Part shown: piece after piece, positions 1 through 64,000 of the stretch
Numbering within the stretch: the stretch's first letter is position 1
How the letters are laid out: the number at the start of each line of letters is the position of its first letter
Assembly: GCA_903829945.1 (NCBI GenBank)
Contig: CAIKRV010000011.1
Span: 14,255 to 78,254 of the forward strand
Origin: an uncultured bacterium
GTDB taxonomy: Bacteria; Bacteroidota; Bacteroidia; CAILMK01
Length of the DNA stretch: 64,000 nucleotides
Direction: 5' to 3'
Made by a program: the position numbers and the translations under genes
Notes under the pieces: generated by a model
The model's database searches: none
Seen by the model: the letters and a program-made list of their open reading frames with translations, nothing else
What the model was told of the DNA's origin: nothing

Positions 1-816
1 TGTTCCGTCAGGCAAGGCCTCTTCCAAAAACAAAAATTCAGGGAATTTATCATTTAGTAATTCTTCGGCTCTATTCCATATAAATAATTTACCTTCTCTT
101 TTTATTATTTGCACGCGGAGTCCATCCCATTTCCATTCTATCAGCCAGTCGGCGGGTTCCTGCATTTGCTCAAACCCGCTATCCAGATTTTGTGCCAGTA
201 AAAATGGATACGGAGCAGAAACTTCTTGTACGGTATTTGAATTTACTTGTAATAAATTAACGAATGTAATACCATCGGGCGTCCACTTACTCATCAATTT
301 ATGCATGATTCCGGCAGAATTTAATCCGGTATAATGGGCCAATGCTTTTACCAATAAATTTTGCGGCGTATCAATTTTTAAAGTTGCTGAAACTATTTTA
401 TTAAAAATAAAACGTTCTTGATTGCTGAGTTTATCCCAAGCATTTAATACTGCCAATTTGCGTTCATCTTCATCCTTTTCTTCCAGCGCCAAAATATATT
501 TTATCCAAAAAGATAAACTATGCTCTTCGCTTTTCTCAGTCGCCGGAAGTAAGAGAGAAATTGTTTCGGCCATATCACCTACGGCGGCATAGCATTCATC
601 AAAGAGCCATTCCGGCAATTCGCAGCGTTCCAGTGCCCACTTCTTTTGTAAAAGGGTCGTTGCCATTCTACGAGGACGGCGACCGGTAAAAAGGGCCAAC
701 ATCCATATTTTTTCTTCATCATCTACCTGATGCAAATAATTGCATATCAGATTAATTTTTTCTTGCTGCTGATTGGTTTGTTCCAAATCATAAAAAAGCT
801 TGACAAAATTCTTCAT
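1..816 (-). CDS. ATP-dependent DNA ligase, LigD-like, of the ligase-associated DNA damage response pair. Only the 5' part is in the window: the start codon is at 816 and the gene runs off the window start.
   Basis: The reverse-strand translation begins MKNFVKLFYDLEQ and continues to ...LIEWKWDGLRVQIIKREGK, which carries the ligase adenylation motif I (KxDGxR). The ATG at 816 overlaps the stop of the upstream MBL-fold gene in an ATGA junction. Confidence 0.72.
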   Translation of the reverse strand, partial: MKNFVKLFYDLEQTNQQQEKINLICNYLHQVDDEEKIWMLALFTGRRPRRMATTLLQKKWALERCELPEWLFDECYAAVGDMAETISLLLPATEKSEEHSLSFWIKYILALEEKDEDERKLAVLNAWDKLSNQERFIFNKIVSATLKIDTPQNLLVKALAHYTGLNSAGIMHKLMSKWTPDGITFVNLLQVNSNTVQEVSAPYPFLLAQNLDSGFEQMQEPADWLIEWKWDGLRVQIIKREGKLFIWNRAEELLNDKFPEFLFLEEALPDGT

Positions 817-1874
817 TCTGCCTCCCCTCCCAAATTTGAATGTTCAGCTATCTGGGTATTGGAATCAAATATATTACTTCCAAAATGATGCAACTCATAT
901 GCTTCCAGTCCTAATTCATTTAGCCATTTGGAAAATACTTTGGTATAACCATGGGTAACCAAAACACGCTCAGCCTTGGAATCTTTTACCGCCTTATTGA
1001 GGCCTTCCCAATCGGCATGGTCGGATAAAGTAAATCCTTTATCCGCAGGCATTTTTTGCTTGCTGCCCCTGGTGGCCATCCATCCGGAAGCAGAAGCAGT
1101 AGCATAAGGTTGAAATTTCTTTAACCAATTAGCGTTGGCCCAATTTGGAGGCGCCACAATAATTGCCCCTCTATAGTGGTCCTTACTTTTACCGGACAAT
1201 ACCACCGGAAAATCCTTAACCATTATGCCGGCATTTCTGAACGCATCATTAGTTTCTTTGATGGATCCATGAACAAATATCTCACCAATCCCCGGATCCA
1301 AATGATGTAAAATTCTTTGTGCTTTACCTAGCGCGTAGGACAAAATTATACTGGTCAGGCCCCGCTCCCTATTTTGCTGCCACCATGCATTTACCTCATT
1401 AAAAACCTCTGCCTGCGGAGCCCATTTATAGATTGGCAATCCAAAGGTAGATTCTGTAATGAAAGTGTGACATTTTACAGATTCAAAAGCTGTACATACG
1501 CCGTCATCCTCTATTTTATAATCACCTGAAACCACCCAAATTTCACCCTTGTATTCCAATCGTACTTGGGAAGATCCTATGATATGTCCCGCAGGATGAA
1601 AAGATAAATTCACCCCATTTATATTTAAAGTCTCGCCGTATGCCAAACCTTGAATATTTGCTGTGGTACCAATACGCAGCTTGATGATAGGACTGGAATC
1701 CTGATGGGTCAAATAGTGCTTCATGCCTGCTTTTACATGGTCGCCGTGTGCATGGGTAATGACGGCACGGTCAACTGCCCTGCTCGGGTCAATGTAAAAA
1801 TCACCTATGGGACAATATAAGCCTTTGGGCGATAATTGAAGAAGATGAGTGCGAGGAATAAAGGACATGCTCAT
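813..1874 (-). CDS. Ligase-associated DNA damage response exonuclease, metallo-beta-lactamase (beta-CASP-like) fold.
   Basis: The HxHxDH metal motif is present as ITHAHGDHVKAG. Size and the 4-nt ATGA overlap with the downstream ligase gene fit this family. The track ORF runs to 1979, but its first 35 residues (MNSILINLYFFVMVKE...) look like a spurious extension. The likely start is the ATG at 1874 or 1868, giving MSMSFIPRTHLLQL... Confidence 0.68.
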   Translation of the reverse strand: MSMSFIPRTHLLQLSPKGLYCPIGDFYIDPSRAVDRAVITHAHGDHVKAGMKHYLTHQDSSPIIKLRIGTTANIQGLAYGETLNINGVNLSFHPAGHIIGSSQVRLEYKGEIWVVSGDYKIEDDGVCTAFESVKCHTFITESTFGLPIYKWAPQAEVFNEVNAWWQQNRERGLTSIILSYALGKAQRILHHLDPGIGEIFVHGSIKETNDAFRNAGIMVKDFPVVLSGKSKDHYRGAIIVAPPNWANANWLKKFQPYATASASGWMATRGSKQKMPADKGFTLSDHADWEGLNKAVKDSKAERVLVTHGYTKVFSKWLNELGLEAYELHHFGSNIFDSNTQIAEHSNLGGEAE

Positions 1875-2025
1875 TAATGATGCAAAGTAAGTAAATGAAT
1901 TACATAGTAAATCATTTTCGTATAAATTTAGCTCCTTAACCATTACAAAAAAATATAAATTAATTAGAATGGAATTCATAAGGAATACTTAATTTGGTCG
2001 AAATATTTTCACTTATATCTATCCT

Positions 2026-2850
2026 ATTAAAAACATAGCTTTAGGCTTTGGGTTTTCGCCCAGGTTAGGTGCTTTACTAGCTGAGGTAAAGCATATTGCT
2101 GATGTTTTTCAATCCAATATAATTTTAATTCATGCCGGGGAATATGATAAAAATAACGATGCACTTTTATCAGAGCATCTTTCAAATTTATCTTTAGACC
2201 CTAAGCAAATTAAAACTATTTATAAAAGTGGAGAGGGACCCTTAGTCATCACGCAGGTGGCTAGAGAGGCGGGCGCAGATTTATTGGTTTCAGGTGCATT
2301 AAAGCAAGAAACCTTTAGCAAGTATTATTTTGGTAGTATTGCTCGAAAGTTGGCCAGACAAGACGTTCTGCCGATTTTATTAATTCCAGAGCCCAATCTA
2401 AATCCTAAACCTATTAAAAAATTAATTATTTCCATCAATCCCGACTCAAGCTTAAAAGTATTGGAACGCGGATTGCAATTTGCCCGATTATTTAAAGCTG
2501 AAAAGATTTTTATTGCCAAAGAATCGAATATTAAAGGCTCTAAACATTTACTAAACCGATACTACTCTGAAGAGCAATCTCAGATTATCCAACAAGAATT
2601 GGAAGACCAAGAACAAGAATATATTTTTCAGCTACTATCAAAATTTGATACGGTAGGCTTGGATATAGGCATAAAGATATTATTTGGGCATTCAGGTGTT
2701 TCTTTAATGCACTATGCCACACAAATTGGTGCTGATATGCTCATTGATGCTTACCCCAAATTTAAACTTGGTTTTTGGGATCGTTTATTTCCAAGAAATA
2801 TAGAATATGCACTTTTAAATTTACCTTGTAAATTATTATTAATTAACTAA
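2026..2850 (+). CDS. Universal stress protein with two tandem UspA domains. The start codon is non-canonical or missing.
   Basis: The frame is open from 1993. Positions 1993-2256 encode a complete N-terminal Usp beta-alpha-beta segment (IALGFGFSPRLGALLAEVKHIADVFQSNIILIHAGE ... ADLLVSGALKQETFSKYYFGSIARKLARQDVLPILLIPEP). A second Usp domain follows (IKKLIISINPDSS...). There is no ATG, GTG or TTG in frame before the GTG at 2257, so an ATT or ATA start at 2026 or 2035 is possible. Confidence 0.5.
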   Translation: MKNIALGFGFSPRLGALLAEVKHIADVFQSNIILIHAGEYDKNNDALLSEHLSNLSLDPKQIKTIYKSGEGPLVITQVAREAGADLLVSGALKQETFSKYYFGSIARKLARQDVLPILLIPEPNLNPKPIKKLIISINPDSSLKVLERGLQFARLFKAEKIFIAKESNIKGSKHLLNRYYSEEQSQIIQQELEDQEQEYIFQLLSKFDTVGLDIGIKILFGHSGVSLMHYATQIGADMLIDAYPKFKLGFWDRLFPRNIEYALLNLPCKLLLIN

Positions 2851-4125
2851 ATGGCCAGACTGGTTCACGATGATGTGTTTTACTTCCTGCTTCAACTTTG
2901 CTTGATGTTGGTCGTTGCGCGTGTATTTGGTGAAATTTTCAAAAGGATGAATCAGCCTGCAGTAGTTGGAGAAATTTTAGGGGGTATTATTATTGGCCCT
3001 TCAGTATTTAGTCATTTTTTCCCGGTCACCTTTATGACGATTTTTAATAATCATCCAAATTCCAGTATGGCCATGGATGGTATTTATAATATTTCGCTCA
3101 TCATGATGTTATTTATTTCAGGGATGGAAATAGAGTTGCCCATGATTTGGAAAAATGGGCGATCGGCAATTTTTATCAGTTTTTTGGGGATGTTAATCCC
3201 ACTATCCTTGGGTTGTTTGAGCGGCTGGTTTTTATTTGATCGCTTTGGAATCAACAACCCATCCTATCGCCCTGCATTCACCTTATTTTTCGGTACTGCA
3301 TTATCTATAACCGCTTTACCGGTCATAGCAAAAATTTTATTGGATTTAAAACTATTAAATTCTAAAATAGGCTCCCTGATTGTTACTTGTGCCATGCTGG
3401 ATGATTTTGTAGGTTGGCTACTCTTTTCGGTTGTATTAAGTTTAATGCCGGCTGCCAGCGGAGTTACTGTAAATCACACCCTAGTCCTAACCTTATTTTT
3501 AACTATTTTATTTGCGGTTTTAACCTTAACGATTTTTAAATTTTTAATAAACCGGCTCTTTGTCTTCATTAGCAGTAAAGCGGGAGGACCGGCAGGCGCC
3601 TTAACCATAGCCATGGGGATGTGTTTTATTGGTGCATTAATTACGGAATATATTGGCATCCATGCTTTATTCGGTGCCTTCCTGATGGGCGTGGCTTTTG
3701 GAGAATCATTAGAACTTACCGAAAGAAGTAAAGACATTATTCACCAATTCGTTATTAACGTATTTGCGCCTTTATTTTTTGTATCCATTGGCTTAAAGGT
3801 TAATTTTATCGAAAATTTCAATTTAAGTCTCACCTTATTTATTTTAGGAGTTTCAATAATTTCTAAAATACTGGGTGGTTACATAGGCGGGAGGGCCGGA
3901 GGATTATCAAATTATGAATCCTTGGCCATCGGATTTGGAATAAATGCCCGGGGTGCCATGGAAATTATTTTAGGGTTAGTGGCCTTACAAGCAGGTTTAA
4001 TTACCCCTCAAATATTTGTTTCACTAACCATCATGGCTATAGTTACCTCCTTAAGCAGCGGAGGAATGATTAAGTTTTTCCTAAGAAAAGACTTGTTTAA
4101 AAAAGACTTACTCAATAGTAAATAA
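2851..4125 (+). CDS. Monovalent cation:proton antiporter-2 (CPA2) family, Kef/NapA-type Na+(K+)/H+ antiporter.
   Basis: The N-terminus is the typical CPA2 opening (LLQLCLMLVVARVFGEIFKRMNQPAVVGEILGGIIIGPS) and the protein is polytopic throughout. Its ATG directly follows the Usp stop (TAAATG). Confidence 0.8.
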   Translation: MARLVHDDVFYFLLQLCLMLVVARVFGEIFKRMNQPAVVGEILGGIIIGPSVFSHFFPVTFMTIFNNHPNSSMAMDGIYNISLIMMLFISGMEIELPMIWKNGRSAIFISFLGMLIPLSLGCLSGWFLFDRFGINNPSYRPAFTLFFGTALSITALPVIAKILLDLKLLNSKIGSLIVTCAMLDDFVGWLLFSVVLSLMPAASGVTVNHTLVLTLFLTILFAVLTLTIFKFLINRLFVFISSKAGGPAGALTIAMGMCFIGALITEYIGIHALFGAFLMGVAFGESLELTERSKDIIHQFVINVFAPLFFVSIGLKVNFIENFNLSLTLFILGVSIISKILGGYIGGRAGGLSNYESLAIGFGINARGAMEIILGLVALQAGLITPQIFVSLTIMAIVTSLSSGGMIKFFLRKDLFKKDLLNSK

Positions 4126-4317
4126 TCCACTTACGGTAAGATAATTGCTTGCAGATAGATTAATGCCTTATTTCCCTAGTTATTACAATAATTAATTTAA
4201 GCATTTTTTCAAAAAACGTGTGGCGTATGATTGTAACAATTATTTGCATAAAGACGTTTATTTCAAATATTTAATTCCATTTATTAATTAACTTCGCGCC
4301 TGATTACAAATTTCAGA

Positions 4318-6408
4318 ATGAAAAAAATAAAGATTTTTAGCCTATTAGCAGTTCTTTCCATGGCCTTGGTATTTTGTGCCTATAAAAAAGGAGAGAAAAA
4401 CGCAACAACCATACATGTCATGATGTCCGCACTGGAACAAGTGCATATGGCTCCACAATCCATTGATGATAAATTATCTGAGAAGATATTCGACCTTTAT
4501 TTGAAGCGTCTGGATTATTCCAAAAAGTTTCTTTTGAAAAGCGATGTAGAGATGCTAAGTAAAAAGTACCGTCATGATATTGATGATGAAATTAACCGTG
4601 GCACTTTTGAGTTTTTTGAAGAATCTGATAGGATTTCAGAGGATCGCATTAAAGAAACTGAATCTTATTACAAAGATATTTTATCCAAACCGTTTGACTT
4701 TACCATCAATGAAAATGTTGAAACCGATGGCTTAAAACTTAAGTTTTGCAATAGCAAGGAAGACCTTAAAGAACAATGGCGCAAAAGCTTAAAAGAACAA
4801 GTTCTTTCACGACTTTCCTCCCAAATGGATGTGCAGGAAAAAGCCAAAGAACAAAAGGATACTTCAGTTAAGGTGCTCAGCATCGCCCAAATGGAGGAAG
4901 ATGCGCGAAAAAAGACGATGAAGACTTATGATGATTATTTCAAAAGAATGTCTCAATGGGATAAGGCAGAACGCTTTGGTGCTTATTTAAATTGTATTGC
5001 AAATACCTATGACCCGCATACCGAATTTTTTCCTCCAAAAGAAAAAGAAGAGTTTGACATTCAAATGTCCGGACAATTTGAAGGTATAGGCGCCCAACTT
5101 CAGGAAAAAGATGGTCAAATTAAAGTTGTAGATATTGTTCCGGGAAGTGCCTCTTACAGACAAGGGCAATTGAAAGCCGGTGATATTATTTTAAAAGTAG
5201 CTCAAGGCAAGGATGAGCCTGTGGACATTGCAAACATGCGTTTTGATAAGGTGGTATCCTTAATACGTGGTAAAAAAGGCACGGAAGTGAGACTGACCGT
5301 TAAAAAGCCGGATGCCAGCATAAGCGTTATATCCATCATTAGAGATAAGGTGGTTACAGAAGCAACCTTTGCTCGTTCATTTATTTTAAACGATCATAAC
5401 AAAAAAGTGGGCTATATATTATTGCCTGGTTTTTATTCAGATATGAACCGTTCAGGTGGTAGAAGTTGTGCTGAAGATGTTAAAAAAGAAGTGCTGAAGT
5501 TGAAAGCAGAAAATGTAGATGGCATTGTCATAGACTTGCGCAATAATGGCGGTGGCTTCCTGGAAGAAGTTATTAAAATGGGTGGATTATTTATTGATAA
5601 AGGCCCAATAGTTCAAGTACGCGGTAAAGGTAATTTTACCCGTGAACATGATGATCCAAATTCCGGTTCTATATATGATGGCCCTTTGGCCATTATGGTG
5701 AATACCAATAGCGCCTCCGCCTCTGAAATCCTTGCCGCTGCCATGCAAGATTATAAAAGAGCAGTCATTGTAGGTGGAAAGAGTACTTTTGGTAAAGGTA
5801 CCGTTCAAAACTTCTTTAACCTTGATGATGCCCTCAATGGTAATGATGAAAGTTTAAAACCATTGGGCTCCGTAAAAATTACGATTCAAAAGTTTTACCG
5901 CATCAGCGGTGGAAGTACCCAATTACGCGGTGTTATTCCTGATGTTATTTTACCTGACCCGTACAGTGAATTAGAAACCGGGGAAAAGGACCAGGATTAC
6001 CCTATGCCTTATGATGAAATTCAGGCGGCAAAATATACTTTAAGCAATTCCTTTAACTTGGCATCCATTTTATCTAAAAGCGAAAAGAGAACAGCTAAAA
6101 GTAATGCCTTTAATTTAATCCGCCAGCAGGCCATTAAAATTAAAAACCAAAAGGATAAATCCATCGTTAATTTAAATCTTGAAGCTTTCCGAGCCGAACA
6201 AAAAGCAAAGAAAGAAGAAAATAAAAAGTTTGAGGCCATCAGTACCCCTATTGCAGGTTTAGAAATTATACCTGTCAAAAGGGAATTAAGCAACGATGCC
6301 GTAAACGATTCAACTTATATAGCACAAGATAAGGAACGAATCAAAGCTTTGAAAAAAGATAATTATTTGTATGAAACCATGCAAATCATTGAAGACATGA
6401 AAAAATAA
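4318..6408 (+). CDS. S41 family carboxy-terminal processing peptidase (tail-specific protease, Prc/CtpA-like) with a PDZ domain.
   Basis: It has a signal or lipoprotein N-terminus (LAVLSMALVFCAYKKG), a PDZ segment (GIGAQLQEKDGQIKVVDIVPGSASYRQGQLKAGDIILKV), and an S41 core (GYILLPGFY..., MVNTNSASASEILAAAMQD). The length is 696 aa. Confidence 0.8.
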   Translation: MKKIKIFSLLAVLSMALVFCAYKKGEKNATTIHVMMSALEQVHMAPQSIDDKLSEKIFDLYLKRLDYSKKFLLKSDVEMLSKKYRHDIDDEINRGTFEFFEESDRISEDRIKETESYYKDILSKPFDFTINENVETDGLKLKFCNSKEDLKEQWRKSLKEQVLSRLSSQMDVQEKAKEQKDTSVKVLSIAQMEEDARKKTMKTYDDYFKRMSQWDKAERFGAYLNCIANTYDPHTEFFPPKEKEEFDIQMSGQFEGIGAQLQEKDGQIKVVDIVPGSASYRQGQLKAGDIILKVAQGKDEPVDIANMRFDKVVSLIRGKKGTEVRLTVKKPDASISVISIIRDKVVTEATFARSFILNDHNKKVGYILLPGFYSDMNRSGGRSCAEDVKKEVLKLKAENVDGIVIDLRNNGGGFLEEVIKMGGLFIDKGPIVQVRGKGNFTREHDDPNSGSIYDGPLAIMVNTNSASASEILAAAMQDYKRAVIVGGKSTFGKGTVQNFFNLDDALNGNDESLKPLGSVKITIQKFYRISGGSTQLRGVIPDVILPDPYSELETGEKDQDYPMPYDEIQAAKYTLSNSFNLASILSKSEKRTAKSNAFNLIRQQAIKIKNQKDKSIVNLNLEAFRAEQKAKKEENKKFEAISTPIAGLEIIPVKRELSNDAVNDSTYIAQDKERIKALKKDNYLYETMQIIEDMKK

Positions 6409-6429
6409 TTTTGCAGAAACAATATATCA

Positions 6430-6456
6430 AAAAAGAGGGGTATCCCCTCTTTTTTG
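6430..6456 (+). terminator. Rho-independent terminator after the S41 protease gene, probably bidirectional.
   Basis: The hairpin is aaaaagagggg-tat-cccctcttttt, with a T-run on the plus strand and an A-run on the minus strand. Confidence 0.75.
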
Positions 6457-6538
6457 ATTTACAAGCATCAGTATTTAGCAGCAAATTTGTAGATTTGCAA
6501 ATCCCTCACAGGCTTATACATAATTTTTGAACGTATAA

Positions 6539-7954
6539 ATGCTGTTTAACACCCTACCGTTTTTTATTTTCTTTACTCTTGTATTTTCCCTTTATTGGGC
6601 CTTATACAAATTCAAGAACCTACAAAATGCTTTGCTGCTGTTGGCCAGTTATTATTTTTATGCATGGTGGAATCCGTATTTCTGCATCCTGCTACTTTTT
6701 AGCTCTACCTTGGGCTATAGCACGGGATTATGGATAGAGCAAACCCGAAAAGACAGCTACCGAAAAATTATCCTTGGCTTCACTATGGCTATTCACCTGT
6801 TAATTTTAGGATGGTTTAAATATTATAATTTTATTATTAATAGTTTAAACTCCATTTTTGGCTGGGTACATGTTCAACACCATATTCCTAATGAAGAAAT
6901 TATTTTGCCCTTAGCCATAAGTTTTTTCACCTTTCACATCATTGGATATACTATTGATGTGTATCGAAAAGATTATGCTGCCTCGCATGACTACTTCAAC
7001 TTTATAGCGCATATTGCATTTTTTCCGCAGTTGGTGGCAGGGCCCATTGAAAGAGGCGGACATTTATTACCACAATTTAGGAAAGAGCGACAATTTTCTG
7101 TGGATATGCTGGTATCAGGAGGCCGACAAGCTTTATGGGGATTTTTTAAGAAAATTGCCATCGCGGATATGTTGTCTTTGCAAGTGGATTACATTTTTAA
7201 AAATCATAGTTCACAAAGCGGTAGTACTTTATTGATGGGAACCATTATGTTTTCTATTCAAATTTATTGTGATTTTTCAGGCTATACCGACATTGCCCTA
7301 GGAATTGCAAGAATGCTTGGAATAGAACTACTTACTAATTTCAAATTCCCCTATTTCGCAACCAGTATTACGGAATTTTGGCATCGTTGGCATATTTCAT
7401 TATCCACTTGGTTCCGGGATTATGTATATATCCCCTTGGGAGGAAGCAGGGTTTCCAATGGTAGAAAATATTTCAACCTGATGGTGGTTTTTATGGTAAG
7501 CGGAATGTGGCATGGAGCAAAATGGACCTTCTTTATATGGGGAGCAATACATGGTAGCTTAATGGTACTCAATGCTGCCATGTCTAAAAAAATGAAGCTT
7601 CCGTCTAATAATTTAACATTAGGTTTAAAGATGTTGCTTACATTTGCAATCGTAACATTGGCCTGGGTATTTTTTAGGGCCGCCTCAGTGCAAGAAGCTA
7701 CTGATATCATCGGGAATATATTTACAAGAGGATTAAAGGATTTACCTTCCATTCAAAAAACAGGTATAAAGGGACTTTTATGCGCTTTATTTCTTTTTGG
7801 AGTGGAATGGTTGCAACGTGATAAGGTCTTTGGATTAGACCTTAAAAACATGCATTATACTATTCGATGGTCGGCATATGTCTTGATTATTATCTTGATA
7901 TTTTCATCGGATAGCTTGAACAAACAACATGAATTTATTTATTTTCAATTCTAA
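6539..7954 (+). CDS. MBOAT family membrane-bound O-acyltransferase (AlgI/DltB-like), paralog 1.
   Basis: It is polytopic and carries the conserved FFPQLVAGPIERG and EFWHRWHISLSTWFRDYVYIPLGGS motifs with the MBOAT catalytic His. The C-terminus ends ...FIYFQF. Confidence 0.85.
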   Translation: MLFNTLPFFIFFTLVFSLYWALYKFKNLQNALLLLASYYFYAWWNPYFCILLLFSSTLGYSTGLWIEQTRKDSYRKIILGFTMAIHLLILGWFKYYNFIINSLNSIFGWVHVQHHIPNEEIILPLAISFFTFHIIGYTIDVYRKDYAASHDYFNFIAHIAFFPQLVAGPIERGGHLLPQFRKERQFSVDMLVSGGRQALWGFFKKIAIADMLSLQVDYIFKNHSSQSGSTLLMGTIMFSIQIYCDFSGYTDIALGIARMLGIELLTNFKFPYFATSITEFWHRWHISLSTWFRDYVYIPLGGSRVSNGRKYFNLMVVFMVSGMWHGAKWTFFIWGAIHGSLMVLNAAMSKKMKLPSNNLTLGLKMLLTFAIVTLAWVFFRAASVQEATDIIGNIFTRGLKDLPSIQKTGIKGLLCALFLFGVEWLQRDKVFGLDLKNMHYTIRWSAYVLIIILIFSSDSLNKQHEFIYFQF

Positions 7955-7966
7955 ACGAAGCGTCCT

Positions 7967-9013
7967 ATGATGAAAGGAAAAATTTTCCAACTTATTTTTG
8001 CAATTGCAATTTTTGGCGGATTGGGGTATTTTTTATACCACAAAGTAAAAGATGATAATAGCGTATTAAGCGATACTGCTCAAGACATGGTGAAATCAGT
8101 TTCTTCTGATGCCGATGCAAGCAAAATTTATAATTCAGATTTGATTCCTACTACAGAATTATTAGATGGAAGAACGCCATTAGCCACTAAAGTTTATGCT
8201 GAATTAAAAGTACGTTATAAAAAATATTTTGAAGAATTAGTTAAAGAAATAAAAAGCACCGGTGCTGTTCCTGTATTATGCTGGGTAACTACCGAGGATG
8301 GAAATGCACAAACGGCCATTCAATACGTCGGTAAAGCATACATCAAACAACTTTGTGTAGAATACGGAGTAGATTTTGAGGAATTGAGCGGGCCTATTTT
8401 AAGCAATATGGCACCATATACCTTTATGCCAAAGGATGGGCATTTTAATAAATTAGGTGCTTCCGTAGTGGCAAGGATGGCAGAAGGAATTATTGCTAAA
8501 AATGCAGGCGCCAGATGCAAAGTGACCTATACTGACAAAGAACGATCAGAGTTTTTTGGAGACCAACTTCCGAATGATAATGAAATATTGGATGGCGGAA
8601 AAGGCTTACCATATAAGCTAAAAACAAACAAACAAGGGCTTAGGATGAATTACGACCTTAGCTTTCCTAAAAAGAAACGCAGAATACTATTTATTGGTGA
8701 TTCAGGATTTTTCTTCCCATTTTTGGATAATGATGCCACTGCTGAAGGAATGGTTCAAAGTAGACATCCGGAACTTGAAGTTTTGAATGCTGCCAATTGG
8801 GGTTATTCTATTGATGATTATTTATCCTTGTGGAAAGAAGGAGCAAAATATGCAGAACCAGATGTTATTTTATTGCAAACTTCAGGTAGTGATATCACCG
8901 ACTTATTTTTCACCAATAGGATGAAATACAGTAGACATCATGAGCATATCCAGCCAAGCGCCTTGGAAAAGGAATTTTATGAATATCTGGATAAAAAAGC
9001 CAAAAAGCATTAA
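7967..9013 (+). CDS. AlgX/AlgJ-like SGNH-fold partner protein for the MBOAT, a putative polysaccharide O-acetyltransferase component.
   Basis: It has an N-terminal TM helix and lies 12 nt downstream of the MBOAT gene. The segment YTFMPKDGHFNKLGASV resembles the AlgJ/AlgX D-x-H-W motif region. The assignment is tentative. Confidence 0.4.
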   Translation: MMKGKIFQLIFAIAIFGGLGYFLYHKVKDDNSVLSDTAQDMVKSVSSDADASKIYNSDLIPTTELLDGRTPLATKVYAELKVRYKKYFEELVKEIKSTGAVPVLCWVTTEDGNAQTAIQYVGKAYIKQLCVEYGVDFEELSGPILSNMAPYTFMPKDGHFNKLGASVVARMAEGIIAKNAGARCKVTYTDKERSEFFGDQLPNDNEILDGGKGLPYKLKTNKQGLRMNYDLSFPKKKRRILFIGDSGFFFPFLDNDATAEGMVQSRHPELEVLNAANWGYSIDDYLSLWKEGAKYAEPDVILLQTSGSDITDLFFTNRMKYSRHHEHIQPSALEKEFYEYLDKKAKKH

Positions 9014-9195
9014 GATAAAAAAATATAATCTTAATAATTAGGCTTTTACAATTTTCAAAATTCATTTAATAGTTAAATGGATAAGGGGTCAATTTACCTC
9101 TCGACTTGATTTTAAATGACTAAAAATTGATAATTGTTAAATCCTTTCAATAAAAGTTTATTATCTTTGGAAAACCAACCCCTAAACGTATATAT

Positions 9196-9387
9196 ATGGA
9201 AAACGGCCAATACCATCTTATTTACCCGGATGGAACCTTTGCCCTATTCTTTGATCCAAGTGCCACCCTTAAGGAAGTATTAGAATTTGCCGCTCTATAC
9301 AACCAAGGCCGCGAGGAGAATAGGAAAATTGTTGAAATTCTGAGTAAAGAAGGCCTTAGAAAAGTTGATTCTCTATCGGTTGCCTAA
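9196..9387 (+). CDS. Small hypothetical protein (63 aa).
   Basis: It is the only ORF in a 398-bp gap between convergent genes and is hydrophilic with ordinary codon usage. No recognisable motif. Confidence 0.25.
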   Translation: MENGQYHLIYPDGTFALFFDPSATLKEVLEFAALYNQGREENRKIVEILSKEGLRKVDSLSVA

Positions 9388-9411
9388 GTTAATTGTACTT
9401 GTAAACTTCAA

Positions 9412-12400
9412 TTAGCGTATTATAGTAACCGTTCCTTCTTTCTGACCAATTGCCTTGCCTTTTATCAACCAGTAATACACACCTGCTGCTAATGGATCTC
9501 CTTTCAATGAAGTTCCATTCCAGGATAAGATTTGTCCCGGACCTCCGTCTTGTTTATACACCAATTGACCCCATCTATTAAATATTTCCAATTCAAAATC
9601 CATGCATTTATCATTGATGCCACTCAAGGTAAATACATCATTTTTTCCATCTCCATCAGGAGTGATTACATTGGATATTTTTAAATGATCAAAGCCTAAA
9701 TCTTGTAGTTTAAAATTCGCCTTCGCGGTATCCGCACAGTTATTTCCGGGATTAGCAATTAACATGACACTATAATCTCCATCCTGAGCGTAGTAATGAT
9801 TGACGTTTCTTTGGGTTATTTTATCACTGCCATCTCCAAAGTTCCAGAGGAATTTTTTAGCGGCTGTATCCGTCTTATTTAAAAAATACACCAATCCCGT
9901 ACAGGAATCAATCGTAAAATTAAACACGGCATTATGCTTCTTTCTTGGGACAATTATTTTATTAAGCGTATCAGCGCAGGCCTTCCCTGCATTAATAACC
10001 AAAGTTACATTATACGACGTATCACTTGCATAAGTATGCTTAGGCGGATTCACTAATGAATCCTGTGTGCCATCACCGAAAAGCCACAAATATTTTGGAT
10101 TGAAACTTAATGCTTGAAATACAAAATCACGCGTACAAGGTGGATTTGTATAGGTAAAACTTGATTTCTTTTTTGGAGGAACCACTATCCCTATTTTCGA
10201 GGTATCACCTTTGCAATAATTAGGAAGAATGATGGTAAAAGTATCTTTGCCCGCACTTGGATACGTATAAGTAGGTAATAATTTTCTTATCGTATCACTG
10301 CCGAATACCCAAATTGGCGTACTGTCTTTAGGGTTAAAATCTGTTATTTTGACGGTATGCGAACAGGTATCAAAAACATATTTTACAATTGGTTTTTTTA
10401 ATGGCGGGAAAGTGACAAATTTAGAAATGGTATCACATGGTGCTTTTGGATGTATTATAAGCTTAATATTTAGTTTTCCACTGCCTAAATAAGTATAAAC
10501 AGGTAGTTTAGCTGTAATCAGTTTTCCATCAAATAACCATTGATAATCTGAATCCTTAGAAGAGACATTCGTAATTTTTATTATTTTACTGCAGGTATCA
10601 AAAGTAAAACTAAAATCGGATCGTTGCAAAGTAACATATTGATAGGAAGAATCAATACATGGAGTACCCACATCTGCTATCAGTGTAATTTTATACTTGC
10701 CTGATTGATTATAACTATGCGTTGGACTAGGCCCGCTGGCCGTATCCAAATCACCGAAATTCCATGTTAATTTTTGTGCTTTGGCAAAAGTGCCGACCGT
10801 ATCAAAATAGACCGTACGATTGCAAGTATCTTTAGTATAATTAAAAAGTGCTTTTGCTTTATAATAAGATTGAATTTGCTTAGTTACTGAATCCTTAGTA
10901 GTACATGCATATAAATTGGTTACTACTAATTTTAAATTATAAACTCCTCCAAAAGAATATTTATGTGGTGGAGGGTCCTTCAAAGTGGAAGTCGTTCCAT
11001 CACCAAAATCCCAATAAAATGACTTACCATTAGTAGTTTTATTGGTAATTTTCACCGTATAAGGAGAACATCCGCGTGTAGGAGCATCGAAATTCGCTTT
11101 TAAATTTGGAATACTCAAATCCACCTTAAACAATAAATTATTACAACCCGGATAGGTAGTTGCTGTACCATATCCATTGGTACCATTGTTTACTCTTGAC
11201 CATGCATTTTTCGTAGTAGGAAAATTAGATAAACCCCAACATCCTCCGCATACACTTTGATAAATCACTCCACGCTTATCAAATCGACTGGTTCCCCCAT
11301 CTACATGTTCCGGATCAGGATTACCTCCATAAAAAGAAGCATAAAGCATCGTATCCATATTCTTTGCAAATAAGGCCACATAAAAATCTGAGCCGTCAGT
11401 CGAATTTTGAGAGGCATCAGAAGTAATTGGAAGCTTAAGCGTCCAGCCATTATGACCACCGTAGTCAGAGCTATTCACTTTACCACCCCATCCTGAAATA
11501 TAAATTTTCCCACAATCATCCACTAAAAATGCAGAAGGAGAAATATCAACTCTGGAACTTCCGGTTCCAATGGTTGCGGAGCGAATTAATTTATCCAAAC
11601 TACTATTAAACTCTGAAATAAATTGTCCGCTCTTAGGATTATTATAGCTGGTATTAAAATTAGGAAAAGTATCAGAACTGGTTTGACCATAAAGATACAC
11701 ATTATCACTTTTATCTAACTGAACAAAATAACTTTGATCATATTTACTCGTGCCCAAATAGGTTGCATTTAGTAGTGTAGTACCATCATCCTTAAAGGAA
11801 CATACATAGGCATCAATTGTATTTTCATGCAGCTTACTGCCACTGATTGGTGGTGTTAAGCTTTTTTTATAGGTTTGTGTATCACTAAAAAAATATGGAC
11901 TATTGGTTCCGCCGGTTACAAAAATATTTCCTTTGGAATCTCTTTGCAAGGAATAAGCTGCATCAGCATTAGCACCACCAATAAGGGTACACCATGCCAT
12001 TTTGGACATATCAGAATTCAGTTTAAAAATACAAGCATCCTGTGAGCCGCCCAATACTCTTTGATAAGCATTCAGGAATTTACCGGAATCAATAAAATCC
12101 TTGCTCATCGTAGAGGAAGCCACATAAATATTCCCTTTTACATCCACAATTACCTCGCCCCTGGCTTGGTCACCGTAATTATAAAATAAGGGTGCTCTTT
12201 GAAAATAAAAATTATTGTTAAAATCCCAATATACTACCCCATTTAATCCATCAGGACCTCCACCACCTACATAGGTGCAGGCCAACATTGAATCCCCGTT
12301 TCTGGAAAGCTTACAAACATAAATATCACAGCTATCCCCATATTTTGTTTGCCAGGCATTGGTGGTTACCGGAAAATTATCCGAGCAAGTATTTCCAAAA

Positions 12401-13467
12401 ACTATTAATCTGTCCTGACTATCTACCACCATACTATTAGGTTGTTCATAGCCGTTGCCGCCTATATAAGTTGCAAATAAGAGTGAATCGCCGGTTTTAT
12501 TGTATTTTAATATCCCAATATCACCGGAATAGTATCCTTCTTCCACCAAGGTATCAAGATTGCCACCATTGAAGGTAGTATCATAAGCCTTATGCTTGCC
12601 TAACTTAGCAGGAAAACCTCTGCTATAAGTTGTACCGCCGGAATATCCGTTACCTTCCTTATCATAAGTGCCCGTAAAACCAAAATTATCCGCATAGGAG
12701 CCTGAATACGTAGCAAATATCATAGTCGGATCTACAATTAGGGGTAAATCATGGTTATAATCATCAGGAAATTCAAAGCTTACTATATCCCCTTTTATAA
12801 CATAATTACATTTTACTTCTTGTTTTTGACCATTATACTCTTGATAGGCATACGGTTTTAGTTCTTGAATTTGGCCTAACCAACACTTTACCAGCAAATC
12901 ACCTTGAGATAAGACCAAGGCATCTGCTCCTTTAATTTTATATTGAATATTATTAACGTTTTCATGCGGCCCAACCAGATAAGTGTGCTTAATGGCATCA
13001 CCTTCGCTTTCTACTTTCAGAGAGATACCTTGAAAAAGGTTGCGGTAAGTAATTCGAAAATATGGTTTTGCATGATTAACCCATCTTGATTGATCTTTGG
13101 TGTAATAATAGTTATAATACTCATAACCAACGGAATCTGCAACCAATTGCACATTACTTTGTGGGTTCACAAATTCTAAAAATACACTTTGATAATCCAC
13201 ATCATCCTTCTGAAAAGGAACATATGCATGAAATTTTTGGAGTCTGGGCGCAGACACAAAAGCATATCTGATCCAGTGATTTCCTAAAAAGACTGTGGTG
13301 CCGGGAACATCCGCCCTAAAACGAACCAATGGGTTCCATTGTCCCTTATTTTCAATAAAACGAACCCTGGCATGAAGCACTTGATTAGAGAGCACAAGCA
13401 AGAAGACAAGGCTTAATATGGTACCCTTAAGGGAATTAAAAATCTTCATACAAACGCGTTCAAACAC
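9412..13467 (-). CDS. T9SS type B (CHU_C, gliding-motility-associated) C-terminal-domain cargo protein with SBBP beta-propeller repeats and multiple PKD domains.
   Basis: The C-terminus carries the type B sorting domain (ITPDGDGKNDVFTLSGIND...FELEIFNRWGQLVYK...GVYYW). The middle holds several PKD-type WxFGDG units (FYWDFGDGTTS, WNFGDLDTASGPSPTHSY, LWLFGDGTQDS, LWNFGDGSDK). The N-terminal half has beta-propeller Gly/Tyr repeats. The signal peptide probably starts at the internal Met (MKIFNSLKGTILSLVFLLVLS, start near 13449). Confidence 0.8.
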   Translation of the reverse strand: MFERVCMKIFNSLKGTILSLVFLLVLSNQVLHARVRFIENKGQWNPLVRFRADVPGTTVFLGNHWIRYAFVSAPRLQKFHAYVPFQKDDVDYQSVFLEFVNPQSNVQLVADSVGYEYYNYYYTKDQSRWVNHAKPYFRITYRNLFQGISLKVESEGDAIKHTYLVGPHENVNNIQYKIKGADALVLSQGDLLVKCWLGQIQELKPYAYQEYNGQKQEVKCNYVIKGDIVSFEFPDDYNHDLPLIVDPTMIFATYSGSYADNFGFTGTYDKEGNGYSGGTTYSRGFPAKLGKHKAYDTTFNGGNLDTLVEEGYYSGDIGILKYNKTGDSLLFATYIGGNGYEQPNSMVVDSQDRLIVFGNTCSDNFPVTTNAWQTKYGDSCDIYVCKLSRNGDSMLACTYVGGGGPDGLNGVVYWDFNNNFYFQRAPLFYNYGDQARGEVIVDVKGNIYVASSTMSKDFIDSGKFLNAYQRVLGGSQDACIFKLNSDMSKMAWCTLIGGANADAAYSLQRDSKGNIFVTGGTNSPYFFSDTQTYKKSLTPPISGSKLHENTIDAYVCSFKDDGTTLLNATYLGTSKYDQSYFVQLDKSDNVYLYGQTSSDTFPNFNTSYNNPKSGQFISEFNSSLDKLIRSATIGTGSSRVDISPSAFLVDDCGKIYISGWGGKVNSSDYGGHNGWTLKLPITSDASQNSTDGSDFYVALFAKNMDTMLYASFYGGNPDPEHVDGGTSRFDKRGVIYQSVCGGCWGLSNFPTTKNAWSRVNNGTNGYGTATTYPGCNNLLFKVDLSIPNLKANFDAPTRGCSPYTVKITNKTTNGKSFYWDFGDGTTSTLKDPPPHKYSFGGVYNLKLVVTNLYACTTKDSVTKQIQSYYKAKALFNYTKDTCNRTVYFDTVGTFAKAQKLTWNFGDLDTASGPSPTHSYNQSGKYKITLIADVGTPCIDSSYQYVTLQRSDFSFTFDTCSKIIKITNVSSKDSDYQWLFDGKLITAKLPVYTYLGSGKLNIKLIIHPKAPCDTISKFVTFPPLKKPIVKYVFDTCSHTVKITDFNPKDSTPIWVFGSDTIRKLLPTYTYPSAGKDTFTIILPNYCKGDTSKIGIVVPPKKKSSFTYTNPPCTRDFVFQALSFNPKYLWLFGDGTQDSLVNPPKHTYASDTSYNVTLVINAGKACADTLNKIIVPRKKHNAVFNFTIDSCTGLVYFLNKTDTAAKKFLWNFGDGSDKITQRNVNHYYAQDGDYSVMLIANPGNNCADTAKANFKLQDLGFDHLKISNVITPDGDGKNDVFTLSGINDKCMDFELEIFNRWGQLVYKQDGGPGQILSWNGTSLKGDPLAAGVYYWLIKGKAIGQKEGTVTIIR

Positions 13468-13511
13468 TTTGGCCTATCAAAAATAACATTTTTTAATTAA
13501 AAAAAGGTACT

Positions 13512-13541
13512 TTGGCTTTATCATGATAATTTTGCACTAAA
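13512..13541 (+). promoter_or_regulatory. Putative Bacteroidota sigma-A promoter for serS (-33 TTG, -7 TAATTTTG).
   Basis: TAATTTTG at 13527-13534 matches the TAnnTTTG -7 consensus about 18 nt upstream of the ATG, and a TTG lies at 13512-13514. Confidence 0.3.
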
Positions 13542-13551
13542 ATACAGCCTG

Positions 13552-14823
13552 ATGCTTTTACTTCAATATTTACGAGAAAACAGAGCTGACGTATTGGAAC
13601 GTCTAGCCAAACGCAAATTTAAACATCCTGAATTGGTGGATACCGTTCTGGCACATGACCAAGATCGCCGTCGGATTCAAAAAGAATTGGATGAAACATT
13701 GGCTAGAGCCAATGCCATTGCTAAGGAAGTAGGTATTTTATTTAAGGAAGGTAAAAAGGACGAAGCAGAGCAAGCTAAGGCTGAATCATCAAGTTTAAAA
13801 GAAGTAAGCAAAAATTTAGAAGAGCAGCTTCAACTTAAGGAACAAGAACTTCATGATGCCTTAGTACTTATACCCAATACCCCGCATCCCTCTGTGTCTA
13901 TCGGTACTACTCCCGAAGAGAATGAAATAGTGGCAAATTTTGGTGAAGCCATTCCAATGCCTGAAGGGGCTATACCCCATTGGGATTTGGCAAAGAAATA
14001 TGATTTGATAGATTTTGAATTGGGGGTTAAAATCACCGGTGCAGGATTCCCTGTTTATAAAGGTCAAGGTGCAAAATTGCAAAGGGCATTAATCAATTTC
14101 TTTTTAGACCAAGCTACCAAGCAGGGATACATAGAACATGAACCTCCTATTATGATTAACAAGGAAAGTGGCTATGGTACGGGGCAATTGCCCGATAAAG
14201 ATGGTCAAATGTATTACGTGGCAGAAGATGAACTTTATTTAATCCCTACGGCCGAAGTACCCTTAACTAATCTGTACAGAGATGTAATTTTAAAGGAAGA
14301 AGATTTTCCGATTAAAATGACGGGATATACTCCTTGTTTTCGTAGAGAAGCAGGTTCTTATGGTAAGGATGTTCGCGGTTTGAACAGATTGCATCAATTT
14401 GATAAGGTTGAGATTGTACAGTTGCAACACCCGGATTTATCGTATCAAGCTTTAGAGGAAATGAAGGATTATGTTGCCAGCCTTTTAAAAAGTTTAGAAT
14501 TACCGTTTAGAATTTTAAAATTATGTGGAGGAGATATGGGCTTTACCAGTGCCATGACCTATGATATGGAGGTATTTTCTGCGGCACAGCAAAAATGGTT
14601 GGAAGTAAGTTCGGTTTCCAATTTTGAAACATTTCAAGCCAATCGCTTAAAACTACGCTTTAAAGACAAACAAGGTAAAATGCAAATTGCACATACATTG
14701 AACGGAAGTGCATTGGCTTTACCGAGAATCGTAGCTGCATTGCTTGAAAATAATCAAGGCCCGGACGGCATTAAACTTCCACAAGTATTAGTACCGTACA
14801 TGGGTACTACTCATATACGTTAA
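13552..14823 (+). CDS. serS: Serine--tRNA ligase.
   Basis: The N-terminus (MLLLQYLRENRADVLERLAKRKF) leads into a coiled-coil arm. The class II aaRS core is present (CFRREAGSYGKDVRGLNRLHQFDKVE). The length is 423 aa. Confidence 0.9.
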   Translation: MLLLQYLRENRADVLERLAKRKFKHPELVDTVLAHDQDRRRIQKELDETLARANAIAKEVGILFKEGKKDEAEQAKAESSSLKEVSKNLEEQLQLKEQELHDALVLIPNTPHPSVSIGTTPEENEIVANFGEAIPMPEGAIPHWDLAKKYDLIDFELGVKITGAGFPVYKGQGAKLQRALINFFLDQATKQGYIEHEPPIMINKESGYGTGQLPDKDGQMYYVAEDELYLIPTAEVPLTNLYRDVILKEEDFPIKMTGYTPCFRREAGSYGKDVRGLNRLHQFDKVEIVQLQHPDLSYQALEEMKDYVASLLKSLELPFRILKLCGGDMGFTSAMTYDMEVFSAAQQKWLEVSSVSNFETFQANRLKLRFKDKQGKMQIAHTLNGSALALPRIVAALLENNQGPDGIKLPQVLVPYMGTTHIR

Positions 14824-14827
14824 AAAA

Positions 14828-14851
14828 GCAGGTATATCCTGCATTTATTTT
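14828..14851 (+). terminator. Weak intrinsic terminator after serS.
   Basis: The hairpin is gcagg-tatat-cctgc followed by atttatttt. The stem is only 5 bp. Confidence 0.3.
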
Positions 14852-14856
14852 ATAAC

Positions 14857-16761
14857 ATGTCAATAAAAAGCCTGCTGAAAGAATATTGGGGTTATGAAAC
14901 CTTTCGTCCGATGCAGGAAGAAATTATTCAATCGGTATTGGCAGGACATGACACCCTGGCGCTCATGCCCACCAGCGGTGGAAAATCATTATGTTATCAA
15001 ATACCTGCCTTAGCAATGGATGGTATTTGCTTGGTCATTTCGCCGCTTATAGCGCTCATTAAAGATCAGGCGGAATACTTGGAATCCAAAGGCATCAAAG
15101 TGCTTACCGTTCATTCAGGTATGAGTTTCAGGGAAATTGATATTGCGCTGGACAATGCTGTTTATGGAAAATTCAAATTTTTATTTTTATCACCTGAACG
15201 CTTAGAAACGGATATTTTCAAGGCCCGGTTAGAAAAAATGCCCTTTAATTTAATTAGTGTTGATGAAGCGCATTGCATTTCCGAATGGGGGTATGATTTT
15301 AGACCTTCCTATCTTAAAATAGCTGAAATACGGAACTTCCTCCCAAATATCCCTATTTTAGCACTTACGGCCACTGCTACCCCCAATGTGAAGAATGATA
15401 TTATAAAAAAACTAAATTTCAGGAAAGGATACGCTCATTTTCAAATGAGCTTTGATAGAGATAATTTAGTTTATGCTGCACTTCATGATGAAGATAAACG
15501 TCATAGAATTGTTCAATTATTAAATGATATTCCCGGTTCTTCTATTATTTATGTTCGCAATAGACGCATGTGTAAAGAGTTGGCTGAATATTTTCAGAGA
15601 AATCAAATTTCGGCAGATTATTACCATGGTGGATTAGGCGCTCAGGAACGAAGTATCAAGCAAAACAAATGGAAAAATAATAATTGTAGGGTGATGGTAG
15701 CCACCAATGCTTTTGGAATGGGAATTGATAAAGCAGATGTTCGCTCAGTCATCCATTTTGATTTACCGGAAAGTCTGGAGGCCTATTATCAGGAAGCAGG
15801 ACGGAGTGGACGAGACGGTAAAAGAGCATTCCCAATAATTATTTGTACCCCAGCCGATATTGCACTCTTGGAACAGCGCGTAGCTGACCATTTTCCGGAT
15901 GGGGAAGATGTTAAAAATACCTATCATGCCTTAGGAAATTATTTTCAAATACCGGAAGGCAGTGGTGCCGGCGAAAGTTTCAATTTTTCGATATCAGAAT
16001 TTTCTGAAAGATATAACCTGAATACCTCAAAAGTATTTGCTTCCTTAAAATTTTTGGAACAAGCAGGATATTTAAGCTTATCCGAAGCGGTATTTATTCC
16101 CAGTAGGATGATGATGAAAGTGAATCATGGAGAGATATATAATTTTCAACTGGAGCAGCCCAACTATGAAGGAATCATTAAAACCTTACTTCGCAGCTAT
16201 GGCGGATGCTTTGAAAATTATGTAAAAATTGAAGAGAAATTTATAGCCAATCGTCTTGATTTGAGCATTAGTCAAGTCATTACATCATTAAAACAATTAA
16301 AACGACTCAATTTAATTGACTATATTCCTCGTACAGATGAACCTCAAATCAGTTTTTTAATTGAGCGATTAAGTAAAGAAAATTTATTAATTAACAATCA
16401 ACATATCAAGGAACGGAAAATTATTTATCAGGAAAAAATAAAATCGATGATAAATTATGCCATGACTAGTGGCAAATGCAGAGGGAAATTATTATTAAAT
16501 TATTTTGGCGAAGAAACAGATAAAGATTGCGGACATTGTGATTATTGTTTAAAGAAAGAAAAAAAGTCCTCCGGTGAAAAGAATCATGAAATGATTCAAA
16601 CTCAGATATTACAATTATTATTACAAGAGGATTGGTATTTGGATGAACTTTTTTCAAAAATAAATTTCATGGAAAAAGAAATAATTTTAGACAACATTCG
16701 TTGGATGCAGGACCATGATATTATTTCAGTTACAGAGGAAGGATTGGTAAAAAAACGATAA
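14857..16761 (+). CDS. recQ: ATP-dependent DNA helicase RecQ.
   Basis: It carries the Walker A (LMPTSGGKSLCYQIP), the DEAH box (SVDEAHCISEWGYDFRPSY), and the RecQ C-terminal zinc motif (CGHCDYC). The length is 634 aa. Confidence 0.85.
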   Translation: MSIKSLLKEYWGYETFRPMQEEIIQSVLAGHDTLALMPTSGGKSLCYQIPALAMDGICLVISPLIALIKDQAEYLESKGIKVLTVHSGMSFREIDIALDNAVYGKFKFLFLSPERLETDIFKARLEKMPFNLISVDEAHCISEWGYDFRPSYLKIAEIRNFLPNIPILALTATATPNVKNDIIKKLNFRKGYAHFQMSFDRDNLVYAALHDEDKRHRIVQLLNDIPGSSIIYVRNRRMCKELAEYFQRNQISADYYHGGLGAQERSIKQNKWKNNNCRVMVATNAFGMGIDKADVRSVIHFDLPESLEAYYQEAGRSGRDGKRAFPIIICTPADIALLEQRVADHFPDGEDVKNTYHALGNYFQIPEGSGAGESFNFSISEFSERYNLNTSKVFASLKFLEQAGYLSLSEAVFIPSRMMMKVNHGEIYNFQLEQPNYEGIIKTLLRSYGGCFENYVKIEEKFIANRLDLSISQVITSLKQLKRLNLIDYIPRTDEPQISFLIERLSKENLLINNQHIKERKIIYQEKIKSMINYAMTSGKCRGKLLLNYFGEETDKDCGHCDYCLKKEKKSSGEKNHEMIQTQILQLLLQEDWYLDELFSKINFMEKEIILDNIRWMQDHDIISVTEEGLVKKR

Positions 16762-16762
16762 G

Positions 16763-17671
16763 GTGTTTAAATATATTAAACATAAAGATATTGACAAACC
16801 CAGGTGGAATGAAAGCTTGGAAAAATGCATCAACGCACATGTTTATGCCTATACTTGGTATTTGGATACCGTAAGTCCTAATTGGGATGCTTTGGTATGG
16901 GGAGATTATGAAATGTTATTTCCCCTAACTCACAAAACAAAATATGGAATTAGGTATTTGTGTCAACCTTTATTTATACGATATTTTGATATCTATGCCA
17001 CGGATAAATTGCCCGAACATACACATTATTTGCTCTTATTAAGAACCTTGAAAGTGCATTTTAAATTTATTGAAATCAATATTTTAAAAGAGCTTTACCA
17101 GGATCAAATACCGGATTATACTTTAAGAAAATTGCAGGCACAGCACTATAATTACTCCACCCCGGCACCCGTTATTAGCCATAGTTTAAAGCAAAATTTA
17201 AATAGGGCAAAGAAAGCAGGATTAAAGAATTTTGAATTTATTGACACTATTGCGTTTTCGTATTTTACACAAAGAGCCTTGGCCAATAAAATTCCTGATT
17301 TAAAAATTAAGGATTTTGGTTTATTAAAACATTTAATGGAAGTAAGTATTCAACATGGGCATGGAATAACCATAGGTATTAAAAATGAAAATGGAATAGT
17401 TTTGTCGGGTGAATTTATGGTTAGTGGGTTTGGGACCCAAACTTTAGTGATAGGTTTTACCCATGAGGAGGGCAAAAAAAATGGTGCCATGTCCTACTTA
17501 CGTTATGAATATATTCAAGCAATAAAAAATCAAGAAAAATATTTTGATTTTGGAGGTTCTAATTTACCCGGGGTTGCTCAATTTAATTTAACCTTCGGTA
17601 GCACGAATTATCATTATAGCGGAATAAAACATAATTCCTTACCGGCATGGGTAAGAATTTTTAAAAAATGA
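16763..17671 (+). CDS. FemAB-like/GNAT-fold acyltransferase family protein (putative).
   Basis: It is a 302-aa soluble protein packed between recQ (1-nt gap) and the GT4 gene (ATGA overlap). Its composition and size match the FemAB-like GNAT proteins of Bacteroidota glycan loci. No sharp motif is visible. Confidence 0.4.
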   Translation: MFKYIKHKDIDKPRWNESLEKCINAHVYAYTWYLDTVSPNWDALVWGDYEMLFPLTHKTKYGIRYLCQPLFIRYFDIYATDKLPEHTHYLLLLRTLKVHFKFIEINILKELYQDQIPDYTLRKLQAQHYNYSTPAPVISHSLKQNLNRAKKAGLKNFEFIDTIAFSYFTQRALANKIPDLKIKDFGLLKHLMEVSIQHGHGITIGIKNENGIVLSGEFMVSGFGTQTLVIGFTHEEGKKNGAMSYLRYEYIQAIKNQEKYFDFGGSNLPGVAQFNLTFGSTNYHYSGIKHNSLPAWVRIFKK

Positions 17672-18792
17672 AAAGAATAATTATATCCGCAACGAGTGAT
17701 TTGGTAACAGATCAAAGAGTGCACAAAGTTGCAAGCTCTTGCATAAATGCAGGATATGAAGTAATAGTAGTGGGCAGGGCAAAAAAGGATAGCTTGGCAA
17801 TTACAAATCGTAATTATAAAATTAAAAGATTTAAACTTCCTTTTGAAAAAGGCCCATTGTTTTATGCATTTTATAATTTGCGCTTATTTATATTTTTAAT
17901 ATTTAATGCTGCAGATGCATATATTGCCAATGATTTAGATACTTTAATGGGAAATTATTATGCCGCAAAAATTAAAAGGACTCCCCTATTGTATGATAAT
18001 CATGAATATTTTACTGGGGTACCGGAACTCTTAGATCGCGCTTTTACACGAAATATTTGGAAGAAAATTGAACGCCACATTTTCCCTAAGTTAAAATACG
18101 TTTATACTGTAAATAATTCAATTAAATTATTATTTGAAAATGAATATCATATTCCTGTAGCAGTAGTTCGTAATATTCCATTACGCAACGAAAGTCAAGA
18201 AATAAAGAAAAAACTTAACATTGAAATTCCCCAGGGCAATAAAGTTATTATTTACCAAGGAGCAATCAACAAAGATAGAGGAGTGGAAGAAGCAATTCAG
18301 GCTATGCAATATCTTGAAAATATTACTTTGCTTATTGTCGGAGACGGAGACGTTTTTAATGAGGTTAAAAAAATAGCAGAACAATTACATATTGAAAATA
18401 AAATTATTTTTACGGGAAAAATACCATTTCAATTATTACCCAACTACACCGCTTTAGCAGACTTAGGTTTATGTATAGAAAAGTCCACCAATATTAATTA
18501 TACTTTTAGTTTACCAAATAAGTTATTTGACTATATCCGAGCCGGAGTACCCATATTGGCAGCCGATCTGATTGAAGTAAAATCAATTATCAACCAATAC
18601 AATATTGGCAATATAATTCAAACACATGATCCCAAACATATTGCCGAGCAAATTACGATAAGCTTATTTGATGAAAATAAAATCCAATTATGGAAAAAGC
18701 AATTAAAAATTGCATCCCAAGAATTGAGTTGGGAAAATGAGGAAAAAGTATTTTTAAATATGCTTAAAGAGGCCATTCCTTCAGGAAATTAA
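17668..18792 (+). CDS. Glycosyltransferase family 4 (GT-B fold).
   Basis: The N-terminus is MKRIIISATSDLVTDQRVHKV. The C-terminal EX7E-like region is FDYIRAGVPILAADLIEVKSIINQ. The length is 374 aa. Confidence 0.72.
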   Translation: MKRIIISATSDLVTDQRVHKVASSCINAGYEVIVVGRAKKDSLAITNRNYKIKRFKLPFEKGPLFYAFYNLRLFIFLIFNAADAYIANDLDTLMGNYYAAKIKRTPLLYDNHEYFTGVPELLDRAFTRNIWKKIERHIFPKLKYVYTVNNSIKLLFENEYHIPVAVVRNIPLRNESQEIKKKLNIEIPQGNKVIIYQGAINKDRGVEEAIQAMQYLENITLLIVGDGDVFNEVKKIAEQLHIENKIIFTGKIPFQLLPNYTALADLGLCIEKSTNINYTFSLPNKLFDYIRAGVPILAADLIEVKSIINQYNIGNIIQTHDPKHIAEQITISLFDENKIQLWKKQLKIASQELSWENEEKVFLNMLKEAIPSGN

Positions 18793-18877
18793 ATCAAGTT
18801 AAAATCCTAAATCGAGTAAGATTTTTTAGAATAGGGAAATTTTTTGAAGGGAATTTCGTTAATCTTGTAGAGAAATA

Positions 18878-20011
18878 ATGAAAGAACTACACCTGATCAG
18901 TTTTAATGTCCCCTACCCTGCAGATTATGGGGGAGTAATAGATGTCTTTTATAAAATTAAAGCCCTCAAAAAGGCCGGAGTAAAAGTACATTTGCATACT
19001 TTCCAATATGGCAGAGAAGAAGCTGATATATTATCAAGCCTGTGTGAAGAAGTTTATTATTACAAGCGAAAATTATATAAGGATCCATTTTTTTCTAAAT
19101 TACCTTATATAGTAGCTACACGTGCCAATGATGAATTATTATCTAATTTATTAAAGGATCGTCACCCCATTATATTTGAAGGCATTCATTGTTGTTATTT
19201 TATTGATAATCCACAACTTGAGAACAGAGTTAAGCTTGTGCGCATGCACAATATAGAGCATATTTACTATAAAAATTTAGCTAAAATAGAAAGAAACTTT
19301 TTTAAGAAGTATTTCTTTTATAAAGAATCTGAAAGGCTTAAAAAATTCCAAAAACAAATACGCTTTGCAGATTTAATAGCAGCCATTTCCCCGGATGACG
19401 AAAAAATACTGAAATTAAAATTTGAGAATGTTTTTTTCTTGCCCCCCTTTCATGCCAATGAACATATTGGTCCTGCAAAAAAAGTTGAAGAATATGCCTT
19501 ATATCACGGCAATTTAGGGGTTGGTGAAAATAATGAAGCAGCTTTATACCTTGTAAAAGAAGTATTTAACGATTTAGACTACCCATTAATTATTGCAGGA
19601 AATAATCCATCCAAGGAATTGCGGGAAGCTGTTGAACAACAGCCAAATAGTAAATTAGTAGATCATACAAGTACAGATAAAATTGATGAACTTATTTCAA
19701 AGGCAAAAATTAATATCCTACCTACCTTTCAAGGTACAGGCATGAAACTCAAGCTAATAAATGTTTTGTTTAAAGGCGGGCATTGTATTGTAAACCGAAA
19801 AATGGTACATAATACCGGTTTAGAAAGTCTTTGCATTCAAGCAAACAATGCTTATGCCATGAAACATGCAGTGGAAGCCTGTAGGAACAAGGATTTTAGT
19901 CAGGCTGAACTGGAACATCGAATAGCATATTTGAACCAGGCCTTTAATAATCAAGTTAATGCCCAGCTTTTATTAGCACAAATAGCTCAATTTGAATCCG
20001 TAAGTGTGTAA
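18878..20011 (+). CDS. Glycosyltransferase, GT-B fold (GT4-like).
   Basis: A 377-aa protein that opens MKELHLISFNVPYPADYGGVIDVFYKIKALKKAGVKVHLH, typical of a GT-B N-terminal Rossmann domain. Confidence 0.5.
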   Translation: MKELHLISFNVPYPADYGGVIDVFYKIKALKKAGVKVHLHTFQYGREEADILSSLCEEVYYYKRKLYKDPFFSKLPYIVATRANDELLSNLLKDRHPIIFEGIHCCYFIDNPQLENRVKLVRMHNIEHIYYKNLAKIERNFFKKYFFYKESERLKKFQKQIRFADLIAAISPDDEKILKLKFENVFFLPPFHANEHIGPAKKVEEYALYHGNLGVGENNEAALYLVKEVFNDLDYPLIIAGNNPSKELREAVEQQPNSKLVDHTSTDKIDELISKAKINILPTFQGTGMKLKLINVLFKGGHCIVNRKMVHNTGLESLCIQANNAYAMKHAVEACRNKDFSQAELEHRIAYLNQAFNNQVNAQLLLAQIAQFESVSV

Positions 20012-20661
20012 TTTTCAGCCTTTAGAATTCTTGCTGGAAATTTTTCAACCACCCTGTAATCATGAGTAGCCATGAGCACAGCAGTACCATTTTTACTGAT
20101 TTTCCAAAGCAAACCAATAATCTCATCAGCCGTTTCAGGATCCAAATTTCCGGTGGGTTCATCGGCCAAAATTAAACCGGGATCATTAATCAAGGCCCTT
20201 GCAATTACAATGCGCTGTTGCTCACCACCGGAAAGTTCATGGGTCATTTTCAAGGCTTTATCCTCCAATCCAACCAACCTAAGTACTTCGGTAGTTTTGG
20301 AAATCATCAATTGATCATTTTTCCAACCCGTGGCTTTCATAACAAAAAGTAAATTATCCCTAACATTGCGATCGGTGAGCAATTGAAAGTCCTGAAAAAC
20401 AATACCCAACTTACGTCTTAAAAACGGTATTTGCTTATATGTCAGCTTATTAAGCTCAAAGTCCGCAACAATTCCACTACCTTCGTTTAATGGTAGTTCA
20501 CCATAAAGCATACGCAATAAACTAGTTTTTCCCGTGCCTGTTTTACCAATGAGGTAAATAAATTCACCTTTATGGATTTCCAGGTTTACATTATTGATAA
20601 TTAATGTATTATGTTGCTTTACCTTAGCATTCACCAATTTAACTAGGATATTATCATTCAT
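19987..20661 (-). CDS. ftsE: Cell-division ABC transporter ATP-binding protein FtsE.
   Basis: It carries the Walker A ([14 protein letters not shown]), the ABC signature ([15 protein letters not shown]), and Walker B ([11 protein letters not shown]). The 224-aa size is typical of FtsE. Confidence 0.7.
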
Positions 20662-20867
20662 GATTTTAGTTCTAAAAGTTGCATTTTTCCGAAGGGCAAA
20701 TTGTCTATAATTGCCTTAATTTCATCAATTTGGCTACCGTACCCACATTTTTCTAAACCCTTTTCCGGTCTATCGGCACGAAAATAAGCCACTAAGGTAT
20801 AATTTTCATCCCTTAACTGAACATAATCAGGGATTTTCGATTTGCCTTTGACCTTAATTATATACAT
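20658..20867 (-). CDS. Small hypothetical protein (69 aa) coupled to ftsE.
   Basis: Its stop overlaps the ftsE start in an ATGA junction. No recognisable motif. Confidence 0.3.
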   Translation of the reverse strand: MYIIKVKGKSKIPDYVQLRDENYTLVAYFRADRPEKGLEKCGYGSQIDEIKAIIDNLPFGKMQLLELKS

Positions 20868-20979
20868 AAATTAAATTTTACTATTATAGGAAATGGAAAG
20901 AGTTTTTTATATCTTTGCCGCAACAAAGTTATATTTGTAATCAATTACATTGTATACAAATTTGTAAAACCGAAGCAAA

Positions 20980-22932
20980 ATGAATACACGTACCTTCAAA
21001 ATGAAACCGTTATTTGCAGCAGCATTTGCGGTAATTATTGCGCTGTCAGCATGCAACAGTCCCCGCAAGCTTGCTAAAGCACTTGATACCATGAAGTTCA
21101 AAACTCAACCTGAAGTTTTGGAAGTTAATGGTGATAGTGTGGAAGTTAAAGTTACAGCCAAAATTCCACCTAAGACCTTCGGAAAGAAGGCTATCGTTAA
21201 ATTTCAACCAATCCTAGTTTATGGAGATCAACAAAAAGAGCTTGATCCTATTTACTTACAAGGAGAAAAGGTGAAAGAGAAAAAAGGAAAAGTGATTAAA
21301 TACGCTAAAGGCGGATCCATTCCTTACGATAAAAAGATTGAATATACTCCTGAGATGAAAAAATCAAGACTCAGTTTAGAGTATCAAATTAAAATTGCAT
21401 CAAAGTATGATGAATTAAATCAATGCTATAGCGGCAAAAGAGATTCTTCTACTCGTGGTACAATTACAACATCCTTAAGTGTAAAACCTTATGATGATGT
21501 ATATTTTTATACCGGTAATGAACATCCTAACTTGTATGATACCAGTGTAGGTGGTGGCAAAGGCAATGCGCAATCCATGCAAACTGCAGGCAGACCAAAT
21601 CTAGTATTTTATTATGTTATCAATGAAGGTTCATTAAGAGATTCCGCAAAAAGAGGCCCTGCCGCTCGTTTATTAGCTAAACTAGTTGGCCCTAAAGAAG
21701 TTGCTAAACCTAAGAAAGATAAAAAAGGTAAAGTAATTATTGACCAAGCTGCTGATGAAAAAGCACTTAGAGAAGAAATGGAGAAAGGCGGTAAAGTAAC
21801 CGGTGTTGTATTTAAATCTTATGCTTCCCCAGATGGTGAAGTTAGTAGAAATACCACTTTGTGTCAACAACGTGCACAATCCTCTTTCGAATTTGTAAAG
21901 AAAGAATTCAAAAGATTAGGTGTGAAAGAAGTTAATGATGCCAATTTCGTAAAACAACCTGATGCCAGTGAAGACTGGGCAGGTATGAAGAAATTAGTGG
22001 AAGCTTCCAAAATGAAAGGTAAAGCTGATGTTTTAGCAATTATCAATTCCAATCAAAGTCCTGAAGAAAAAGAAAAATCTTTACGTGCAATGACTGCAGT
22101 TTGGAATGACCTTGCTAAAAATATACTTCCTAGATTAAGAAGAACTGAAGTTTATCTTCAAGGCTTAGGTCAAGTAGTGGTAGTTAACCGTACCCGTTCT
22201 GCAGATGAAATTAAAGCTGCTCACCAATCCGGTGCTGATTCTACTTTAAGCCAAAGAGAAATGTTAATTCTTGCAGCTAATATTGCAGACATGAATGAGC
22301 GTGCAAAAATTTATCAAGCATATGCTGAAAAATATCCAAACGATTGGACCGGTCAAAATAACTATGCAGCTATTACCCTTCAACAAGGTATGATGAGTGT
22401 TAAAGACGAAACTACAGCACTTAAATCTAATGCAAAAATTGACCAAGCTTTAGGCATGTTGGATAAATTACATACTCAATATCCTAAAAATGATACTATT
22501 ACCAGCAATCTTGCCGTAGCAAAACGTTTTGCACGTAAATATAATGATGCTCAAGTTGGTTACTCTACCGCTAAAACTGATGGTATGAAGGAAGCTAATA
22601 ACTTAGGTATCTTATTTATAAAATATGGTTGGTATGAAAAAGCTACTACTAGCTTTGAATCAAACCGTTGCGATTATAACGTAGCTTTGGCATACACTTT
22701 GAAAGGAAGTTATGACGAAGCATTAAATAAACTTGAATGCATTACCGACAAAAAAGCTGATGAGTACTACTTAAAAGCAATTATCGGTGCACGTAAGAAT
22801 GATAAAACTTTAATGACAACAGCTCTTACCCGCGCAATCTCAATGGATCCAAGCTTGCGTGATAAAGCTAAAAATGATTTAGAGTTTAATAAGTTCTGGA
22901 AATCATCTGAGTTTATGAATGCTGTTAAATAA
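20980..22932 (+). CDS. Lipoprotein with an OmpA-like segment and C-terminal TPR-like repeats.
   Basis: The lipoprotein signal is AVIIALSACNSP. A degenerate OmpA-like motif follows (SYASPDGEVSRNTTLCQQRAQSSFEFV). The last roughly 250 aa are helical TPR-like. The length is 650 aa. Confidence 0.45.
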   Translation: MNTRTFKMKPLFAAAFAVIIALSACNSPRKLAKALDTMKFKTQPEVLEVNGDSVEVKVTAKIPPKTFGKKAIVKFQPILVYGDQQKELDPIYLQGEKVKEKKGKVIKYAKGGSIPYDKKIEYTPEMKKSRLSLEYQIKIASKYDELNQCYSGKRDSSTRGTITTSLSVKPYDDVYFYTGNEHPNLYDTSVGGGKGNAQSMQTAGRPNLVFYYVINEGSLRDSAKRGPAARLLAKLVGPKEVAKPKKDKKGKVIIDQAADEKALREEMEKGGKVTGVVFKSYASPDGEVSRNTTLCQQRAQSSFEFVKKEFKRLGVKEVNDANFVKQPDASEDWAGMKKLVEASKMKGKADVLAIINSNQSPEEKEKSLRAMTAVWNDLAKNILPRLRRTEVYLQGLGQVVVVNRTRSADEIKAAHQSGADSTLSQREMLILAANIADMNERAKIYQAYAEKYPNDWTGQNNYAAITLQQGMMSVKDETTALKSNAKIDQALGMLDKLHTQYPKNDTITSNLAVAKRFARKYNDAQVGYSTAKTDGMKEANNLGILFIKYGWYEKATTSFESNRCDYNVALAYTLKGSYDEALNKLECITDKKADEYYLKAIIGARKNDKTLMTTALTRAISMDPSLRDKAKNDLEFNKFWKSSEFMNAVK

Positions 22933-22964
22933 TTTTTAATACTAAACCCAATATTAACTATAAA

Positions 22965-23855
22965 ATGAAGAATTTTAAGAAATTATTCCTCCTTTTCGCC
23001 ATAGGCACTTTTGCTTTGGCTTCCTGTTCAAAAACCACAGATACGACTGGTGCAAGTAATCCTAGCATTAACGTAACCCCTAGCTCTGATATAACTTTAG
23101 CGCAAGGTGCACAAGCTTCTTTTGGAATTACTGCCAATGAAAACACAAGTACTACTTCCCCGCTAACTAATCTTGAAATTAAGATTACTTATACCGGTGG
23201 CGCTAGTGTTCTTGATACTAACATTGCAATTAATAAGTTGGCTAACTACGGTTATACTTATAATTGGAACGTACCGATGTCCGCAACAAATGGAAGTACT
23301 TATACAGTTTCATTTACTGTAACTGATAACAAGTCTTATACTGCAACCACTACACGTAATATTAATGTGAAAGGTGGTTCTGTAACCAACCAAAGCGGTA
23401 CTCTTGGTGCTCAAATGAATACACTAGGAAGCTTTTATGCGAGTGCTAACGGATCCGTGTTTACGGCATCTCAAGCTAAATCTAACCAATCAGCCATTGA
23501 CTTCGTATATTATTACGATGCAACAACTAATGCTACTATTGCTGCTCCTGCTGATGCTACTGCACAAAGCACTCTTCCTTCTTATTTCAGTGGATGGAGT
23601 ACTTTCAATAACACAACCATGAAGAAAACAGCTACCAGCTCTGTTGATATCACTACACTTACTTATAGCAATATTGCTGCTGCTTACTCAAACGCAAGTG
23701 GATCTGAATCTACTAACGTTAGTAACTTAGCTGTGGGTGATGTGGTAATGTTTAAAACAGCTGCAGGTAAATATGGTGCCTTCAAGGTGAGTTCACTTAA
23801 TTCAGGTAATGTATCTACCGGCTCTATTACTATTGCTTCTGTAGTTCAACTTTAA
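22965..23855 (+). CDS. Ser/Thr-rich secreted lipoprotein, hypothetical.
   Basis: The lipobox is FALASCSKTTD. The protein is 296 aa with low-complexity S/T/N-rich beta-type sequence. A shadow ORF at 23437 lies inside it. Confidence 0.5.
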   Translation: MKNFKKLFLLFAIGTFALASCSKTTDTTGASNPSINVTPSSDITLAQGAQASFGITANENTSTTSPLTNLEIKITYTGGASVLDTNIAINKLANYGYTYNWNVPMSATNGSTYTVSFTVTDNKSYTATTTRNINVKGGSVTNQSGTLGAQMNTLGSFYASANGSVFTASQAKSNQSAIDFVYYYDATTNATIAAPADATAQSTLPSYFSGWSTFNNTTMKKTATSSVDITTLTYSNIAAAYSNASGSESTNVSNLAVGDVVMFKTAAGKYGAFKVSSLNSGNVSTGSITIASVVQL

Positions 23856-23875
23856 TACAATAAAATTTGTATACT

Positions 23876-23907
23876 AAAAAGCCCGCCCTCAAAAGCGGGC
23901 TTTTTTT
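23876..23907 (+). terminator. Rho-independent terminator.
   Basis: The hairpin is aaaaagcccgc-cctcaaaa-gcgggc followed by ttttttt, a GC-rich stem with a T7 tail. Confidence 0.85.
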
Positions 23908-24011
23908 ACGAATAATTAGAAATTTGACTTTAATTGAATTAGATTTTAGTTTTATGTGTTTTAAAAGTTCCTTGATCTAATCGCTGATTATTTATATACC
24001 TACTACTGACC

Positions 24012-26060
24012 ATGCAATTCTTATATCCTCAATTTTTATATGCACTAATTACTCTGGCTATACCGGTAATTATTCATTTATTTAATTTTAGACGATACAA
24101 GAAAATTTTATTTACCAATGTCAGATTTTTGACGGAAATCCAGCAAGAATCAAAATCGAGAAATAAGCTACGACATCTCCTACTCTTATTTATACGTTTA
24201 ATATTACTGGCATCTATAGTTATTGCCTTTGCGCAGCCTTATTTCCCAAATAAAAAAAATCTAGTCAAGCCCGGCAAAAATTATATTTGTATTTATCTGG
24301 ATAATTCATTTAGCATGACCAATATTGCAGCTCAAGGCGACTTATTGCAAATTGCTAAAAAGAAAGCTGAAGAAGCAGCAAAAGCCTTCCGAGAAAGCGA
24401 TGCTTTCCAATTATTAACCAATGATTTTGAAAGTAAACACAAACGTTGGTACAACAGGGCCGAATTCATTCAGTTATTAAATGAAGTCAACCCCAGCCCT
24501 ATCAGCAAAAAAATATCAGAAATAAATACCCGTTTTTCGGAGTCATTCAAGGAAGTTGATGCTACTAATAAATACGTTTATTTCTTTACCGATTTTCAAG
24601 AGAAAATGGCAGATTTTTCTGCACTTAAAAATGATAGTAATACCAACTATACCGCAGTTCCGTTAAAAGCCAATCAGCAAAGCAATATTTATATTGATTC
24701 CGCATGGTTTGAAAACAGCATTTGGCAAGTAAACCAAGCAAATACTGTAAAAGCAATTATTGTTAATTCAAGCGACAAGAACATAGAAGAAGGTACTCTT
24801 ACCCTTAGCATCAATGGGAAGCAAAAGGCCTTGTCAAATTTTAATTGTAATGCACATGGACGAGTTGAGGTGCGTGTTAATTTTACTATTAATGAGGAAG
24901 GTCCCAATAAAGCACAGCTACAAATAAATGATTACCCAATAACTTTTGATGATACTTGGTATTTTAGCTTCCCGGTAGCTAAGTACATCCCGGTTTTAGC
25001 CATAAATGGAGATAAAAATACACCTAATGTAACTAAAGCATTTGAAGCTGAAAAAGCATTTAAGTATGAACAATACGCCCAAGGCAATATTGATTATTCA
25101 AGTTTAAATAATTATAATTTCATCATATTAAACGAAATTTCCTCATTGAGTTCCGGGTTGGCAGCTTCTGCAAAATCTTTTATGGAACAAGGGGGTAATT
25201 TGATCCTCATTCCTAGCGGTAACAATGCTGATGAAAATACTTATAATCAGTTATTAAATAATAGCTTGGCAGGAAGAATGGAAGGCGTTTCCTTAACTGG
25301 TCAAACGATTGAAAACATAGATCTGAAAAATCCGTTTTTTGGAAATATTTTCGAGGAAACACCAAAGAACATTAATTTGCCGGAGGCAAAAAAATACTTT
25401 AAAATAGTACTAAATACTCAAAGCAGAGCGGTATCGCTTTTAAGATTTAATAATGCTGATCCATTTTTAACTATGATTCCGGTGGGCAAAGGCTTTCTGT
25501 TTGTATGTGCCGTTCCACTTGAGGCAGAATGGAGTAATTTTGCCAATCATGCTCTATTCCTTCCTTTAATGTATAAAATGGCCTTACATCATAGTGACCA
25601 AGAAAAAACCTCTTATACCCTTGGGATTGATAACTATATCAGTATTCGGACCTTATCAACTGACGATAAAGAATACATTTATAAGCTAAAAAAAGATAAA
25701 TTTGAAGAGCCTATGTCACAACGCAATATTGATGGCAATATGAATTTGTACATAGAAGGGAGAATAAAAGAAGCCGGATTTTATGATTTGGTTGGCTCAG
25801 GAACGCAAAAAGGAGAAAATAAACAGGCTTTTGCCTTTAATTATAATCGTGATGAAAGCAAAATGAAATTTCTATCCGATAAACAAATATTAGAGGATGG
25901 CAGTAAAATTGGATTAAAGCTTTTAGATATAAGTAAAGCATCGCTCACCACAGAAATAAAAGATTTAAAGCAAGGATCAGGATTATGGAAATGGTTTGTC
26001 CTGCTGGCCTTAATTTGTATTTTAACTGAAACAATATTAATTCGACTTTATAAACAATGA
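24012..26060 (+). CDS. BatA_N (N-terminal double-transmembrane) domain membrane protein.
   Basis: The N-terminus (LITLAIPVIIHLFNFRRYKKILFTNVRFL...LLLLFIRLILLASIVIAFAQP) matches the aerotolerance BatA N-terminal double-TM domain. A C-terminal TM helix follows (WKWFVLLALICILTETILI). The length is 682 aa. Confidence 0.55.
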   Translation: MQFLYPQFLYALITLAIPVIIHLFNFRRYKKILFTNVRFLTEIQQESKSRNKLRHLLLLFIRLILLASIVIAFAQPYFPNKKNLVKPGKNYICIYLDNSFSMTNIAAQGDLLQIAKKKAEEAAKAFRESDAFQLLTNDFESKHKRWYNRAEFIQLLNEVNPSPISKKISEINTRFSESFKEVDATNKYVYFFTDFQEKMADFSALKNDSNTNYTAVPLKANQQSNIYIDSAWFENSIWQVNQANTVKAIIVNSSDKNIEEGTLTLSINGKQKALSNFNCNAHGRVEVRVNFTINEEGPNKAQLQINDYPITFDDTWYFSFPVAKYIPVLAINGDKNTPNVTKAFEAEKAFKYEQYAQGNIDYSSLNNYNFIILNEISSLSSGLAASAKSFMEQGGNLILIPSGNNADENTYNQLLNNSLAGRMEGVSLTGQTIENIDLKNPFFGNIFEETPKNINLPEAKKYFKIVLNTQSRAVSLLRFNNADPFLTMIPVGKGFLFVCAVPLEAEWSNFANHALFLPLMYKMALHHSDQEKTSYTLGIDNYISIRTLSTDDKEYIYKLKKDKFEEPMSQRNIDGNMNLYIEGRIKEAGFYDLVGSGTQKGENKQAFAFNYNRDESKMKFLSDKQILEDGSKIGLKLLDISKASLTTEIKDLKQGSGLWKWFVLLALICILTETILIRLYKQ

Positions 26061-27310
26061 ATATATTAATAAAATCCGTTACAGTTATTGACCCAAACTC
26101 TGCATACCATGGGAAGGAAATTGACTTAAGTATTGAAGACGGAATTATTCAAATCTCCTCTAAAAAAGCTTCAGTATTTAATGAAACTATCAACGGAAAA
26201 GGTCTCCTTATTTCACCGGGATGGTTTGATATGCGGGTTAATTTTTATGATCCGGGCTTTGAATATAGAGAAGGTATTAAAAACGGAGCCCTTACCAGCG
26301 CAGCAGGAGGCTTTACAGGAGTTGCCTTACTTCCGGAAACAAACCCGGGCATTACCGGAAAAAGCCAAGTAGAATATATTATTAATCAAGGTCGGGACAA
26401 TATAGTTTCCATTTATCCAATGGGCTCCATTTTACAAGAAAGTGGAGAAACCATCAGTGAAATGTACGATTTGCTTCATGCAGGTGCTATTGCATTCAGT
26501 TCGGGTTATAAAGGCATCGCCGATGAAGGCTTACTGCTTCGCGCCATGCAATACAGTAGTACCATGGATGTGCCTCTAGTACTAAGTACTATTAATAAAA
26601 ATTTGTACGGAAAAGGACAAATGAATGAAGGCTTGATTAATGTACAAATAGGCATGAAGGGCATTCCTGATGTTGCCGATGAAGTAGAAATAAATAAAAT
26701 CATCAGCTTATGCCGATACACCAATGCCAAGGTTCATATCAGCGGAGTATCCGGAATAGTGGCCTTAAATCTTATTTTAAAAGCGCAAGAAGAAGGCTTA
26801 AAAATTACTTGTGACACTACGGCACATCATTTAAGTTTTGATGAAAATGATTTGCTAAATTTCAATACTCAACTCAAACTTCGCCCTCCTTTGCGAACAC
26901 AACAAGATAAAATATTTCTTCGAAATGGAGTTAAAAATGGTACCATTCAAGCAGTAGTATCAGACCATAATCCTTTGGAAGAAGATAAGAAAAAATGCGA
27001 ATTTGAAATTGCAGGATTTGGGGCATCAGGCACTCAAACAGTATATTCTCAATTGGTAAAATGTTTAGGCGACCAGGAAAAAATCGTATCCGTTTTGGCT
27101 ATACAACCCAGAGAAATTTTAGGCTTAAAAATTCCTGTTATTAATGACGGGGAAATTGCAAATATTACTTTATTTGATCCTGAGAAAAAATGGATACTTA
27201 ATGAAGAAAGTAATCAGTCCAAATCCAGAAATCATCCATTATGGCAACAGGAATTAAGCGGTAAAGCAATTGCAATTGCCAATAATTTACAATTTAGAAA
27301 GCTCTCATAA
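26057..27310 (+). CDS. Dihydroorotase-like amidohydrolase with a degenerate metal site, possibly non-catalytic.
   Basis: The DHOase fold is recognisable (GFTGVALLPETNPGITGKSQVEY, AKVHISGVS, TCDTTAHHLSF, SDHNPLEEDKK). The canonical HxH (DxHVHLREPG) is replaced by GWFDMRVNFYDPG. The start overlaps the upstream stop (ATGA). Confidence 0.65.
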   Translation: MNILIKSVTVIDPNSAYHGKEIDLSIEDGIIQISSKKASVFNETINGKGLLISPGWFDMRVNFYDPGFEYREGIKNGALTSAAGGFTGVALLPETNPGITGKSQVEYIINQGRDNIVSIYPMGSILQESGETISEMYDLLHAGAIAFSSGYKGIADEGLLLRAMQYSSTMDVPLVLSTINKNLYGKGQMNEGLINVQIGMKGIPDVADEVEINKIISLCRYTNAKVHISGVSGIVALNLILKAQEEGLKITCDTTAHHLSFDENDLLNFNTQLKLRPPLRTQQDKIFLRNGVKNGTIQAVVSDHNPLEEDKKKCEFEIAGFGASGTQTVYSQLVKCLGDQEKIVSVLAIQPREILGLKIPVINDGEIANITLFDPEKKWILNEESNQSKSRNHPLWQQELSGKAIAIANNLQFRKLS

Positions 27311-27313
27311 AAG

Positions 27314-27847
27314 ATGCGGTCCATAAAATTACCATTAGCAATTAAAATAGGATTATTAGCAGGATTTTTTTCCTCTATTCCCAATTATATTGCCTTTATA
27401 TTTAATGAACATTTATTTGTAGAGCCAAATTTAGCCGGCATCAATTTAATTGTCCAGGTATTTACACCTATCATCTCAGGAATTATAGCCGCATTAATAA
27501 TAAAAAGACAAAATGAAGGACGCATCAGTTTCAGTAAAGTGATGATTACTTTACTTACCACCGTAAGTATAGCAGTAGCCGTAAATGTATTTTTATTTCT
27601 AATACTTTTCATTCTCAGTTCCGGATTTATGCAGCGATATGCATCTATGCAAAATGACATCTTTTTGCAAAGAATGAAAGAAGGCCTTATGACCGCAAAA
27701 AATTACTCCGATTATACCATCACGGTACATAAAAATTCATTTTTAAGTGTATTAGTTACTCAAACAATTACCTTTAACTTGCTTTTAATTTTTGTCAGTG
27801 CCTTGGTATCATTAATCATAGCAACCATCATACGAAAAGAAAAATAA
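27314..27847 (+). CDS. DUF4199-like small polytopic membrane protein.
   Basis: A 177-aa protein with four predicted TM segments, 4 nt after the DHOase-like gene and 1 nt before the GT2 gene. Confidence 0.45.
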   Translation: MRSIKLPLAIKIGLLAGFFSSIPNYIAFIFNEHLFVEPNLAGINLIVQVFTPIISGIIAALIIKRQNEGRISFSKVMITLLTTVSIAVAVNVFLFLILFILSSGFMQRYASMQNDIFLQRMKEGLMTAKNYSDYTITVHKNSFLSVLVTQTITFNLLLIFVSALVSLIIATIIRKEK

Positions 27848-27848
27848 A

Positions 27849-28796
27849 ATGGATATTTCATTAGTAATTCCCTTGTATAACGAAGAAGAATCTATTCCGG
27901 AGTTATCAGAATGGATTGACAGAGTAGCCAAAGAAAATGGCTTTAGCTACGAAACTATATTCTTAGATGATGGCAGTAAGGATTCCTCCTGGGAAGTGAT
28001 AAAAAAATTAGCTTCAAATAATCCGAATGTAAAAGGAATTAGTTTTAGAAGAAATTACGGTAAGTCCGCTGCATTAAATGAAGGCTTTAGAGCCACGCAA
28101 GGCGATGTAGTAATCACTATGGATGCGGATTTACAAGACAGTCCCGATGAAATACCGGAATTATTTCAATTAATTAAAAGTGGGCAATACGATTTGGTTT
28201 CCGGTTGGAAGCAAAAAAGATATGATCCAATTTCAAAAACTTTACCGACAAAATTATTTAATTGGGCTACTCGAAAAATGAGCGGCATTTCTTTAAATGA
28301 TTTTAATTGCGGATTGAAAGCCTATAGGAAGGATGTAGTAAAAAGTATTGAAGTTTACGGTGAAATGCATCGTTATATCCCTGTAATTGCAAAGTGGGCA
28401 GGATTTACAAAAATTGGAGAAAAAGCAGTACAGCATAGAGCAAGGAAATATGGTGTTACTAAATTTGGATTAGAACGTTTTGTCAATGGTTTTTTAGACT
28501 TATTAACCATATTTTTTGTTGGAAAATTTGGCAGAAGACCGATGCATTTTTTTGGTTCATTAGGAATGTTAATGTCCATTTTTGGATTATTTTGTACCCT
28601 GTGGATTGGCGGTGCTAAATTATACCACGTTTCATTTAATATTAAGGCGGAGAAAATTACATCAGACCCTATTTTTTATTTAGCGCTGACCTGCATGATT
28701 ATAGGCACACAATTATTTTTAGCAGGATTTATTGGTGAACTCATTTCCAGAAATGGAAACGAAAGAAATTTCTACCATGTTAGAGAAAAAATTTAA
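27849..28796 (+). CDS. Glycosyltransferase family 2, polyprenyl-phosphate (dolichol-phosphate-mannose synthase-like) type with C-terminal TM helices.
   Basis: The N-terminal GT-A region (MDISLVIPLYNEEESIPE...IFLDDGSKDSS...ITMDADLQDSPDEI) carries DxD. Two C-terminal TM helices follow. The length is 315 aa. Confidence 0.8.
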   Translation: MDISLVIPLYNEEESIPELSEWIDRVAKENGFSYETIFLDDGSKDSSWEVIKKLASNNPNVKGISFRRNYGKSAALNEGFRATQGDVVITMDADLQDSPDEIPELFQLIKSGQYDLVSGWKQKRYDPISKTLPTKLFNWATRKMSGISLNDFNCGLKAYRKDVVKSIEVYGEMHRYIPVIAKWAGFTKIGEKAVQHRARKYGVTKFGLERFVNGFLDLLTIFFVGKFGRRPMHFFGSLGMLMSIFGLFCTLWIGGAKLYHVSFNIKAEKITSDPIFYLALTCMIIGTQLFLAGFIGELISRNGNERNFYHVREKI

Positions 28797-29164
28797 GCTC
28801 GCTCCTCTTGTAATTTATGGCTAAATAAACGACCTATATTTTTTGCCTTCTGTAGGGTTAATTCCGCATTCAAGCCATGAAAATTTTCATGGATCGTTTG
28901 TTCAAAAAGCATTAACCAACGTTCAAAATGCGTACTATTAATCCCTAGCGGGATATGTTTGGGATAAGGTTGACCGGTGTAACCTTGCTTGCCCAAAATA
29001 ATCATTTCCCAAAAGGAATATAAGATAGGTAAATGATGAGGTAAATCAATATGGGCTACCTCTATAAAAATCGGTCCCAATAACTCATCCTTCAAGGCCT
29101 TGGCATAAAATTCATCAATCAATGTCTTTATGTCCGCCTCGTTTTGAATATCTTTCCTTTCCAT
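28793..29164 (-). CDS. Truncated hemoglobin (2/2 Hb) family protein.
   Basis: A 123-aa protein whose proximal-His region PKHIPLGINSTHFERWLMLFEQT and the YTGQPY segment fit trHb. It is convergent with the GT2 gene and overlaps it by 4 nt. Confidence 0.5.
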   Translation of the reverse strand: MERKDIQNEADIKTLIDEFYAKALKDELLGPIFIEVAHIDLPHHLPILYSFWEMIILGKQGYTGQPYPKHIPLGINSTHFERWLMLFEQTIHENFHGLNAELTLQKAKNIGRLFSHKLQEERA

Positions 29165-29337
29165 CCTTCGAAATTACAAAAATGATAAGTAGTCAGATTA
29201 AACGTTTTTCAGTAAATTTAGTCTTAAAAAATATTGTCAAATCTTTTGAATTTCCTAAGATTTTATATTTTTGATCTAAAAAAGTCTAACCTTAAAGCAA
29301 ATAGCATTAAGACACGACCATAAAACACTTTCAAACG

Positions 29338-29917
29338 ATGATTCATCCGGATACCTATCTTAAAACAACAGCTAAAGGTTTAGGGATTTTTGCACAGCGC
29401 AATTTCAAAAAAAGGCGAGATACTATGGATTGCCGATAATATAGATGCTAAGATCCCCCTTCAAACTTATTTAGACTTAGACCCTTATCAACAATCAAAA
29501 CTAAATATTTACAGTTATCTGGATAATCAAAATAGAGTAATTGTTCCATGGGATGAAGGTAAATATGTCAATCATTCGTGCAATCCAAATTCCACGGCAC
29601 TTTTGCAATTTGACAATATTAGTATTGCTTTAAGGCCAATTCACAAAGACGAAGAAATAGTGGAAGATTACTATTCTTATTTTGGACATTTCGAAAGCTT
29701 TACGTGTAAATGCGGTGCAAAAAATTGCAGAGGGGAGGTAAAACAATTAAATTCCTTCCGACCGGCCTTGCGTTTGGATATCGCAGATATTGCCGAGCAA
29801 ATTTTAAGTCAACCGCAAACATTATTAGAAATAGACGGCGCTGAAATCAAAGAATTCAATCAACTTTTAGCTAAATTTGCTAAACAAAGAAACAGTATTT
29901 CTGTCCCTATATCATGA
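29338..29917 (+). pseudogene. SET-domain protein-lysine N-methyltransferase gene, frameshifted at an A7 tract (29407-29413).
   Basis: Frame 1 from the ATG at 29338 gives MIHPDTYLKTTAKGLGIFAQRNFKK and then stops at 29437. Frame 2 from 29390 continues ...KKGEILWIADNID...NHSCNPNS...FTCKCGAKNCRG (SET plus post-SET Cys cluster). A single A fewer in the homopolymer would restore one 192-aa ORF. Confidence 0.6.
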
Positions 29918-30342
29918 AAAATAAACACCTTGCTCCTACGCTTAAATACCTAATTCCTTTTATTTTCACTATAGTGATGGTTTTGAACGGATGTACCAAA
30001 AATGCAGGTACATCTGCACCTACCAATGTAGATTTTACTTTAGATTTAAATAGTTCCTCCAATTCCGCTTTAAGTAAAAATGGAGGCTCCATGGGGATTA
30101 ATAATATCTTGATTATCCGTTATGATAATGGATTAACCAAAAGATTTTATGCCACCCAACTGAGTTGTACCTATGCCCAATGTAATTTATCTTACCTTAG
30201 TTCTGATTATACCATTCAATGTCCTTGCCACGGGTGTCTTTTTGATGTTGTAAGCGGAACCTGTTTACAGGGGCCGGCCATTAAGCCACTTGGTATTTAT
30301 AAAACTTCTGTTAATGGGAATTCTTTAAGAATTTACGAATAA
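29914..30342 (+). CDS. Rieske-like [2Fe-2S]-fold lipoprotein with a non-canonical box I (Tyr in place of His).
   Basis: The lipobox is MVLNGCTKNAG. Box I reads CTYAQC where the consensus is CxHxGC. Box II is CPCHGC, followed by GTCLQGPAIKPL (the Rieske GPA motif). The ATG overlaps the SET stop (ATGA). Confidence 0.5.
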   Translation: MKNKHLAPTLKYLIPFIFTIVMVLNGCTKNAGTSAPTNVDFTLDLNSSSNSALSKNGGSMGINNILIIRYDNGLTKRFYATQLSCTYAQCNLSYLSSDYTIQCPCHGCLFDVVSGTCLQGPAIKPLGIYKTSVNGNSLRIYE

Positions 30343-30353
30343 CATGTATTTGA

Positions 30354-30379
30354 TTAATAAGTATTTAAATACTTATTAA
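30354..30379. promoter_or_regulatory. Perfect 26-bp palindrome (13 + 13, no spacer), a candidate operator upstream of MBOAT paralog 2.
   Basis: TTAATAAGTATTT|AAATACTTATTAA. It is followed by three TTGCAA/TGCAAT half-sites and a TACCTTTG -7 box at 30421-30428. Confidence 0.35.
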
Positions 30380-30435
30380 GGATTGCAACAGCGTATTGCA
30401 ATAAAATTAAAAAACTGCAATACCTTTGCACGTTC

Positions 30436-31956
30436 ATGTACACGCTTAGGGAAATATTTTCTTTTATTGAGAACAAACCTCTTCTCTTTACTCAATATCT
30501 ATTTTGGATGTTTTTCGGGGTTTTGTTATTGATTTATACCCTAATTTTCAGAAATGACACCTTTAGAAGAAGATTACTTTTAATTTTTAGTATCTTTTTT
30601 TACTATAAATCCGGTGGATATTTCTTTTTACTCTTGCTACTATCTACCGTTATGGATTTTGGTTTGGGTAAATTAATTCATAGTGGAAAAACACAATGGC
30701 ATCGTAAGTTTTATGTAACCTGTAGTGTAATTTTAAACTTAGGACTATTATCCTATTTTAAGTATTATCAATTTTACTTAAATCTAATAAACGATATATT
30801 AGGGACTAATTATAAAGCCTTTAATTATTTAGCCAATTGGACGAATGGTATTTCAGGCAGTCATTTTGATATATGGACAGTAATGTTGCCGGTAGGAATT
30901 TCCTTCTATACTTTTCAATCCTTAAGCTATACCATAGATATTTACCGCAAAAAAATAGAGCCGGTCAGTAATATTTTAGATTTTGCTTTTTTTGTCACCT
31001 ATTTCCCTCAATTAGTGGCAGGACCCATTGTTCGAGCTGCAGAGTTTTTGCCTCAAATACACAAAAAATATGCACTAAGCTCTGAAGATTTTGGTAAGGC
31101 TGCTTATCTAATCATGGCAGGATTAATTAAGAAAATGGTTATTTCAGACTATATTTCCTTAAATTTTGTAGATAGAGTCTTTGAAAACCCCATATTATAT
31201 AGCGGTTTTGAAAATTTAATGGCAGTATACGGTTATACCATCCAAATTTATTGCGACTTTTCAGGATATACAGATATAGCTATCGGTTTGTCATTATTAT
31301 TAGGCTACCATTTACCGGTAAATTTTAATTCCCCATACCAATCCGTAAATATTACAGAATTCTGGAGACGTTGGCATATATCTCTATCTACTTGGCTTAA
31401 AGACTACTTATACATTCCATTAGGAGGAAATAGAAAGGGGAAAATCAGAACTTATATTAACTTATTTCTTACCATGTTGCTTGGTGGTTTATGGCATGGG
31501 GCACATATTAGATTTTTAATATGGGGAGGATTGCAAGGATTAGCATTAGCGCTTCATAAATTCTGGATGAAAATATTTCCAAGTGGCAATCAAAGGAAAG
31601 ATTCAAAATTCATATTGATGTGCAGCGGCATTTTAACCTTCAATTTTGTCGCTTTTTGCTGGATATTTTTCAGAGCGCCCAATTTGTCAATTGTAGGTCA
31701 AATACTCAGTCAAATTGGAAATAATTTTCATTTTAACCTCATTGGCAAAGTGGTTACTTCCTATAGTAATGTCTTTATTCTGATGCTTGTAGCCTATTTT
31801 ATTCACCTTTGGCCCCAATCATGGAAGTATGCCATACGTTTACGATTTACGGCCTGGCCAATTTATATCAAAGCAATAATAATCAGCATATTAGTAATTT
31901 TGATTTATCAGGCTACCTCCTCAGCTATACAGCCCTTTATTTATTTCCAATTTTAA
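30436..31956 (+). CDS. MBOAT family membrane-bound O-acyltransferase, paralog 2.
   Basis: It carries YFPQLVAGPIVRAAEF, EFWRRWHISLSTWLKDYLYIPLGGN and the C-terminal ...FIYFQF, the same architecture as 6539..7954. No adjacent AlgX-like partner. Confidence 0.85.
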   Translation: MYTLREIFSFIENKPLLFTQYLFWMFFGVLLLIYTLIFRNDTFRRRLLLIFSIFFYYKSGGYFFLLLLLSTVMDFGLGKLIHSGKTQWHRKFYVTCSVILNLGLLSYFKYYQFYLNLINDILGTNYKAFNYLANWTNGISGSHFDIWTVMLPVGISFYTFQSLSYTIDIYRKKIEPVSNILDFAFFVTYFPQLVAGPIVRAAEFLPQIHKKYALSSEDFGKAAYLIMAGLIKKMVISDYISLNFVDRVFENPILYSGFENLMAVYGYTIQIYCDFSGYTDIAIGLSLLLGYHLPVNFNSPYQSVNITEFWRRWHISLSTWLKDYLYIPLGGNRKGKIRTYINLFLTMLLGGLWHGAHIRFLIWGGLQGLALALHKFWMKIFPSGNQRKDSKFILMCSGILTFNFVAFCWIFFRAPNLSIVGQILSQIGNNFHFNLIGKVVTSYSNVFILMLVAYFIHLWPQSWKYAIRLRFTAWPIYIKAIIISILVILIYQATSSAIQPFIYFQF

Positions 31957-32088
31957 AATAAATTCAGTAAACCTACGTTAAAATAAGTGATAAAACGCAG
32001 GTACTTTACTGATGAATGACATTGAATTTTCAAGGTTTTTCAATGGATAATAGCTAACTTGCGCCATATTTTATAAATTGATAAAAAT

Positions 32089-32304
32089 ATGTTAAGTGCC
32101 ATTTTATTATTGAGTATGCCGGGCGGTGGCGAATGGGTAATCATCATCATTGGTGTTCTTGTTCTTTTTGGAGGGAAAAAAATACCTGAACTTATGCGTG
32201 GTGTAGGTCAAGGTATTCGTGAATTTAACGACGCCAAAGACAAAGTTAGGAACAATATTGAAGAAGGAATGAAAAACGATTCCAACCCACCTGCAGCAAA
32301 ATAA
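32089..32304 (+). CDS. tatA: Twin-arginine translocase subunit TatA/E.
   Basis: WVIIIIGVLVLFGGKKIPELMRGVGQGIREFNDAK is the TatA TM helix plus amphipathic helix signature. The true start may be the Met at 32116 (MPGGGEW...). Confidence 0.75.
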   Translation: MLSAILLLSMPGGGEWVIIIIGVLVLFGGKKIPELMRGVGQGIREFNDAKDKVRNNIEEGMKNDSNPPAAK

Positions 32305-32314
32305 AAAAATCGAA

Positions 32315-33748
32315 GTGACCAATCCTTCCACATATCAGGCTTTTCGCGAAAGGCTTAGCCAAGGTATGGCAAGCTGTCAAAAGGAAGTTAGCAACTTTTT
32401 ATCCCAAATCAACGCTAAGAAGCATCTCAATATTTTTTTAGAGGTTTTTGAAAATGAGGCAATTGAAAATGCGATACGCATTGATGCCAAAATTAAAACC
32501 GGAACCCAAGGCAAACTTGCGGGGATGGTTATTGCGCTTAAGGACAATATCTGTTATGCCCATCATAAAGTTTCTGCCTCTTCAAAAATTCTTGAGCATT
32601 TTGAGTCCGTTTATTCTTCCACGGCTGTTGAACGATTATTGGCAGAAGATGCCATTATTATTGGGAGAGTAAATTGTGATGAATTTGCTATGGGCTCTTC
32701 TAATGAAAATTCTGCTTATGGCCCTGTACTTAATCCCTTGGATGAAACATTGGTTCCCGGTGGTTCTTCCGGTGGTTCCGCAGCAGCAGTTGCTGCCGGT
32801 GTTTGCCACGTAGCACTCGGTTCTGATACAGGTGGTTCAATTCGTCAACCGGCTTCATTTTGTGGCGTTATCGGACTTCGACCAAGCTATGGACGAATTT
32901 CTCGATACGGATTATTGGCTTTTGCTTCTTCCATGGATCAAATTGGAACCATTACCCATAATATAGAAGACGCTGCATTACTTCTCGAAGTGATGTCAGG
33001 CAAGGATGAATTTGATAGTACCGTATCTTCTAAGCCGGTGCCGGAATATTCCAAATTATTATCTCAAGATCATGGATTTAAAATTGCAACCTTAGATGAT
33101 TGTATTTTCCATGACGGAGTAGATATTGAAATTCGAGAAAGATTCAAAACAATTATTTCTGAATTGGAATCACATGGCAATACCTTGGTCAGTGAATCCT
33201 TTCCCTATCTGGATTATATGATTCCTTCTTATGCCATACTTGCTATGGCGGAAGCATCTTCAAATTTATCCAGATTTGCAGGTATGACCTACGGTTATAG
33301 GAGTAAACATGCGGAAAATTTAGAAACTACTATTACCGCTTCCAGAACTGAAGGTTTTGGCGAAGAAGTGAAGAGAAGAATAATGCTCGGCACCTTCGTA
33401 CTAAGTGAAGGATATTATGATGCTTACTATTCTAAGGCTCAAAAAGTAAGAAACGTAATTAAAAAATATACCGATAAGCTTTTAGAAGCAAATGATTTTC
33501 TTTTATTACCTGTTTCTCCTTCTACAGCATTTAAATTACATGCTAATACCAAAGACCCGATAGCCATGTATCTCGCTGATATATTTACCATACAATCAGC
33601 ATTGGCTGGAGTGCCGTCAATATCGCTTCCACTAGGGTGGCATAGCAATGGTATGCCATTCGGTATTCAAATTATTTCTCGTATGTTTGAAGAGGAAAAA
33701 TTATTGGCTTTTTCTGAATATTTAATGGATAAATTTTCAAGAAAATAA
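32315..33748 (+). CDS. gatA: Asp-tRNA(Asn)/Glu-tRNA(Gln) amidotransferase subunit A.
   Basis: The amidase signature GGSSGGSAAAVAAG...GSDTGGSIRQPASFCGVIGLRPSYGRISRYG is present. The length is 477 aa. Confidence 0.9.
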   Translation: MTNPSTYQAFRERLSQGMASCQKEVSNFLSQINAKKHLNIFLEVFENEAIENAIRIDAKIKTGTQGKLAGMVIALKDNICYAHHKVSASSKILEHFESVYSSTAVERLLAEDAIIIGRVNCDEFAMGSSNENSAYGPVLNPLDETLVPGGSSGGSAAAVAAGVCHVALGSDTGGSIRQPASFCGVIGLRPSYGRISRYGLLAFASSMDQIGTITHNIEDAALLLEVMSGKDEFDSTVSSKPVPEYSKLLSQDHGFKIATLDDCIFHDGVDIEIRERFKTIISELESHGNTLVSESFPYLDYMIPSYAILAMAEASSNLSRFAGMTYGYRSKHAENLETTITASRTEGFGEEVKRRIMLGTFVLSEGYYDAYYSKAQKVRNVIKKYTDKLLEANDFLLLPVSPSTAFKLHANTKDPIAMYLADIFTIQSALAGVPSISLPLGWHSNGMPFGIQIISRMFEEEKLLAFSEYLMDKFSRK

Positions 33749-33756
33749 GAGTATCA

Positions 33757-35406
33757 ATGAAGGCATTTATCAAGATAAGCGATGCAATAACTAAAAGGAA
33801 TTACAAGTTAATTTTCCTCTTAGCATTGGCTTGTTTAATAATGCTTCCTTTTAGAAATTATGCACAACAAGGCAGTTCTGATATTATCAAAGAAAGCCCT
33901 GATATTGTTGGAAATTTAGATAGCTTAGTTAATCTCTGGTATTTAAAAAATACCGCAGCTCAGCGTACCAAAAACGCTACCAATGTTTATGGTTTCAGAC
34001 CGGGGCAAGTTCCGGAATATACCGACTCAATTTACAGAGCCAGAATTCAAAAAATGGCCAGGGAAAGTGGCTTGCCTTTTACCTATAATGCCATGGTACG
34101 TGCCTTTATAGATTTATATGCTGTACGTAAACGTGATTTAGTGGAAAAAATGCTAGGATTAAGCGATTACTATTTCCCGATTTACGAAGAAGCATTTATT
34201 AAATATGATATTCCTGTAGAAATACGTTACCTTTCTGTAGTTGAATCTGCACTCAATGCCGAAGCAGTTTCAAGAACCAACGCCGTAGGTCTATGGCAAT
34301 TTATGTATTCCACCGGAAGATTGTATCGCCTAAACGTAACCAACTTTATTGACGAAAGAAAAGACCCGTATAAATCTACGATTGCCTCTGCTCAATATTT
34401 AAAGGACTTATATAATACTTTTGGGGATTGGTTTTTAGCCCTGGCTGCCTATAACTGCGGACCGGGAAATATTAATAAAGCCATTCGAAGATCAGGCGGT
34501 AAAAAAACCTTTTGGGAAATATATAATTACTTACCACTGGAAACTAGAGGCTATGTGCCTGCTTATATTGCGGCATCCTATGTTTTTACCTACCATAGAG
34601 AACACAATTTATATCCTCAAAGCATCAATTTGCCAACTTTAATAGATACTGTTTACGTAAATAAAGAAGTTGATTTTAAAACATTATCCATAGTTTTAAA
34701 TACCCCGGAGGAATTAATAAAAAATTTAAATCCTCAGTTTAAAAAATATCATATTCCTGCTGACGAAGAACATAAATATGAATTGCGTCTTCCATCTGCA
34801 AAAGCGTCATTGTATGTGCAATTGAAAGATTCTATTTTTGCTTTTCAGAAAAAATTATACCCTGATAAAATATTTAACCCCACTTATCATAGCGAGTCCA
34901 CTGCCGTTGCTACCTCCGACTCAACAAAACATGAAGTAATTCAGAACAAAACACCTCAACATGTATGGGTATATTATACCTTGAAGTCAAAGGATAAATT
35001 ACCGGAAGTAGCAAGCTTATTTGATGTAAGTGTTTATTACCTGATGCGTTGGAATAATTTAAAAAATTATAATGTTATAGCAGGGAAAAAATTAATGGTT
35101 TATGTGCCTGCAGAAAAAGCTTCCTATTATCAAAAAATAAACATAATGACCACGGCTCAGAAACGTAAATTATTAGGTTTGCCTTCTGAGGAAATAGCAC
35201 CGCGCCAAACACCGCGTAACAACCCATCCAAGCCTGCCAAAGAATCAGAAGTTCAGTATTACATTGTCCAAAAAGGAGACACCTTATGGAGCATTGCACA
35301 AAGGTTTCCGGGTGTATCGGTAGATGACATTAAACGTGCCAATAATCTTTCTGAAAACCACTCTATACACGTAGGACAAAAAATAAAGATTCAGAAGAAG
35401 GTTTAG
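33757..35406 (+). CDS. Membrane-bound lytic murein transglycosylase (SLT domain, MltD-like) with C-terminal LysM domains.
   Basis: The SLT motif is ESALNAEAVSRTNAVGLWQFMYSTG...AYNCGPGN. The LysM units are VYYLMRWNNL... and YYIVQKGDTLWSIAQRF...ANNL...GQKIKI. Confidence 0.8.
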   Translation: MKAFIKISDAITKRNYKLIFLLALACLIMLPFRNYAQQGSSDIIKESPDIVGNLDSLVNLWYLKNTAAQRTKNATNVYGFRPGQVPEYTDSIYRARIQKMARESGLPFTYNAMVRAFIDLYAVRKRDLVEKMLGLSDYYFPIYEEAFIKYDIPVEIRYLSVVESALNAEAVSRTNAVGLWQFMYSTGRLYRLNVTNFIDERKDPYKSTIASAQYLKDLYNTFGDWFLALAAYNCGPGNINKAIRRSGGKKTFWEIYNYLPLETRGYVPAYIAASYVFTYHREHNLYPQSINLPTLIDTVYVNKEVDFKTLSIVLNTPEELIKNLNPQFKKYHIPADEEHKYELRLPSAKASLYVQLKDSIFAFQKKLYPDKIFNPTYHSESTAVATSDSTKHEVIQNKTPQHVWVYYTLKSKDKLPEVASLFDVSVYYLMRWNNLKNYNVIAGKKLMVYVPAEKASYYQKINIMTTAQKRKLLGLPSEEIAPRQTPRNNPSKPAKESEVQYYIVQKGDTLWSIAQRFPGVSVDDIKRANNLSENHSIHVGQKIKIQKKV

Positions 35407-35471
35407 GTGCTATATATTTTAAAAAGATCCCTAGGGAATAAATTCTTTATCATTTTTATAATTTAATTTTC

Positions 35472-36326
35472 ATGAGGTATATATTATTTTCGGCATTTTT
35501 ATTGATGATGAGTTTTTCCTCATCTGATAAAAGTGCTTACCGAGTTTTTGATAAAGATGGTAAAATCAGCAGCTATAAAAAATTATTAAAAGAAGCCGGC
35601 AGTGCGGATGTTATTTTCTTTGGCGAACTTCATAACAATGCTATAAGCCATTGGTTGGAACTCGAACTCAGCAAAGATCTTTATCAATTAAAAAAGGAAA
35701 AATTAGTACTCGGTGCAGAGATGTTTGAATCCGACGGGCAAAATAGCCTTAACGAATATTTAGCTGATAAAATAAGCGAAGATGATTTAAAAACAAAGGC
35801 CAGAACTTGGCCTAATTATAATACAGATTATAAACCATTGGTGGAGTTTGCCAAGACTAGTAAAATACCATTTGTAGCCAGTAATGTACCTCGCAAATAT
35901 GCAAGCATGGTTTATAAACATGGGATGAATTGCTTGGATACCTTACCGACATCCGCTAAGGCTTGGATAGCCCCCCTCCCCTACAAATATGATGCAGAAT
36001 TAAAGTGTTATAAGGATATTTTTAAAGCTGCCGAAGGTCATGGCGGGCAAAATCTACCCATGAGTCAAGCCCTCAAAGATGCCACCATGTCTTATTTTAT
36101 TAATAAAAACTTCAAAGCAGGACAATGCTTTTTGCATTTTAACGGAGCTTATCATTCTAATGATTTTCAAGGCATCATTTGGTACTTAAAACAATTAAAT
36201 CCACAGCTAAAAATATTAACTATTTCAAATGTGGAACAAGATAATATTGAAGGATTGGATAAAGATAATTTAAATATTGCTGATTTTATTATCAATATAC
36301 CTTCCTCAATGACTAAAACCTATTAG
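35472..36326 (+). CDS. ChaN-family (haem-binding uptake, Tiki superfamily) periplasmic protein.
   Basis: Signal peptide followed by ADVIFFGELHNNAISHWLELEL, the ChaN/Tiki conserved GExH region. The length is 284 aa. Confidence 0.6.
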   Translation: MRYILFSAFLLMMSFSSSDKSAYRVFDKDGKISSYKKLLKEAGSADVIFFGELHNNAISHWLELELSKDLYQLKKEKLVLGAEMFESDGQNSLNEYLADKISEDDLKTKARTWPNYNTDYKPLVEFAKTSKIPFVASNVPRKYASMVYKHGMNCLDTLPTSAKAWIAPLPYKYDAELKCYKDIFKAAEGHGGQNLPMSQALKDATMSYFINKNFKAGQCFLHFNGAYHSNDFQGIIWYLKQLNPQLKILTISNVEQDNIEGLDKDNLNIADFIINIPSSMTKTY

Positions 36327-36372
36327 TTTCAGAGCGTTTCATAGACACTCTTTTTTATATAACTTTGTTGCT

Positions 36373-39081
36373 ATGCGTATAGGGATATTTTTTGGAGGTA
36401 AATCAAGAGAACGTGAAATTTCATTTGCAGGAGGCAGAACCGTATATGATTTATTGGATAAATCAGTATTCACTCCTATTCCCATTTTTGTAGATAGTTT
36501 AGGAAATTTTATTTTATTGGATTGGGAATATTTATATAAAGGAAGTATTCGTGATTTCTATCCACCCGTAAAGCATTTAGAAAAACAAGACGAAAACTTT
36601 CAGATCTATATTGAATCACTCTCCGACCTAAACATATCAAAGCAAGAAGAAATAATAGCAGAAGTTGGCAAAAAAATCAGTCCGGAAAACTTTAAGGATT
36701 ATTTTGATTTTGCTTTTTTGGCCTTACATGGGCCATATGGGGAAGATGGCAGTATTCAAGGCATCCTTGAATATTATAACATGCCGTACTCAGGATCGGG
36801 TGTCCTTCCTTCTGCTGTTGGCATCAATAAAGTTGTTCAAAAGCATTTCTTAAAAGAAATGGGAATAAAAGCAGCTGAATCCACCAGCGTGAAGCGAGAG
36901 CATTGGATGAGCGGCTCTGAAAATAAATTAAATTTTTTCAATTCCTTAAAATCACAATTTTTACTTCCTGTGGTTATAAAATCAAGTTCACAAGGTTCCT
37001 CCATCGGTGTGTCAATTTTGAAGGCATGGGATTTTGAGCAATTTGAAAATTTAATAAACCGCAGCTTCTTTCAGCAAACGGTAAGTAAAAGCGAATGGAT
37101 AGAGAAAAGTCCAGAACAAAAGAGAATATTTATTCAACAATTATGTGATATATATGAAGGCATAGGCGTTCCCCTTCAATGTATAGGTTTGGAAAATCAA
37201 ACTCCGATCATAAAACTTCCAGCCGTAGTATATCAAACCTTAGAAAAACATTTTGAGGACCATTCCAACGCTTTAACCCTAATAAGTCTTCAGACAGAAA
37301 GCGAAGTACTGGTTGAAGAATTTATAAGAGGAAAAGAATTTTCTTGTATCGTGGTGGAAGGAGAAAATGATGAACCTATAGCATTACCTCCTACAGGGAT
37401 TATTAAAAACGATGAAATATTTAATTATCGCGCCAAATACTTACCGGGCATTTCAAGAAAAGTAACCCCTATTGATTTGCCCGAACCGCAAATTGAACAA
37501 ATAATAAATGCATGTGAGCAATTATATCAGGCATTAAAATTTGATGTTTACGCAAGAATTGATGGTATGATTACTGAGGAAGGAGTTATTTATTTGAATG
37601 ATCCTAATACCACTTCAGGGATGCTTCCTTCGAGTTTCTTTTTTCATCAAGCTGCCGAAATTGGATTAAGTCCCTCACAATTCTTAAGTTTTATAATTTA
37701 TAAATCCGTAGCAAAAAGAATTGAACATACGCACCATGCATTCCCCTTGCTTGACTTACAAAAGAAGCTCCATGAAAAATTATTATTGAACACTGAATCT
37801 AATACTCATAAATTGAGAGTTGGGGTGGTGTTAGGGGGAATATCTACAGAAAGACATATTTCAGTAGAAAGCGGCAGAAATGTATTTGAAAAATTATCCT
37901 CCTCCGGAAAATATCAAGTATCTCCGATATTTTTGACACAGGAAGGAGAAGAAATTAGTCTTTTTTCACTGCCCATGAATTTATTACTTAAAGATAATGC
38001 TGACGATATTAGCGAAAAAGTAAAAAATTATCATAGTGCCCCTATTATAGACAAAATAATTACAAAGGCTGCTTTTATTAGTCATCATTTTACCTCGGGT
38101 AATTATGAATTTAAACCTAAATCCATTCCCATTGCCGAATTAAAAAACAACTTTGATTTTATATTTATAGGATTGCATGGAAGACCGGGAGAAGATGGCA
38201 CTTTACAAAAAAGTTTAGAACAATTAAATATTCCATATAATGGATCAGGTATTGACTCCTCCGGCATTACGATTAACAAATATCTGACCAATGAAATTTT
38301 ACATAGTCATGGTTTTTTAATTCCAAAACATTTTCTAATAAATAAGAGCGAATGGCTAGCAGATGCTTCCGCTTTATATACAAACATTGAAAGTCATCTT
38401 CCCTATCCTATTATTGCAAAACCTGCAGATGATGGCTGTTCTTCGGCAGTAAAGAAAATTAATTCCCGAGCGGAATTAGATGTTTTTACCAAAGCAATGT
38501 TTAGAAATGAAATTGAATTAAATAATACTTTACGAGATAGTTTGTCCTTATTAGGCAATGAAGAATTTCCTAAAAAAGATTTTTTTGTTGTGGAAGAATT
38601 GGTGGCCCCTGAAGGAGCAAAGCATTTTATTGAAATAACAGGAGGAATGCTTACAAGTTATGACGAAGAAGGTGCCATTAAATATGAATTATTTGAACCT
38701 TCTGAAGCCTTAGCTTCCAAGGGGATATTATCCTTAGAAGAAAAGTTTTTAGCAGGAGAAGGACAAAACATTACTCCGGCTCGTTTTTCCGGGCAAGCAG
38801 AAGAAAATAAAAGTATTTCTAAAATAGTAAGAGAAACTTTAGGGGCTGCAGCTAAGGTATTGAATATTGAAGGTTATTGTCGAATTGACGCCTTTGTGCG
38901 TATTTTTTCGAAAGATAAAGTTGAAGTAATTTTTATTGAAGTAAACTCACTACCGGGATTAACACCCGCAACATGTATTTTCCACCAAGCTGCATTGAAT
39001 GGTTATAAACCATTCCAATTCCTTGATCATATCATACAATATGGAATCGAAAAAGAAAACAGACGGAGCCCAAGAAGCTGA
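36373..39081 (+). CDS. Tandem (internally duplicated) D-alanine--D-alanine ligase family ATP-grasp protein, 902 aa.
   Basis: Module 1 carries MRIGIFFGGKSREREISFAGGR, LHGPYGEDGSIQGILE, VVIKSSSQGSSIGVS and YARIDGMITEEGVIYLNDPNTTSGM. Module 2 carries LRVGVVLGGISTERHISVESGR, LHGRPGEDGTLQKSLE, IIAKPADDGCSSAV and CRIDAFVRIFSKDKVEVIFIEVNSLPGL. Both have long insertions. Confidence 0.6.
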   Translation: MRIGIFFGGKSREREISFAGGRTVYDLLDKSVFTPIPIFVDSLGNFILLDWEYLYKGSIRDFYPPVKHLEKQDENFQIYIESLSDLNISKQEEIIAEVGKKISPENFKDYFDFAFLALHGPYGEDGSIQGILEYYNMPYSGSGVLPSAVGINKVVQKHFLKEMGIKAAESTSVKREHWMSGSENKLNFFNSLKSQFLLPVVIKSSSQGSSIGVSILKAWDFEQFENLINRSFFQQTVSKSEWIEKSPEQKRIFIQQLCDIYEGIGVPLQCIGLENQTPIIKLPAVVYQTLEKHFEDHSNALTLISLQTESEVLVEEFIRGKEFSCIVVEGENDEPIALPPTGIIKNDEIFNYRAKYLPGISRKVTPIDLPEPQIEQIINACEQLYQALKFDVYARIDGMITEEGVIYLNDPNTTSGMLPSSFFFHQAAEIGLSPSQFLSFIIYKSVAKRIEHTHHAFPLLDLQKKLHEKLLLNTESNTHKLRVGVVLGGISTERHISVESGRNVFEKLSSSGKYQVSPIFLTQEGEEISLFSLPMNLLLKDNADDISEKVKNYHSAPIIDKIITKAAFISHHFTSGNYEFKPKSIPIAELKNNFDFIFIGLHGRPGEDGTLQKSLEQLNIPYNGSGIDSSGITINKYLTNEILHSHGFLIPKHFLINKSEWLADASALYTNIESHLPYPIIAKPADDGCSSAVKKINSRAELDVFTKAMFRNEIELNNTLRDSLSLLGNEEFPKKDFFVVEELVAPEGAKHFIEITGGMLTSYDEEGAIKYELFEPSEALASKGILSLEEKFLAGEGQNITPARFSGQAEENKSISKIVRETLGAAAKVLNIEGYCRIDAFVRIFSKDKVEVIFIEVNSLPGLTPATCIFHQAALNGYKPFQFLDHIIQYGIEKENRRSPRS

Positions 39082-39853
39082 AAACAAAGCTTCCTTGAAT
39101 TGGAAAAAAATCCTCATTAACCTTGGCATCATGCTAGGGGTTTTTATTGTTATCTTAATTATTATTAATCGTTCCTTAAATTCCTATACCCATCATGGAG
39201 AATCATTGACGGTACCGGATTTAAAAGGTAGGAGCATGAGTGAAGTTGAATTGCTGTGTGCAGATAAAAAAGTAAGATATTATATAAAAGATTCTTCGTT
39301 TTCTCAGGGAGCTGCTCCTAATACCGTAATTGATCAAGATCCTAAACCGGGACAACATGTTAAAGAAAACCGCAGGATATATTTAACCATCAATGCAAAG
39401 TCAGCTCCTACGGTTAGATTAAATAATGTTATTGATAAATCCATGCGCCAGGCAAAAGCCGAATTAGAAAATAGCGGTTTTATTATTAATGAAGACATAG
39501 AATACAAGCCTTGTGATGAATTAAATTTGATTCTTGATATTAAATACAAAGGCGTATCCGTAAAGCCGGGTACCTTATTGAAAAAAGGCAGTAAACTTAC
39601 TATGGTAGTTTGTGATGGCGGCGCCAAAGGCAAAGCAGAGGTGCCTGACTTAGTAGGAAAATCTTTTGATGAAGCCATCATCTTAATAAACGCGAATGAT
39701 TTGGTATTAGGTAGCATTACAACAGATTCCGGAAAGGTAGTTGCTAAAACCAGTTCCAAATCAATTATTTATAAGCAAGATCCAGAAGCTGATGCCAAAA
39801 ATATACCTAAAGGCGAGGCAGTGAATATTTGGGTAAAGCGTAAGAAAAAATAA
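39041..39853 (+). CDS. PASTA-domain membrane protein (single N-terminal TM helix, three PASTA repeats).
   Basis: The TM helix is LINLGIMLGVFIVILIII. The PASTA units are TVPDLKGRSMSEVELLCADKKV..., VRLNNVIDKSMRQAKAELENSGF... and VPDLVGKSFDEAIILINANDL.... The ORF overlaps the 3' end of the Ddl-like gene; alternative starts are 38999 and 39128. Confidence 0.6.
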   Translation: MESKKKTDGAQEAENKASLNWKKILINLGIMLGVFIVILIIINRSLNSYTHHGESLTVPDLKGRSMSEVELLCADKKVRYYIKDSSFSQGAAPNTVIDQDPKPGQHVKENRRIYLTINAKSAPTVRLNNVIDKSMRQAKAELENSGFIINEDIEYKPCDELNLILDIKYKGVSVKPGTLLKKGSKLTMVVCDGGAKGKAEVPDLVGKSFDEAIILINANDLVLGSITTDSGKVVAKTSSKSIIYKQDPEADAKNIPKGEAVNIWVKRKKK

Positions 39854-39888
39854 AAAAAGGAGGTAAACTTCAGTTCACCCCCCTTATA
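39852..39888. terminator. Imperfect bidirectional terminator between the convergent PASTA and DUF4139 genes.
   Basis: A7-ggaggtaaac-ttcag-ttcacccccc. The stem has one or two mismatches, with T-runs on both transcript orientations. Confidence 0.3.
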
Positions 39889-39902
39889 ATTTTTCAGACA
39901 AG

Positions 39903-41525
39903 CTATAGCCCCAAAATATTTTTATTGGTAGGATACTTCAAAGAGTATTCAATTTTAATTTTTCTAACCTCATTGGGTTGCAGATTAAATTTCCATTTCA
40001 ACTTTCCTGAATTAGCATCATAATCAGCTTTAGAAGTTTCTTTAACACTTACTTCAATATCTTTAGTTTGTGAAACCGGAACTTGATCTTCTACATCAAT
40101 GGAGGTGGATATATTTTTATTATTTTTAACCGTTATTTCATAGACAAAATTCTGGGTTTTAGTTTTTCCGAAAAACGCTTTTTTACTAAAGTCTTTCAAT
40201 AATTTTCGTTCAATATTTATTTTTTTATCACGTCCAAAGGATAAGTTTAAAGTGTCATTGGTTATAGAAGGATTGATAAATGATTTACCAACATAGGCAC
40301 CTTCAAAATATAAATTTGCATTGCCCGGAAGCAAATTATTATCTTCCCATCCGGTTACTTTGGCAAGGAGAAATGCGTCTAAATCTAACTTAGGAATGGC
40401 TGCATATTCAAAAGTAGCCGGCAAAGATATTTGCTGCATTCTAACTTGCTGAGGACTCCCATCCGGCAAAATGGTATATCTTAAATTAATATCAAAAGTA
40501 ACATTGAGTTGTCCATGTTTTACGGTGGTATAATCAGCACCTGTACTCATATTTTGCATGGCCTCAGGCATAGAAACATTACTTTTATAAGCTTCTATAC
40601 TAACGGATTTTTCTTCCTCCGCAACATGAGCGTCTTTTTTCATATAACCATAACTAATCGGAGGATTTTGAATTCGTAAATACCAAGGAAACAAATCCGG
40701 TTTATTGCCCCCTAAAGTAGGATTTCCGGTTGAAAGGCTCATCTTAATATCATTCCAAATTTCACCGGTTTGTTGGATGACTAAGGCATCATAATCCAAT
40801 TGAATAGGATTAGTGGTATTTTGTGCCCGAAGACTATAAATAGGTGTCCAACTTGCATTTCCTACATAATAAGCAAAATTAAAGTCAGCATTTCCATAAG
40901 CGGTTGTTTGTACTTTAACAACTATTTCACCGGATGGCTGTTTGGATGAGCCGCTGCTTTGGTTAAATTTATTCTGTAAATCGGCATATTGAGCTTTTAG
41001 TTCAGTAACTAACAATTTTAATTTAGTACCGGAGTTTTTAATATCTAATACCTTTTTGGAATACCGTTGCGCCCATTCTTCAATATCATCCACAAATTGT
41101 GTTTTATCATTAACACCCATTTTATAGTTGGCCTGTAGGAGTTGAACCGTTTGATCTAACACAAGTAATTCATTTTGAGTAATATCCAACTTATACTTAA
41201 CGGAATCCATAGAAAATTTCAATTTCTTAGTAGCCTCCGTTAATTGTTGAAGCTTATAATAATTGATTCTATAATTGACAGACAATATAGTAGCATTGCC
41301 TATGCCTTTCATTTCAATAGAATTTTCATCAAGGCTATTGGACAAATTTTCGAAAACAATTTCATTAACGCCAGGGTTAAGGGCTACCGTAGCGGTTCGC
41401 ACCACTCTTGCTCCTTGCAGATAAATGGTTACTTCCTTAATTTTGGAAGGCGCGATATGTTCCTCAGCATATAAACATATGGAAATGAGGCTAAACACTA
41501 AAATAGTTAAGAGATATCGTTTCAT
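39903..41525 (-). CDS. DUF4140/DUF4139 (MuiA-like) family secreted protein.
   Basis: After a signal peptide the N-terminus (VTIYLQGARVVRTATVALNPGVNEIVFENLSNSLDENSIEMKG) matches the DUF4140 N-domain. The length is 540 aa and the C-terminus is beta-rich. Confidence 0.55.
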   Translation of the reverse strand: MKRYLLTILVFSLISICLYAEEHIAPSKIKEVTIYLQGARVVRTATVALNPGVNEIVFENLSNSLDENSIEMKGIGNATILSVNYRINYYKLQQLTEATKKLKFSMDSVKYKLDITQNELLVLDQTVQLLQANYKMGVNDKTQFVDDIEEWAQRYSKKVLDIKNSGTKLKLLVTELKAQYADLQNKFNQSSGSSKQPSGEIVVKVQTTAYGNADFNFAYYVGNASWTPIYSLRAQNTTNPIQLDYDALVIQQTGEIWNDIKMSLSTGNPTLGGNKPDLFPWYLRIQNPPISYGYMKKDAHVAEEEKSVSIEAYKSNVSMPEAMQNMSTGADYTTVKHGQLNVTFDINLRYTILPDGSPQQVRMQQISLPATFEYAAIPKLDLDAFLLAKVTGWEDNNLLPGNANLYFEGAYVGKSFINPSITNDTLNLSFGRDKKINIERKLLKDFSKKAFFGKTKTQNFVYEITVKNNKNISTSIDVEDQVPVSQTKDIEVSVKETSKADYDANSGKLKWKFNLQPNEVRKIKIEYSLKYPTNKNILGL

Positions 41526-41742
41526 TTTATATTAATTTCAAACTAAATACCACCAAAGGCAAATAGGTAAATGAGGGGGGAAATTCCAAAATTGTGTTTC
41601 AAAATTAAAACAACTCAGGTGATTTCTGTAGTAGTCTTGTATTTAAATCTATTCTTACAAAATCCAATACAATATTTGAAACGTATTATACAGAAACAAA
41701 GTACAATTTGTAAGTTTGCAATTCATTAATTTTTAATTCTCA

Positions 41743-44565
41743 ATGAATAAAATAGTTTCATTCATTTTGGCCATTACTTTAAGTACGCTCTCTATGCAGG
41801 CACAACAAACCAAATTTATTGAAAAAGTCGAGAAAAAAGGCAAATCGGCTAAGGTTGTCATTCCATTTGAAAAGTATAAATTAGCTAATGGGCTTACCGT
41901 TTTAATCCATGAAGATCATTCTGACCCCATTGTACATGTGGATGTTACCTACCATGTAGGTTCCGCACGGGAGGAAATTGGGAAATCAGGTTTTGCACAT
42001 TTTTTTGAACATATGATGTTTCAAGGCTCTAAGAATGTTGGTGATGACGAGCACTTTAAAATCGTTTCCCAAGCAGGTGGCACCATGAATGGAACCACCA
42101 ATAAAGATAGAACCAATTATTTTGAAACAGTTCCAAGGAATTATTTAGAAACAGCGCTATGGTTGGAAGCTGACCGTATGGGCTTTTTATTAGATTCTGT
42201 AACTCAGGCTAAATTTGAAATACAAAGAGCTACTGTTAAAAATGAAAAAGGCCAGAGTTATGAAAACAGGCCATATGGCATGGTGCCGGAAATAACAGGA
42301 AAGAATTTTTATCCGTTTGCACACCCTTATTCTTGGCAAACCATTGGATATATTGAAGATTTAAACCGCGTTGGGGTTGATGATTTAAAGCGCTTTTTCT
42401 TGCGTTGGTACGGCCCGAATAATGCCGTACTTTCCATAGGAGGTGATGTAAATCCTAAGGAAGTATTGGCCATGGTAGAAAAATATTTTGCTCCCATACC
42501 AAGAGGACCTGAAGTTGAAAAAGCCAAGCCGGTGAACTTTACTATAGAAAAAGACCGTTATATTTCCTATGAGGATAATGTTCGCTTCCCAATGTTAATG
42601 ATGCAGTATCCTACCGTACCAGCAAATGATGCGGATGAACCTGCCTTAGATATTTTAGCAGAAATAATAGGTGGAGGGAAATCTTCCATTATGTATAAAA
42701 ATTTCGTAAAAAACAAAAAAGCAGTGGGTGCTTCTTGCAGCCACCCTTGTTATGAATTGGCCGGTGAATTTGTTTTTTCTGTACAAACTTATCCAACTAC
42801 AAAACTGGATGAAATGGAAAAATTAGTTCGCAGCTCTTTAGAAGAATTCATTACCAGAGGCATTACAGATGATGATATTTTAAAAGCCGTAAATTCTCAT
42901 GAAGCCAATATGATATTTGGTTTGGAAAGTGTGAGTGGTAAAGTAAGTCGCATTGCAGCTTATGAAACATTTACCGGAGATGCAAATTTTATCACCAAGG
43001 ATTTGGATCGTTATCATAAAGTAACTAAAGCGGATATTATCAGGGTATTTAATAAATATATCAAAGGCAAAAAAGGACTTGTGTTAAGTGTTTATCCAAA
43101 AGGGAAAAAGGACCTGATTGCTGCCACTGATAATTATACTCCAAGCGGTGATACCTCCAAGGCACCGCATGTTGATTATAGCAAACTTGCAATGCGCTCT
43201 GTAGGGGCTGAAAGTTTTGATAGAAGCAAACATCCGGTTCCCGGTCCTAGTCCTATTGTAACACCTCCCGGCAATTATACCTTTTCTATGAATAATGGAA
43301 TTAATGGTATAGGAATTAATAATACCGAAGTACCGGATGTATATATTCAACTAAACGTAAAGGCGGGTAAATGGAGACAGCCTAAAGGCAAAGAAGGCGT
43401 AGCTGTACTACTGGTACGCATGTTACAAGAAGCTACAATGAAGAGAAGTGCCGAGGCGGTAGTAGATGAAATTGATAAATTAGGTAGTCATTTTAATATT
43501 GGCCTGGATGAAGAAAACATTAGTGTTTCTGTAACCTCGCTAACTAAAAATTTAAATCCTACCATGGATATTGTTTCAGAGGTAATGACGATGCCAAAAT
43601 TTGATCCTATGGATTTTGACAGAGTTAAAAAGCAACACTTGGAACAATTAAAAAATCAAAAGACGCAACCAACATCAATCGCCAATGAAGCATTTAATCA
43701 ATTATTGTTTGGAAAGGGAACGGCACTTGCTATCCCGTTGGCAGGTACAGAAGAAACTGTTAATGCCATTACACTGCAAGATGTAACAGATTACTTCATT
43801 AAAAATTTTGCACCAAATATTACCAGTGTTATTATTAGTGGTGATGTAACTAAAGAAGAAGCAATGAAAGCATTAATCCCGCTTTCGGGTTGGAGCAAAA
43901 GAGAAGTTTCTGAAATTATCCAAGCCAATCCAAGCAGTCTTACTCAAACAAAAATTTATTTAATTGATAAAGAAAAAGCACCACAATCAGAAATACGTAT
44001 TGGCTATCCGGCATTGACGTATGATGCAGATGGAGATTATTTTAAAGCTACAGTAATGAACTTCATATTAGGAGGTACCTTTAGTAGCCGTGTAAATATG
44101 AATTTACGCGAAAACAAAGGTTATACCTATGGTGCTAGAAGCGGTTTTGCCGGCAATCATTTTATTGGAACCTTTGTAGCCTCCGCCGGAGTAAAGGCTG
44201 ATGCAACTGCTCCTTCAGTGTATGAATTCATGAAAGAAATTACTAACTATGCTGATCATGGAATTACAGAAGCAGAATTAGAGTTTACTAAACGCTCTCT
44301 TTTACAGAAAGAAGCTTTGCGTTATGAAACAAATGATCAAAAAGCCCGTTATATAGAAAGAATTTTGGATTATAAGTTACCAAATGATTTTGCAATCAAA
44401 CAAGCAGAAATTATAAAATCTCTGACTATTGCCGATATCAATACCTTGGCTAAAAAGTATCTGCCTTATACCAAAATGGCTATCGTAGTAGTAGGTGATG
44501 CAAAAACCAACAAAGAAGCATTATCAAAACTTGGGTATGAAGTGATTGATATGAAGATGGAATAA
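41743..44565 (+). CDS. M16 family (pitrilysin/insulinase-like) zinc peptidase with two M16 units, secreted.
   Basis: Signal peptide followed by the inverted zinc motif HFFEHMMFQGS...E. The 940-aa length indicates tandem active and inactive M16 halves. Confidence 0.8.
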   Translation: MNKIVSFILAITLSTLSMQAQQTKFIEKVEKKGKSAKVVIPFEKYKLANGLTVLIHEDHSDPIVHVDVTYHVGSAREEIGKSGFAHFFEHMMFQGSKNVGDDEHFKIVSQAGGTMNGTTNKDRTNYFETVPRNYLETALWLEADRMGFLLDSVTQAKFEIQRATVKNEKGQSYENRPYGMVPEITGKNFYPFAHPYSWQTIGYIEDLNRVGVDDLKRFFLRWYGPNNAVLSIGGDVNPKEVLAMVEKYFAPIPRGPEVEKAKPVNFTIEKDRYISYEDNVRFPMLMMQYPTVPANDADEPALDILAEIIGGGKSSIMYKNFVKNKKAVGASCSHPCYELAGEFVFSVQTYPTTKLDEMEKLVRSSLEEFITRGITDDDILKAVNSHEANMIFGLESVSGKVSRIAAYETFTGDANFITKDLDRYHKVTKADIIRVFNKYIKGKKGLVLSVYPKGKKDLIAATDNYTPSGDTSKAPHVDYSKLAMRSVGAESFDRSKHPVPGPSPIVTPPGNYTFSMNNGINGIGINNTEVPDVYIQLNVKAGKWRQPKGKEGVAVLLVRMLQEATMKRSAEAVVDEIDKLGSHFNIGLDEENISVSVTSLTKNLNPTMDIVSEVMTMPKFDPMDFDRVKKQHLEQLKNQKTQPTSIANEAFNQLLFGKGTALAIPLAGTEETVNAITLQDVTDYFIKNFAPNITSVIISGDVTKEEAMKALIPLSGWSKREVSEIIQANPSSLTQTKIYLIDKEKAPQSEIRIGYPALTYDADGDYFKATVMNFILGGTFSSRVNMNLRENKGYTYGARSGFAGNHFIGTFVASAGVKADATAPSVYEFMKEITNYADHGITEAELEFTKRSLLQKEALRYETNDQKARYIERILDYKLPNDFAIKQAEIIKSLTIADINTLAKKYLPYTKMAIVVVGDAKTNKEALSKLGYEVIDMKME

Positions 44566-44569
44566 TAGC

Positions 44570-45040
44570 ATGCAAAAGTATTTTATATTAACCGCACTCC
44601 TCTTTATTATTTCAGCTTTTAAAGCCGGAAATGATCGTCCGGTACATTGGCGATTTGATGCTAAAAAAACAGCACAAAACGAGTATGACCTTATTTTTAC
44701 TGCTAAAATAGATAAGAATTGGCATATATATTCTCAATTTTTAGAAAGTGACGAAGGACCGATTAAGACCAGTTTTAGCTTTAAAACTGATAACGCTTTC
44801 ACTTTAAAAGAAAAAGTAAAAGAAATCAGTAAGGCAATTACAGAAGAGGATAAAAGCTTCAATATGAAACTTACTTTTTTTGAAAATGAAGCCATATTTG
44901 TGCAGCATGTTATTATAAATGCGCCTTTAAAAACTATCAAAGGAACCTTGAACTATATGTGCTGCGATAATAATCATTGTTTAGCGCCCGAAGATGTAGA
45001 ATTTAATTTTAATGTTACCTATGAAACGAACAAGAAATAA
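44570..45040 (+). CDS. Stand-alone DsbD N-terminal (alpha) domain paralog, secreted.
   Basis: Signal peptide followed by PVHWRFDAKKTAQNEYDLIFTAKIDKNWHIYSQ and YMCCDNNHCLAPEDVEFNF. These align with the N-terminus of the downstream DsbD (PVKWQFASKQTAPNEFDLIFTATIGSEWHMYSQ ... FMVCRNGACLPPKDVDFNF). Confidence 0.55.
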   Translation: MQKYFILTALLFIISAFKAGNDRPVHWRFDAKKTAQNEYDLIFTAKIDKNWHIYSQFLESDEGPIKTSFSFKTDNAFTLKEKVKEISKAITEEDKSFNMKLTFFENEAIFVQHVIINAPLKTIKGTLNYMCCDNNHCLAPEDVEFNFNVTYETNKK

Positions 45041-47144
45041 GTTCATCATTTATAAATATTTTACCATTTTGCTGGTGTTGCTTTCGGTAGCTAATAGCAA
45101 AGCAGATGTATTAGACCCCGTAAAATGGCAGTTTGCCAGTAAACAAACTGCCCCTAATGAATTTGATTTAATATTTACTGCAACCATTGGGTCAGAATGG
45201 CATATGTATTCCCAGTTTTCTGATCAATCAAATGATGCGCCGGTTAATTTAAGTTTTACCTTTAAACCTGGTGCGTACACTACTGTTGGGAATGTAAAAG
45301 AAATAAGCAAAGTAATAGTAGAATTTGATAAAGTAGTAGGTCATGATTTAAAATTCTTTAAAGGCAAGGCTGAATTTATTCAACATGTAAAAATAAATGC
45401 CAAGCAAACGAATATTGCAGGAACTTTAAATTTCATGGTTTGCAGGAATGGAGCATGCCTTCCACCCAAAGATGTTGATTTTAATTTTGCACTAAACAAT
45501 AATTCTTCTACTAGTGCCGCTACAGCACCAATTGTTACCGCACCGGAAAATACCATGCCGGATAAATCCAATGTAGAGCAAGATAAAAATGATACCCTTT
45601 CCGCAGATAAAACAAGAAAAGTAAAAAGCGAAGAAAAAATTGACGCTCCTAAATTTAATACCGTTGCTGATGGGAATATTTCTAAACTCAGTTTATGGAA
45701 AATATTTTTTCTTGGGCTGGTCAGCGGATTCGTAGCATTACTTACCCCATGTGTTTTTCCAATGATTCCATTAACTGTAAGTTTCTTTACCAAGAAGAAA
45801 AAGAGTAAAACGGAAGGCATTCAAAAAGCAATACTTTTTGGGATTTCCATCATTGTTATTTATGTAGCTCTAGGTTTATTAATCACTTTAATTTTTGGAT
45901 CAAATACTTTAAATAGTATTTCCAGCAATGCCTGGGTTAATCTGGGATTCTTTGTTATTTTTCTAGTATTTGCAATTTCTTTTTTAGGTGCCTTCGAAAT
46001 AAACTTGCCATCATCCTGGACCAATAATTCAGATAAGATGTCAGAGCGAAGTGGATTTGTGGGAATTTTCTTTATGGCATTTACCTTAGCACTGGTTTCC
46101 TTTAGTTGTACCGGTCCTGTGGTTGGTCAATTATTAGTACTTACAGGTAATGGTGGAAGTTTTGCAGGTCCAATAGTAGGGATGACCGGATTTTCATTTG
46201 CCATGGCATTGCCATTTACCATATTTGCAGCATTCCCTACCCTAATGCATAATTTACCACGCTCCGGCGGATGGTTAAATTCAGTAAAGGTTACTTTAGG
46301 CTTTATAGAACTCGCTTTAGCCTTGAAATTTTTATCAGCTGCTGATTTAATTAATGATTGGGGTTTATTAAAACGTGAATACTTTCTGGCGCTTTGGATT
46401 GTTATATTCTTCCTTTTAGGTTTATATTTACTAGGTAAATTAATGTTTAGCCATGATACGGCTACTCATCATATTTCTGTGACACGTCTTTTATTAGCCA
46501 TAGTAGCATTTGCTTTTACAGCCTACATGATTCCGGGACTATGGGGCGCTCCGGTAAATATTCTAAGCGGCATTGCACCGCCTAATGAATATAATGAAGG
46601 GCCATGGATAAATAATTCATTAAATGCAGGCATAGCACAAAATAATACGGAGACTTCAAAAACTAAAACCAAAAAGTACGAGGCTTATTTTAAAAATAAA
46701 ACCCCACTGGGATTAGATGCTTATTATGATTATCAAGAAGCATTAGCGGAGGCCAGACGAGTGAAAAAACCTTTAATGATTGATTTTACCGGGATTGTTT
46801 GTACCAATTGCAGGAAAATGGAAAACACCATATGGGCCAATCCGGGGATATTAAAAAGATTGAAAGAAAATGTAGTTTTAGTTTCGCTTTTTATGGATGA
46901 TAAACACCAATTAGATTCCAATGAAGTGTATATATCTAAACGTTCTTCTCAAAAAATAACGACTATTGGAGATAAATGGAATGATTTTGCTGCTACCGTT
47001 TTTAATTCCAATTCAGAGCCATATTATATCCTCCTTGATCAGAATGAAAAGCTATTGGTAGAGCCTATGGGATATGATCCGGATCCTAGCAAATTTGCCA
47101 ATTTCCTTGATAATGGAAAAACAGAATATCAGCATAGACAATAA
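45012..47144 (+). CDS. dsbD: Thiol:disulfide interchange protein DsbD (alpha domain, CcdA-like TM core, C-terminal thioredoxin).
   Basis: The alpha-domain Cys pair is in FMVCRNGAC. The TM core carries LLTPCVFPMIPL and SFSCTGPVVG. The C-terminal thioredoxin has FTGIVCTNCRKME. The length is 710 aa and the real start may be the Met at 45021. Confidence 0.8.
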   Translation: MLPMKRTRNKFIIYKYFTILLVLLSVANSKADVLDPVKWQFASKQTAPNEFDLIFTATIGSEWHMYSQFSDQSNDAPVNLSFTFKPGAYTTVGNVKEISKVIVEFDKVVGHDLKFFKGKAEFIQHVKINAKQTNIAGTLNFMVCRNGACLPPKDVDFNFALNNNSSTSAATAPIVTAPENTMPDKSNVEQDKNDTLSADKTRKVKSEEKIDAPKFNTVADGNISKLSLWKIFFLGLVSGFVALLTPCVFPMIPLTVSFFTKKKKSKTEGIQKAILFGISIIVIYVALGLLITLIFGSNTLNSISSNAWVNLGFFVIFLVFAISFLGAFEINLPSSWTNNSDKMSERSGFVGIFFMAFTLALVSFSCTGPVVGQLLVLTGNGGSFAGPIVGMTGFSFAMALPFTIFAAFPTLMHNLPRSGGWLNSVKVTLGFIELALALKFLSAADLINDWGLLKREYFLALWIVIFFLLGLYLLGKLMFSHDTATHHISVTRLLLAIVAFAFTAYMIPGLWGAPVNILSGIAPPNEYNEGPWINNSLNAGIAQNNTETSKTKTKKYEAYFKNKTPLGLDAYYDYQEALAEARRVKKPLMIDFTGIVCTNCRKMENTIWANPGILKRLKENVVLVSLFMDDKHQLDSNEVYISKRSSQKITTIGDKWNDFAATVFNSNSEPYYILLDQNEKLLVEPMGYDPDPSKFANFLDNGKTEYQHRQ

Positions 47145-47162
47145 TCCAAAAAAAATAATACG

Positions 47163-47726
47163 ATGCTAAAGGAATATTTTCATGAATCCAAAAGCCTCCT
47201 GAATGAATTTATTTCGGAGGAGCAAAATTTTGTGAAGATTGAGAAGGCTGCCCGAATTATTTTCGAGTCCATCCAAAATGGTGGAAAGATAATTTCCTGC
47301 GGTAATGGCGGTTCGCATTGTGATGCCATGCATTTTGCAGAGGAATTGAGCGGTAGATTTAGGGGAGATAGAAAATCATTACCGGCCATTGCCATTTCGG
47401 ATCCATCTTTTATAAGTTGCGTATCCAATGATTACGGATATGATTTTGTCTTTTCGAGGTTTATTCAGGGATTAGGAAATCCCAATGATATATTATTAGC
47501 CATTAGCACTTCAGGTAATTCCACCAATGTTTTAAATGCCATATACGAAGCAAAGCAAAAAGGCATGAAAGTTATTGGACTAACCGGTAAAAATGGCGGC
47601 AAAATGGCCGAACAATGTGATGTGGAAATCCGTGCGCCTTATTCAGATTTTGCCGACCACGCTCAAGAAATTCATATTAAAATAATTCATGCTCTTATTT
47701 TATTAATTGAATCCTATTTGGAATAA
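47163..47726 (+). CDS. gmhA: SIS-domain phosphoheptose isomerase (D-sedoheptulose-7-phosphate isomerase, GmhA/DiaA family).
   Basis: [24 protein letters not shown] and [13 protein letters not shown] are the GmhA signatures. The length is 187 aa. Confidence 0.65.
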
Positions 47727-47882
47727 TTGCAAATTTTGCAAATTCCAATTACTTTTAATTAATTTTCGCAAATCTTCCCACTTAGCCACACTCGGGTATT
47801 GTTTTTTAATGAACTTATTAAAATCTCCAAGTGAATTTGGCAAAAAATCATTTGCTGATGATAGGTACAGAAAATAAATTTG

Positions 47883-47914
47883 AAATGTAATTACAGTTAA
47901 AAGTATTACATTTT
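47883..47914. promoter_or_regulatory. Inverted repeat, a candidate operator upstream of the acyl-CoA ligase gene.
   Basis: gaAATGTAATtac-agttaaaagt-ATTACATTtt lies 24 nt upstream of the ATG at 47938. A TTGCAAATT direct repeat pair also sits at 47727-47750. Confidence 0.3.
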
Positions 47915-47937
47915 GAAAACTTCATTAAATTTGATTT

Positions 47938-49701
47938 ATGGAATTTAAAAGACTCTTTGATGCCATGTACTGTCAATTGGAAAGATATCCAAATGATACA
48001 GCATTGGCTGAGCGTGTTGGAAATGAATGGGTACGATATTCCACCGCGGATTGTATAAATAATATTAATAATATTAGCAAAGCTCTTTTTGCTATGGGAA
48101 TCCGGGAAGGTGATATGATTGGTATTATTTCACCTAATAGGCCCATCTGGAATTTTCTGGATATGGGAGCAACACAGCTAGGGGCTGTGGTTGTACCCAT
48201 TTATGTAAATATCAGTATTGAAGAATACAAATTCATTTTTCAAGATTCAGGAATAAAAATTGCCTTTGTAGGTGATAAAAATTTATACCATAAAATAAAT
48301 AGCTTAGCTCCTGAGTTGCCGGACTTACAACATTTATATTGTTTGAATGAATATGAAGGGATCCCTTTCTGGAAAGATATTATTCCTTTAGGTTTGCCTA
48401 TTCCTGATGAGGAAATTGAAATGATGAAAGCTAAAGTTAGCGAAGATCAATTGGCCACCATCATTTATACTTCAGGAACCACCGGCATACCCAAAGGCGT
48501 AATGTTATCCCATAAAAACATTGTCCATAATGCAGTATTTTCAGGTGAAATAATTCCATTAAAACCATACCAAAGAACCATTAGTTTTTTACCCATATGC
48601 CATGTTTTTGAAAGAACCGTTTGCTATTTGTGTATTTATTTTGGAGCTTCCATTCATTACATAGAAAAGATGGAAACTTTGGGTGATATGTTGAAAGATG
48701 TAAAACCACATTTTTTCAGTACGGTTCCCCGAATTATGGAAAAATTATATGAAAGGATAGTCAGTAAAGGTAATGATTTAAAAGGCATACAGCGAAGTAT
48801 TTTTAATTGGTCATTGGCATTGGCGGAACAATATGGTACGCCGGCGAGTAAAAACGTTTTTTACAAATTTCAACTATCGCTGGCCGATCGTTTAGTTTTT
48901 ACCAAATGGAGGGCTGCCACCGGTGGAGAATTATTCGGAATAGTATCAGGAGCTGCAGCTTTACAACCACGACTTGCACGTATATTTTCAGCAGCAGGAA
49001 TACCGGTAAAGGAAGGATATGGACAATCAGAATCTTCCCCGGTTGTAGCCGTAAATAGGTTTGAACACAAAGGATATAAGTTTGGCACGGTGGGCCCTCC
49101 TATTCCGGGCGTGGAATTAAAAATTGCTGACGATGGTGAAATATTAGTTAAGGGCAGTAATGTGATGATGGGCTATTATAAGCGTCCTGACCTCACTGCT
49201 GATACCATAGATCAAGACGGATGGTTGCATACGGGTGATGTAGGAAAATTTGAAGAGGGCTTTTTAAAAATAACAGATCGAAAAAAAGAATTATTTAAAA
49301 CTTCCGGTGGTAAATATGTGGCTCCTCAAGTCATCGAAAATAAATTTAAGGAATCCTTTTATGTAGAGCAAATCATGGTCATTGGTGAAAACAAAAAAAC
49401 CATTTCGGCTATGATCGTACCGGCCTTCGGGACTTTAAAGAAATGGTGTGAAGAACATGGAGTTCCGCATGATCATAAAGAAGAAATGCTCAATCATCCA
49501 TTGGTGATTAAACTTTTTGCCAAGATTAGAGATGAATTTAATAAATCATTCAGTGACGTAGAAAAGGTTAAAAAATTTATATTATTACCCGATGAGTGGA
49601 CCATTGATACCGGTGAAATGACGCCCACCCTAAAGTTGAAACGGAAATTCATCATGGAAAAGTATGCAACTGTGGTAGCGGATTTATATAATGAATCCTA
49701 A
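47938..49701 (+). CDS. Long-chain fatty-acid--CoA ligase (AMP-dependent synthetase/ligase).
   Basis: The AMP-binding motif I is IIYTSGTTGIPKGVML and motif II is EGYGQSE...GYY...DGWLHTGD. The length is 587 aa. Confidence 0.8.
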   Translation: MEFKRLFDAMYCQLERYPNDTALAERVGNEWVRYSTADCINNINNISKALFAMGIREGDMIGIISPNRPIWNFLDMGATQLGAVVVPIYVNISIEEYKFIFQDSGIKIAFVGDKNLYHKINSLAPELPDLQHLYCLNEYEGIPFWKDIIPLGLPIPDEEIEMMKAKVSEDQLATIIYTSGTTGIPKGVMLSHKNIVHNAVFSGEIIPLKPYQRTISFLPICHVFERTVCYLCIYFGASIHYIEKMETLGDMLKDVKPHFFSTVPRIMEKLYERIVSKGNDLKGIQRSIFNWSLALAEQYGTPASKNVFYKFQLSLADRLVFTKWRAATGGELFGIVSGAAALQPRLARIFSAAGIPVKEGYGQSESSPVVAVNRFEHKGYKFGTVGPPIPGVELKIADDGEILVKGSNVMMGYYKRPDLTADTIDQDGWLHTGDVGKFEEGFLKITDRKKELFKTSGGKYVAPQVIENKFKESFYVEQIMVIGENKKTISAMIVPAFGTLKKWCEEHGVPHDHKEEMLNHPLVIKLFAKIRDEFNKSFSDVEKVKKFILLPDEWTIDTGEMTPTLKLKRKFIMEKYATVVADLYNES

Positions 49702-49702
49702 T

Positions 49703-50335
49703 TTATCCAAAGGTATAAGTGAATACGTAGTTTTCTTCAAACTGATAAAAAACATTTAAATTTTTTAAATAATCATCCTTCTGAATGGATGCATGAAGCA
49801 TACCTGAATTTTGCAAATCAAATGGAGCAATTTGCATATGCGCTTTAAAATCTAATTGCTTTCTGCCGTAATACTTATAAAGGCTTTCCTTTGCACTCCA
49901 AAACAAATGAATTTTATTTAGTTTTTCATTAGGGTTTGATATGGTTAACCATTCCTCGGTATTTATAAACTTAGGAGCAATTTGTTCTATTCTTGTTTCC
50001 AATTTATGAACATCAATGCCACATGAAAAAGGTGAAATCATAACTGCCGCATATTCGTGCGAATGGGAAATGGATATATGCTTATTAGAGCCCTCAATAA
50101 ATGGTTTTCCGAAAGTATCCTTAACTAAAAACACATTGTCTGTATGCAATATTTCTTTAATCATTTTTCTGCATGCAATCCAAGATAAGCGCGCTTTATT
50201 TGCCTTAATTTGGGCTAACTCTTCGGCTTCTAACGCACTAAATTGCATGCCCTCCAGCAATGCTTTTTCATCTTCTGTAATATGCCATAATAATATGGAA
50301 TAATCAGGATGTTCAATGTGGTTAATTAAAGCCAT
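49703..50335 (-). CDS. 4'-phosphopantetheinyl transferase superfamily protein (Sfp-type).
   Basis: PPTase motifs are present as FSCGIDVHKLE (GxD) and FWSAKESLYKYYG (WxxKEAxxK). The length is 210 aa. Confidence 0.6.
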   Translation of the reverse strand: MALINHIEHPDYSILLWHITEDEKALLEGMQFSALEAEELAQIKANKARLSWIACRKMIKEILHTDNVFLVKDTFGKPFIEGSNKHISISHSHEYAAVMISPFSCGIDVHKLETRIEQIAPKFINTEEWLTISNPNEKLNKIHLFWSAKESLYKYYGRKQLDFKAHMQIAPFDLQNSGMLHASIQKDDYLKNLNVFYQFEENYVFTYTFG

Positions 50336-50403
50336 AATGGTTCAAAGATAATTATAAGTGCTTTAGTATTTGAAAATTTATTTACAAAGCCTAAGTTTGC
50401 TCT

Positions 50404-51306
50404 GTGAACGCAAATTTTCAAAAAATTCTTGAATTTCCGGGCCATAAAGATGCTATTTATGCCCTTTGCAGTATTGCCGGAAGTAATATTTTCTTTTCAG
50501 CAGGTGGCGATGGTTTTATTGTATCTTGGGATTTAGATAAACCATCGGATCCGGGAAAAGTGATTGCTCAGGTGAATTCCAGTGTTTATTCCTTGGTTTA
50601 TTTGGAACATAAACAACAATTATTGGCAGGGACACGGAATGGCGATGTATATTTATTTGACTTAATAAATAATGCCTTACTTGCTCAGATAAATCTGAAA
50701 TCTGAGATTTATTCCCTCCTACATTTAAATGAAACCATTTACGCAGGAAATGCAAGTGGGGAAATTTATGTGCTCAATGAAAAATTGGAAATTTTAGTTT
50801 CAGAAAAAATCTCTCAAAAAAGTTGTAGAGTTATTATTCCCTTCAAAAATGGAATGCTTGCCAGTGGATGGAGTGATCATTTAATTAGAATTTTAAATAT
50901 TTCAAATTTAGCAGTTGAGGAAACTTTAGAAGGGCATGCCAACTCAGTATTTTCCTTAGCTTTTGATAACACTCATCTTATTTTATTTTCTGGGGGAAGA
51001 GATGCCCATATGAAGATGTGGGATGCAAAAGGTACCATTAGCGAGGTAATGAGTATACCGGCGCATTGGTATACTGTCAATAACCTGAAACTTTCGCCTG
51101 ATAAAGAATTTTTGGCGAGTGCCAGTAGAGATAAAACAGTTAAAATTTGGGATACAACTTCCTTAAAACTTTTAAAGGTATTGGACGCTGAAAGGCATGG
51201 CGGGCATACACATTCAGTAAATATACTACATTGGCTGAATAATCATATTTTAATCTCCGCAGGAGATGATAAAAAAATAGAAGTTTGGAGTTTAGAAGCT
51301 TTTTAG
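50404..51306 (+). CDS. WD40-repeat beta-propeller protein.
   Basis: Repeated GH...WD units are visible, including SASRDKTVKIWD and AGDDKKIEVWS. The length is 300 aa. Confidence 0.6.
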   Translation: MNANFQKILEFPGHKDAIYALCSIAGSNIFFSAGGDGFIVSWDLDKPSDPGKVIAQVNSSVYSLVYLEHKQQLLAGTRNGDVYLFDLINNALLAQINLKSEIYSLLHLNETIYAGNASGEIYVLNEKLEILVSEKISQKSCRVIIPFKNGMLASGWSDHLIRILNISNLAVEETLEGHANSVFSLAFDNTHLILFSGGRDAHMKMWDAKGTISEVMSIPAHWYTVNNLKLSPDKEFLASASRDKTVKIWDTTSLKLLKVLDAERHGGHTHSVNILHWLNNHILISAGDDKKIEVWSLEAF

Positions 51307-51932
51307 TCAAAAATATAAATATTCTGAACTTCATTGGTATCGCTTCTCATCACATTTAAATCGTGTATTAATCCATCGCCCACATCATAAACCCAACCAT
51401 GCAATACAGGCATATTATTTCTCTTCCATGCCTCCTGGATGACTGATGTTTTAGATAAATTATTAACTTGTTCTATCACTGAAATTTCAACCAAACGCCT
51501 TTGTCGTTCACGTATGGAAGGAATAGCATCCAATTCCGCTTGGTACAGTCTATAAACATCTTTAATGTTGGTTAGCCAATTATCAATAAACCCAAAACTT
51601 TTGTTGGACATTGCTGCAGCAATACCGCCACATTCATAATGACCGCAGACTATAACATGTTTTACTTTCAACACATCAACAGCATAGTGGAGTACACTTA
51701 ATAAGTTTATGTCCGTATGCACCACCAAGTTTGCAATATTTCTATGAACAAAAATCTGACCCGGTTTAGTATTAGTAATTTGATCCGCAGGCACCCTACT
51801 ATCCGAACAACCAATCCATAAAAACTCAGGTTTATGTTCACTGGCCAAATCTGCAAAAAAATTCGGATCGAGGTCCAGCTTTTGCTTTACCCAATTTTTA
51901 TTATTTTCAATTAGTTTTTGGTAGGATTCCAT
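51303..51932 (-). CDS. Beta-class carbonic anhydrase.
   Basis: The zinc-ligand motifs are CSDSRVPADQI and HYECGGIAAA (HxxCGG). The length is 209 aa. Confidence 0.85.
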   Translation of the reverse strand: MESYQKLIENNKNWVKQKLDLDPNFFADLASEHKPEFLWIGCSDSRVPADQITNTKPGQIFVHRNIANLVVHTDINLLSVLHYAVDVLKVKHVIVCGHYECGGIAAAMSNKSFGFIDNWLTNIKDVYRLYQAELDAIPSIRERQRRLVEISVIEQVNNLSKTSVIQEAWKRNNMPVLHGWVYDVGDGLIHDLNVMRSDTNEVQNIYIFD

Positions 51933-52082
51933 AATGAGTAAATGAGGGGTTGATAAGTTGTAGCAAAATTATAAAAGAATTAGTCAATTTTAACTTATTC
52001 TTTTGAACCAAGCCATATAAATATAAAATAAAAATGTTTCGGTTCTGTTAGTCCGTAAAATGTTTTGATTACAAAACACAGA

Positions 52083-52961
52083 TCATTTTTCAACTACTTG
52101 TGAATCAACCACAGCACCCCTATTATTTTCCGTTCTAAACGGACGAATTTCCTTTACGATTCCTATCCAAGAAAGCAAGGTCAATAAATAAAAGGTAAAA
52201 TCAATTTCCCACCATTTATACCCTTGCCTACATGAACTTTTGCAAAAATGATGATTATTATGCCAACCTTCTCCTAAGGTAATTAAGGCTAACCACCAAT
52301 TATTTCTGCTCTGATCATTGGTAGGGAACCTCCTGGTTCCGTATACATGAGCTAGGGAGTTTATGCAATAGCTAGCTTGATACTGAGCAATTAGCACTAA
52401 CAAATAACCCCAAGTCAAAAATCCAAACGCAGATAAATATGCATTTTCATGGTGAAGGCTGCCCCAAATAAAACCTAAAAAGAACATAATTAATGCATAA
52501 ATCGAGGTGGGAATCCAATAATATTTATCCAAAAAAACCAATTCGGGAAATTTTCCAAAGTCTGCAATTTTCTTTGGGTCATAACTTTGTGATGCAGGGT
52601 CAAAAATCCATCCCATATGTGCATACCAAAAACCTCTCTTAACGGGAGAATGCAAATCTTTATCAGTATCTGAATACAAATGATGGTCGCGATGATTTGC
52701 AGCCCACCATAAAACGCCTTTTTGAGCCGAAGATTCTGCCATCCATGCCATGATAAATTGAGGTATTCTGCCTAATTTATAAGACCGATGACTAAAATAC
52801 CGATGATAACCACCGGTAATAAAGAACATTCCAAAAAAATAATTTACGATAAAAATAAGAAGGTAGAGCTTATGAAATGGCAATAAAATAGCACATACCA
52901 ATGCAAGGAAATGAATGAGAATGTAAAGGTAAAAGGCAAAAGATAACCCAAAAATTTTCAT
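52083..52961 (-). CDS. Acyl-CoA/acyl-lipid delta-9-type fatty-acid desaturase (membrane di-iron).
   Basis: The three His boxes are HRYFSHRS, HRDHH and HNNHH. Four TM helices are predicted. The length is 292 aa. Confidence 0.8.
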   Translation of the reverse strand: MKIFGLSFAFYLYILIHFLALVCAILLPFHKLYLLIFIVNYFFGMFFITGGYHRYFSHRSYKLGRIPQFIMAWMAESSAQKGVLWWAANHRDHHLYSDTDKDLHSPVKRGFWYAHMGWIFDPASQSYDPKKIADFGKFPELVFLDKYYWIPTSIYALIMFFLGFIWGSLHHENAYLSAFGFLTWGYLLVLIAQYQASYCINSLAHVYGTRRFPTNDQSRNNWWLALITLGEGWHNNHHFCKSSCRQGYKWWEIDFTFYLLTLLSWIGIVKEIRPFRTENNRGAVVDSQVVEK

Positions 52962-53053
52962 TGTTCTTCTTTTAACAAATTTAACGAAGATTATTAAAAT
53001 GTAAAATAAATAAATTGTTTATGTAATTTGCACCTAAATATTTCAAAGTAAAA

Positions 53054-54079
53054 ATGGAAGATATCCTTGACCGTACCTACGCAGCACAGCAGTTTTTCTT
53101 TCAGCAAATAAGAGATAAACTACCGCCACATATTTCTTTGGTGGATGAAATGGAAGAATTGTTGGAGATCAGCCAAGATAGTGCCTATAGAAGAATAAGA
53201 GGAGAAAAGGAATTATCCTTTGGCGAAATGCAAAAATTAGTAGCACATTTTGGTGTTTCTGCTGATATTGCTTTTAATGCGGCCTCTGAAAATATAGTAA
53301 GCTTCAAATATAATCCTTTAAATAGTCACACCTTTACAATGAAGGATTATATCAACTCAGCCTTGGATACCGTAAAAGGTATTTCTGATAAGGCTTCTTG
53401 TAAAATGATTTATGCTGCTAAGGATATTCCCTTGTTTCATTATTTTATTTTCGATGAAATTGGTGCATTTAAAATGTTTGTTTGGCAGAAAACTTTGCTC
53501 GGATTTCCTGAGTTTGAACACAAATATTTTTCTCTGGCCAGTGTAGATACGGAATTATTAACGCTCGGGAAAAAACTTTTAAAAGAATATAATCAGTTCC
53601 CATCAGTTGAATTATGGAACGAAGAAACCATCAATAGCATTCTTCGCCAATTGGAATTTTATTGTGAAGGCAGATTATTTGATGATATGCTTGAAGCAAA
53701 AATAATTCTTGATAAAATTGAAGAATATGTAGAGCATCTTAGAAAACAAGCCGAGTCCGGTCATAAGATTGGGATAGGGCCTGATCAAAAGAAGATGGGT
53801 AGTTTTGAAATGTACAATAATGAAGTATTTTTATCGGATAATACCATCCTTGCTACTTCAGGAGATAAAAAGATCACATTTCTTACGCATAATGCTTTGA
53901 ATTTTTTAACTACTACCAACAATAAATTTTGTGATACCACACATGAATGGTTCAATAATTTAATTAAAAGAAGTAGCCTCATTTCGAGCGTATCCGAGAA
54001 ACAAAGAAATCAATTCTTTAGTCGAATTCAATTGAGAATTAAACAAACCAGAGATAAGATAAAATACATGATTGATTAA
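53054..54079 (+). CDS. XRE-type helix-turn-helix protein with an uncharacterised 270-aa C-terminal domain.
   Basis: The HTH is LLEISQDSAYRRIRGEKELSFGEMQKLVAHFGVS, and the rest has no recognisable motif. It is divergent from the desaturase gene across a 92-bp gap. Confidence 0.45.
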   Translation: MEDILDRTYAAQQFFFQQIRDKLPPHISLVDEMEELLEISQDSAYRRIRGEKELSFGEMQKLVAHFGVSADIAFNAASENIVSFKYNPLNSHTFTMKDYINSALDTVKGISDKASCKMIYAAKDIPLFHYFIFDEIGAFKMFVWQKTLLGFPEFEHKYFSLASVDTELLTLGKKLLKEYNQFPSVELWNEETINSILRQLEFYCEGRLFDDMLEAKIILDKIEEYVEHLRKQAESGHKIGIGPDQKKMGSFEMYNNEVFLSDNTILATSGDKKITFLTHNALNFLTTTNNKFCDTTHEWFNNLIKRSSLISSVSEKQRNQFFSRIQLRIKQTRDKIKYMID

Positions 54080-54095
54080 TTTCTTTCTGACAAAA

Positions 54096-54130
54096 TAAAA
54101 AAGCTCGAACCTTAGGTTCGAGCTTTTTTA
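54096..54130. terminator. Bidirectional rho-independent terminator.
   Basis: aaaaaagctcgaacc-ttag-gttcgagctttttt, an 11-bp GC-containing stem flanked by an A-run and a T-run, between convergent genes. Confidence 0.85.
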
Positions 54131-54147
54131 TTTATTGTATTTTGATT

Positions 54148-56262
54148 TTAATTTAGAATCAACTTACTTGAGGTAACACCTGTGTTACTATTAATGCTTA
54201 TAAAATATAAACCTTTCGGTAAATTCTCAAGATTAATTCTTTGAGCATTGGCATTAGCCACAATTTTTGAACTATATACCAACCTTCCAAAAGCATCAAA
54301 AATTCTTAATTGAGAAATACCTTCCTTACTATCGCTAAGGCTAACATCAAAAATACCTGAATTCGGATTTGGATAAATTTTTAATTCTGCAACATTATTT
54401 TTGATCGGCTCAATGCCGGTACATACTGCCACCACCATATCTTTCATTATGGAATCAGAACAATATGCATCACTTAATTTTAGCATGATGTGCTTTGTTC
54501 CTACAGAATCATAAACTCTAATAGGATTTTGAACACTAGTAGTGGTATCTCCAAGATTCCAAATTCTTTTGGCATTAGCAGGCACATTAGATTTATCATA
54601 AAAATAAGTTTTGCTTCCTGCACAAGCCGTATCTTTAATTACCGCACTTACAATAAATGGATTTAACGTTACTGAATCCACAACTCCACCGGCACCATTT
54701 ACAATAATAACAACATATTTACCCGGACCCTTTGCAACAATGGAATCACTGGTACTGCTGCTATCATAATTCCAGCGATAAATAGCGCCCTTATTTCCGG
54801 CCCCGGCACGTAATACCACCGGTCCGCAATAAGAACGACCTTGTTTATTTATGGTTCGAATAGGGTTATAAGATGAACCGCATTTTTTACCCGGAGAAGC
54901 ATATACTTTTAAGCCCGACAAGGTATCTACAAAATCCGCAGAGGCAGTCCAACTGAAAGTAGTATCAAATGCGTTACATCGAACTACTGAAGAGCCTCCA
55001 CCATTTGCAGAAGGTGGCCAAGGGTAGGTATTGGTATAGGTAAATGAATCTAAATAATCCCCGGTGGTATTTTTTAAATGGACTGGGCTTCCGGAATTAA
55101 TTAATTTAGCACCGGAATCCCATTGGTACGCATGCATTTTTGATACTTTATAATAGAAACTATCAAATAATAATGAGTCACGGGCAATTAAAAAATAATG
55201 CCCCGGCAACACTAATTTTTGGGGCAATACCATGGTAATGCCTTTGGTAAATTGCAAACCTCCTATTGGTAAGGTATCAGTGGTATAATTGTACAATTCT
55301 ATAAATTCCAAGTTTCGTGTGCCCGGATTATTATACATAAATTCTGTTACCTTAATTCCTTTTTTCATTCCATTAAACAAAAACCTATAGGTTTGCGGAA
55401 TGATCATTAAATTACCTGAGGTATCTCTGATGCTATCAATGGTGATGGTATAATAATTTCCGTCCTTTAAGGATTTACCTAAGTAAATTGTTAAGGTATC
55501 CAAGGTTACTGTCAATTTCGCAGAATCTGCATGTTTAACTGCATTTCCGGAATAATGTTTCAAAGTATCTGCCGATTTACTGATCGGCTTACTAAAAATA
55601 ATTTTAATATGATGACTGGTCGATGTATAAACGGAAACCACTACCGGAGGAGTAGTGTCTTTCCCATTTCCACTACATCCGTATCCAGGATTTCCTCTCA
55701 TTGCTTTGCCATTGACAGTAGCAATATAATTAGTAGCAGTTGACCAATTCCATGGACCGTGTTCACTTTTAGTTTCATCACATAAGACCAGAGAAGGTCC
55801 ATTGCCGGCAGCATTTTTAGGCCATGGCTTTTTTACCCCATATAAAACGGTATCTACCACCTTGCCACTTGGATCTAAAATCCCAATGGATTCACCAGAA
55901 TTGCTTAAGCCACCTGAAGTCCACTGCCAACCATGAGCGGAATGCTTAGTTATTGCATCTAATTTTATAGAATCTTTACAAAACAATATTCTCCCCTTTG
56001 AGGCTAAAACCACCCCTTTGGGAATGGTATATACTACGCCTTGTAAAGTATATCCGCCTAAATTTATTGCATTTGAAGTAGTATTGTAAACTTCAAAATA
56101 TTCAAACGTATCAGGTGTTTCAGGTGGGTCATACATGATCTCGGTAATTTTAAGATCACCGCTTTTTGCATATTTTTGTGCAGAGGCATTTATTGTAATA
56201 ATTAAGCCAAGGCAACACAATAATAAAATTCTCTTCATATTTTCGCAATAATTAAAAGGCAA
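54148..56262 (-). CDS. T9SS type A C-terminal-domain cargo protein with two lamin-tail (LTD) domains and Ig/PKD-like domains.
   Basis: The C-terminal Por_Secre_tail is ...LKIYPNPNSGIFDV...LPKGLYFISINSNTGVTSSKLILN. The two LTD units are ITEIMYDPPETPDTFEYFEVYNT and VTEFMYNNPGTRNLEFIELYNY. The signal peptide probably starts at MKRILLLCCLG. Confidence 0.75.
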   Translation of the reverse strand: MPFNYCENMKRILLLCCLGLIITINASAQKYAKSGDLKITEIMYDPPETPDTFEYFEVYNTTSNAINLGGYTLQGVVYTIPKGVVLASKGRILFCKDSIKLDAITKHSAHGWQWTSGGLSNSGESIGILDPSGKVVDTVLYGVKKPWPKNAAGNGPSLVLCDETKSEHGPWNWSTATNYIATVNGKAMRGNPGYGCSGNGKDTTPPVVVSVYTSTSHHIKIIFSKPISKSADTLKHYSGNAVKHADSAKLTVTLDTLTIYLGKSLKDGNYYTITIDSIRDTSGNLMIIPQTYRFLFNGMKKGIKVTEFMYNNPGTRNLEFIELYNYTTDTLPIGGLQFTKGITMVLPQKLVLPGHYFLIARDSLLFDSFYYKVSKMHAYQWDSGAKLINSGSPVHLKNTTGDYLDSFTYTNTYPWPPSANGGGSSVVRCNAFDTTFSWTASADFVDTLSGLKVYASPGKKCGSSYNPIRTINKQGRSYCGPVVLRAGAGNKGAIYRWNYDSSSTSDSIVAKGPGKYVVIIVNGAGGVVDSVTLNPFIVSAVIKDTACAGSKTYFYDKSNVPANAKRIWNLGDTTTSVQNPIRVYDSVGTKHIMLKLSDAYCSDSIMKDMVVAVCTGIEPIKNNVAELKIYPNPNSGIFDVSLSDSKEGISQLRIFDAFGRLVYSSKIVANANAQRINLENLPKGLYFISINSNTGVTSSKLILN

Positions 56263-56306
56263 ATATAAGTTTCCTTCATGACTTTCTGAGGGATAAAACC
56301 AACAAA

Positions 56307-56825
56307 ATGACAGCCATTGATAAAAATAAAATCCATCCGTATACGCTTAGCATATTGCTGCTCGGAATATTCCCCGGTGGATTTTCTTTATTTTATTTCA
56401 TCAATCGCAGTATAATAAGCCTTGAAATTATTTTAGGCTCAATAATTTTATTGGGCTCATTATCAATTGTTTTACATTTTATTATCTTTAAAAAAGGTGA
56501 ACGATACCTTGGGGAAGTTATTTTTTACTCCCTAGGCGGTTGGGGCATTATACTAACCACATTTTTGATGGCCATCAATTTTTATTTTCATCATACCCCC
56601 ATCGTCAAGGAATATGCCATCATTAATAGAGAGGCGGAAGGAACAAACCAATTTTCAATTCCTTATTATGGTTCAATAAACAACGAGAAATATCGAGGAT
56701 ATTCGTATCTTCTTAATTTTGAAGAAGATGAGATAACAAATATAAGTAATAATCCCAGGGCAAGGATTACGGAAGCTACAGGTTGCCTTGGCTTTGATAT
56801 TATATTAAACAAGGAACTTCATTAA
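56307..56825 (+). CDS. Hypothetical membrane protein (172 aa, three TM helices).
   Basis: Hydrophobic helices and no recognisable motif. Confidence 0.4.
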   Translation: MTAIDKNKIHPYTLSILLLGIFPGGFSLFYFINRSIISLEIILGSIILLGSLSIVLHFIIFKKGERYLGEVIFYSLGGWGIILTTFLMAINFYFHHTPIVKEYAIINREAEGTNQFSIPYYGSINNEKYRGYSYLLNFEEDEITNISNNPRARITEATGCLGFDIILNKELH

Positions 56826-56998
56826 TATTTATGTGCTCATGCGTATCATTATCCACACATAAACTAGGTTTTTGTGCAATTGAGGCACTTTTTTGATGTG
56901 TTTATATGTTTTAAAGGTTCAAAATGCTTGAATTTTGACCAAATCTGTGGAAAATTTAATAATAGCTGTGATAGTTTCTTGTGTAAATTGCGTTCGAA

Positions 56999-57394
56999 AT
57001 GGGCAATACTTATAAAGCAATAACGAATGATGTAAAAGTGATTGTAGAATCATTTTATCAGGATTCTGCCTCCTATCCGGATAGCATGCATTATGTATTT
57101 GCCTATAGAATCACCATAGAAAATCATAGCGAACATACCATCAAACTTTTACGCCGCCATTGGTATATTATAGATGGTGATGGTGCCAAAAGTGAGGTGG
57201 AAGGTGAAGGCGTAATAGGTCAACAACCAATTTTAGAGCCGGAACAAATACATCAATATGTTTCAGGCTGTAATCTTCATACCGAAATTGGTAAAATGTT
57301 TGGAACTTACCTCATGGAAAAGATTTCAGATGGCACTACCTTTTATGTAGAGATTCCGGAATTTTTGATGGTAGCACCCTATAGATATAATTAA
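56999..57394 (+). CDS. apaG: ApaG (DUF525) domain protein.
   Basis: YAFAYRITIENHSEHTIKLLRRHWYIIDGDGAKSEVEGEGVIGQQPIL matches the ApaG core. The length is 131 aa. Confidence 0.7.
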   Translation: MGNTYKAITNDVKVIVESFYQDSASYPDSMHYVFAYRITIENHSEHTIKLLRRHWYIIDGDGAKSEVEGEGVIGQQPILEPEQIHQYVSGCNLHTEIGKMFGTYLMEKISDGTTFYVEIPEFLMVAPYRYN

Positions 57395-57408
57395 TAAATA
57401 AGCTTATA

Positions 57409-57447
57409 AAAAGAAAGCCGGTGCACTATTGCACCGGCTTTCTTTTT
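57409..57447. terminator. Bidirectional rho-independent terminator.
   Basis: aagaaagccggtgca-ctat-tgcaccggctttctt, a 15-bp stem flanked by A-rich and T-rich sequence, between convergent genes. Confidence 0.85.
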
Positions 57448-57460
57448 ATGTTCAATTTAA

Positions 57461-58072
57461 TTATTCGGTAGGCATATCAGTATATCCGTCTTTTTCTTCC
57501 GTATTAGCACCATTCTGGTTCATAATTTTCTTCTTATTCACAACATATTTATGTGGGAATAAATTCTTGGTATTTAAATCATAATCCTTATTGACATACT
57601 TATGTGCTGCTTGATCATACTTAATGATAGTTAGCATTTTATGATCTTTTCTCATCGTATAAATTAACAATAAAGGCTCACCGTTATTAGCTGAATTTAG
57701 TTGATAGAAAAAAACGGCGTCCTCCCCGGAATAACCCTTTAAATCCAATTTATAAAGTGTGACCCAATCATCTAATTTTGCATCATAAACTACAATGGTA
57801 CAAATTTGACCACCCGCTGATGACAGTTTGTAAATGATAGTATCCACTACCCCATCCTTATCAAAATCATAAGTAGTAAGAGGCATAGCCTTTTTCATTA
57901 CATTTATTTTCATTTTTTTATCTGCCGGATGGTCCTGCGGATAACCTTTTACGTAATCCACAATTCTGAAATCAGCAGCAGCCTGCCCTTTGACGATAAG
58001 GCTAAAACACAATAAGGTTAGTGATATTAAAAAAGTCTTTTTCATGATATTGTCATTAAATAAGGGTTGCAA
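57461..58072 (-). CDS. Secreted hypothetical protein.
   Basis: The signal peptide is MKKTFLISLTLLCFSLIVKGQ, from the internal Met. The protein is about 194 aa with no recognisable motif. Confidence 0.45.
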   Translation of the reverse strand: MQPLFNDNIMKKTFLISLTLLCFSLIVKGQAAADFRIVDYVKGYPQDHPADKKMKINVMKKAMPLTTYDFDKDGVVDTIIYKLSSAGGQICTIVVYDAKLDDWVTLYKLDLKGYSGEDAVFFYQLNSANNGEPLLLIYTMRKDHKMLTIIKYDQAAHKYVNKDYDLNTKNLFPHKYVVNKKKIMNQNGANTEEKDGYTDMPTE

Positions 58073-58112
58073 TTTACAAGAAAAAATATTTATCTTACCC
58101 CTTCCCGGTATT

Positions 58113-58153
58113 AAAAATGCAAAGCCCGAATAGTATTTCCATTCGGGCTTTGC
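58113..58153 (-). terminator. Rho-independent terminator of the giant T9SS gene.
   Basis: gcaaagcccgaat-agtatttcc-attcgggctttgc, with a T5 tail on the minus strand (plus-strand aaaaa at 58113-58117). Confidence 0.7.
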
Positions 58154-58170
58154 AATTAAAATGATTAATT

Positions 58171-61100
58171 TTATTTTAATCGTATCAACTCTTTGGTAAT
58201 TACCTGTTCATTAATCATCATTCTTAATAAATACATTCCTTGATTTAAGGATATATCCTTTGCCTGAATTTCAATTTCATGTAAACCGGATGCCTGATTT
58301 GCCTCAACTAAAGTTCCTAAACATTTTCCATCTAAACTATAAATGGAAACTTTTACCTTGGACTGATAAGGTATTATATAACTAAGCTTTGTTTCCTCTT
58401 TAAATGGATTTGGATAAATATTTAGTTGCAGGGATTCGGAATTTAAAATTGAATTAATACCGGTAAATATTACAAGACTGGTATCAAAGCTCGATACACA
58501 ACCGTTATTATTAATACTTAAACTAATTTTATAAGTACTATCTACTGCATACGCATGCAATACATGATAAGTATTGGCAGAACTGCTGTCCCCAAAATTC
58601 CAAGTATAAGCTAGTGGGCTATAAGTAGTATCGTCTGCATTAAATAAATAAGTTCGTTTTCCGCTTAGCTTAGTAGAAAAATGCGCATTTGGAATGGGGG
58701 CAATAATAATATTCGAAGAAGTACTATCAGTACATCCGTATGAATTTTTTACGACTAAACTAACCGCATATTTTGCAGCACTTGTATAGGTATGGGAAGG
58801 CAACTTAGCAATACTTGTATTTCCATCCCCAAAATACCATTTTTGTGAGGCATAATTACTTGAGGTATCCGCAAAAGAAGTAGCAGAACCAAAACATGTT
58901 TTTCCTACAGAAATCATTGCCGTAGGCTTTGGATTTAAGACAATATTTGCAGTATTAGAATCTTTACAACCGAAATTACTGGTTTCAATAACTTTTAAAA
59001 TTCCTGTTGCTGATTTTGCATTCCAAAGAACTTGAATGGTATCCTTGGTATTGCTCCCTGAAATGCTTCCATTTAGAATTGTCCATTGATACGTAGCACC
59101 CGCATCATTTGCTGTTCCATATACTACCGAACTTCCACCACAAATTGGTGAAATAATTTTACCTATCGCAGGACTCGGACGAGTATTTACTGTTATGGTA
59201 ATAGAATCTGAATTGGAACAAGCGGTAGATGAATTGGTCTCCACCAAATAATAAGTAGTACTCACTAAAGGACTTACTTTATTAGAACTATTGCCGGAAG
59301 TATAACCTGCCGGATGGCTGGTCCAAGAATAAGAATTACCACTTACAGATACTGATCCAATGGTAGTAGAATCCCCATGACAAATTGCAACTGATGAACC
59401 TGTAATTGCTTTTGGCAATGCATTTATTTGCACCGTATCTGTTGTAGAATCAGCACAAGAATTTGAATTTGTTTCCACTAATTTTATCCATGCCTTGCCT
59501 GCACTTCCCCAGGTTATGCCTACAGTGTTAGTACCGGCACCTGTGCTCAAGGTTCCTCCGTTGAGCGACCAGGAATATTTATTTCCCGTACTTGATGCAC
59601 TATATGTTTGGGAGGCAGCAGCACAAACATTCAGCTTACCATTAATTTTTGCTTTAGGACTACTATTAATGGTCACAGAAGTAGAACCGGCAGCACTGGT
59701 ACAAGAACCAACTGTTACGGTAACTGAATATAATCCGGAATCTAATTTTGTAACACTGCTAATGCTTGGATTTTGTGTGCTGGAACTAAAACTATTTGGT
59801 CCTGTCCAACTATAGCTGCCACCTGATACTGTACTTGCGGTTAAATTTAAAGTACTATAAGGACATAAAGGCCCATTATTTGATGCAGTAGGTGCCGCCG
59901 GAGTTGCATTGACGCTTACCAGCACCGAATCAGTTTTGGAACATCCGGTAGCGATAATCGTTTCTGTCAAATAATAGGTAGTTGTAGTAGTAGGGCTCAC
60001 ACTTGGATTGCTTGTAGTATCTGAAAAACCGCTTGGTGAAGAAATCCATTTATATTTACTGCCGCTCACTTTTGCTGCTCCTATGGATACAGACTTGCCG
60101 GAGCAAATGGTGGCACCGCCGGCTACTGCGGCAGCAGGTAAGGCATTCACTGTTATTTTTACAGAATCTGTTTTGCTACAGGAGGTACTACTTACCTTTT
60201 CTGTCAAATAATAAGTTGTATTTACACTTGGGCTTACACTTGGATTTGCACTGGAAGAAGTAAATCCGGAAGGATTACTGGTCCATGAATAGGTGTTTCC
60301 GACCACAGCGCTTGCACCAATAGTAGTTGTGCTACCATTACATAAACTTTGTGGTGATCCTACCAGTGCCTTCGGCGAAGTTTTCATGGTAATTACCACA
60401 CTATCCTTTTTGGAACATCCTGTGCCAGCAATCAGCTCGGTGAGATAATAAGTTGTACTTGCTAAAACAGTAATTTTAGGATTAGAGCTTGTATCACTGA
60501 AACCACTAGGATTGGAACTCCATTTATATTTATGACCACTTAAGGTACTGGCACCTAAACTTAAAATTGTATTGCTGCAAACACTGGTATCATTTGCCAC
60601 TTTTGCCAATGGTAATGGATTCACTGTAATGGTAGTAGAATCAGAATTTGAACAACCTGTTGCGCTTATTGTTTCTGTTAATTTATAGGTTGTAGTAGTA
60701 CTTGGACTAACACTAGGATTTGCAGAAGTAGAACTATATCCTGAAGGATTACTGGTCCAACTGTAAGTATGACCTGAAATACTGGCTGACCCAATAGAAA
60801 TAGAACTTCCGGTACAAATAGCTTTTGAAGCAATGACGCCGGGAGTTGGTAAAAGATTAACTGTAATTTTTACAGAATCTTTGGCTGAGCAACCAGTGGC
60901 TGTAATGGTTTCTGTTAAAGTATAAACCGTAGTAACACTTGGGGCTACGCTCGGATTACTGCCAGTAGAACTATAACCGGATGGATTACTGCTCCAGCTA
61001 TAAGTATGGCCGGAGGTGGAAGCACCACCAATGCTGACAGAAGTTCCATTACAAATGGTACTTGCTGAAGCCACTGACGGACTTGGTAATGGATTAACAG

Positions 61101-64000
61101 TAATTTTAACAGAATCCGAATTGCTGCAACCGGTAGCGGTTATTGTTTCCGTAAGCGTATAAGTTGTAGTAGCACTAGGAGAAACACTAGGATTTGAAGA
61201 GGTAGAGGAATATCCGCTTGGATTGCTGCTCCAGCTATAGGAATGTCCTGAAGTGGAACTGGAACCTATAGATACGGAATTACCTTTACAAATTGAACTT
61301 GCACTTGCTACCCCTGGCACCGGTAATGGGTTAACAGTTACTTTCACAGAATCTTTTGCACTACAACCGGTAGCTGTAATTGTTTCCGTTAATGTGAATA
61401 CAGTAGTTGAAGTAGGACTTACTGTTGGTTTACTATTGGTAGATGTATATCCACTCGGATTACTGGTCCAACTATAGGTATGTCCGGCTACAGCACTTGC
61501 CCCAATGGTGGTAGATTTACCGCTACAGATGGAACTGGCACTACCCACACTTGGGGTAGGTGCAGGATTTACAGTAATTTTAACTGAATCTGTTTTAGTA
61601 CATCCTGTAGCGCTAATGGTTTCCGTTAATTTATATGTAGTCGTTGTTGTAGGACTTACACTAGGATTGGCGCTACTAGCACTAAATCCGGAAGGATTAC
61701 TGCTCCAACTATAGGTATGACCGGAAGTAGAAGAACCACCTATCGTAGTAGATGTACCGCTACAGATAGTTGCTGCACTCCCTACCGTGGCACTCGGTAG
61801 AGGATTGACGGTTAAACTTAAAGTTGTAGTATCGTTGGCATTATTACCATCAGTAGTACCATTGGGACTGGAAGACCAGATTTTAATCGCATAAGTACCA
61901 CTGGAAAATGCATAAGAACCTAAAGATATAGAAGCAGTAGAACCGGAGCTTAAAGACCCGGTCCAACTTTTGGCCGTTTGTGTAGTACCATTCACTGACC
62001 AGTTAATAGTTGCAGAAGTCAGAGTACTTGTGCCATAATTTTCCAAAGTTGCCGATACGGAACCCGTAGCAGCACAAATTGGTGAACCAGGTGCCGTTAT
62101 GGCACTCATACCGGCATCAGTAGCTATGGCAGGGGTAAATTCATCTGCACCGATATCCGGAGTCGTTAAACTTCTGGTTTGTCCATCAATATCATCAGTG
62201 ATACCACTAATGGGGATACCTGCATTATTAATTCCGGAATTACTAACATGTAAATCCGTAGAAGAAGTGTACCCGGGATTTACACTTTTGCTATTTGAAT
62301 TCATACTGCTACCGCTAACTAAATTACTTAGGGTTGAATAGGAAGTACCATTCCAACTTGCAAGCGTAGAACCGCTGGAATAAATATTATTATAAGAACA
62401 TGCACTCACAAAAGATGAATTATAAACATATAAGGCATCTCCGCCTCCAGAATTGATAAAATTATTATTTTTAATAATAACTCCACCTGCACTTGCAGGG
62501 TAAATATACACCGCGTAGGCCGTACCTGTATTGGTACAAGAAATATTGTTATAATATATATTATCATAGGTGGCGCTATTGAGGTTAATAGCATAGGCGG
62601 TAGCCGTACCGGAAATAGTAATAAAATTATTATAAATATTAGCACTGGAATAAGAACCACTTATTCCACTTAATGAGATTCCATTATTATTTTTAACCGC
62701 GATTTTATTTTTATAAACATTTTCCGGAATGGTATTACTTGCCTCTACAATATTAATCGCATCGCCACCGGTACCGGTTAAATTCGTAATTGTATTTCTG
62801 CTGATGGTTGCCCCCACTTGATAGGAAACTTGAATACCGCGCTTATAAGCACTATCAATGGTATTTCCATCAAAAATTAATTTTTGCGTATATTCTTCGT
62901 GGATGCCTTCGTATCCATAACGAATAAGGTTATTTCTAAATAAATTCGAAGTATCGGCGGTATTATTAAAGATCGAATAAATACATCTTCCACCATTGGT
63001 ATTAGCATAATTATTTATACCGATAATGCAATTATTTAAAAAAGAATTATTGGAGGCACCATCATGCAATTGTACCACATTATAATTTGAAGCAGGTGTA
63101 CCACTACTGCTTCTTTTGATAGTAAGCTGTTTAAAAATAACCCAATTGGTACTGTCCAAATCGAATTCATAATCACCGGTAGCAGAGTTGGTATATAAAA
63201 TCACTTTAGAACTATCTGCACTTTGACTTTGGAAAGTAACGGTATTGGTAGATGAAACACCGGAAAGGCTTCCTATACGTACCACTTCATTGTAGCTTCC
63301 ATCTCTTACATTAAATACCACCGGTCCGCAAACCCCCATATTGGTTAAATCACTAATGGCAGCGGTAAAGCTTGCATAATTCGGGCTTGTACCTCCAATA
63401 GTATATGTGCCCTTCATGCAAGGACGTGGAACTTCATTTGCTCCTATACAAGGTCGAGGCGTGGTTCGAGTTATTCCATCTATATCAGTGGTAATGGCAC
63501 TATATGCTAAACCTTTATTTCTTAATCCCGTATTTGTAGCATGTAAATCTGTAGTAGTAGTATTATAATTTGGATCAATATTCAATGAATTAGTATCCGA
63601 TACTGCTCCGGTAATATGAGCTGATAAACTCGCATATTTAACACCATTCCAATAACTAAAATAAGAACCCGAGGTATATAAATTATTAAAGTTAGAAAAT
63701 ACGTTTCCTAAAATATTATAGCCATATAATGAAAAACCTCCACCCTTATTTACAAAATTATTATTGTAAAAATGAACATATGAGCCGCTTGCATTTATAT
63801 AACATGCAGCTGAAGTGCTTGCAGAAGAAGTAACATTAATATTATTAAAAACAACATCCAAATGCCCACAAGCATTTAAGTAAATACCATCGGAATAATT
63901 AGAACTGGCCACTGTGATAAAATTATTTGCAATTAATGCATTTGAGGAAATAGTAGAAGCTCCATTCTTATAGTAAATACCATATCCGCCGGGCTTATTA
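58171..64000 (-). CDS. Giant T9SS type A cargo adhesin-like protein, longer than 1,940 aa, with its N-terminus beyond the window. It has beta-helix modules, a CARDB-like domain, twelve 79-84-aa tandem repeats, two PKD domains and a Por_Secre_tail.
   Basis: The frame is open from 64000 with no stop. The track GTG at 63912 is internal (upstream it reads ...NKPGGYGIYYKNGASTIS...). The N-terminal region holds right-handed parallel beta-helix repeats (NNNFINSGGGDALYVYNS). The C-terminal sorting tail is LQLNIYPNPFKEETKLSYIIP...GMYLLRMMINEQVITKELIRLK. Confidence 0.85.
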   Translation of the reverse strand, partial: NKPGGYGIYYKNGASTISSNALIANNFITVASSNYSDGIYLNACGHLDVVFNNINVTSSASTSAACYINASGSYVHFYNNNFVNKGGGFSLYGYNILGNVFSNFNNLYTSGSYFSYWNGVKYASLSAHITGAVSDTNSLNIDPNYNTTTTDLHATNTGLRNKGLAYSAITTDIDGITRTTPRPCIGANEVPRPCMKGTYTIGGTSPNYASFTAAISDLTNMGVCGPVVFNVRDGSYNEVVRIGSLSGVSSTNTVTFQSQSADSSKVILYTNSATGDYEFDLDSTNWVIFKQLTIKRSSSGTPASNYNVVQLHDGASNNSFLNNCIIGINNYANTNGGRCIYSIFNNTADTSNLFRNNLIRYGYEGIHEEYTQKLIFDGNTIDSAYKRGIQVSYQVGATISRNTITNLTGTGGDAINIVEASNTIPENVYKNKIAVKNNNGISLSGISGSYSSANIYNNFITISGTATAYAINLNSATYDNIYYNNISCTNTGTAYAVYIYPASAGGVIIKNNNFINSGGGDALYVYNSSFVSACSYNNIYSSGSTLASWNGTSYSTLSNLVSGSSMNSNSKSVNPGYTSSTDLHVSNSGINNAGIPISGITDDIDGQTRSLTTPDIGADEFTPAIATDAGMSAITAPGSPICAATGSVSATLENYGTSTLTSATINWSVNGTTQTAKSWTGSLSSGSTASISLGSYAFSSGTYAIKIWSSSPNGTTDGNNANDTTTLSLTVNPLPSATVGSAATICSGTSTTIGGSSTSGHTYSWSSNPSGFSASSANPSVSPTTTTTYKLTETISATGCTKTDSVKITVNPAPTPSVGSASSICSGKSTTIGASAVAGHTYSWTSNPSGYTSTNSKPTVSPTSTTVFTLTETITATGCSAKDSVKVTVNPLPVPGVASASSICKGNSVSIGSSSTSGHSYSWSSNPSGYSSTSSNPSVSPSATTTYTLTETITATGCSNSDSVKITVNPLPSPSVASASTICNGTSVSIGGASTSGHTYSWSSNPSGYSSTGSNPSVAPSVTTVYTLTETITATGCSAKDSVKITVNLLPTPGVIASKAICTGSSISIGSASISGHTYSWTSNPSGYSSTSANPSVSPSTTTTYKLTETISATGCSNSDSTTITVNPLPLAKVANDTSVCSNTILSLGASTLSGHKYKWSSNPSGFSDTSSNPKITVLASTTYYLTELIAGTGCSKKDSVVITMKTSPKALVGSPQSLCNGSTTTIGASAVVGNTYSWTSNPSGFTSSSANPSVSPSVNTTYYLTEKVSSTSCSKTDSVKITVNALPAAAVAGGATICSGKSVSIGAAKVSGSKYKWISSPSGFSDTTSNPSVSPTTTTTYYLTETIIATGCSKTDSVLVSVNATPAAPTASNNGPLCPYSTLNLTASTVSGGSYSWTGPNSFSSSTQNPSISSVTKLDSGLYSVTVTVGSCTSAAGSTSVTINSSPKAKINGKLNVCAAASQTYSASSTGNKYSWSLNGGTLSTGAGTNTVGITWGSAGKAWIKLVETNSNSCADSTTDTVQINALPKAITGSSVAICHGDSTTIGSVSVSGNSYSWTSHPAGYTSGNSSNKVSPLVSTTYYLVETNSSTACSNSDSITITVNTRPSPAIGKIISPICGGSSVVYGTANDAGATYQWTILNGSISGSNTKDTIQVLWNAKSATGILKVIETSNFGCKDSNTANIVLNPKPTAMISVGKTCFGSATSFADTSSNYASQKWYFGDGNTSIAKLPSHTYTSAAKYAVSLVVKNSYGCTDSTSSNIIIAPIPNAHFSTKLSGKRTYLFNADDTTYSPLAYTWNFGDSSSANTYHVLHAYAVDSTYKISLSINNNGCVSSFDTSLVIFTGINSILNSESLQLNIYPNPFKEETKLSYIIPYQSKVKVSIYSLDGKCLGTLVEANQASGLHEIEIQAKDISLNQGMYLLRMMINEQVITKELIRLK
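58936..61806 (-). repeat. Twelve in-frame tandem coding repeats inside the giant T9SS gene. Eight are well conserved at 237 bp each (59911..61806) and four are more divergent at 237-252 bp.
   Basis: The repeat consensus is NPLP-x-VGSA-x-ICSGxSTTIGxSSTSGHTYSWSSNPSGYSSTSSNPSVSPSxTTTYTLTETITATGCSxxDSVKITV. Phase was checked by translation: repeat 1 starts at AAT 61806 and repeat 3 at AAC 61332. Confidence 0.8.

Follow-up and report, generated by a model that had tools for sequence, protein, structure and literature searches.

What the long, repeat-rich gene at the end of this locus encodes, and whether its repeats are still changing in number, are the two questions raised by the 64,000-nucleotide stretch of contig CAIKRV010000011.1, from an uncultured Bacteroidota bacterium, analysed here (the window). 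From the window by itself one would deduce a giant adhesin whose repeat array is unstable, as in the initial annotation, while consideration of the whole gene corrects both points.

The gene extends beyond the window

Translation of 63999..58171 on the minus strand yields 1,942 codons and a stop codon (58171-58173) with no internal stop, and the frame is thus open to the window edge, as was noted initially for a protein of more than 1,940 amino acids. The GTG at 63912, which might be taken for the gene start, is an edge artefact of the ORF listing. A complete protein of 3,204 amino acids in the public assemblies (P0001) shares 100 % identity and coverage with the window part, and the genes which flank it agree with the neighbouring genes in the window. 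The gene, with a predicted length of 9,615 bp, was located on ENA/NCBI contigs of 54-124 kb, the sequence beyond coordinate 64000 being part of the ENA assemblies ERZ1426825 and ERZ1426842. The window part comprises the C-terminal 1,942 of the 3,204 residues, i.e. the back 60 % of the protein, while the 5' part beyond the edge is known here as the protein sequence of P0001. From the N- to the C-terminus, P0001 incorporates a putative signal peptide, an FTP-type propeptide, an M4 protease, three beta-helix modules (BH1 to BH3), a CARDB domain, twelve Ig-like slots, two PKD domains and a type A sorting domain for type IX secretion (T9SS). The N-terminus (MYAFKKLPFVGLGLKKWFCGISFLIILFNQSYA followed by G) resembles a signal peptide as judged by eye, and the Pfam matches include, besides both M4 families, a weak FTP match, Ig_7 (nine), PKD (two) and Por_Secre_tail. 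The features are located as follows, in the order of the protein:

Beyond the window edge, gene would end at ~67785: putative signal peptide, propeptide, M4 protease, all of BH1 and the rest of BH2
63433..63999, minus strand: C-terminal 189 aa of BH2 (P0001 residues 1263-1451), ending ...TDIDGITRTTPRPCIGANE
62140..63420, minus strand: BH3, 427 aa, predicted with AlphaFold2 and Foldseek
61807..62139, minus strand: CARDB, 111 aa (PF07705; marginal at 23.6 bits, cut-off 22.7, E 6e-5, and reached only by scanning the segment in isolation)
59911..61806, minus strand: slots 1-8, eight contiguous Ig_7 units (PF19081, Pfam) of 79 aa / 237 bp each
59671..59910, minus strand: slot 9, divergent Ig-like, 80 aa, with the motif GLYSVTVT (sub-threshold in Pfam)
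59425..59670, minus strand: slot 10, PKD-like PKD_6 (PF19408), 82 aa (32.2 bits, cut-off 25)
59188..59424, minus strand: slot 11, ninth Ig_7, 79 aa (30.8 bits, cut-off 27.3)
58936..59187, minus strand: slot 12, PKD_6-like, 84 aa (from motif pattern and orthologue comparison)
58420..58935, minus strand: two PKD domains (PKD_4 64.8 bits, PKD 35.2 bits, two stretches each)
58174..58419, minus strand: T9SS type A sorting domain (TIGR04183 and PF18962), followed by the stop codon
58118..58154, minus strand: terminator-like hairpin (16 pairs, 8 of them G-C, then TTTTT), 17 nt past the stop

Identity between the array units at codon positions 1, 2 and 3 is 0.70, 0.67 and 0.43, respectively, which identifies the minus frame as the coding frame. 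Antisense to the array, the plus strand has five ORFs with a length of 60 amino acids or more, in line with the several spurious ORFs reported for its complementary strand, and a sixth is found further up the gene.

An intact M4 protease at the N-terminus

Residues 242-565 of P0001, which fall outside the window, match the Peptidase_M4 (133.4 bits) and Peptidase_M4_C (161.8 bits) families above their gathering scores, and the domain aligns with the neutral protease 1NPC of B. cereus with an E-value of 7e-67. In this alignment the HEITH, NEGISDIFG and GVHTNSG stretches of P0001 match the zinc and catalytic motifs of thermolysin, and the M4 family signature is complete, including the HEXXH zinc motif, the Glu that serves as third zinc ligand (NExxSD) and the catalytic His. 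The head of P0001 is predicted on this basis to be a thermolysin-like M4 zinc metalloprotease with intact catalytic motifs, and the protein would thus be a T9SS-exported protease on a long stalk rather than simply an adhesin. The initial description as a giant T9SS adhesin is borne out as regards a very large type A T9SS cargo, while the term adhesin is at odds with a protein that begins with a putative signal peptide, a propeptide and this protease.

The M4 head is kept in 5/5 orthologue clusters, with identity falling as low as 43 %. Among the proteins containing the beta-helix module, only P0001-P0004 and P0021 have an M4 domain, while P0017 carries a subtilase (S8) head on the same type of stalk and in the same position. 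No head domain could be recognised on the same stalk in P0008, P0009 and P0014. A census based on M4-core peptide patterns distinguished 82 M4 ORFs (80 loci in GTDB species genomes), which are generic Bacteroidota M4 proteases of at most 57 % identity; the beta-helix module occurs in 0/82 of these and Ig_7 units in only 3/82.

Three beta-helix modules

The beta-helix modules of P0001 (residues 575-1013, 1019-1451 and 1456-1882) are 39-42 % identical to each other. Homology between the two modules visible in the window, which had already been pointed out, holds (residues 12-189 of the window protein, in BH2, against residues 444-620, in BH3; 41 % identity, E 2e-42), but the module is triplicated rather than duplicated, and sequence comparison marks the three copies as ancient paralogues. 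BH3 opens with an N-terminal cap (CMKGTYTIGG...), continues with ~13 rungs bearing an Asn ladder, and closes with a C-terminal tail (DIDGxxR...PDIGADE), for which there is a weak, sub-threshold match to the NCBIfam 'choice-of-anchor Q' model (16.6 bits; cut-off 25). The AlphaFold2 model of BH3 (pLDDT 91.2; pTM 0.92) has periodic short strands. Foldseek places right-handed beta-helix enzymes, namely LnbX, PL6 lyases, Pel9A and AlgG, at the top of its PDB matches, and the 42 matches at E<=1e-3 are essentially all beta-helix proteins. The modules are predicted from the model to adopt the right-handed parallel beta-helix fold. The Pfam Beta_helix family (PF13229) scores 20 bits in BH3, under its cut-off of 25.9, and does not match BH1, while precomputed matches to PF13229 or PF05048 exist for many proteins with the same module. 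The beta-helix profile also matches, marginally (E 6e-4), PDB entry 3ZPP, a 'cell wall surface anchor family protein'.

In a comparison of 353 modules (109 proteins), the residues conserved in the helix body are restricted to Asn and Gly, with the conserved Asn spaced ~25 residues apart, and no conserved Asp, Glu, Lys, Arg or His occurs there. The invariant charged residues D410, R416 and E427 are instead located in the C-terminal strap of the module. Between BH3 and the enzymes among its top fold matches, sequence identity amounts to 9-15 % and TM-scores to ~0.3-0.55, and no CAZyme family was matched in the Pfam and NCBIfam scans.

The Ig-like slots and their kinship with the GhpA stem

The CARDB-like domain had been recognised after the beta-helices in the initial annotation. 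The twelve slots that follow it belong to three domain types, with nine Ig_7 units, one divergent Ig-like domain and two PKD_6-like domains. The window protein matches Ig_7 with 156 bits in nine stretches, and single units score 30.3 and 30.8 bits (cut-off 27.3). For slot 9 the best Pfam matches are sub-threshold (Ig_2, 21.3 bits; Ig_7, 17.2 bits), and its position is kept in the orthologues at 71-79 % identity. Slot 12 matched no family when scanned alone against Pfam; its nearest relative in the window is slot 10, judged by eye on the shared motif pattern, and in the orthologue arrays it is most similar to their slot 12 (45-48 % identity), followed by their PKD_6-like slots 3, 4 and 10 (0.36-0.38).

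Twelve tandem Ig/HYR-like repeats of 79-84 amino acids had been described, of which the number, the sizes and the Ig-like character stand, while the three domain types and the results for HYR do not agree with it. HYR is matched by nothing at E<=1 when units 3, 9, 10, 11 and 12 and the CARDB segment are scanned alone, and by nothing at E<=0.01 in the whole window protein. The HYR, SprB and Big models put forward for the repeat were likewise rejected, with no match at E<=1, and above threshold single units match only Ig_7 (PF19081). The exact 237-bp period given for the eight repeats at 59911..61806 is correct, but this length is found in only 9/12 slots and does not extend to the array of twelve as a whole. 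A Cys at position 15 or 16 and a second one at positions 69-74 are present in 12/12 slots, as expected for the Cys near the start of the repeat, whereas the GC dipeptide reported near its end occurs in 8/12, being replaced by SC, SC, SC and AC in the others.

The Ig_7 units of slots 1-8 each possess Cys15, Cys69 and, with its first residue at position 73, a D-S-[V/T] sequon, and the broader D[ST][AILVMT] sequon is found at this position in 9/9 Ig_7 units. In the array this pattern occurs 14 times, against 2.9 expected, with 0/1,000 shuffles reaching 14. The AlphaFold2 model of units 3-4 (pLDDT 96.7) is all-beta, and Foldseek retrieves the Ig-like domains of GhpA before those of titin and Dscam; the top PDB matches are all GhpA stem fragments (Foldseek E ~1e-9). 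The Ig_7 profile matches GhpA with an E-value of 3e-216, in more than 30 stretches, and the identity to GhpA amounts to 24-31 %. Sequence and predicted fold both show the Ig_7 units to be homologues of the repeats in the stem of GhpA, the grappling-hook protein of Aureispira. GhpA is a T9SS substrate (bioRxiv 10.1101/2024.01.29.577165), and its stem counts 52 Ig-like repeats that carry O-glycans and disulfides. In P0001, Cys15 and Cys69 may pair inside one domain or, as is reported for GhpA, across adjacent domains.

Age and stability of the array

Nucleotide identity between the units is 49-69 %, with a longest shared exact run of 20 nt. Tandem Repeats Finder detects no arrays in 57000-64000, and the 237-bp period becomes visible only by gapless family detection (63-76 % identity). 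Three strain variants on six contigs, a small and nearly clonal sample, are all 3,204 amino acids long and lie 1-3 substitutions apart. Orthologues of ~55 % identity keep twelve slots, eight of which (slots 1 and 6-12) are positionally orthologous, and this correspondence is seen in relatives with a SerS only 84 % identical. Slots 2-5 differ between P0001 and P0002/P0003, and the more distant orthologues have nine or six Ig-like slots, with two beta-helix modules and not three. Remodelling of the array is, on these comparisons, seen only over deep evolutionary time.

The array had been described as recombination-prone and variable in copy number, which is not supported by the divergence of its units, the short exact runs and the constant length of the three variants; nor does the repeat number change among the ~55 % identical orthologues. 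Judged from its sequence, the array does not look recombination-prone today. A contingency-type array, with copy number shifting between strains by recombination, could draw on the deep-time remodelling of slots 2-5 and of the distant orthologues, but is scarcely credible in view of the low unit identity (0.43 at the third codon position), the silence of Tandem Repeats Finder, and the positional orthology of slots 1 and 6-12 in the relatives. Mis-assembly or repeat collapse was also considered and rejected, since units this diverged would not collapse and assemblies made independently give the same length. The repeats would serve as structural beads along a stalk, rather than as a DNA array of variable length.

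C-terminus and gene neighbourhood

Both the two PKD domains and the type A sorting tail reported for the C-terminus are confirmed by profile scores, the latter with 37.5 bits for TIGR04183 (cut-off 23) and 32.3 bits for PF18962 (cut-off 27) over residues 1861-1939 of the 1,942. Terminator-like sites number four, against 0.5 expected, and the protease gene appears, from the hairpin beyond its stop codon, to end its own transcript. Its neighbours are dnaE, the ApaG gene and one encoding a small secreted protein, and PorP/PorE homologues are absent from this neighbourhood. Two other cargo genes with a T9SS C-terminal domain (CTD) are encoded in the window, one of type A (54151-56262) and one of type B (CHU_C; 9415-13467), which is indirect evidence for a T9SS in the host. 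For SerS, the matches at 67-74 % identity bear names no finer than Bacteroidota, Bacteroidia or Sphingobacteriaceae bacterium.

A probable secreted protease on a stalk

The most probable reading, and one held with fair confidence, is that P0001 is a secreted protease, situated at the N-terminus and held on a T9SS-anchored or released stalk. Underlying it are the domain assignments, the intactness of the catalytic motifs, the two fold predictions, the kinship of the Ig_7 units with the GhpA stem and the evidence that the repeats are old and stable, while the export route follows established T9SS biology. P0001 would pass the inner membrane via the Sec pathway, whereupon the T9SS would recognise the C-terminal domain and carry the protein over the outer membrane; the sorting domain would then be removed and the protein either attached to the cell surface by its C-terminus or released. 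With the enzyme at the N-terminus and the anchor at the opposite end, a stiff stalk made up of the beta-helix modules and Ig-like domains would keep the protease away from the cell, a role suggested by the domain order and the likeness to GhpA. The stalk is probably disulfide-braced and O-glycosylated, with the Ser of the D-S-V sequon as a candidate site, its length can be put at 60-80 nm as a rough estimate, and a capacity to bind polymers may reside in the beta-helix modules. The subtilase-headed P0017, with the same stalk, suggests that the stalk is a reusable display scaffold.

Attachment could itself be the job of the protein, the beta-helix and Ig-like domains being its functional parts and the protease incidental or self-processing. 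A pure adhesin or surface fibre of this kind would account for the homology of the Ig_7 repeats to the stem of the GhpA adhesin, the marginal 3ZPP match and the stalks of P0008, P0009 and P0014 on which no head is recognised. It is nevertheless improbable, given that the motifs of the head are all intact and closely aligned with solved neutral proteases (E 7e-67) and that each of the five orthologue clusters has kept the head. A subtilase takes the same place in P0017, an argument for the head as the payload. A similarly low likelihood is assigned to a bifunctional degradative enzyme, in which the beta-helix modules would be active polysaccharide lyases, hydrolases or epimerases and both glycan and protein, for example of a cell wall or an algal matrix, would be attacked. 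The top fold matches are indeed all carbohydrate-active (GH136 LnbX, PL6, PL9, AlgG/AlgE and phage tailspikes), but the identities and TM-scores to them are low and no CAZyme family is matched, and the lack of conserved charged residues in the helix body makes a catalytic role unlikely.

The head may alternatively be cut off after export to yield a soluble protease, with the stalk either doing no more than assist its secretion or folding as a carrier, or staying behind as a surface fibre in its own right. This is the more serious alternative, yet still unlikely. The linker between the M4 domain and BH1 is short (AYSSAAAP), M4 and other secreted proteases often shed PKD or PPC domains from their C-terminus as they mature, and in gliding Bacteroidota many cargos with a type A CTD turn up in the culture fluid, all of which favour release. 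On the other hand, a carrier of 2,600 residues with positionally conserved domains would be costly if disposable, and no processing site was identified.

Comparison with known systems

P0001, with its protease borne on what would be a stalk, belongs to a class already described, the multidomain T9SS cargo proteases, where it is ordinary though very large. The gingipains and KLIKK proteases of oral Bacteroidota are T9SS-secreted CTD peptidases with the same general layout. A thermolysin-like peptidase secreted by the T9SS, C6N29_03390 of Flavobacterium columnare (682 aa; PMC9936825), similarly has an N-terminal catalytic M4/thermolysin domain, non-catalytic domains in between and a C-terminal T9SS sorting domain. 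The 3,204 amino acids of P0001 differ from it by an extension comprising the three beta-helix modules, CARDB, twelve Ig-like and two PKD domains. T9SS cargo in which beta-helix, Ig-like and PKD domains occur together was also looked for in the literature, with no relevant result. The same ~430-aa module, with its GTYTIGG cap and DIDGxxR...PDIGADE tail, is present in one to five tandem copies in giant 'right-handed parallel beta-helix repeat-containing' T9SS proteins of Bacteroidota metagenome-assembled genomes (P0006, P0007 and P0012, for example), often followed by CARDB, Ig_7, PKD and Por_Secre_tail. Unlike P0001, these proteins are mostly without a protease head. The SprB-type gliding adhesins of Flavobacterium are likewise very large, repetitive T9SS surface proteins. 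In SprB the CTD belongs to type B and there is a PorP-like partner dedicated to it, while P0001 has a type A CTD and is not matched by the SprB repeat (PF13573).

GhpA of Aureispira sp. CCB-QB1 (PDB 9FLP and related entries) resembles P0001 in being a giant Bacteroidota T9SS substrate with Ig_7-type repeats, and both have a distal N-terminal 'business end', a C-terminal sorting domain, paired Cys and Ser/Thr-rich repeats. They differ in that GhpA combines its 52 stem repeats with a hook domain and no enzyme, whereas P0001 has nine Ig_7 units, an M4 head and beta-helix modules. Furthermore, GhpA assembles as a heptamer into a tube of 240 nm, and its gene is adjoined by PorP/PorE homologues, while P0001 has no such neighbours. 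Ig_7 is widespread in Bacteroidota surface proteins, and the solved GhpA stem provides a template for modelling such stalks. The occurrence of the 'beta-helix, Ig_7, PKD, CTD' stalk under M4 or S8 heads further suggests that uncultured Bacteroidota possess a scaffold which can be reused to display enzymes outside the cell. Neither the template nor the shared stalk overturns the current view of T9SS cargo.

A bolder arrangement, to which very little probability is attached, is a multimeric, rigid GhpA-like fibre with a ring of M4 proteases at its tip and glycan-binding beta-helices behind, a 'proteolytic grappling hook' which, if real, would attack prey cells or particles on contact. The GhpA-homologous stem repeats, the distal position of the enzyme and the existence of a subtilase-headed variant of the stalk would fit such an arrangement.

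The full-length protein and its protease head

The minus-strand frame at positions 63999..58171 contains 1,942 sense codons with no internal stop and terminates at a stop codon at 58171-58173, its stop-free translation up to 63999 confirming that the ORF is open to the window edge, as the initial annotation had stated. The GTG start at 63912 given in the ORF listing is an artefact of that edge. A protein search identified an exact match, P0001, a protein of 3,204 aa with 100 % identity over the whole window part. P0001 is encoded in assemblies from both NCBI and ENA, where its contigs reach 124 kb in length. Its neighbours there (a small ORF, ApaG/DUF525, a 172-aa ORF and an LTD/Big_5/Por_Secre_tail protein) match the genes of the window. 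The 1,262 residues beyond the window include an N-terminus that is signal-peptide-like by eye, a weak FTP propeptide motif, Peptidase_M4 (133 bits) and Peptidase_M4_C (162 bits) domains, the whole first beta-helix module and most of the second. The M4 domain aligns with the Bacillus cereus neutral protease (1NPC) and thermolysin (E 1e-64 to 1e-67), and the motifs HEITH, NEGISDIFG and GVHTNSG sit at the zinc-binding and catalytic positions. On the basis of this alignment and these motifs, P0001 is a member of the thermolysin family of metalloproteases, of which the window contains the non-catalytic extension only.

Pfam and NCBIfam scanning of the window protein detected Ig_7 (PF19081; 156 bits in nine stretches), two PKD domains and a type A sorting tail (Por_Secre_tail/TIGR04183; 37.5 bits, above the cut-off of 23), the latter two as annotated, while the CARDB assignment was borne out marginally (23.6 bits against 22.7). 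The initial description was correct in all but minor points, and its interpretation about half so: P0001 is a very large T9SS cargo that combines beta-helix, CARDB, Ig-like and PKD domains with a type A tail, but the protease head was missed.

Features of the giant gene and its product
P0001 residues 575-1013, beta-helix module 1
P0001 residues 1019-1451, beta-helix module 2
P0001 residues 1456-1882, beta-helix module 3
58154-58118, minus strand, terminator-like hairpin beginning 17 nt past the stop codon

Beta-helix modules

Two homologous beta-helix modules had been annotated; the homology was upheld (window protein aa 12-189 versus aa 444-620; 41 % identity; E 2e-42), but the number was not, as there are three in P0001. 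The Pfam Beta_helix model scored below its cut-off on module 3 (20 bits versus 25.9), and the fold was thus tested directly by structure prediction. The AlphaFold2 model (15-sequence alignment; pLDDT 91.2; pTM 0.92) displays periodic short strands as in a beta-helix, and Foldseek returned 42 PDB matches at E<=1e-3, essentially all of them right-handed parallel beta-helix proteins, including GH136 lacto-N-biosidase, PL6/PL9 lyases, alginate epimerases and phage tailspikes (9-15 % identity). The same module is present in 109 of the 122 retrieved proteins (353 copies; one to five per protein). Across these 353 modules, the residues of the helix body conserved at >=80 % are Asn and Gly only, constituting a structural ladder, and the invariant charged residues D410, R416 and E427 (with G424) are found in a C-terminal DIDGxxR...PDIGADE strap. 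Such a pattern is what a structural or binding role would lead one to expect, and it speaks against a conserved active site. Among the orthologues of P0001 the modules correspond by position, with 55-61 % identity across species versus 39-42 % between paralogues, although module 3 is missing from P0003 and module 2 from P0004.

Identity of the twelve Ig-like slots

Each of the eight units at 59911-61806 is exactly 79 aa (237 bp) long, as originally reported, and the four slots beyond them comprise 80, 82, 79 and 84 aa. A Cys at position 15/16, in agreement with the annotated Cys near the start, and a second one at position 69-74 are common to all twelve slots; the GC dipeptide ascribed to every repeat occurs in only 8/12. 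When scanned singly against Pfam, units 3 and 11 scored above the Ig_7 gathering score with no other match of note, slot 10 was identified as PKD_6 (32 bits versus 25) and slot 9 gave weak Ig_2 and Ig_7 matches only. Slot 12 matched no family in its single scan, and its motif pattern resembles that of slot 10 by eye. The HYR, SprB and Big models were absent from the single-slot scans even at E<=1. On these results, the twelve slots represent nine Ig_7, one divergent Ig-like and two PKD_6-like domains. Their earlier designation as twelve Ig/HYR-like repeats named the wrong family, with the HMM check giving Ig_7 and PKD_6 instead.

The AlphaFold2 model of units 3-4 (pLDDT 96.7) is all-beta, and each of its top eight PDB hits is a fragment of the Aureispira grappling-hook protein, GhpA (24-31 % identity; E about 1e-9). 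Similarly, a profile of the Ig_7 units matched the GhpA sequence at E 3e-216 in >30 stretches. GhpA is a T9SS substrate with a disulfide-braced, O-glycan-covered stem of 240 nm, made up of 52 Ig-like repeats, while its functional part, the hook, is N-terminal and located at the distal end (bioRxiv 10.1101/2024.01.29.577165).

A D-S-[V/T/I] sequon is found at position 73 in 9/9 Ig_7 units (59188-61806, minus strand). It fits the general Bacteroidota O-glycosylation motif, D-[S/T]-[A/I/L/V/M/T]. The array incorporates 14 sequons versus 2.9 +/- 1.5 expected, a number reached in 0/1,000 shuffles.

Age and stability of the array

The array had been considered recombination-prone and variable in copy number between strains. 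The eight 237-bp units share 49-69 % nucleotide identity (mean 60 %) and 46-82 % amino acid identity, the longest exact run common to any two of them is 20 nt, and Tandem Repeats Finder reported nothing over the array region. Homologous recombination or assembly collapse between units is therefore unlikely, and the instability was overstated. Identity between units by codon position (0.70/0.67/0.43) is near saturation at third positions and indicates that selection acts on the minus frame; five plus-strand ORFs of >=60 aa run antisense to the array, where several spurious ORFs had been annotated, and one more occurs further up the giant gene. The GC content of positions 60001-62000, coinciding with the Ig_7 array, is 0.418 versus about 0.35 elsewhere. 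Since Ser, Thr, Gly, Ala and Pro are abundant in the array, this rise probably reflects codon composition, and a foreign origin is unlikely.

The P0001 cluster comprises three sequence variants on six contigs, all of 3,204 aa and 1-3 substitutions apart, which does not support variation in copy number between strains. The orthologues P0002 and P0003 (about 55-60 % identical to P0001) have twelve slots each. Position by position, slots 1 and 6-12 are orthologous to those in P0001, with 45-79 % identity on the diagonal, whereas slots 2-5 were remodelled: slots 3-4 are PKD_6-like in P0002/P0003 but Ig_7, most like unit 1/2, in P0001. More distant orthologues have nine (P0004) and six (P0021) slots. 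These slot and module comparisons show that domain number changes, but only over genus- or family-level divergence. A known domain without copy-number variation, named in the initial annotation as evidence against its reading, is essentially what emerged.

Distribution and genomic setting

A survey of GTDB species genomes for M4 relatives yielded >590 in Bacteroidota. Long ORFs are frequent among the M4 ORFs inspected, and a CTD-like tail closes each of the four longest that were examined. The beta-helix module was found in 0/82 inspected M4 ORFs of the GTDB species genomes, and Ig_7 units in 3/82 only. Among the retrieved proteins, M4, beta-helix and Ig_7 occur together only in P0001-P0004 and P0021, the last already named 'M4 family metallopeptidase' by NCBI. 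F. columnare is one organism from which T9SS-secreted thermolysin-like peptidases are already known (PMC9936825). P0001 is unusually large and has a rare architecture, though one built from standard Bacteroidota surface-protein parts. A relative of 2,224 aa, P0017 (47 % identity over 61 % of the query), combines a subtilase S8 head with one beta-helix module, seven Ig_7 units, PKD and a type A tail, so that one kind of stalk seems able to carry different proteases as an exchangeable scaffold. M4-head relatives were also met in MAGs assigned to Calditrichaceae and Mariniblastus (Planctomycetota). For others, the MAG labels, Bifidobacterium breve and Bordetella parapertussis, seem to reflect mis-binning or mislabelling of Bacteroidota contigs.

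The source is an uncultured Bacteroidota bacterium, with named relatives sharing no more than 67-74 % identity in SerS. The window has two further cargo genes, in keeping with an organism that possesses a T9SS; next to the giant gene there is no PorP/PorE-like gene.

T9SS cargo genes
54151-56262, minus strand, type A cargo of 704 aa with two lamin-tail domains, Big_5 and a type A tail
9415-13467, minus strand, type B cargo of 1,351 aa with DUF7948, SBBP beta-propeller, four PKD domains and CHU_C

Proposed function

By established T9SS biology, P0001 would be exported by Sec, after which its type A CTD would be recognised by the T9SS and removed, leaving the protein C-terminally attached to the surface or released. 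Since the anchored end would be the C-terminus, the 15 Ig-like/PKD/CARDB beads and three beta-helix modules may form an extended stalk, probably disulfide-braced and O-glycosylated, with the protease at its tip. With each bead taken to be about 4 nm long, after the 240-nm stem of GhpA, and each beta-helix module about 6 nm, the stalk would measure roughly 60-80 nm.

What the analysis shows directly are the domain identities, the intact catalytic motifs, the folds, the kinship of the Ig_7 units with GhpA, and repeats that are old and stable. Among rival readings, an adhesin-only role, to which the GhpA homology might lend itself, would have to accommodate the intact motifs of the head, just as catalytically active beta-helix modules, despite the lyases and epimerases sharing their fold, would have to accommodate a helix body conserved in Asn and Gly. 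A contingency-type repeat array, for which the remodelling of slots 2-5 might speak, would require younger and less stable repeats. The most plausible rival is that the head is released from the stalk, which is compatible with the tip-protease reading.

Other features of the window

Directly downstream of the giant gene, past the terminator, lies a 203-aa ORF (57461-58072, minus strand) with a signal-peptide-like start (MKKTFLISLTLLCFSLIVKGQ), for which no Pfam family was matched. A perfect palindromic hairpin with a 20-bp stem (57405-57450, both strands), between this ORF and the convergent ApaG gene, is probably a bidirectional terminator. A 902-aa ORF (36373-39078, plus strand) incorporates two Dala_Dala_lig_N matches and Dala_Dala_lig_C in four stretches, and looks like an unusual tandem-fused double Ddl with two complete D-Ala-D-Ala ligase units. 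Two separate genes for DltB-like (MBOAT) membrane acyltransferases (6539-7951 and 30436-31953, both plus strand) occur in this Gram-negative Bacteroidota genome; both score far below the equivalog cut-off and are probably alginate-O-acetylase-type paralogues.
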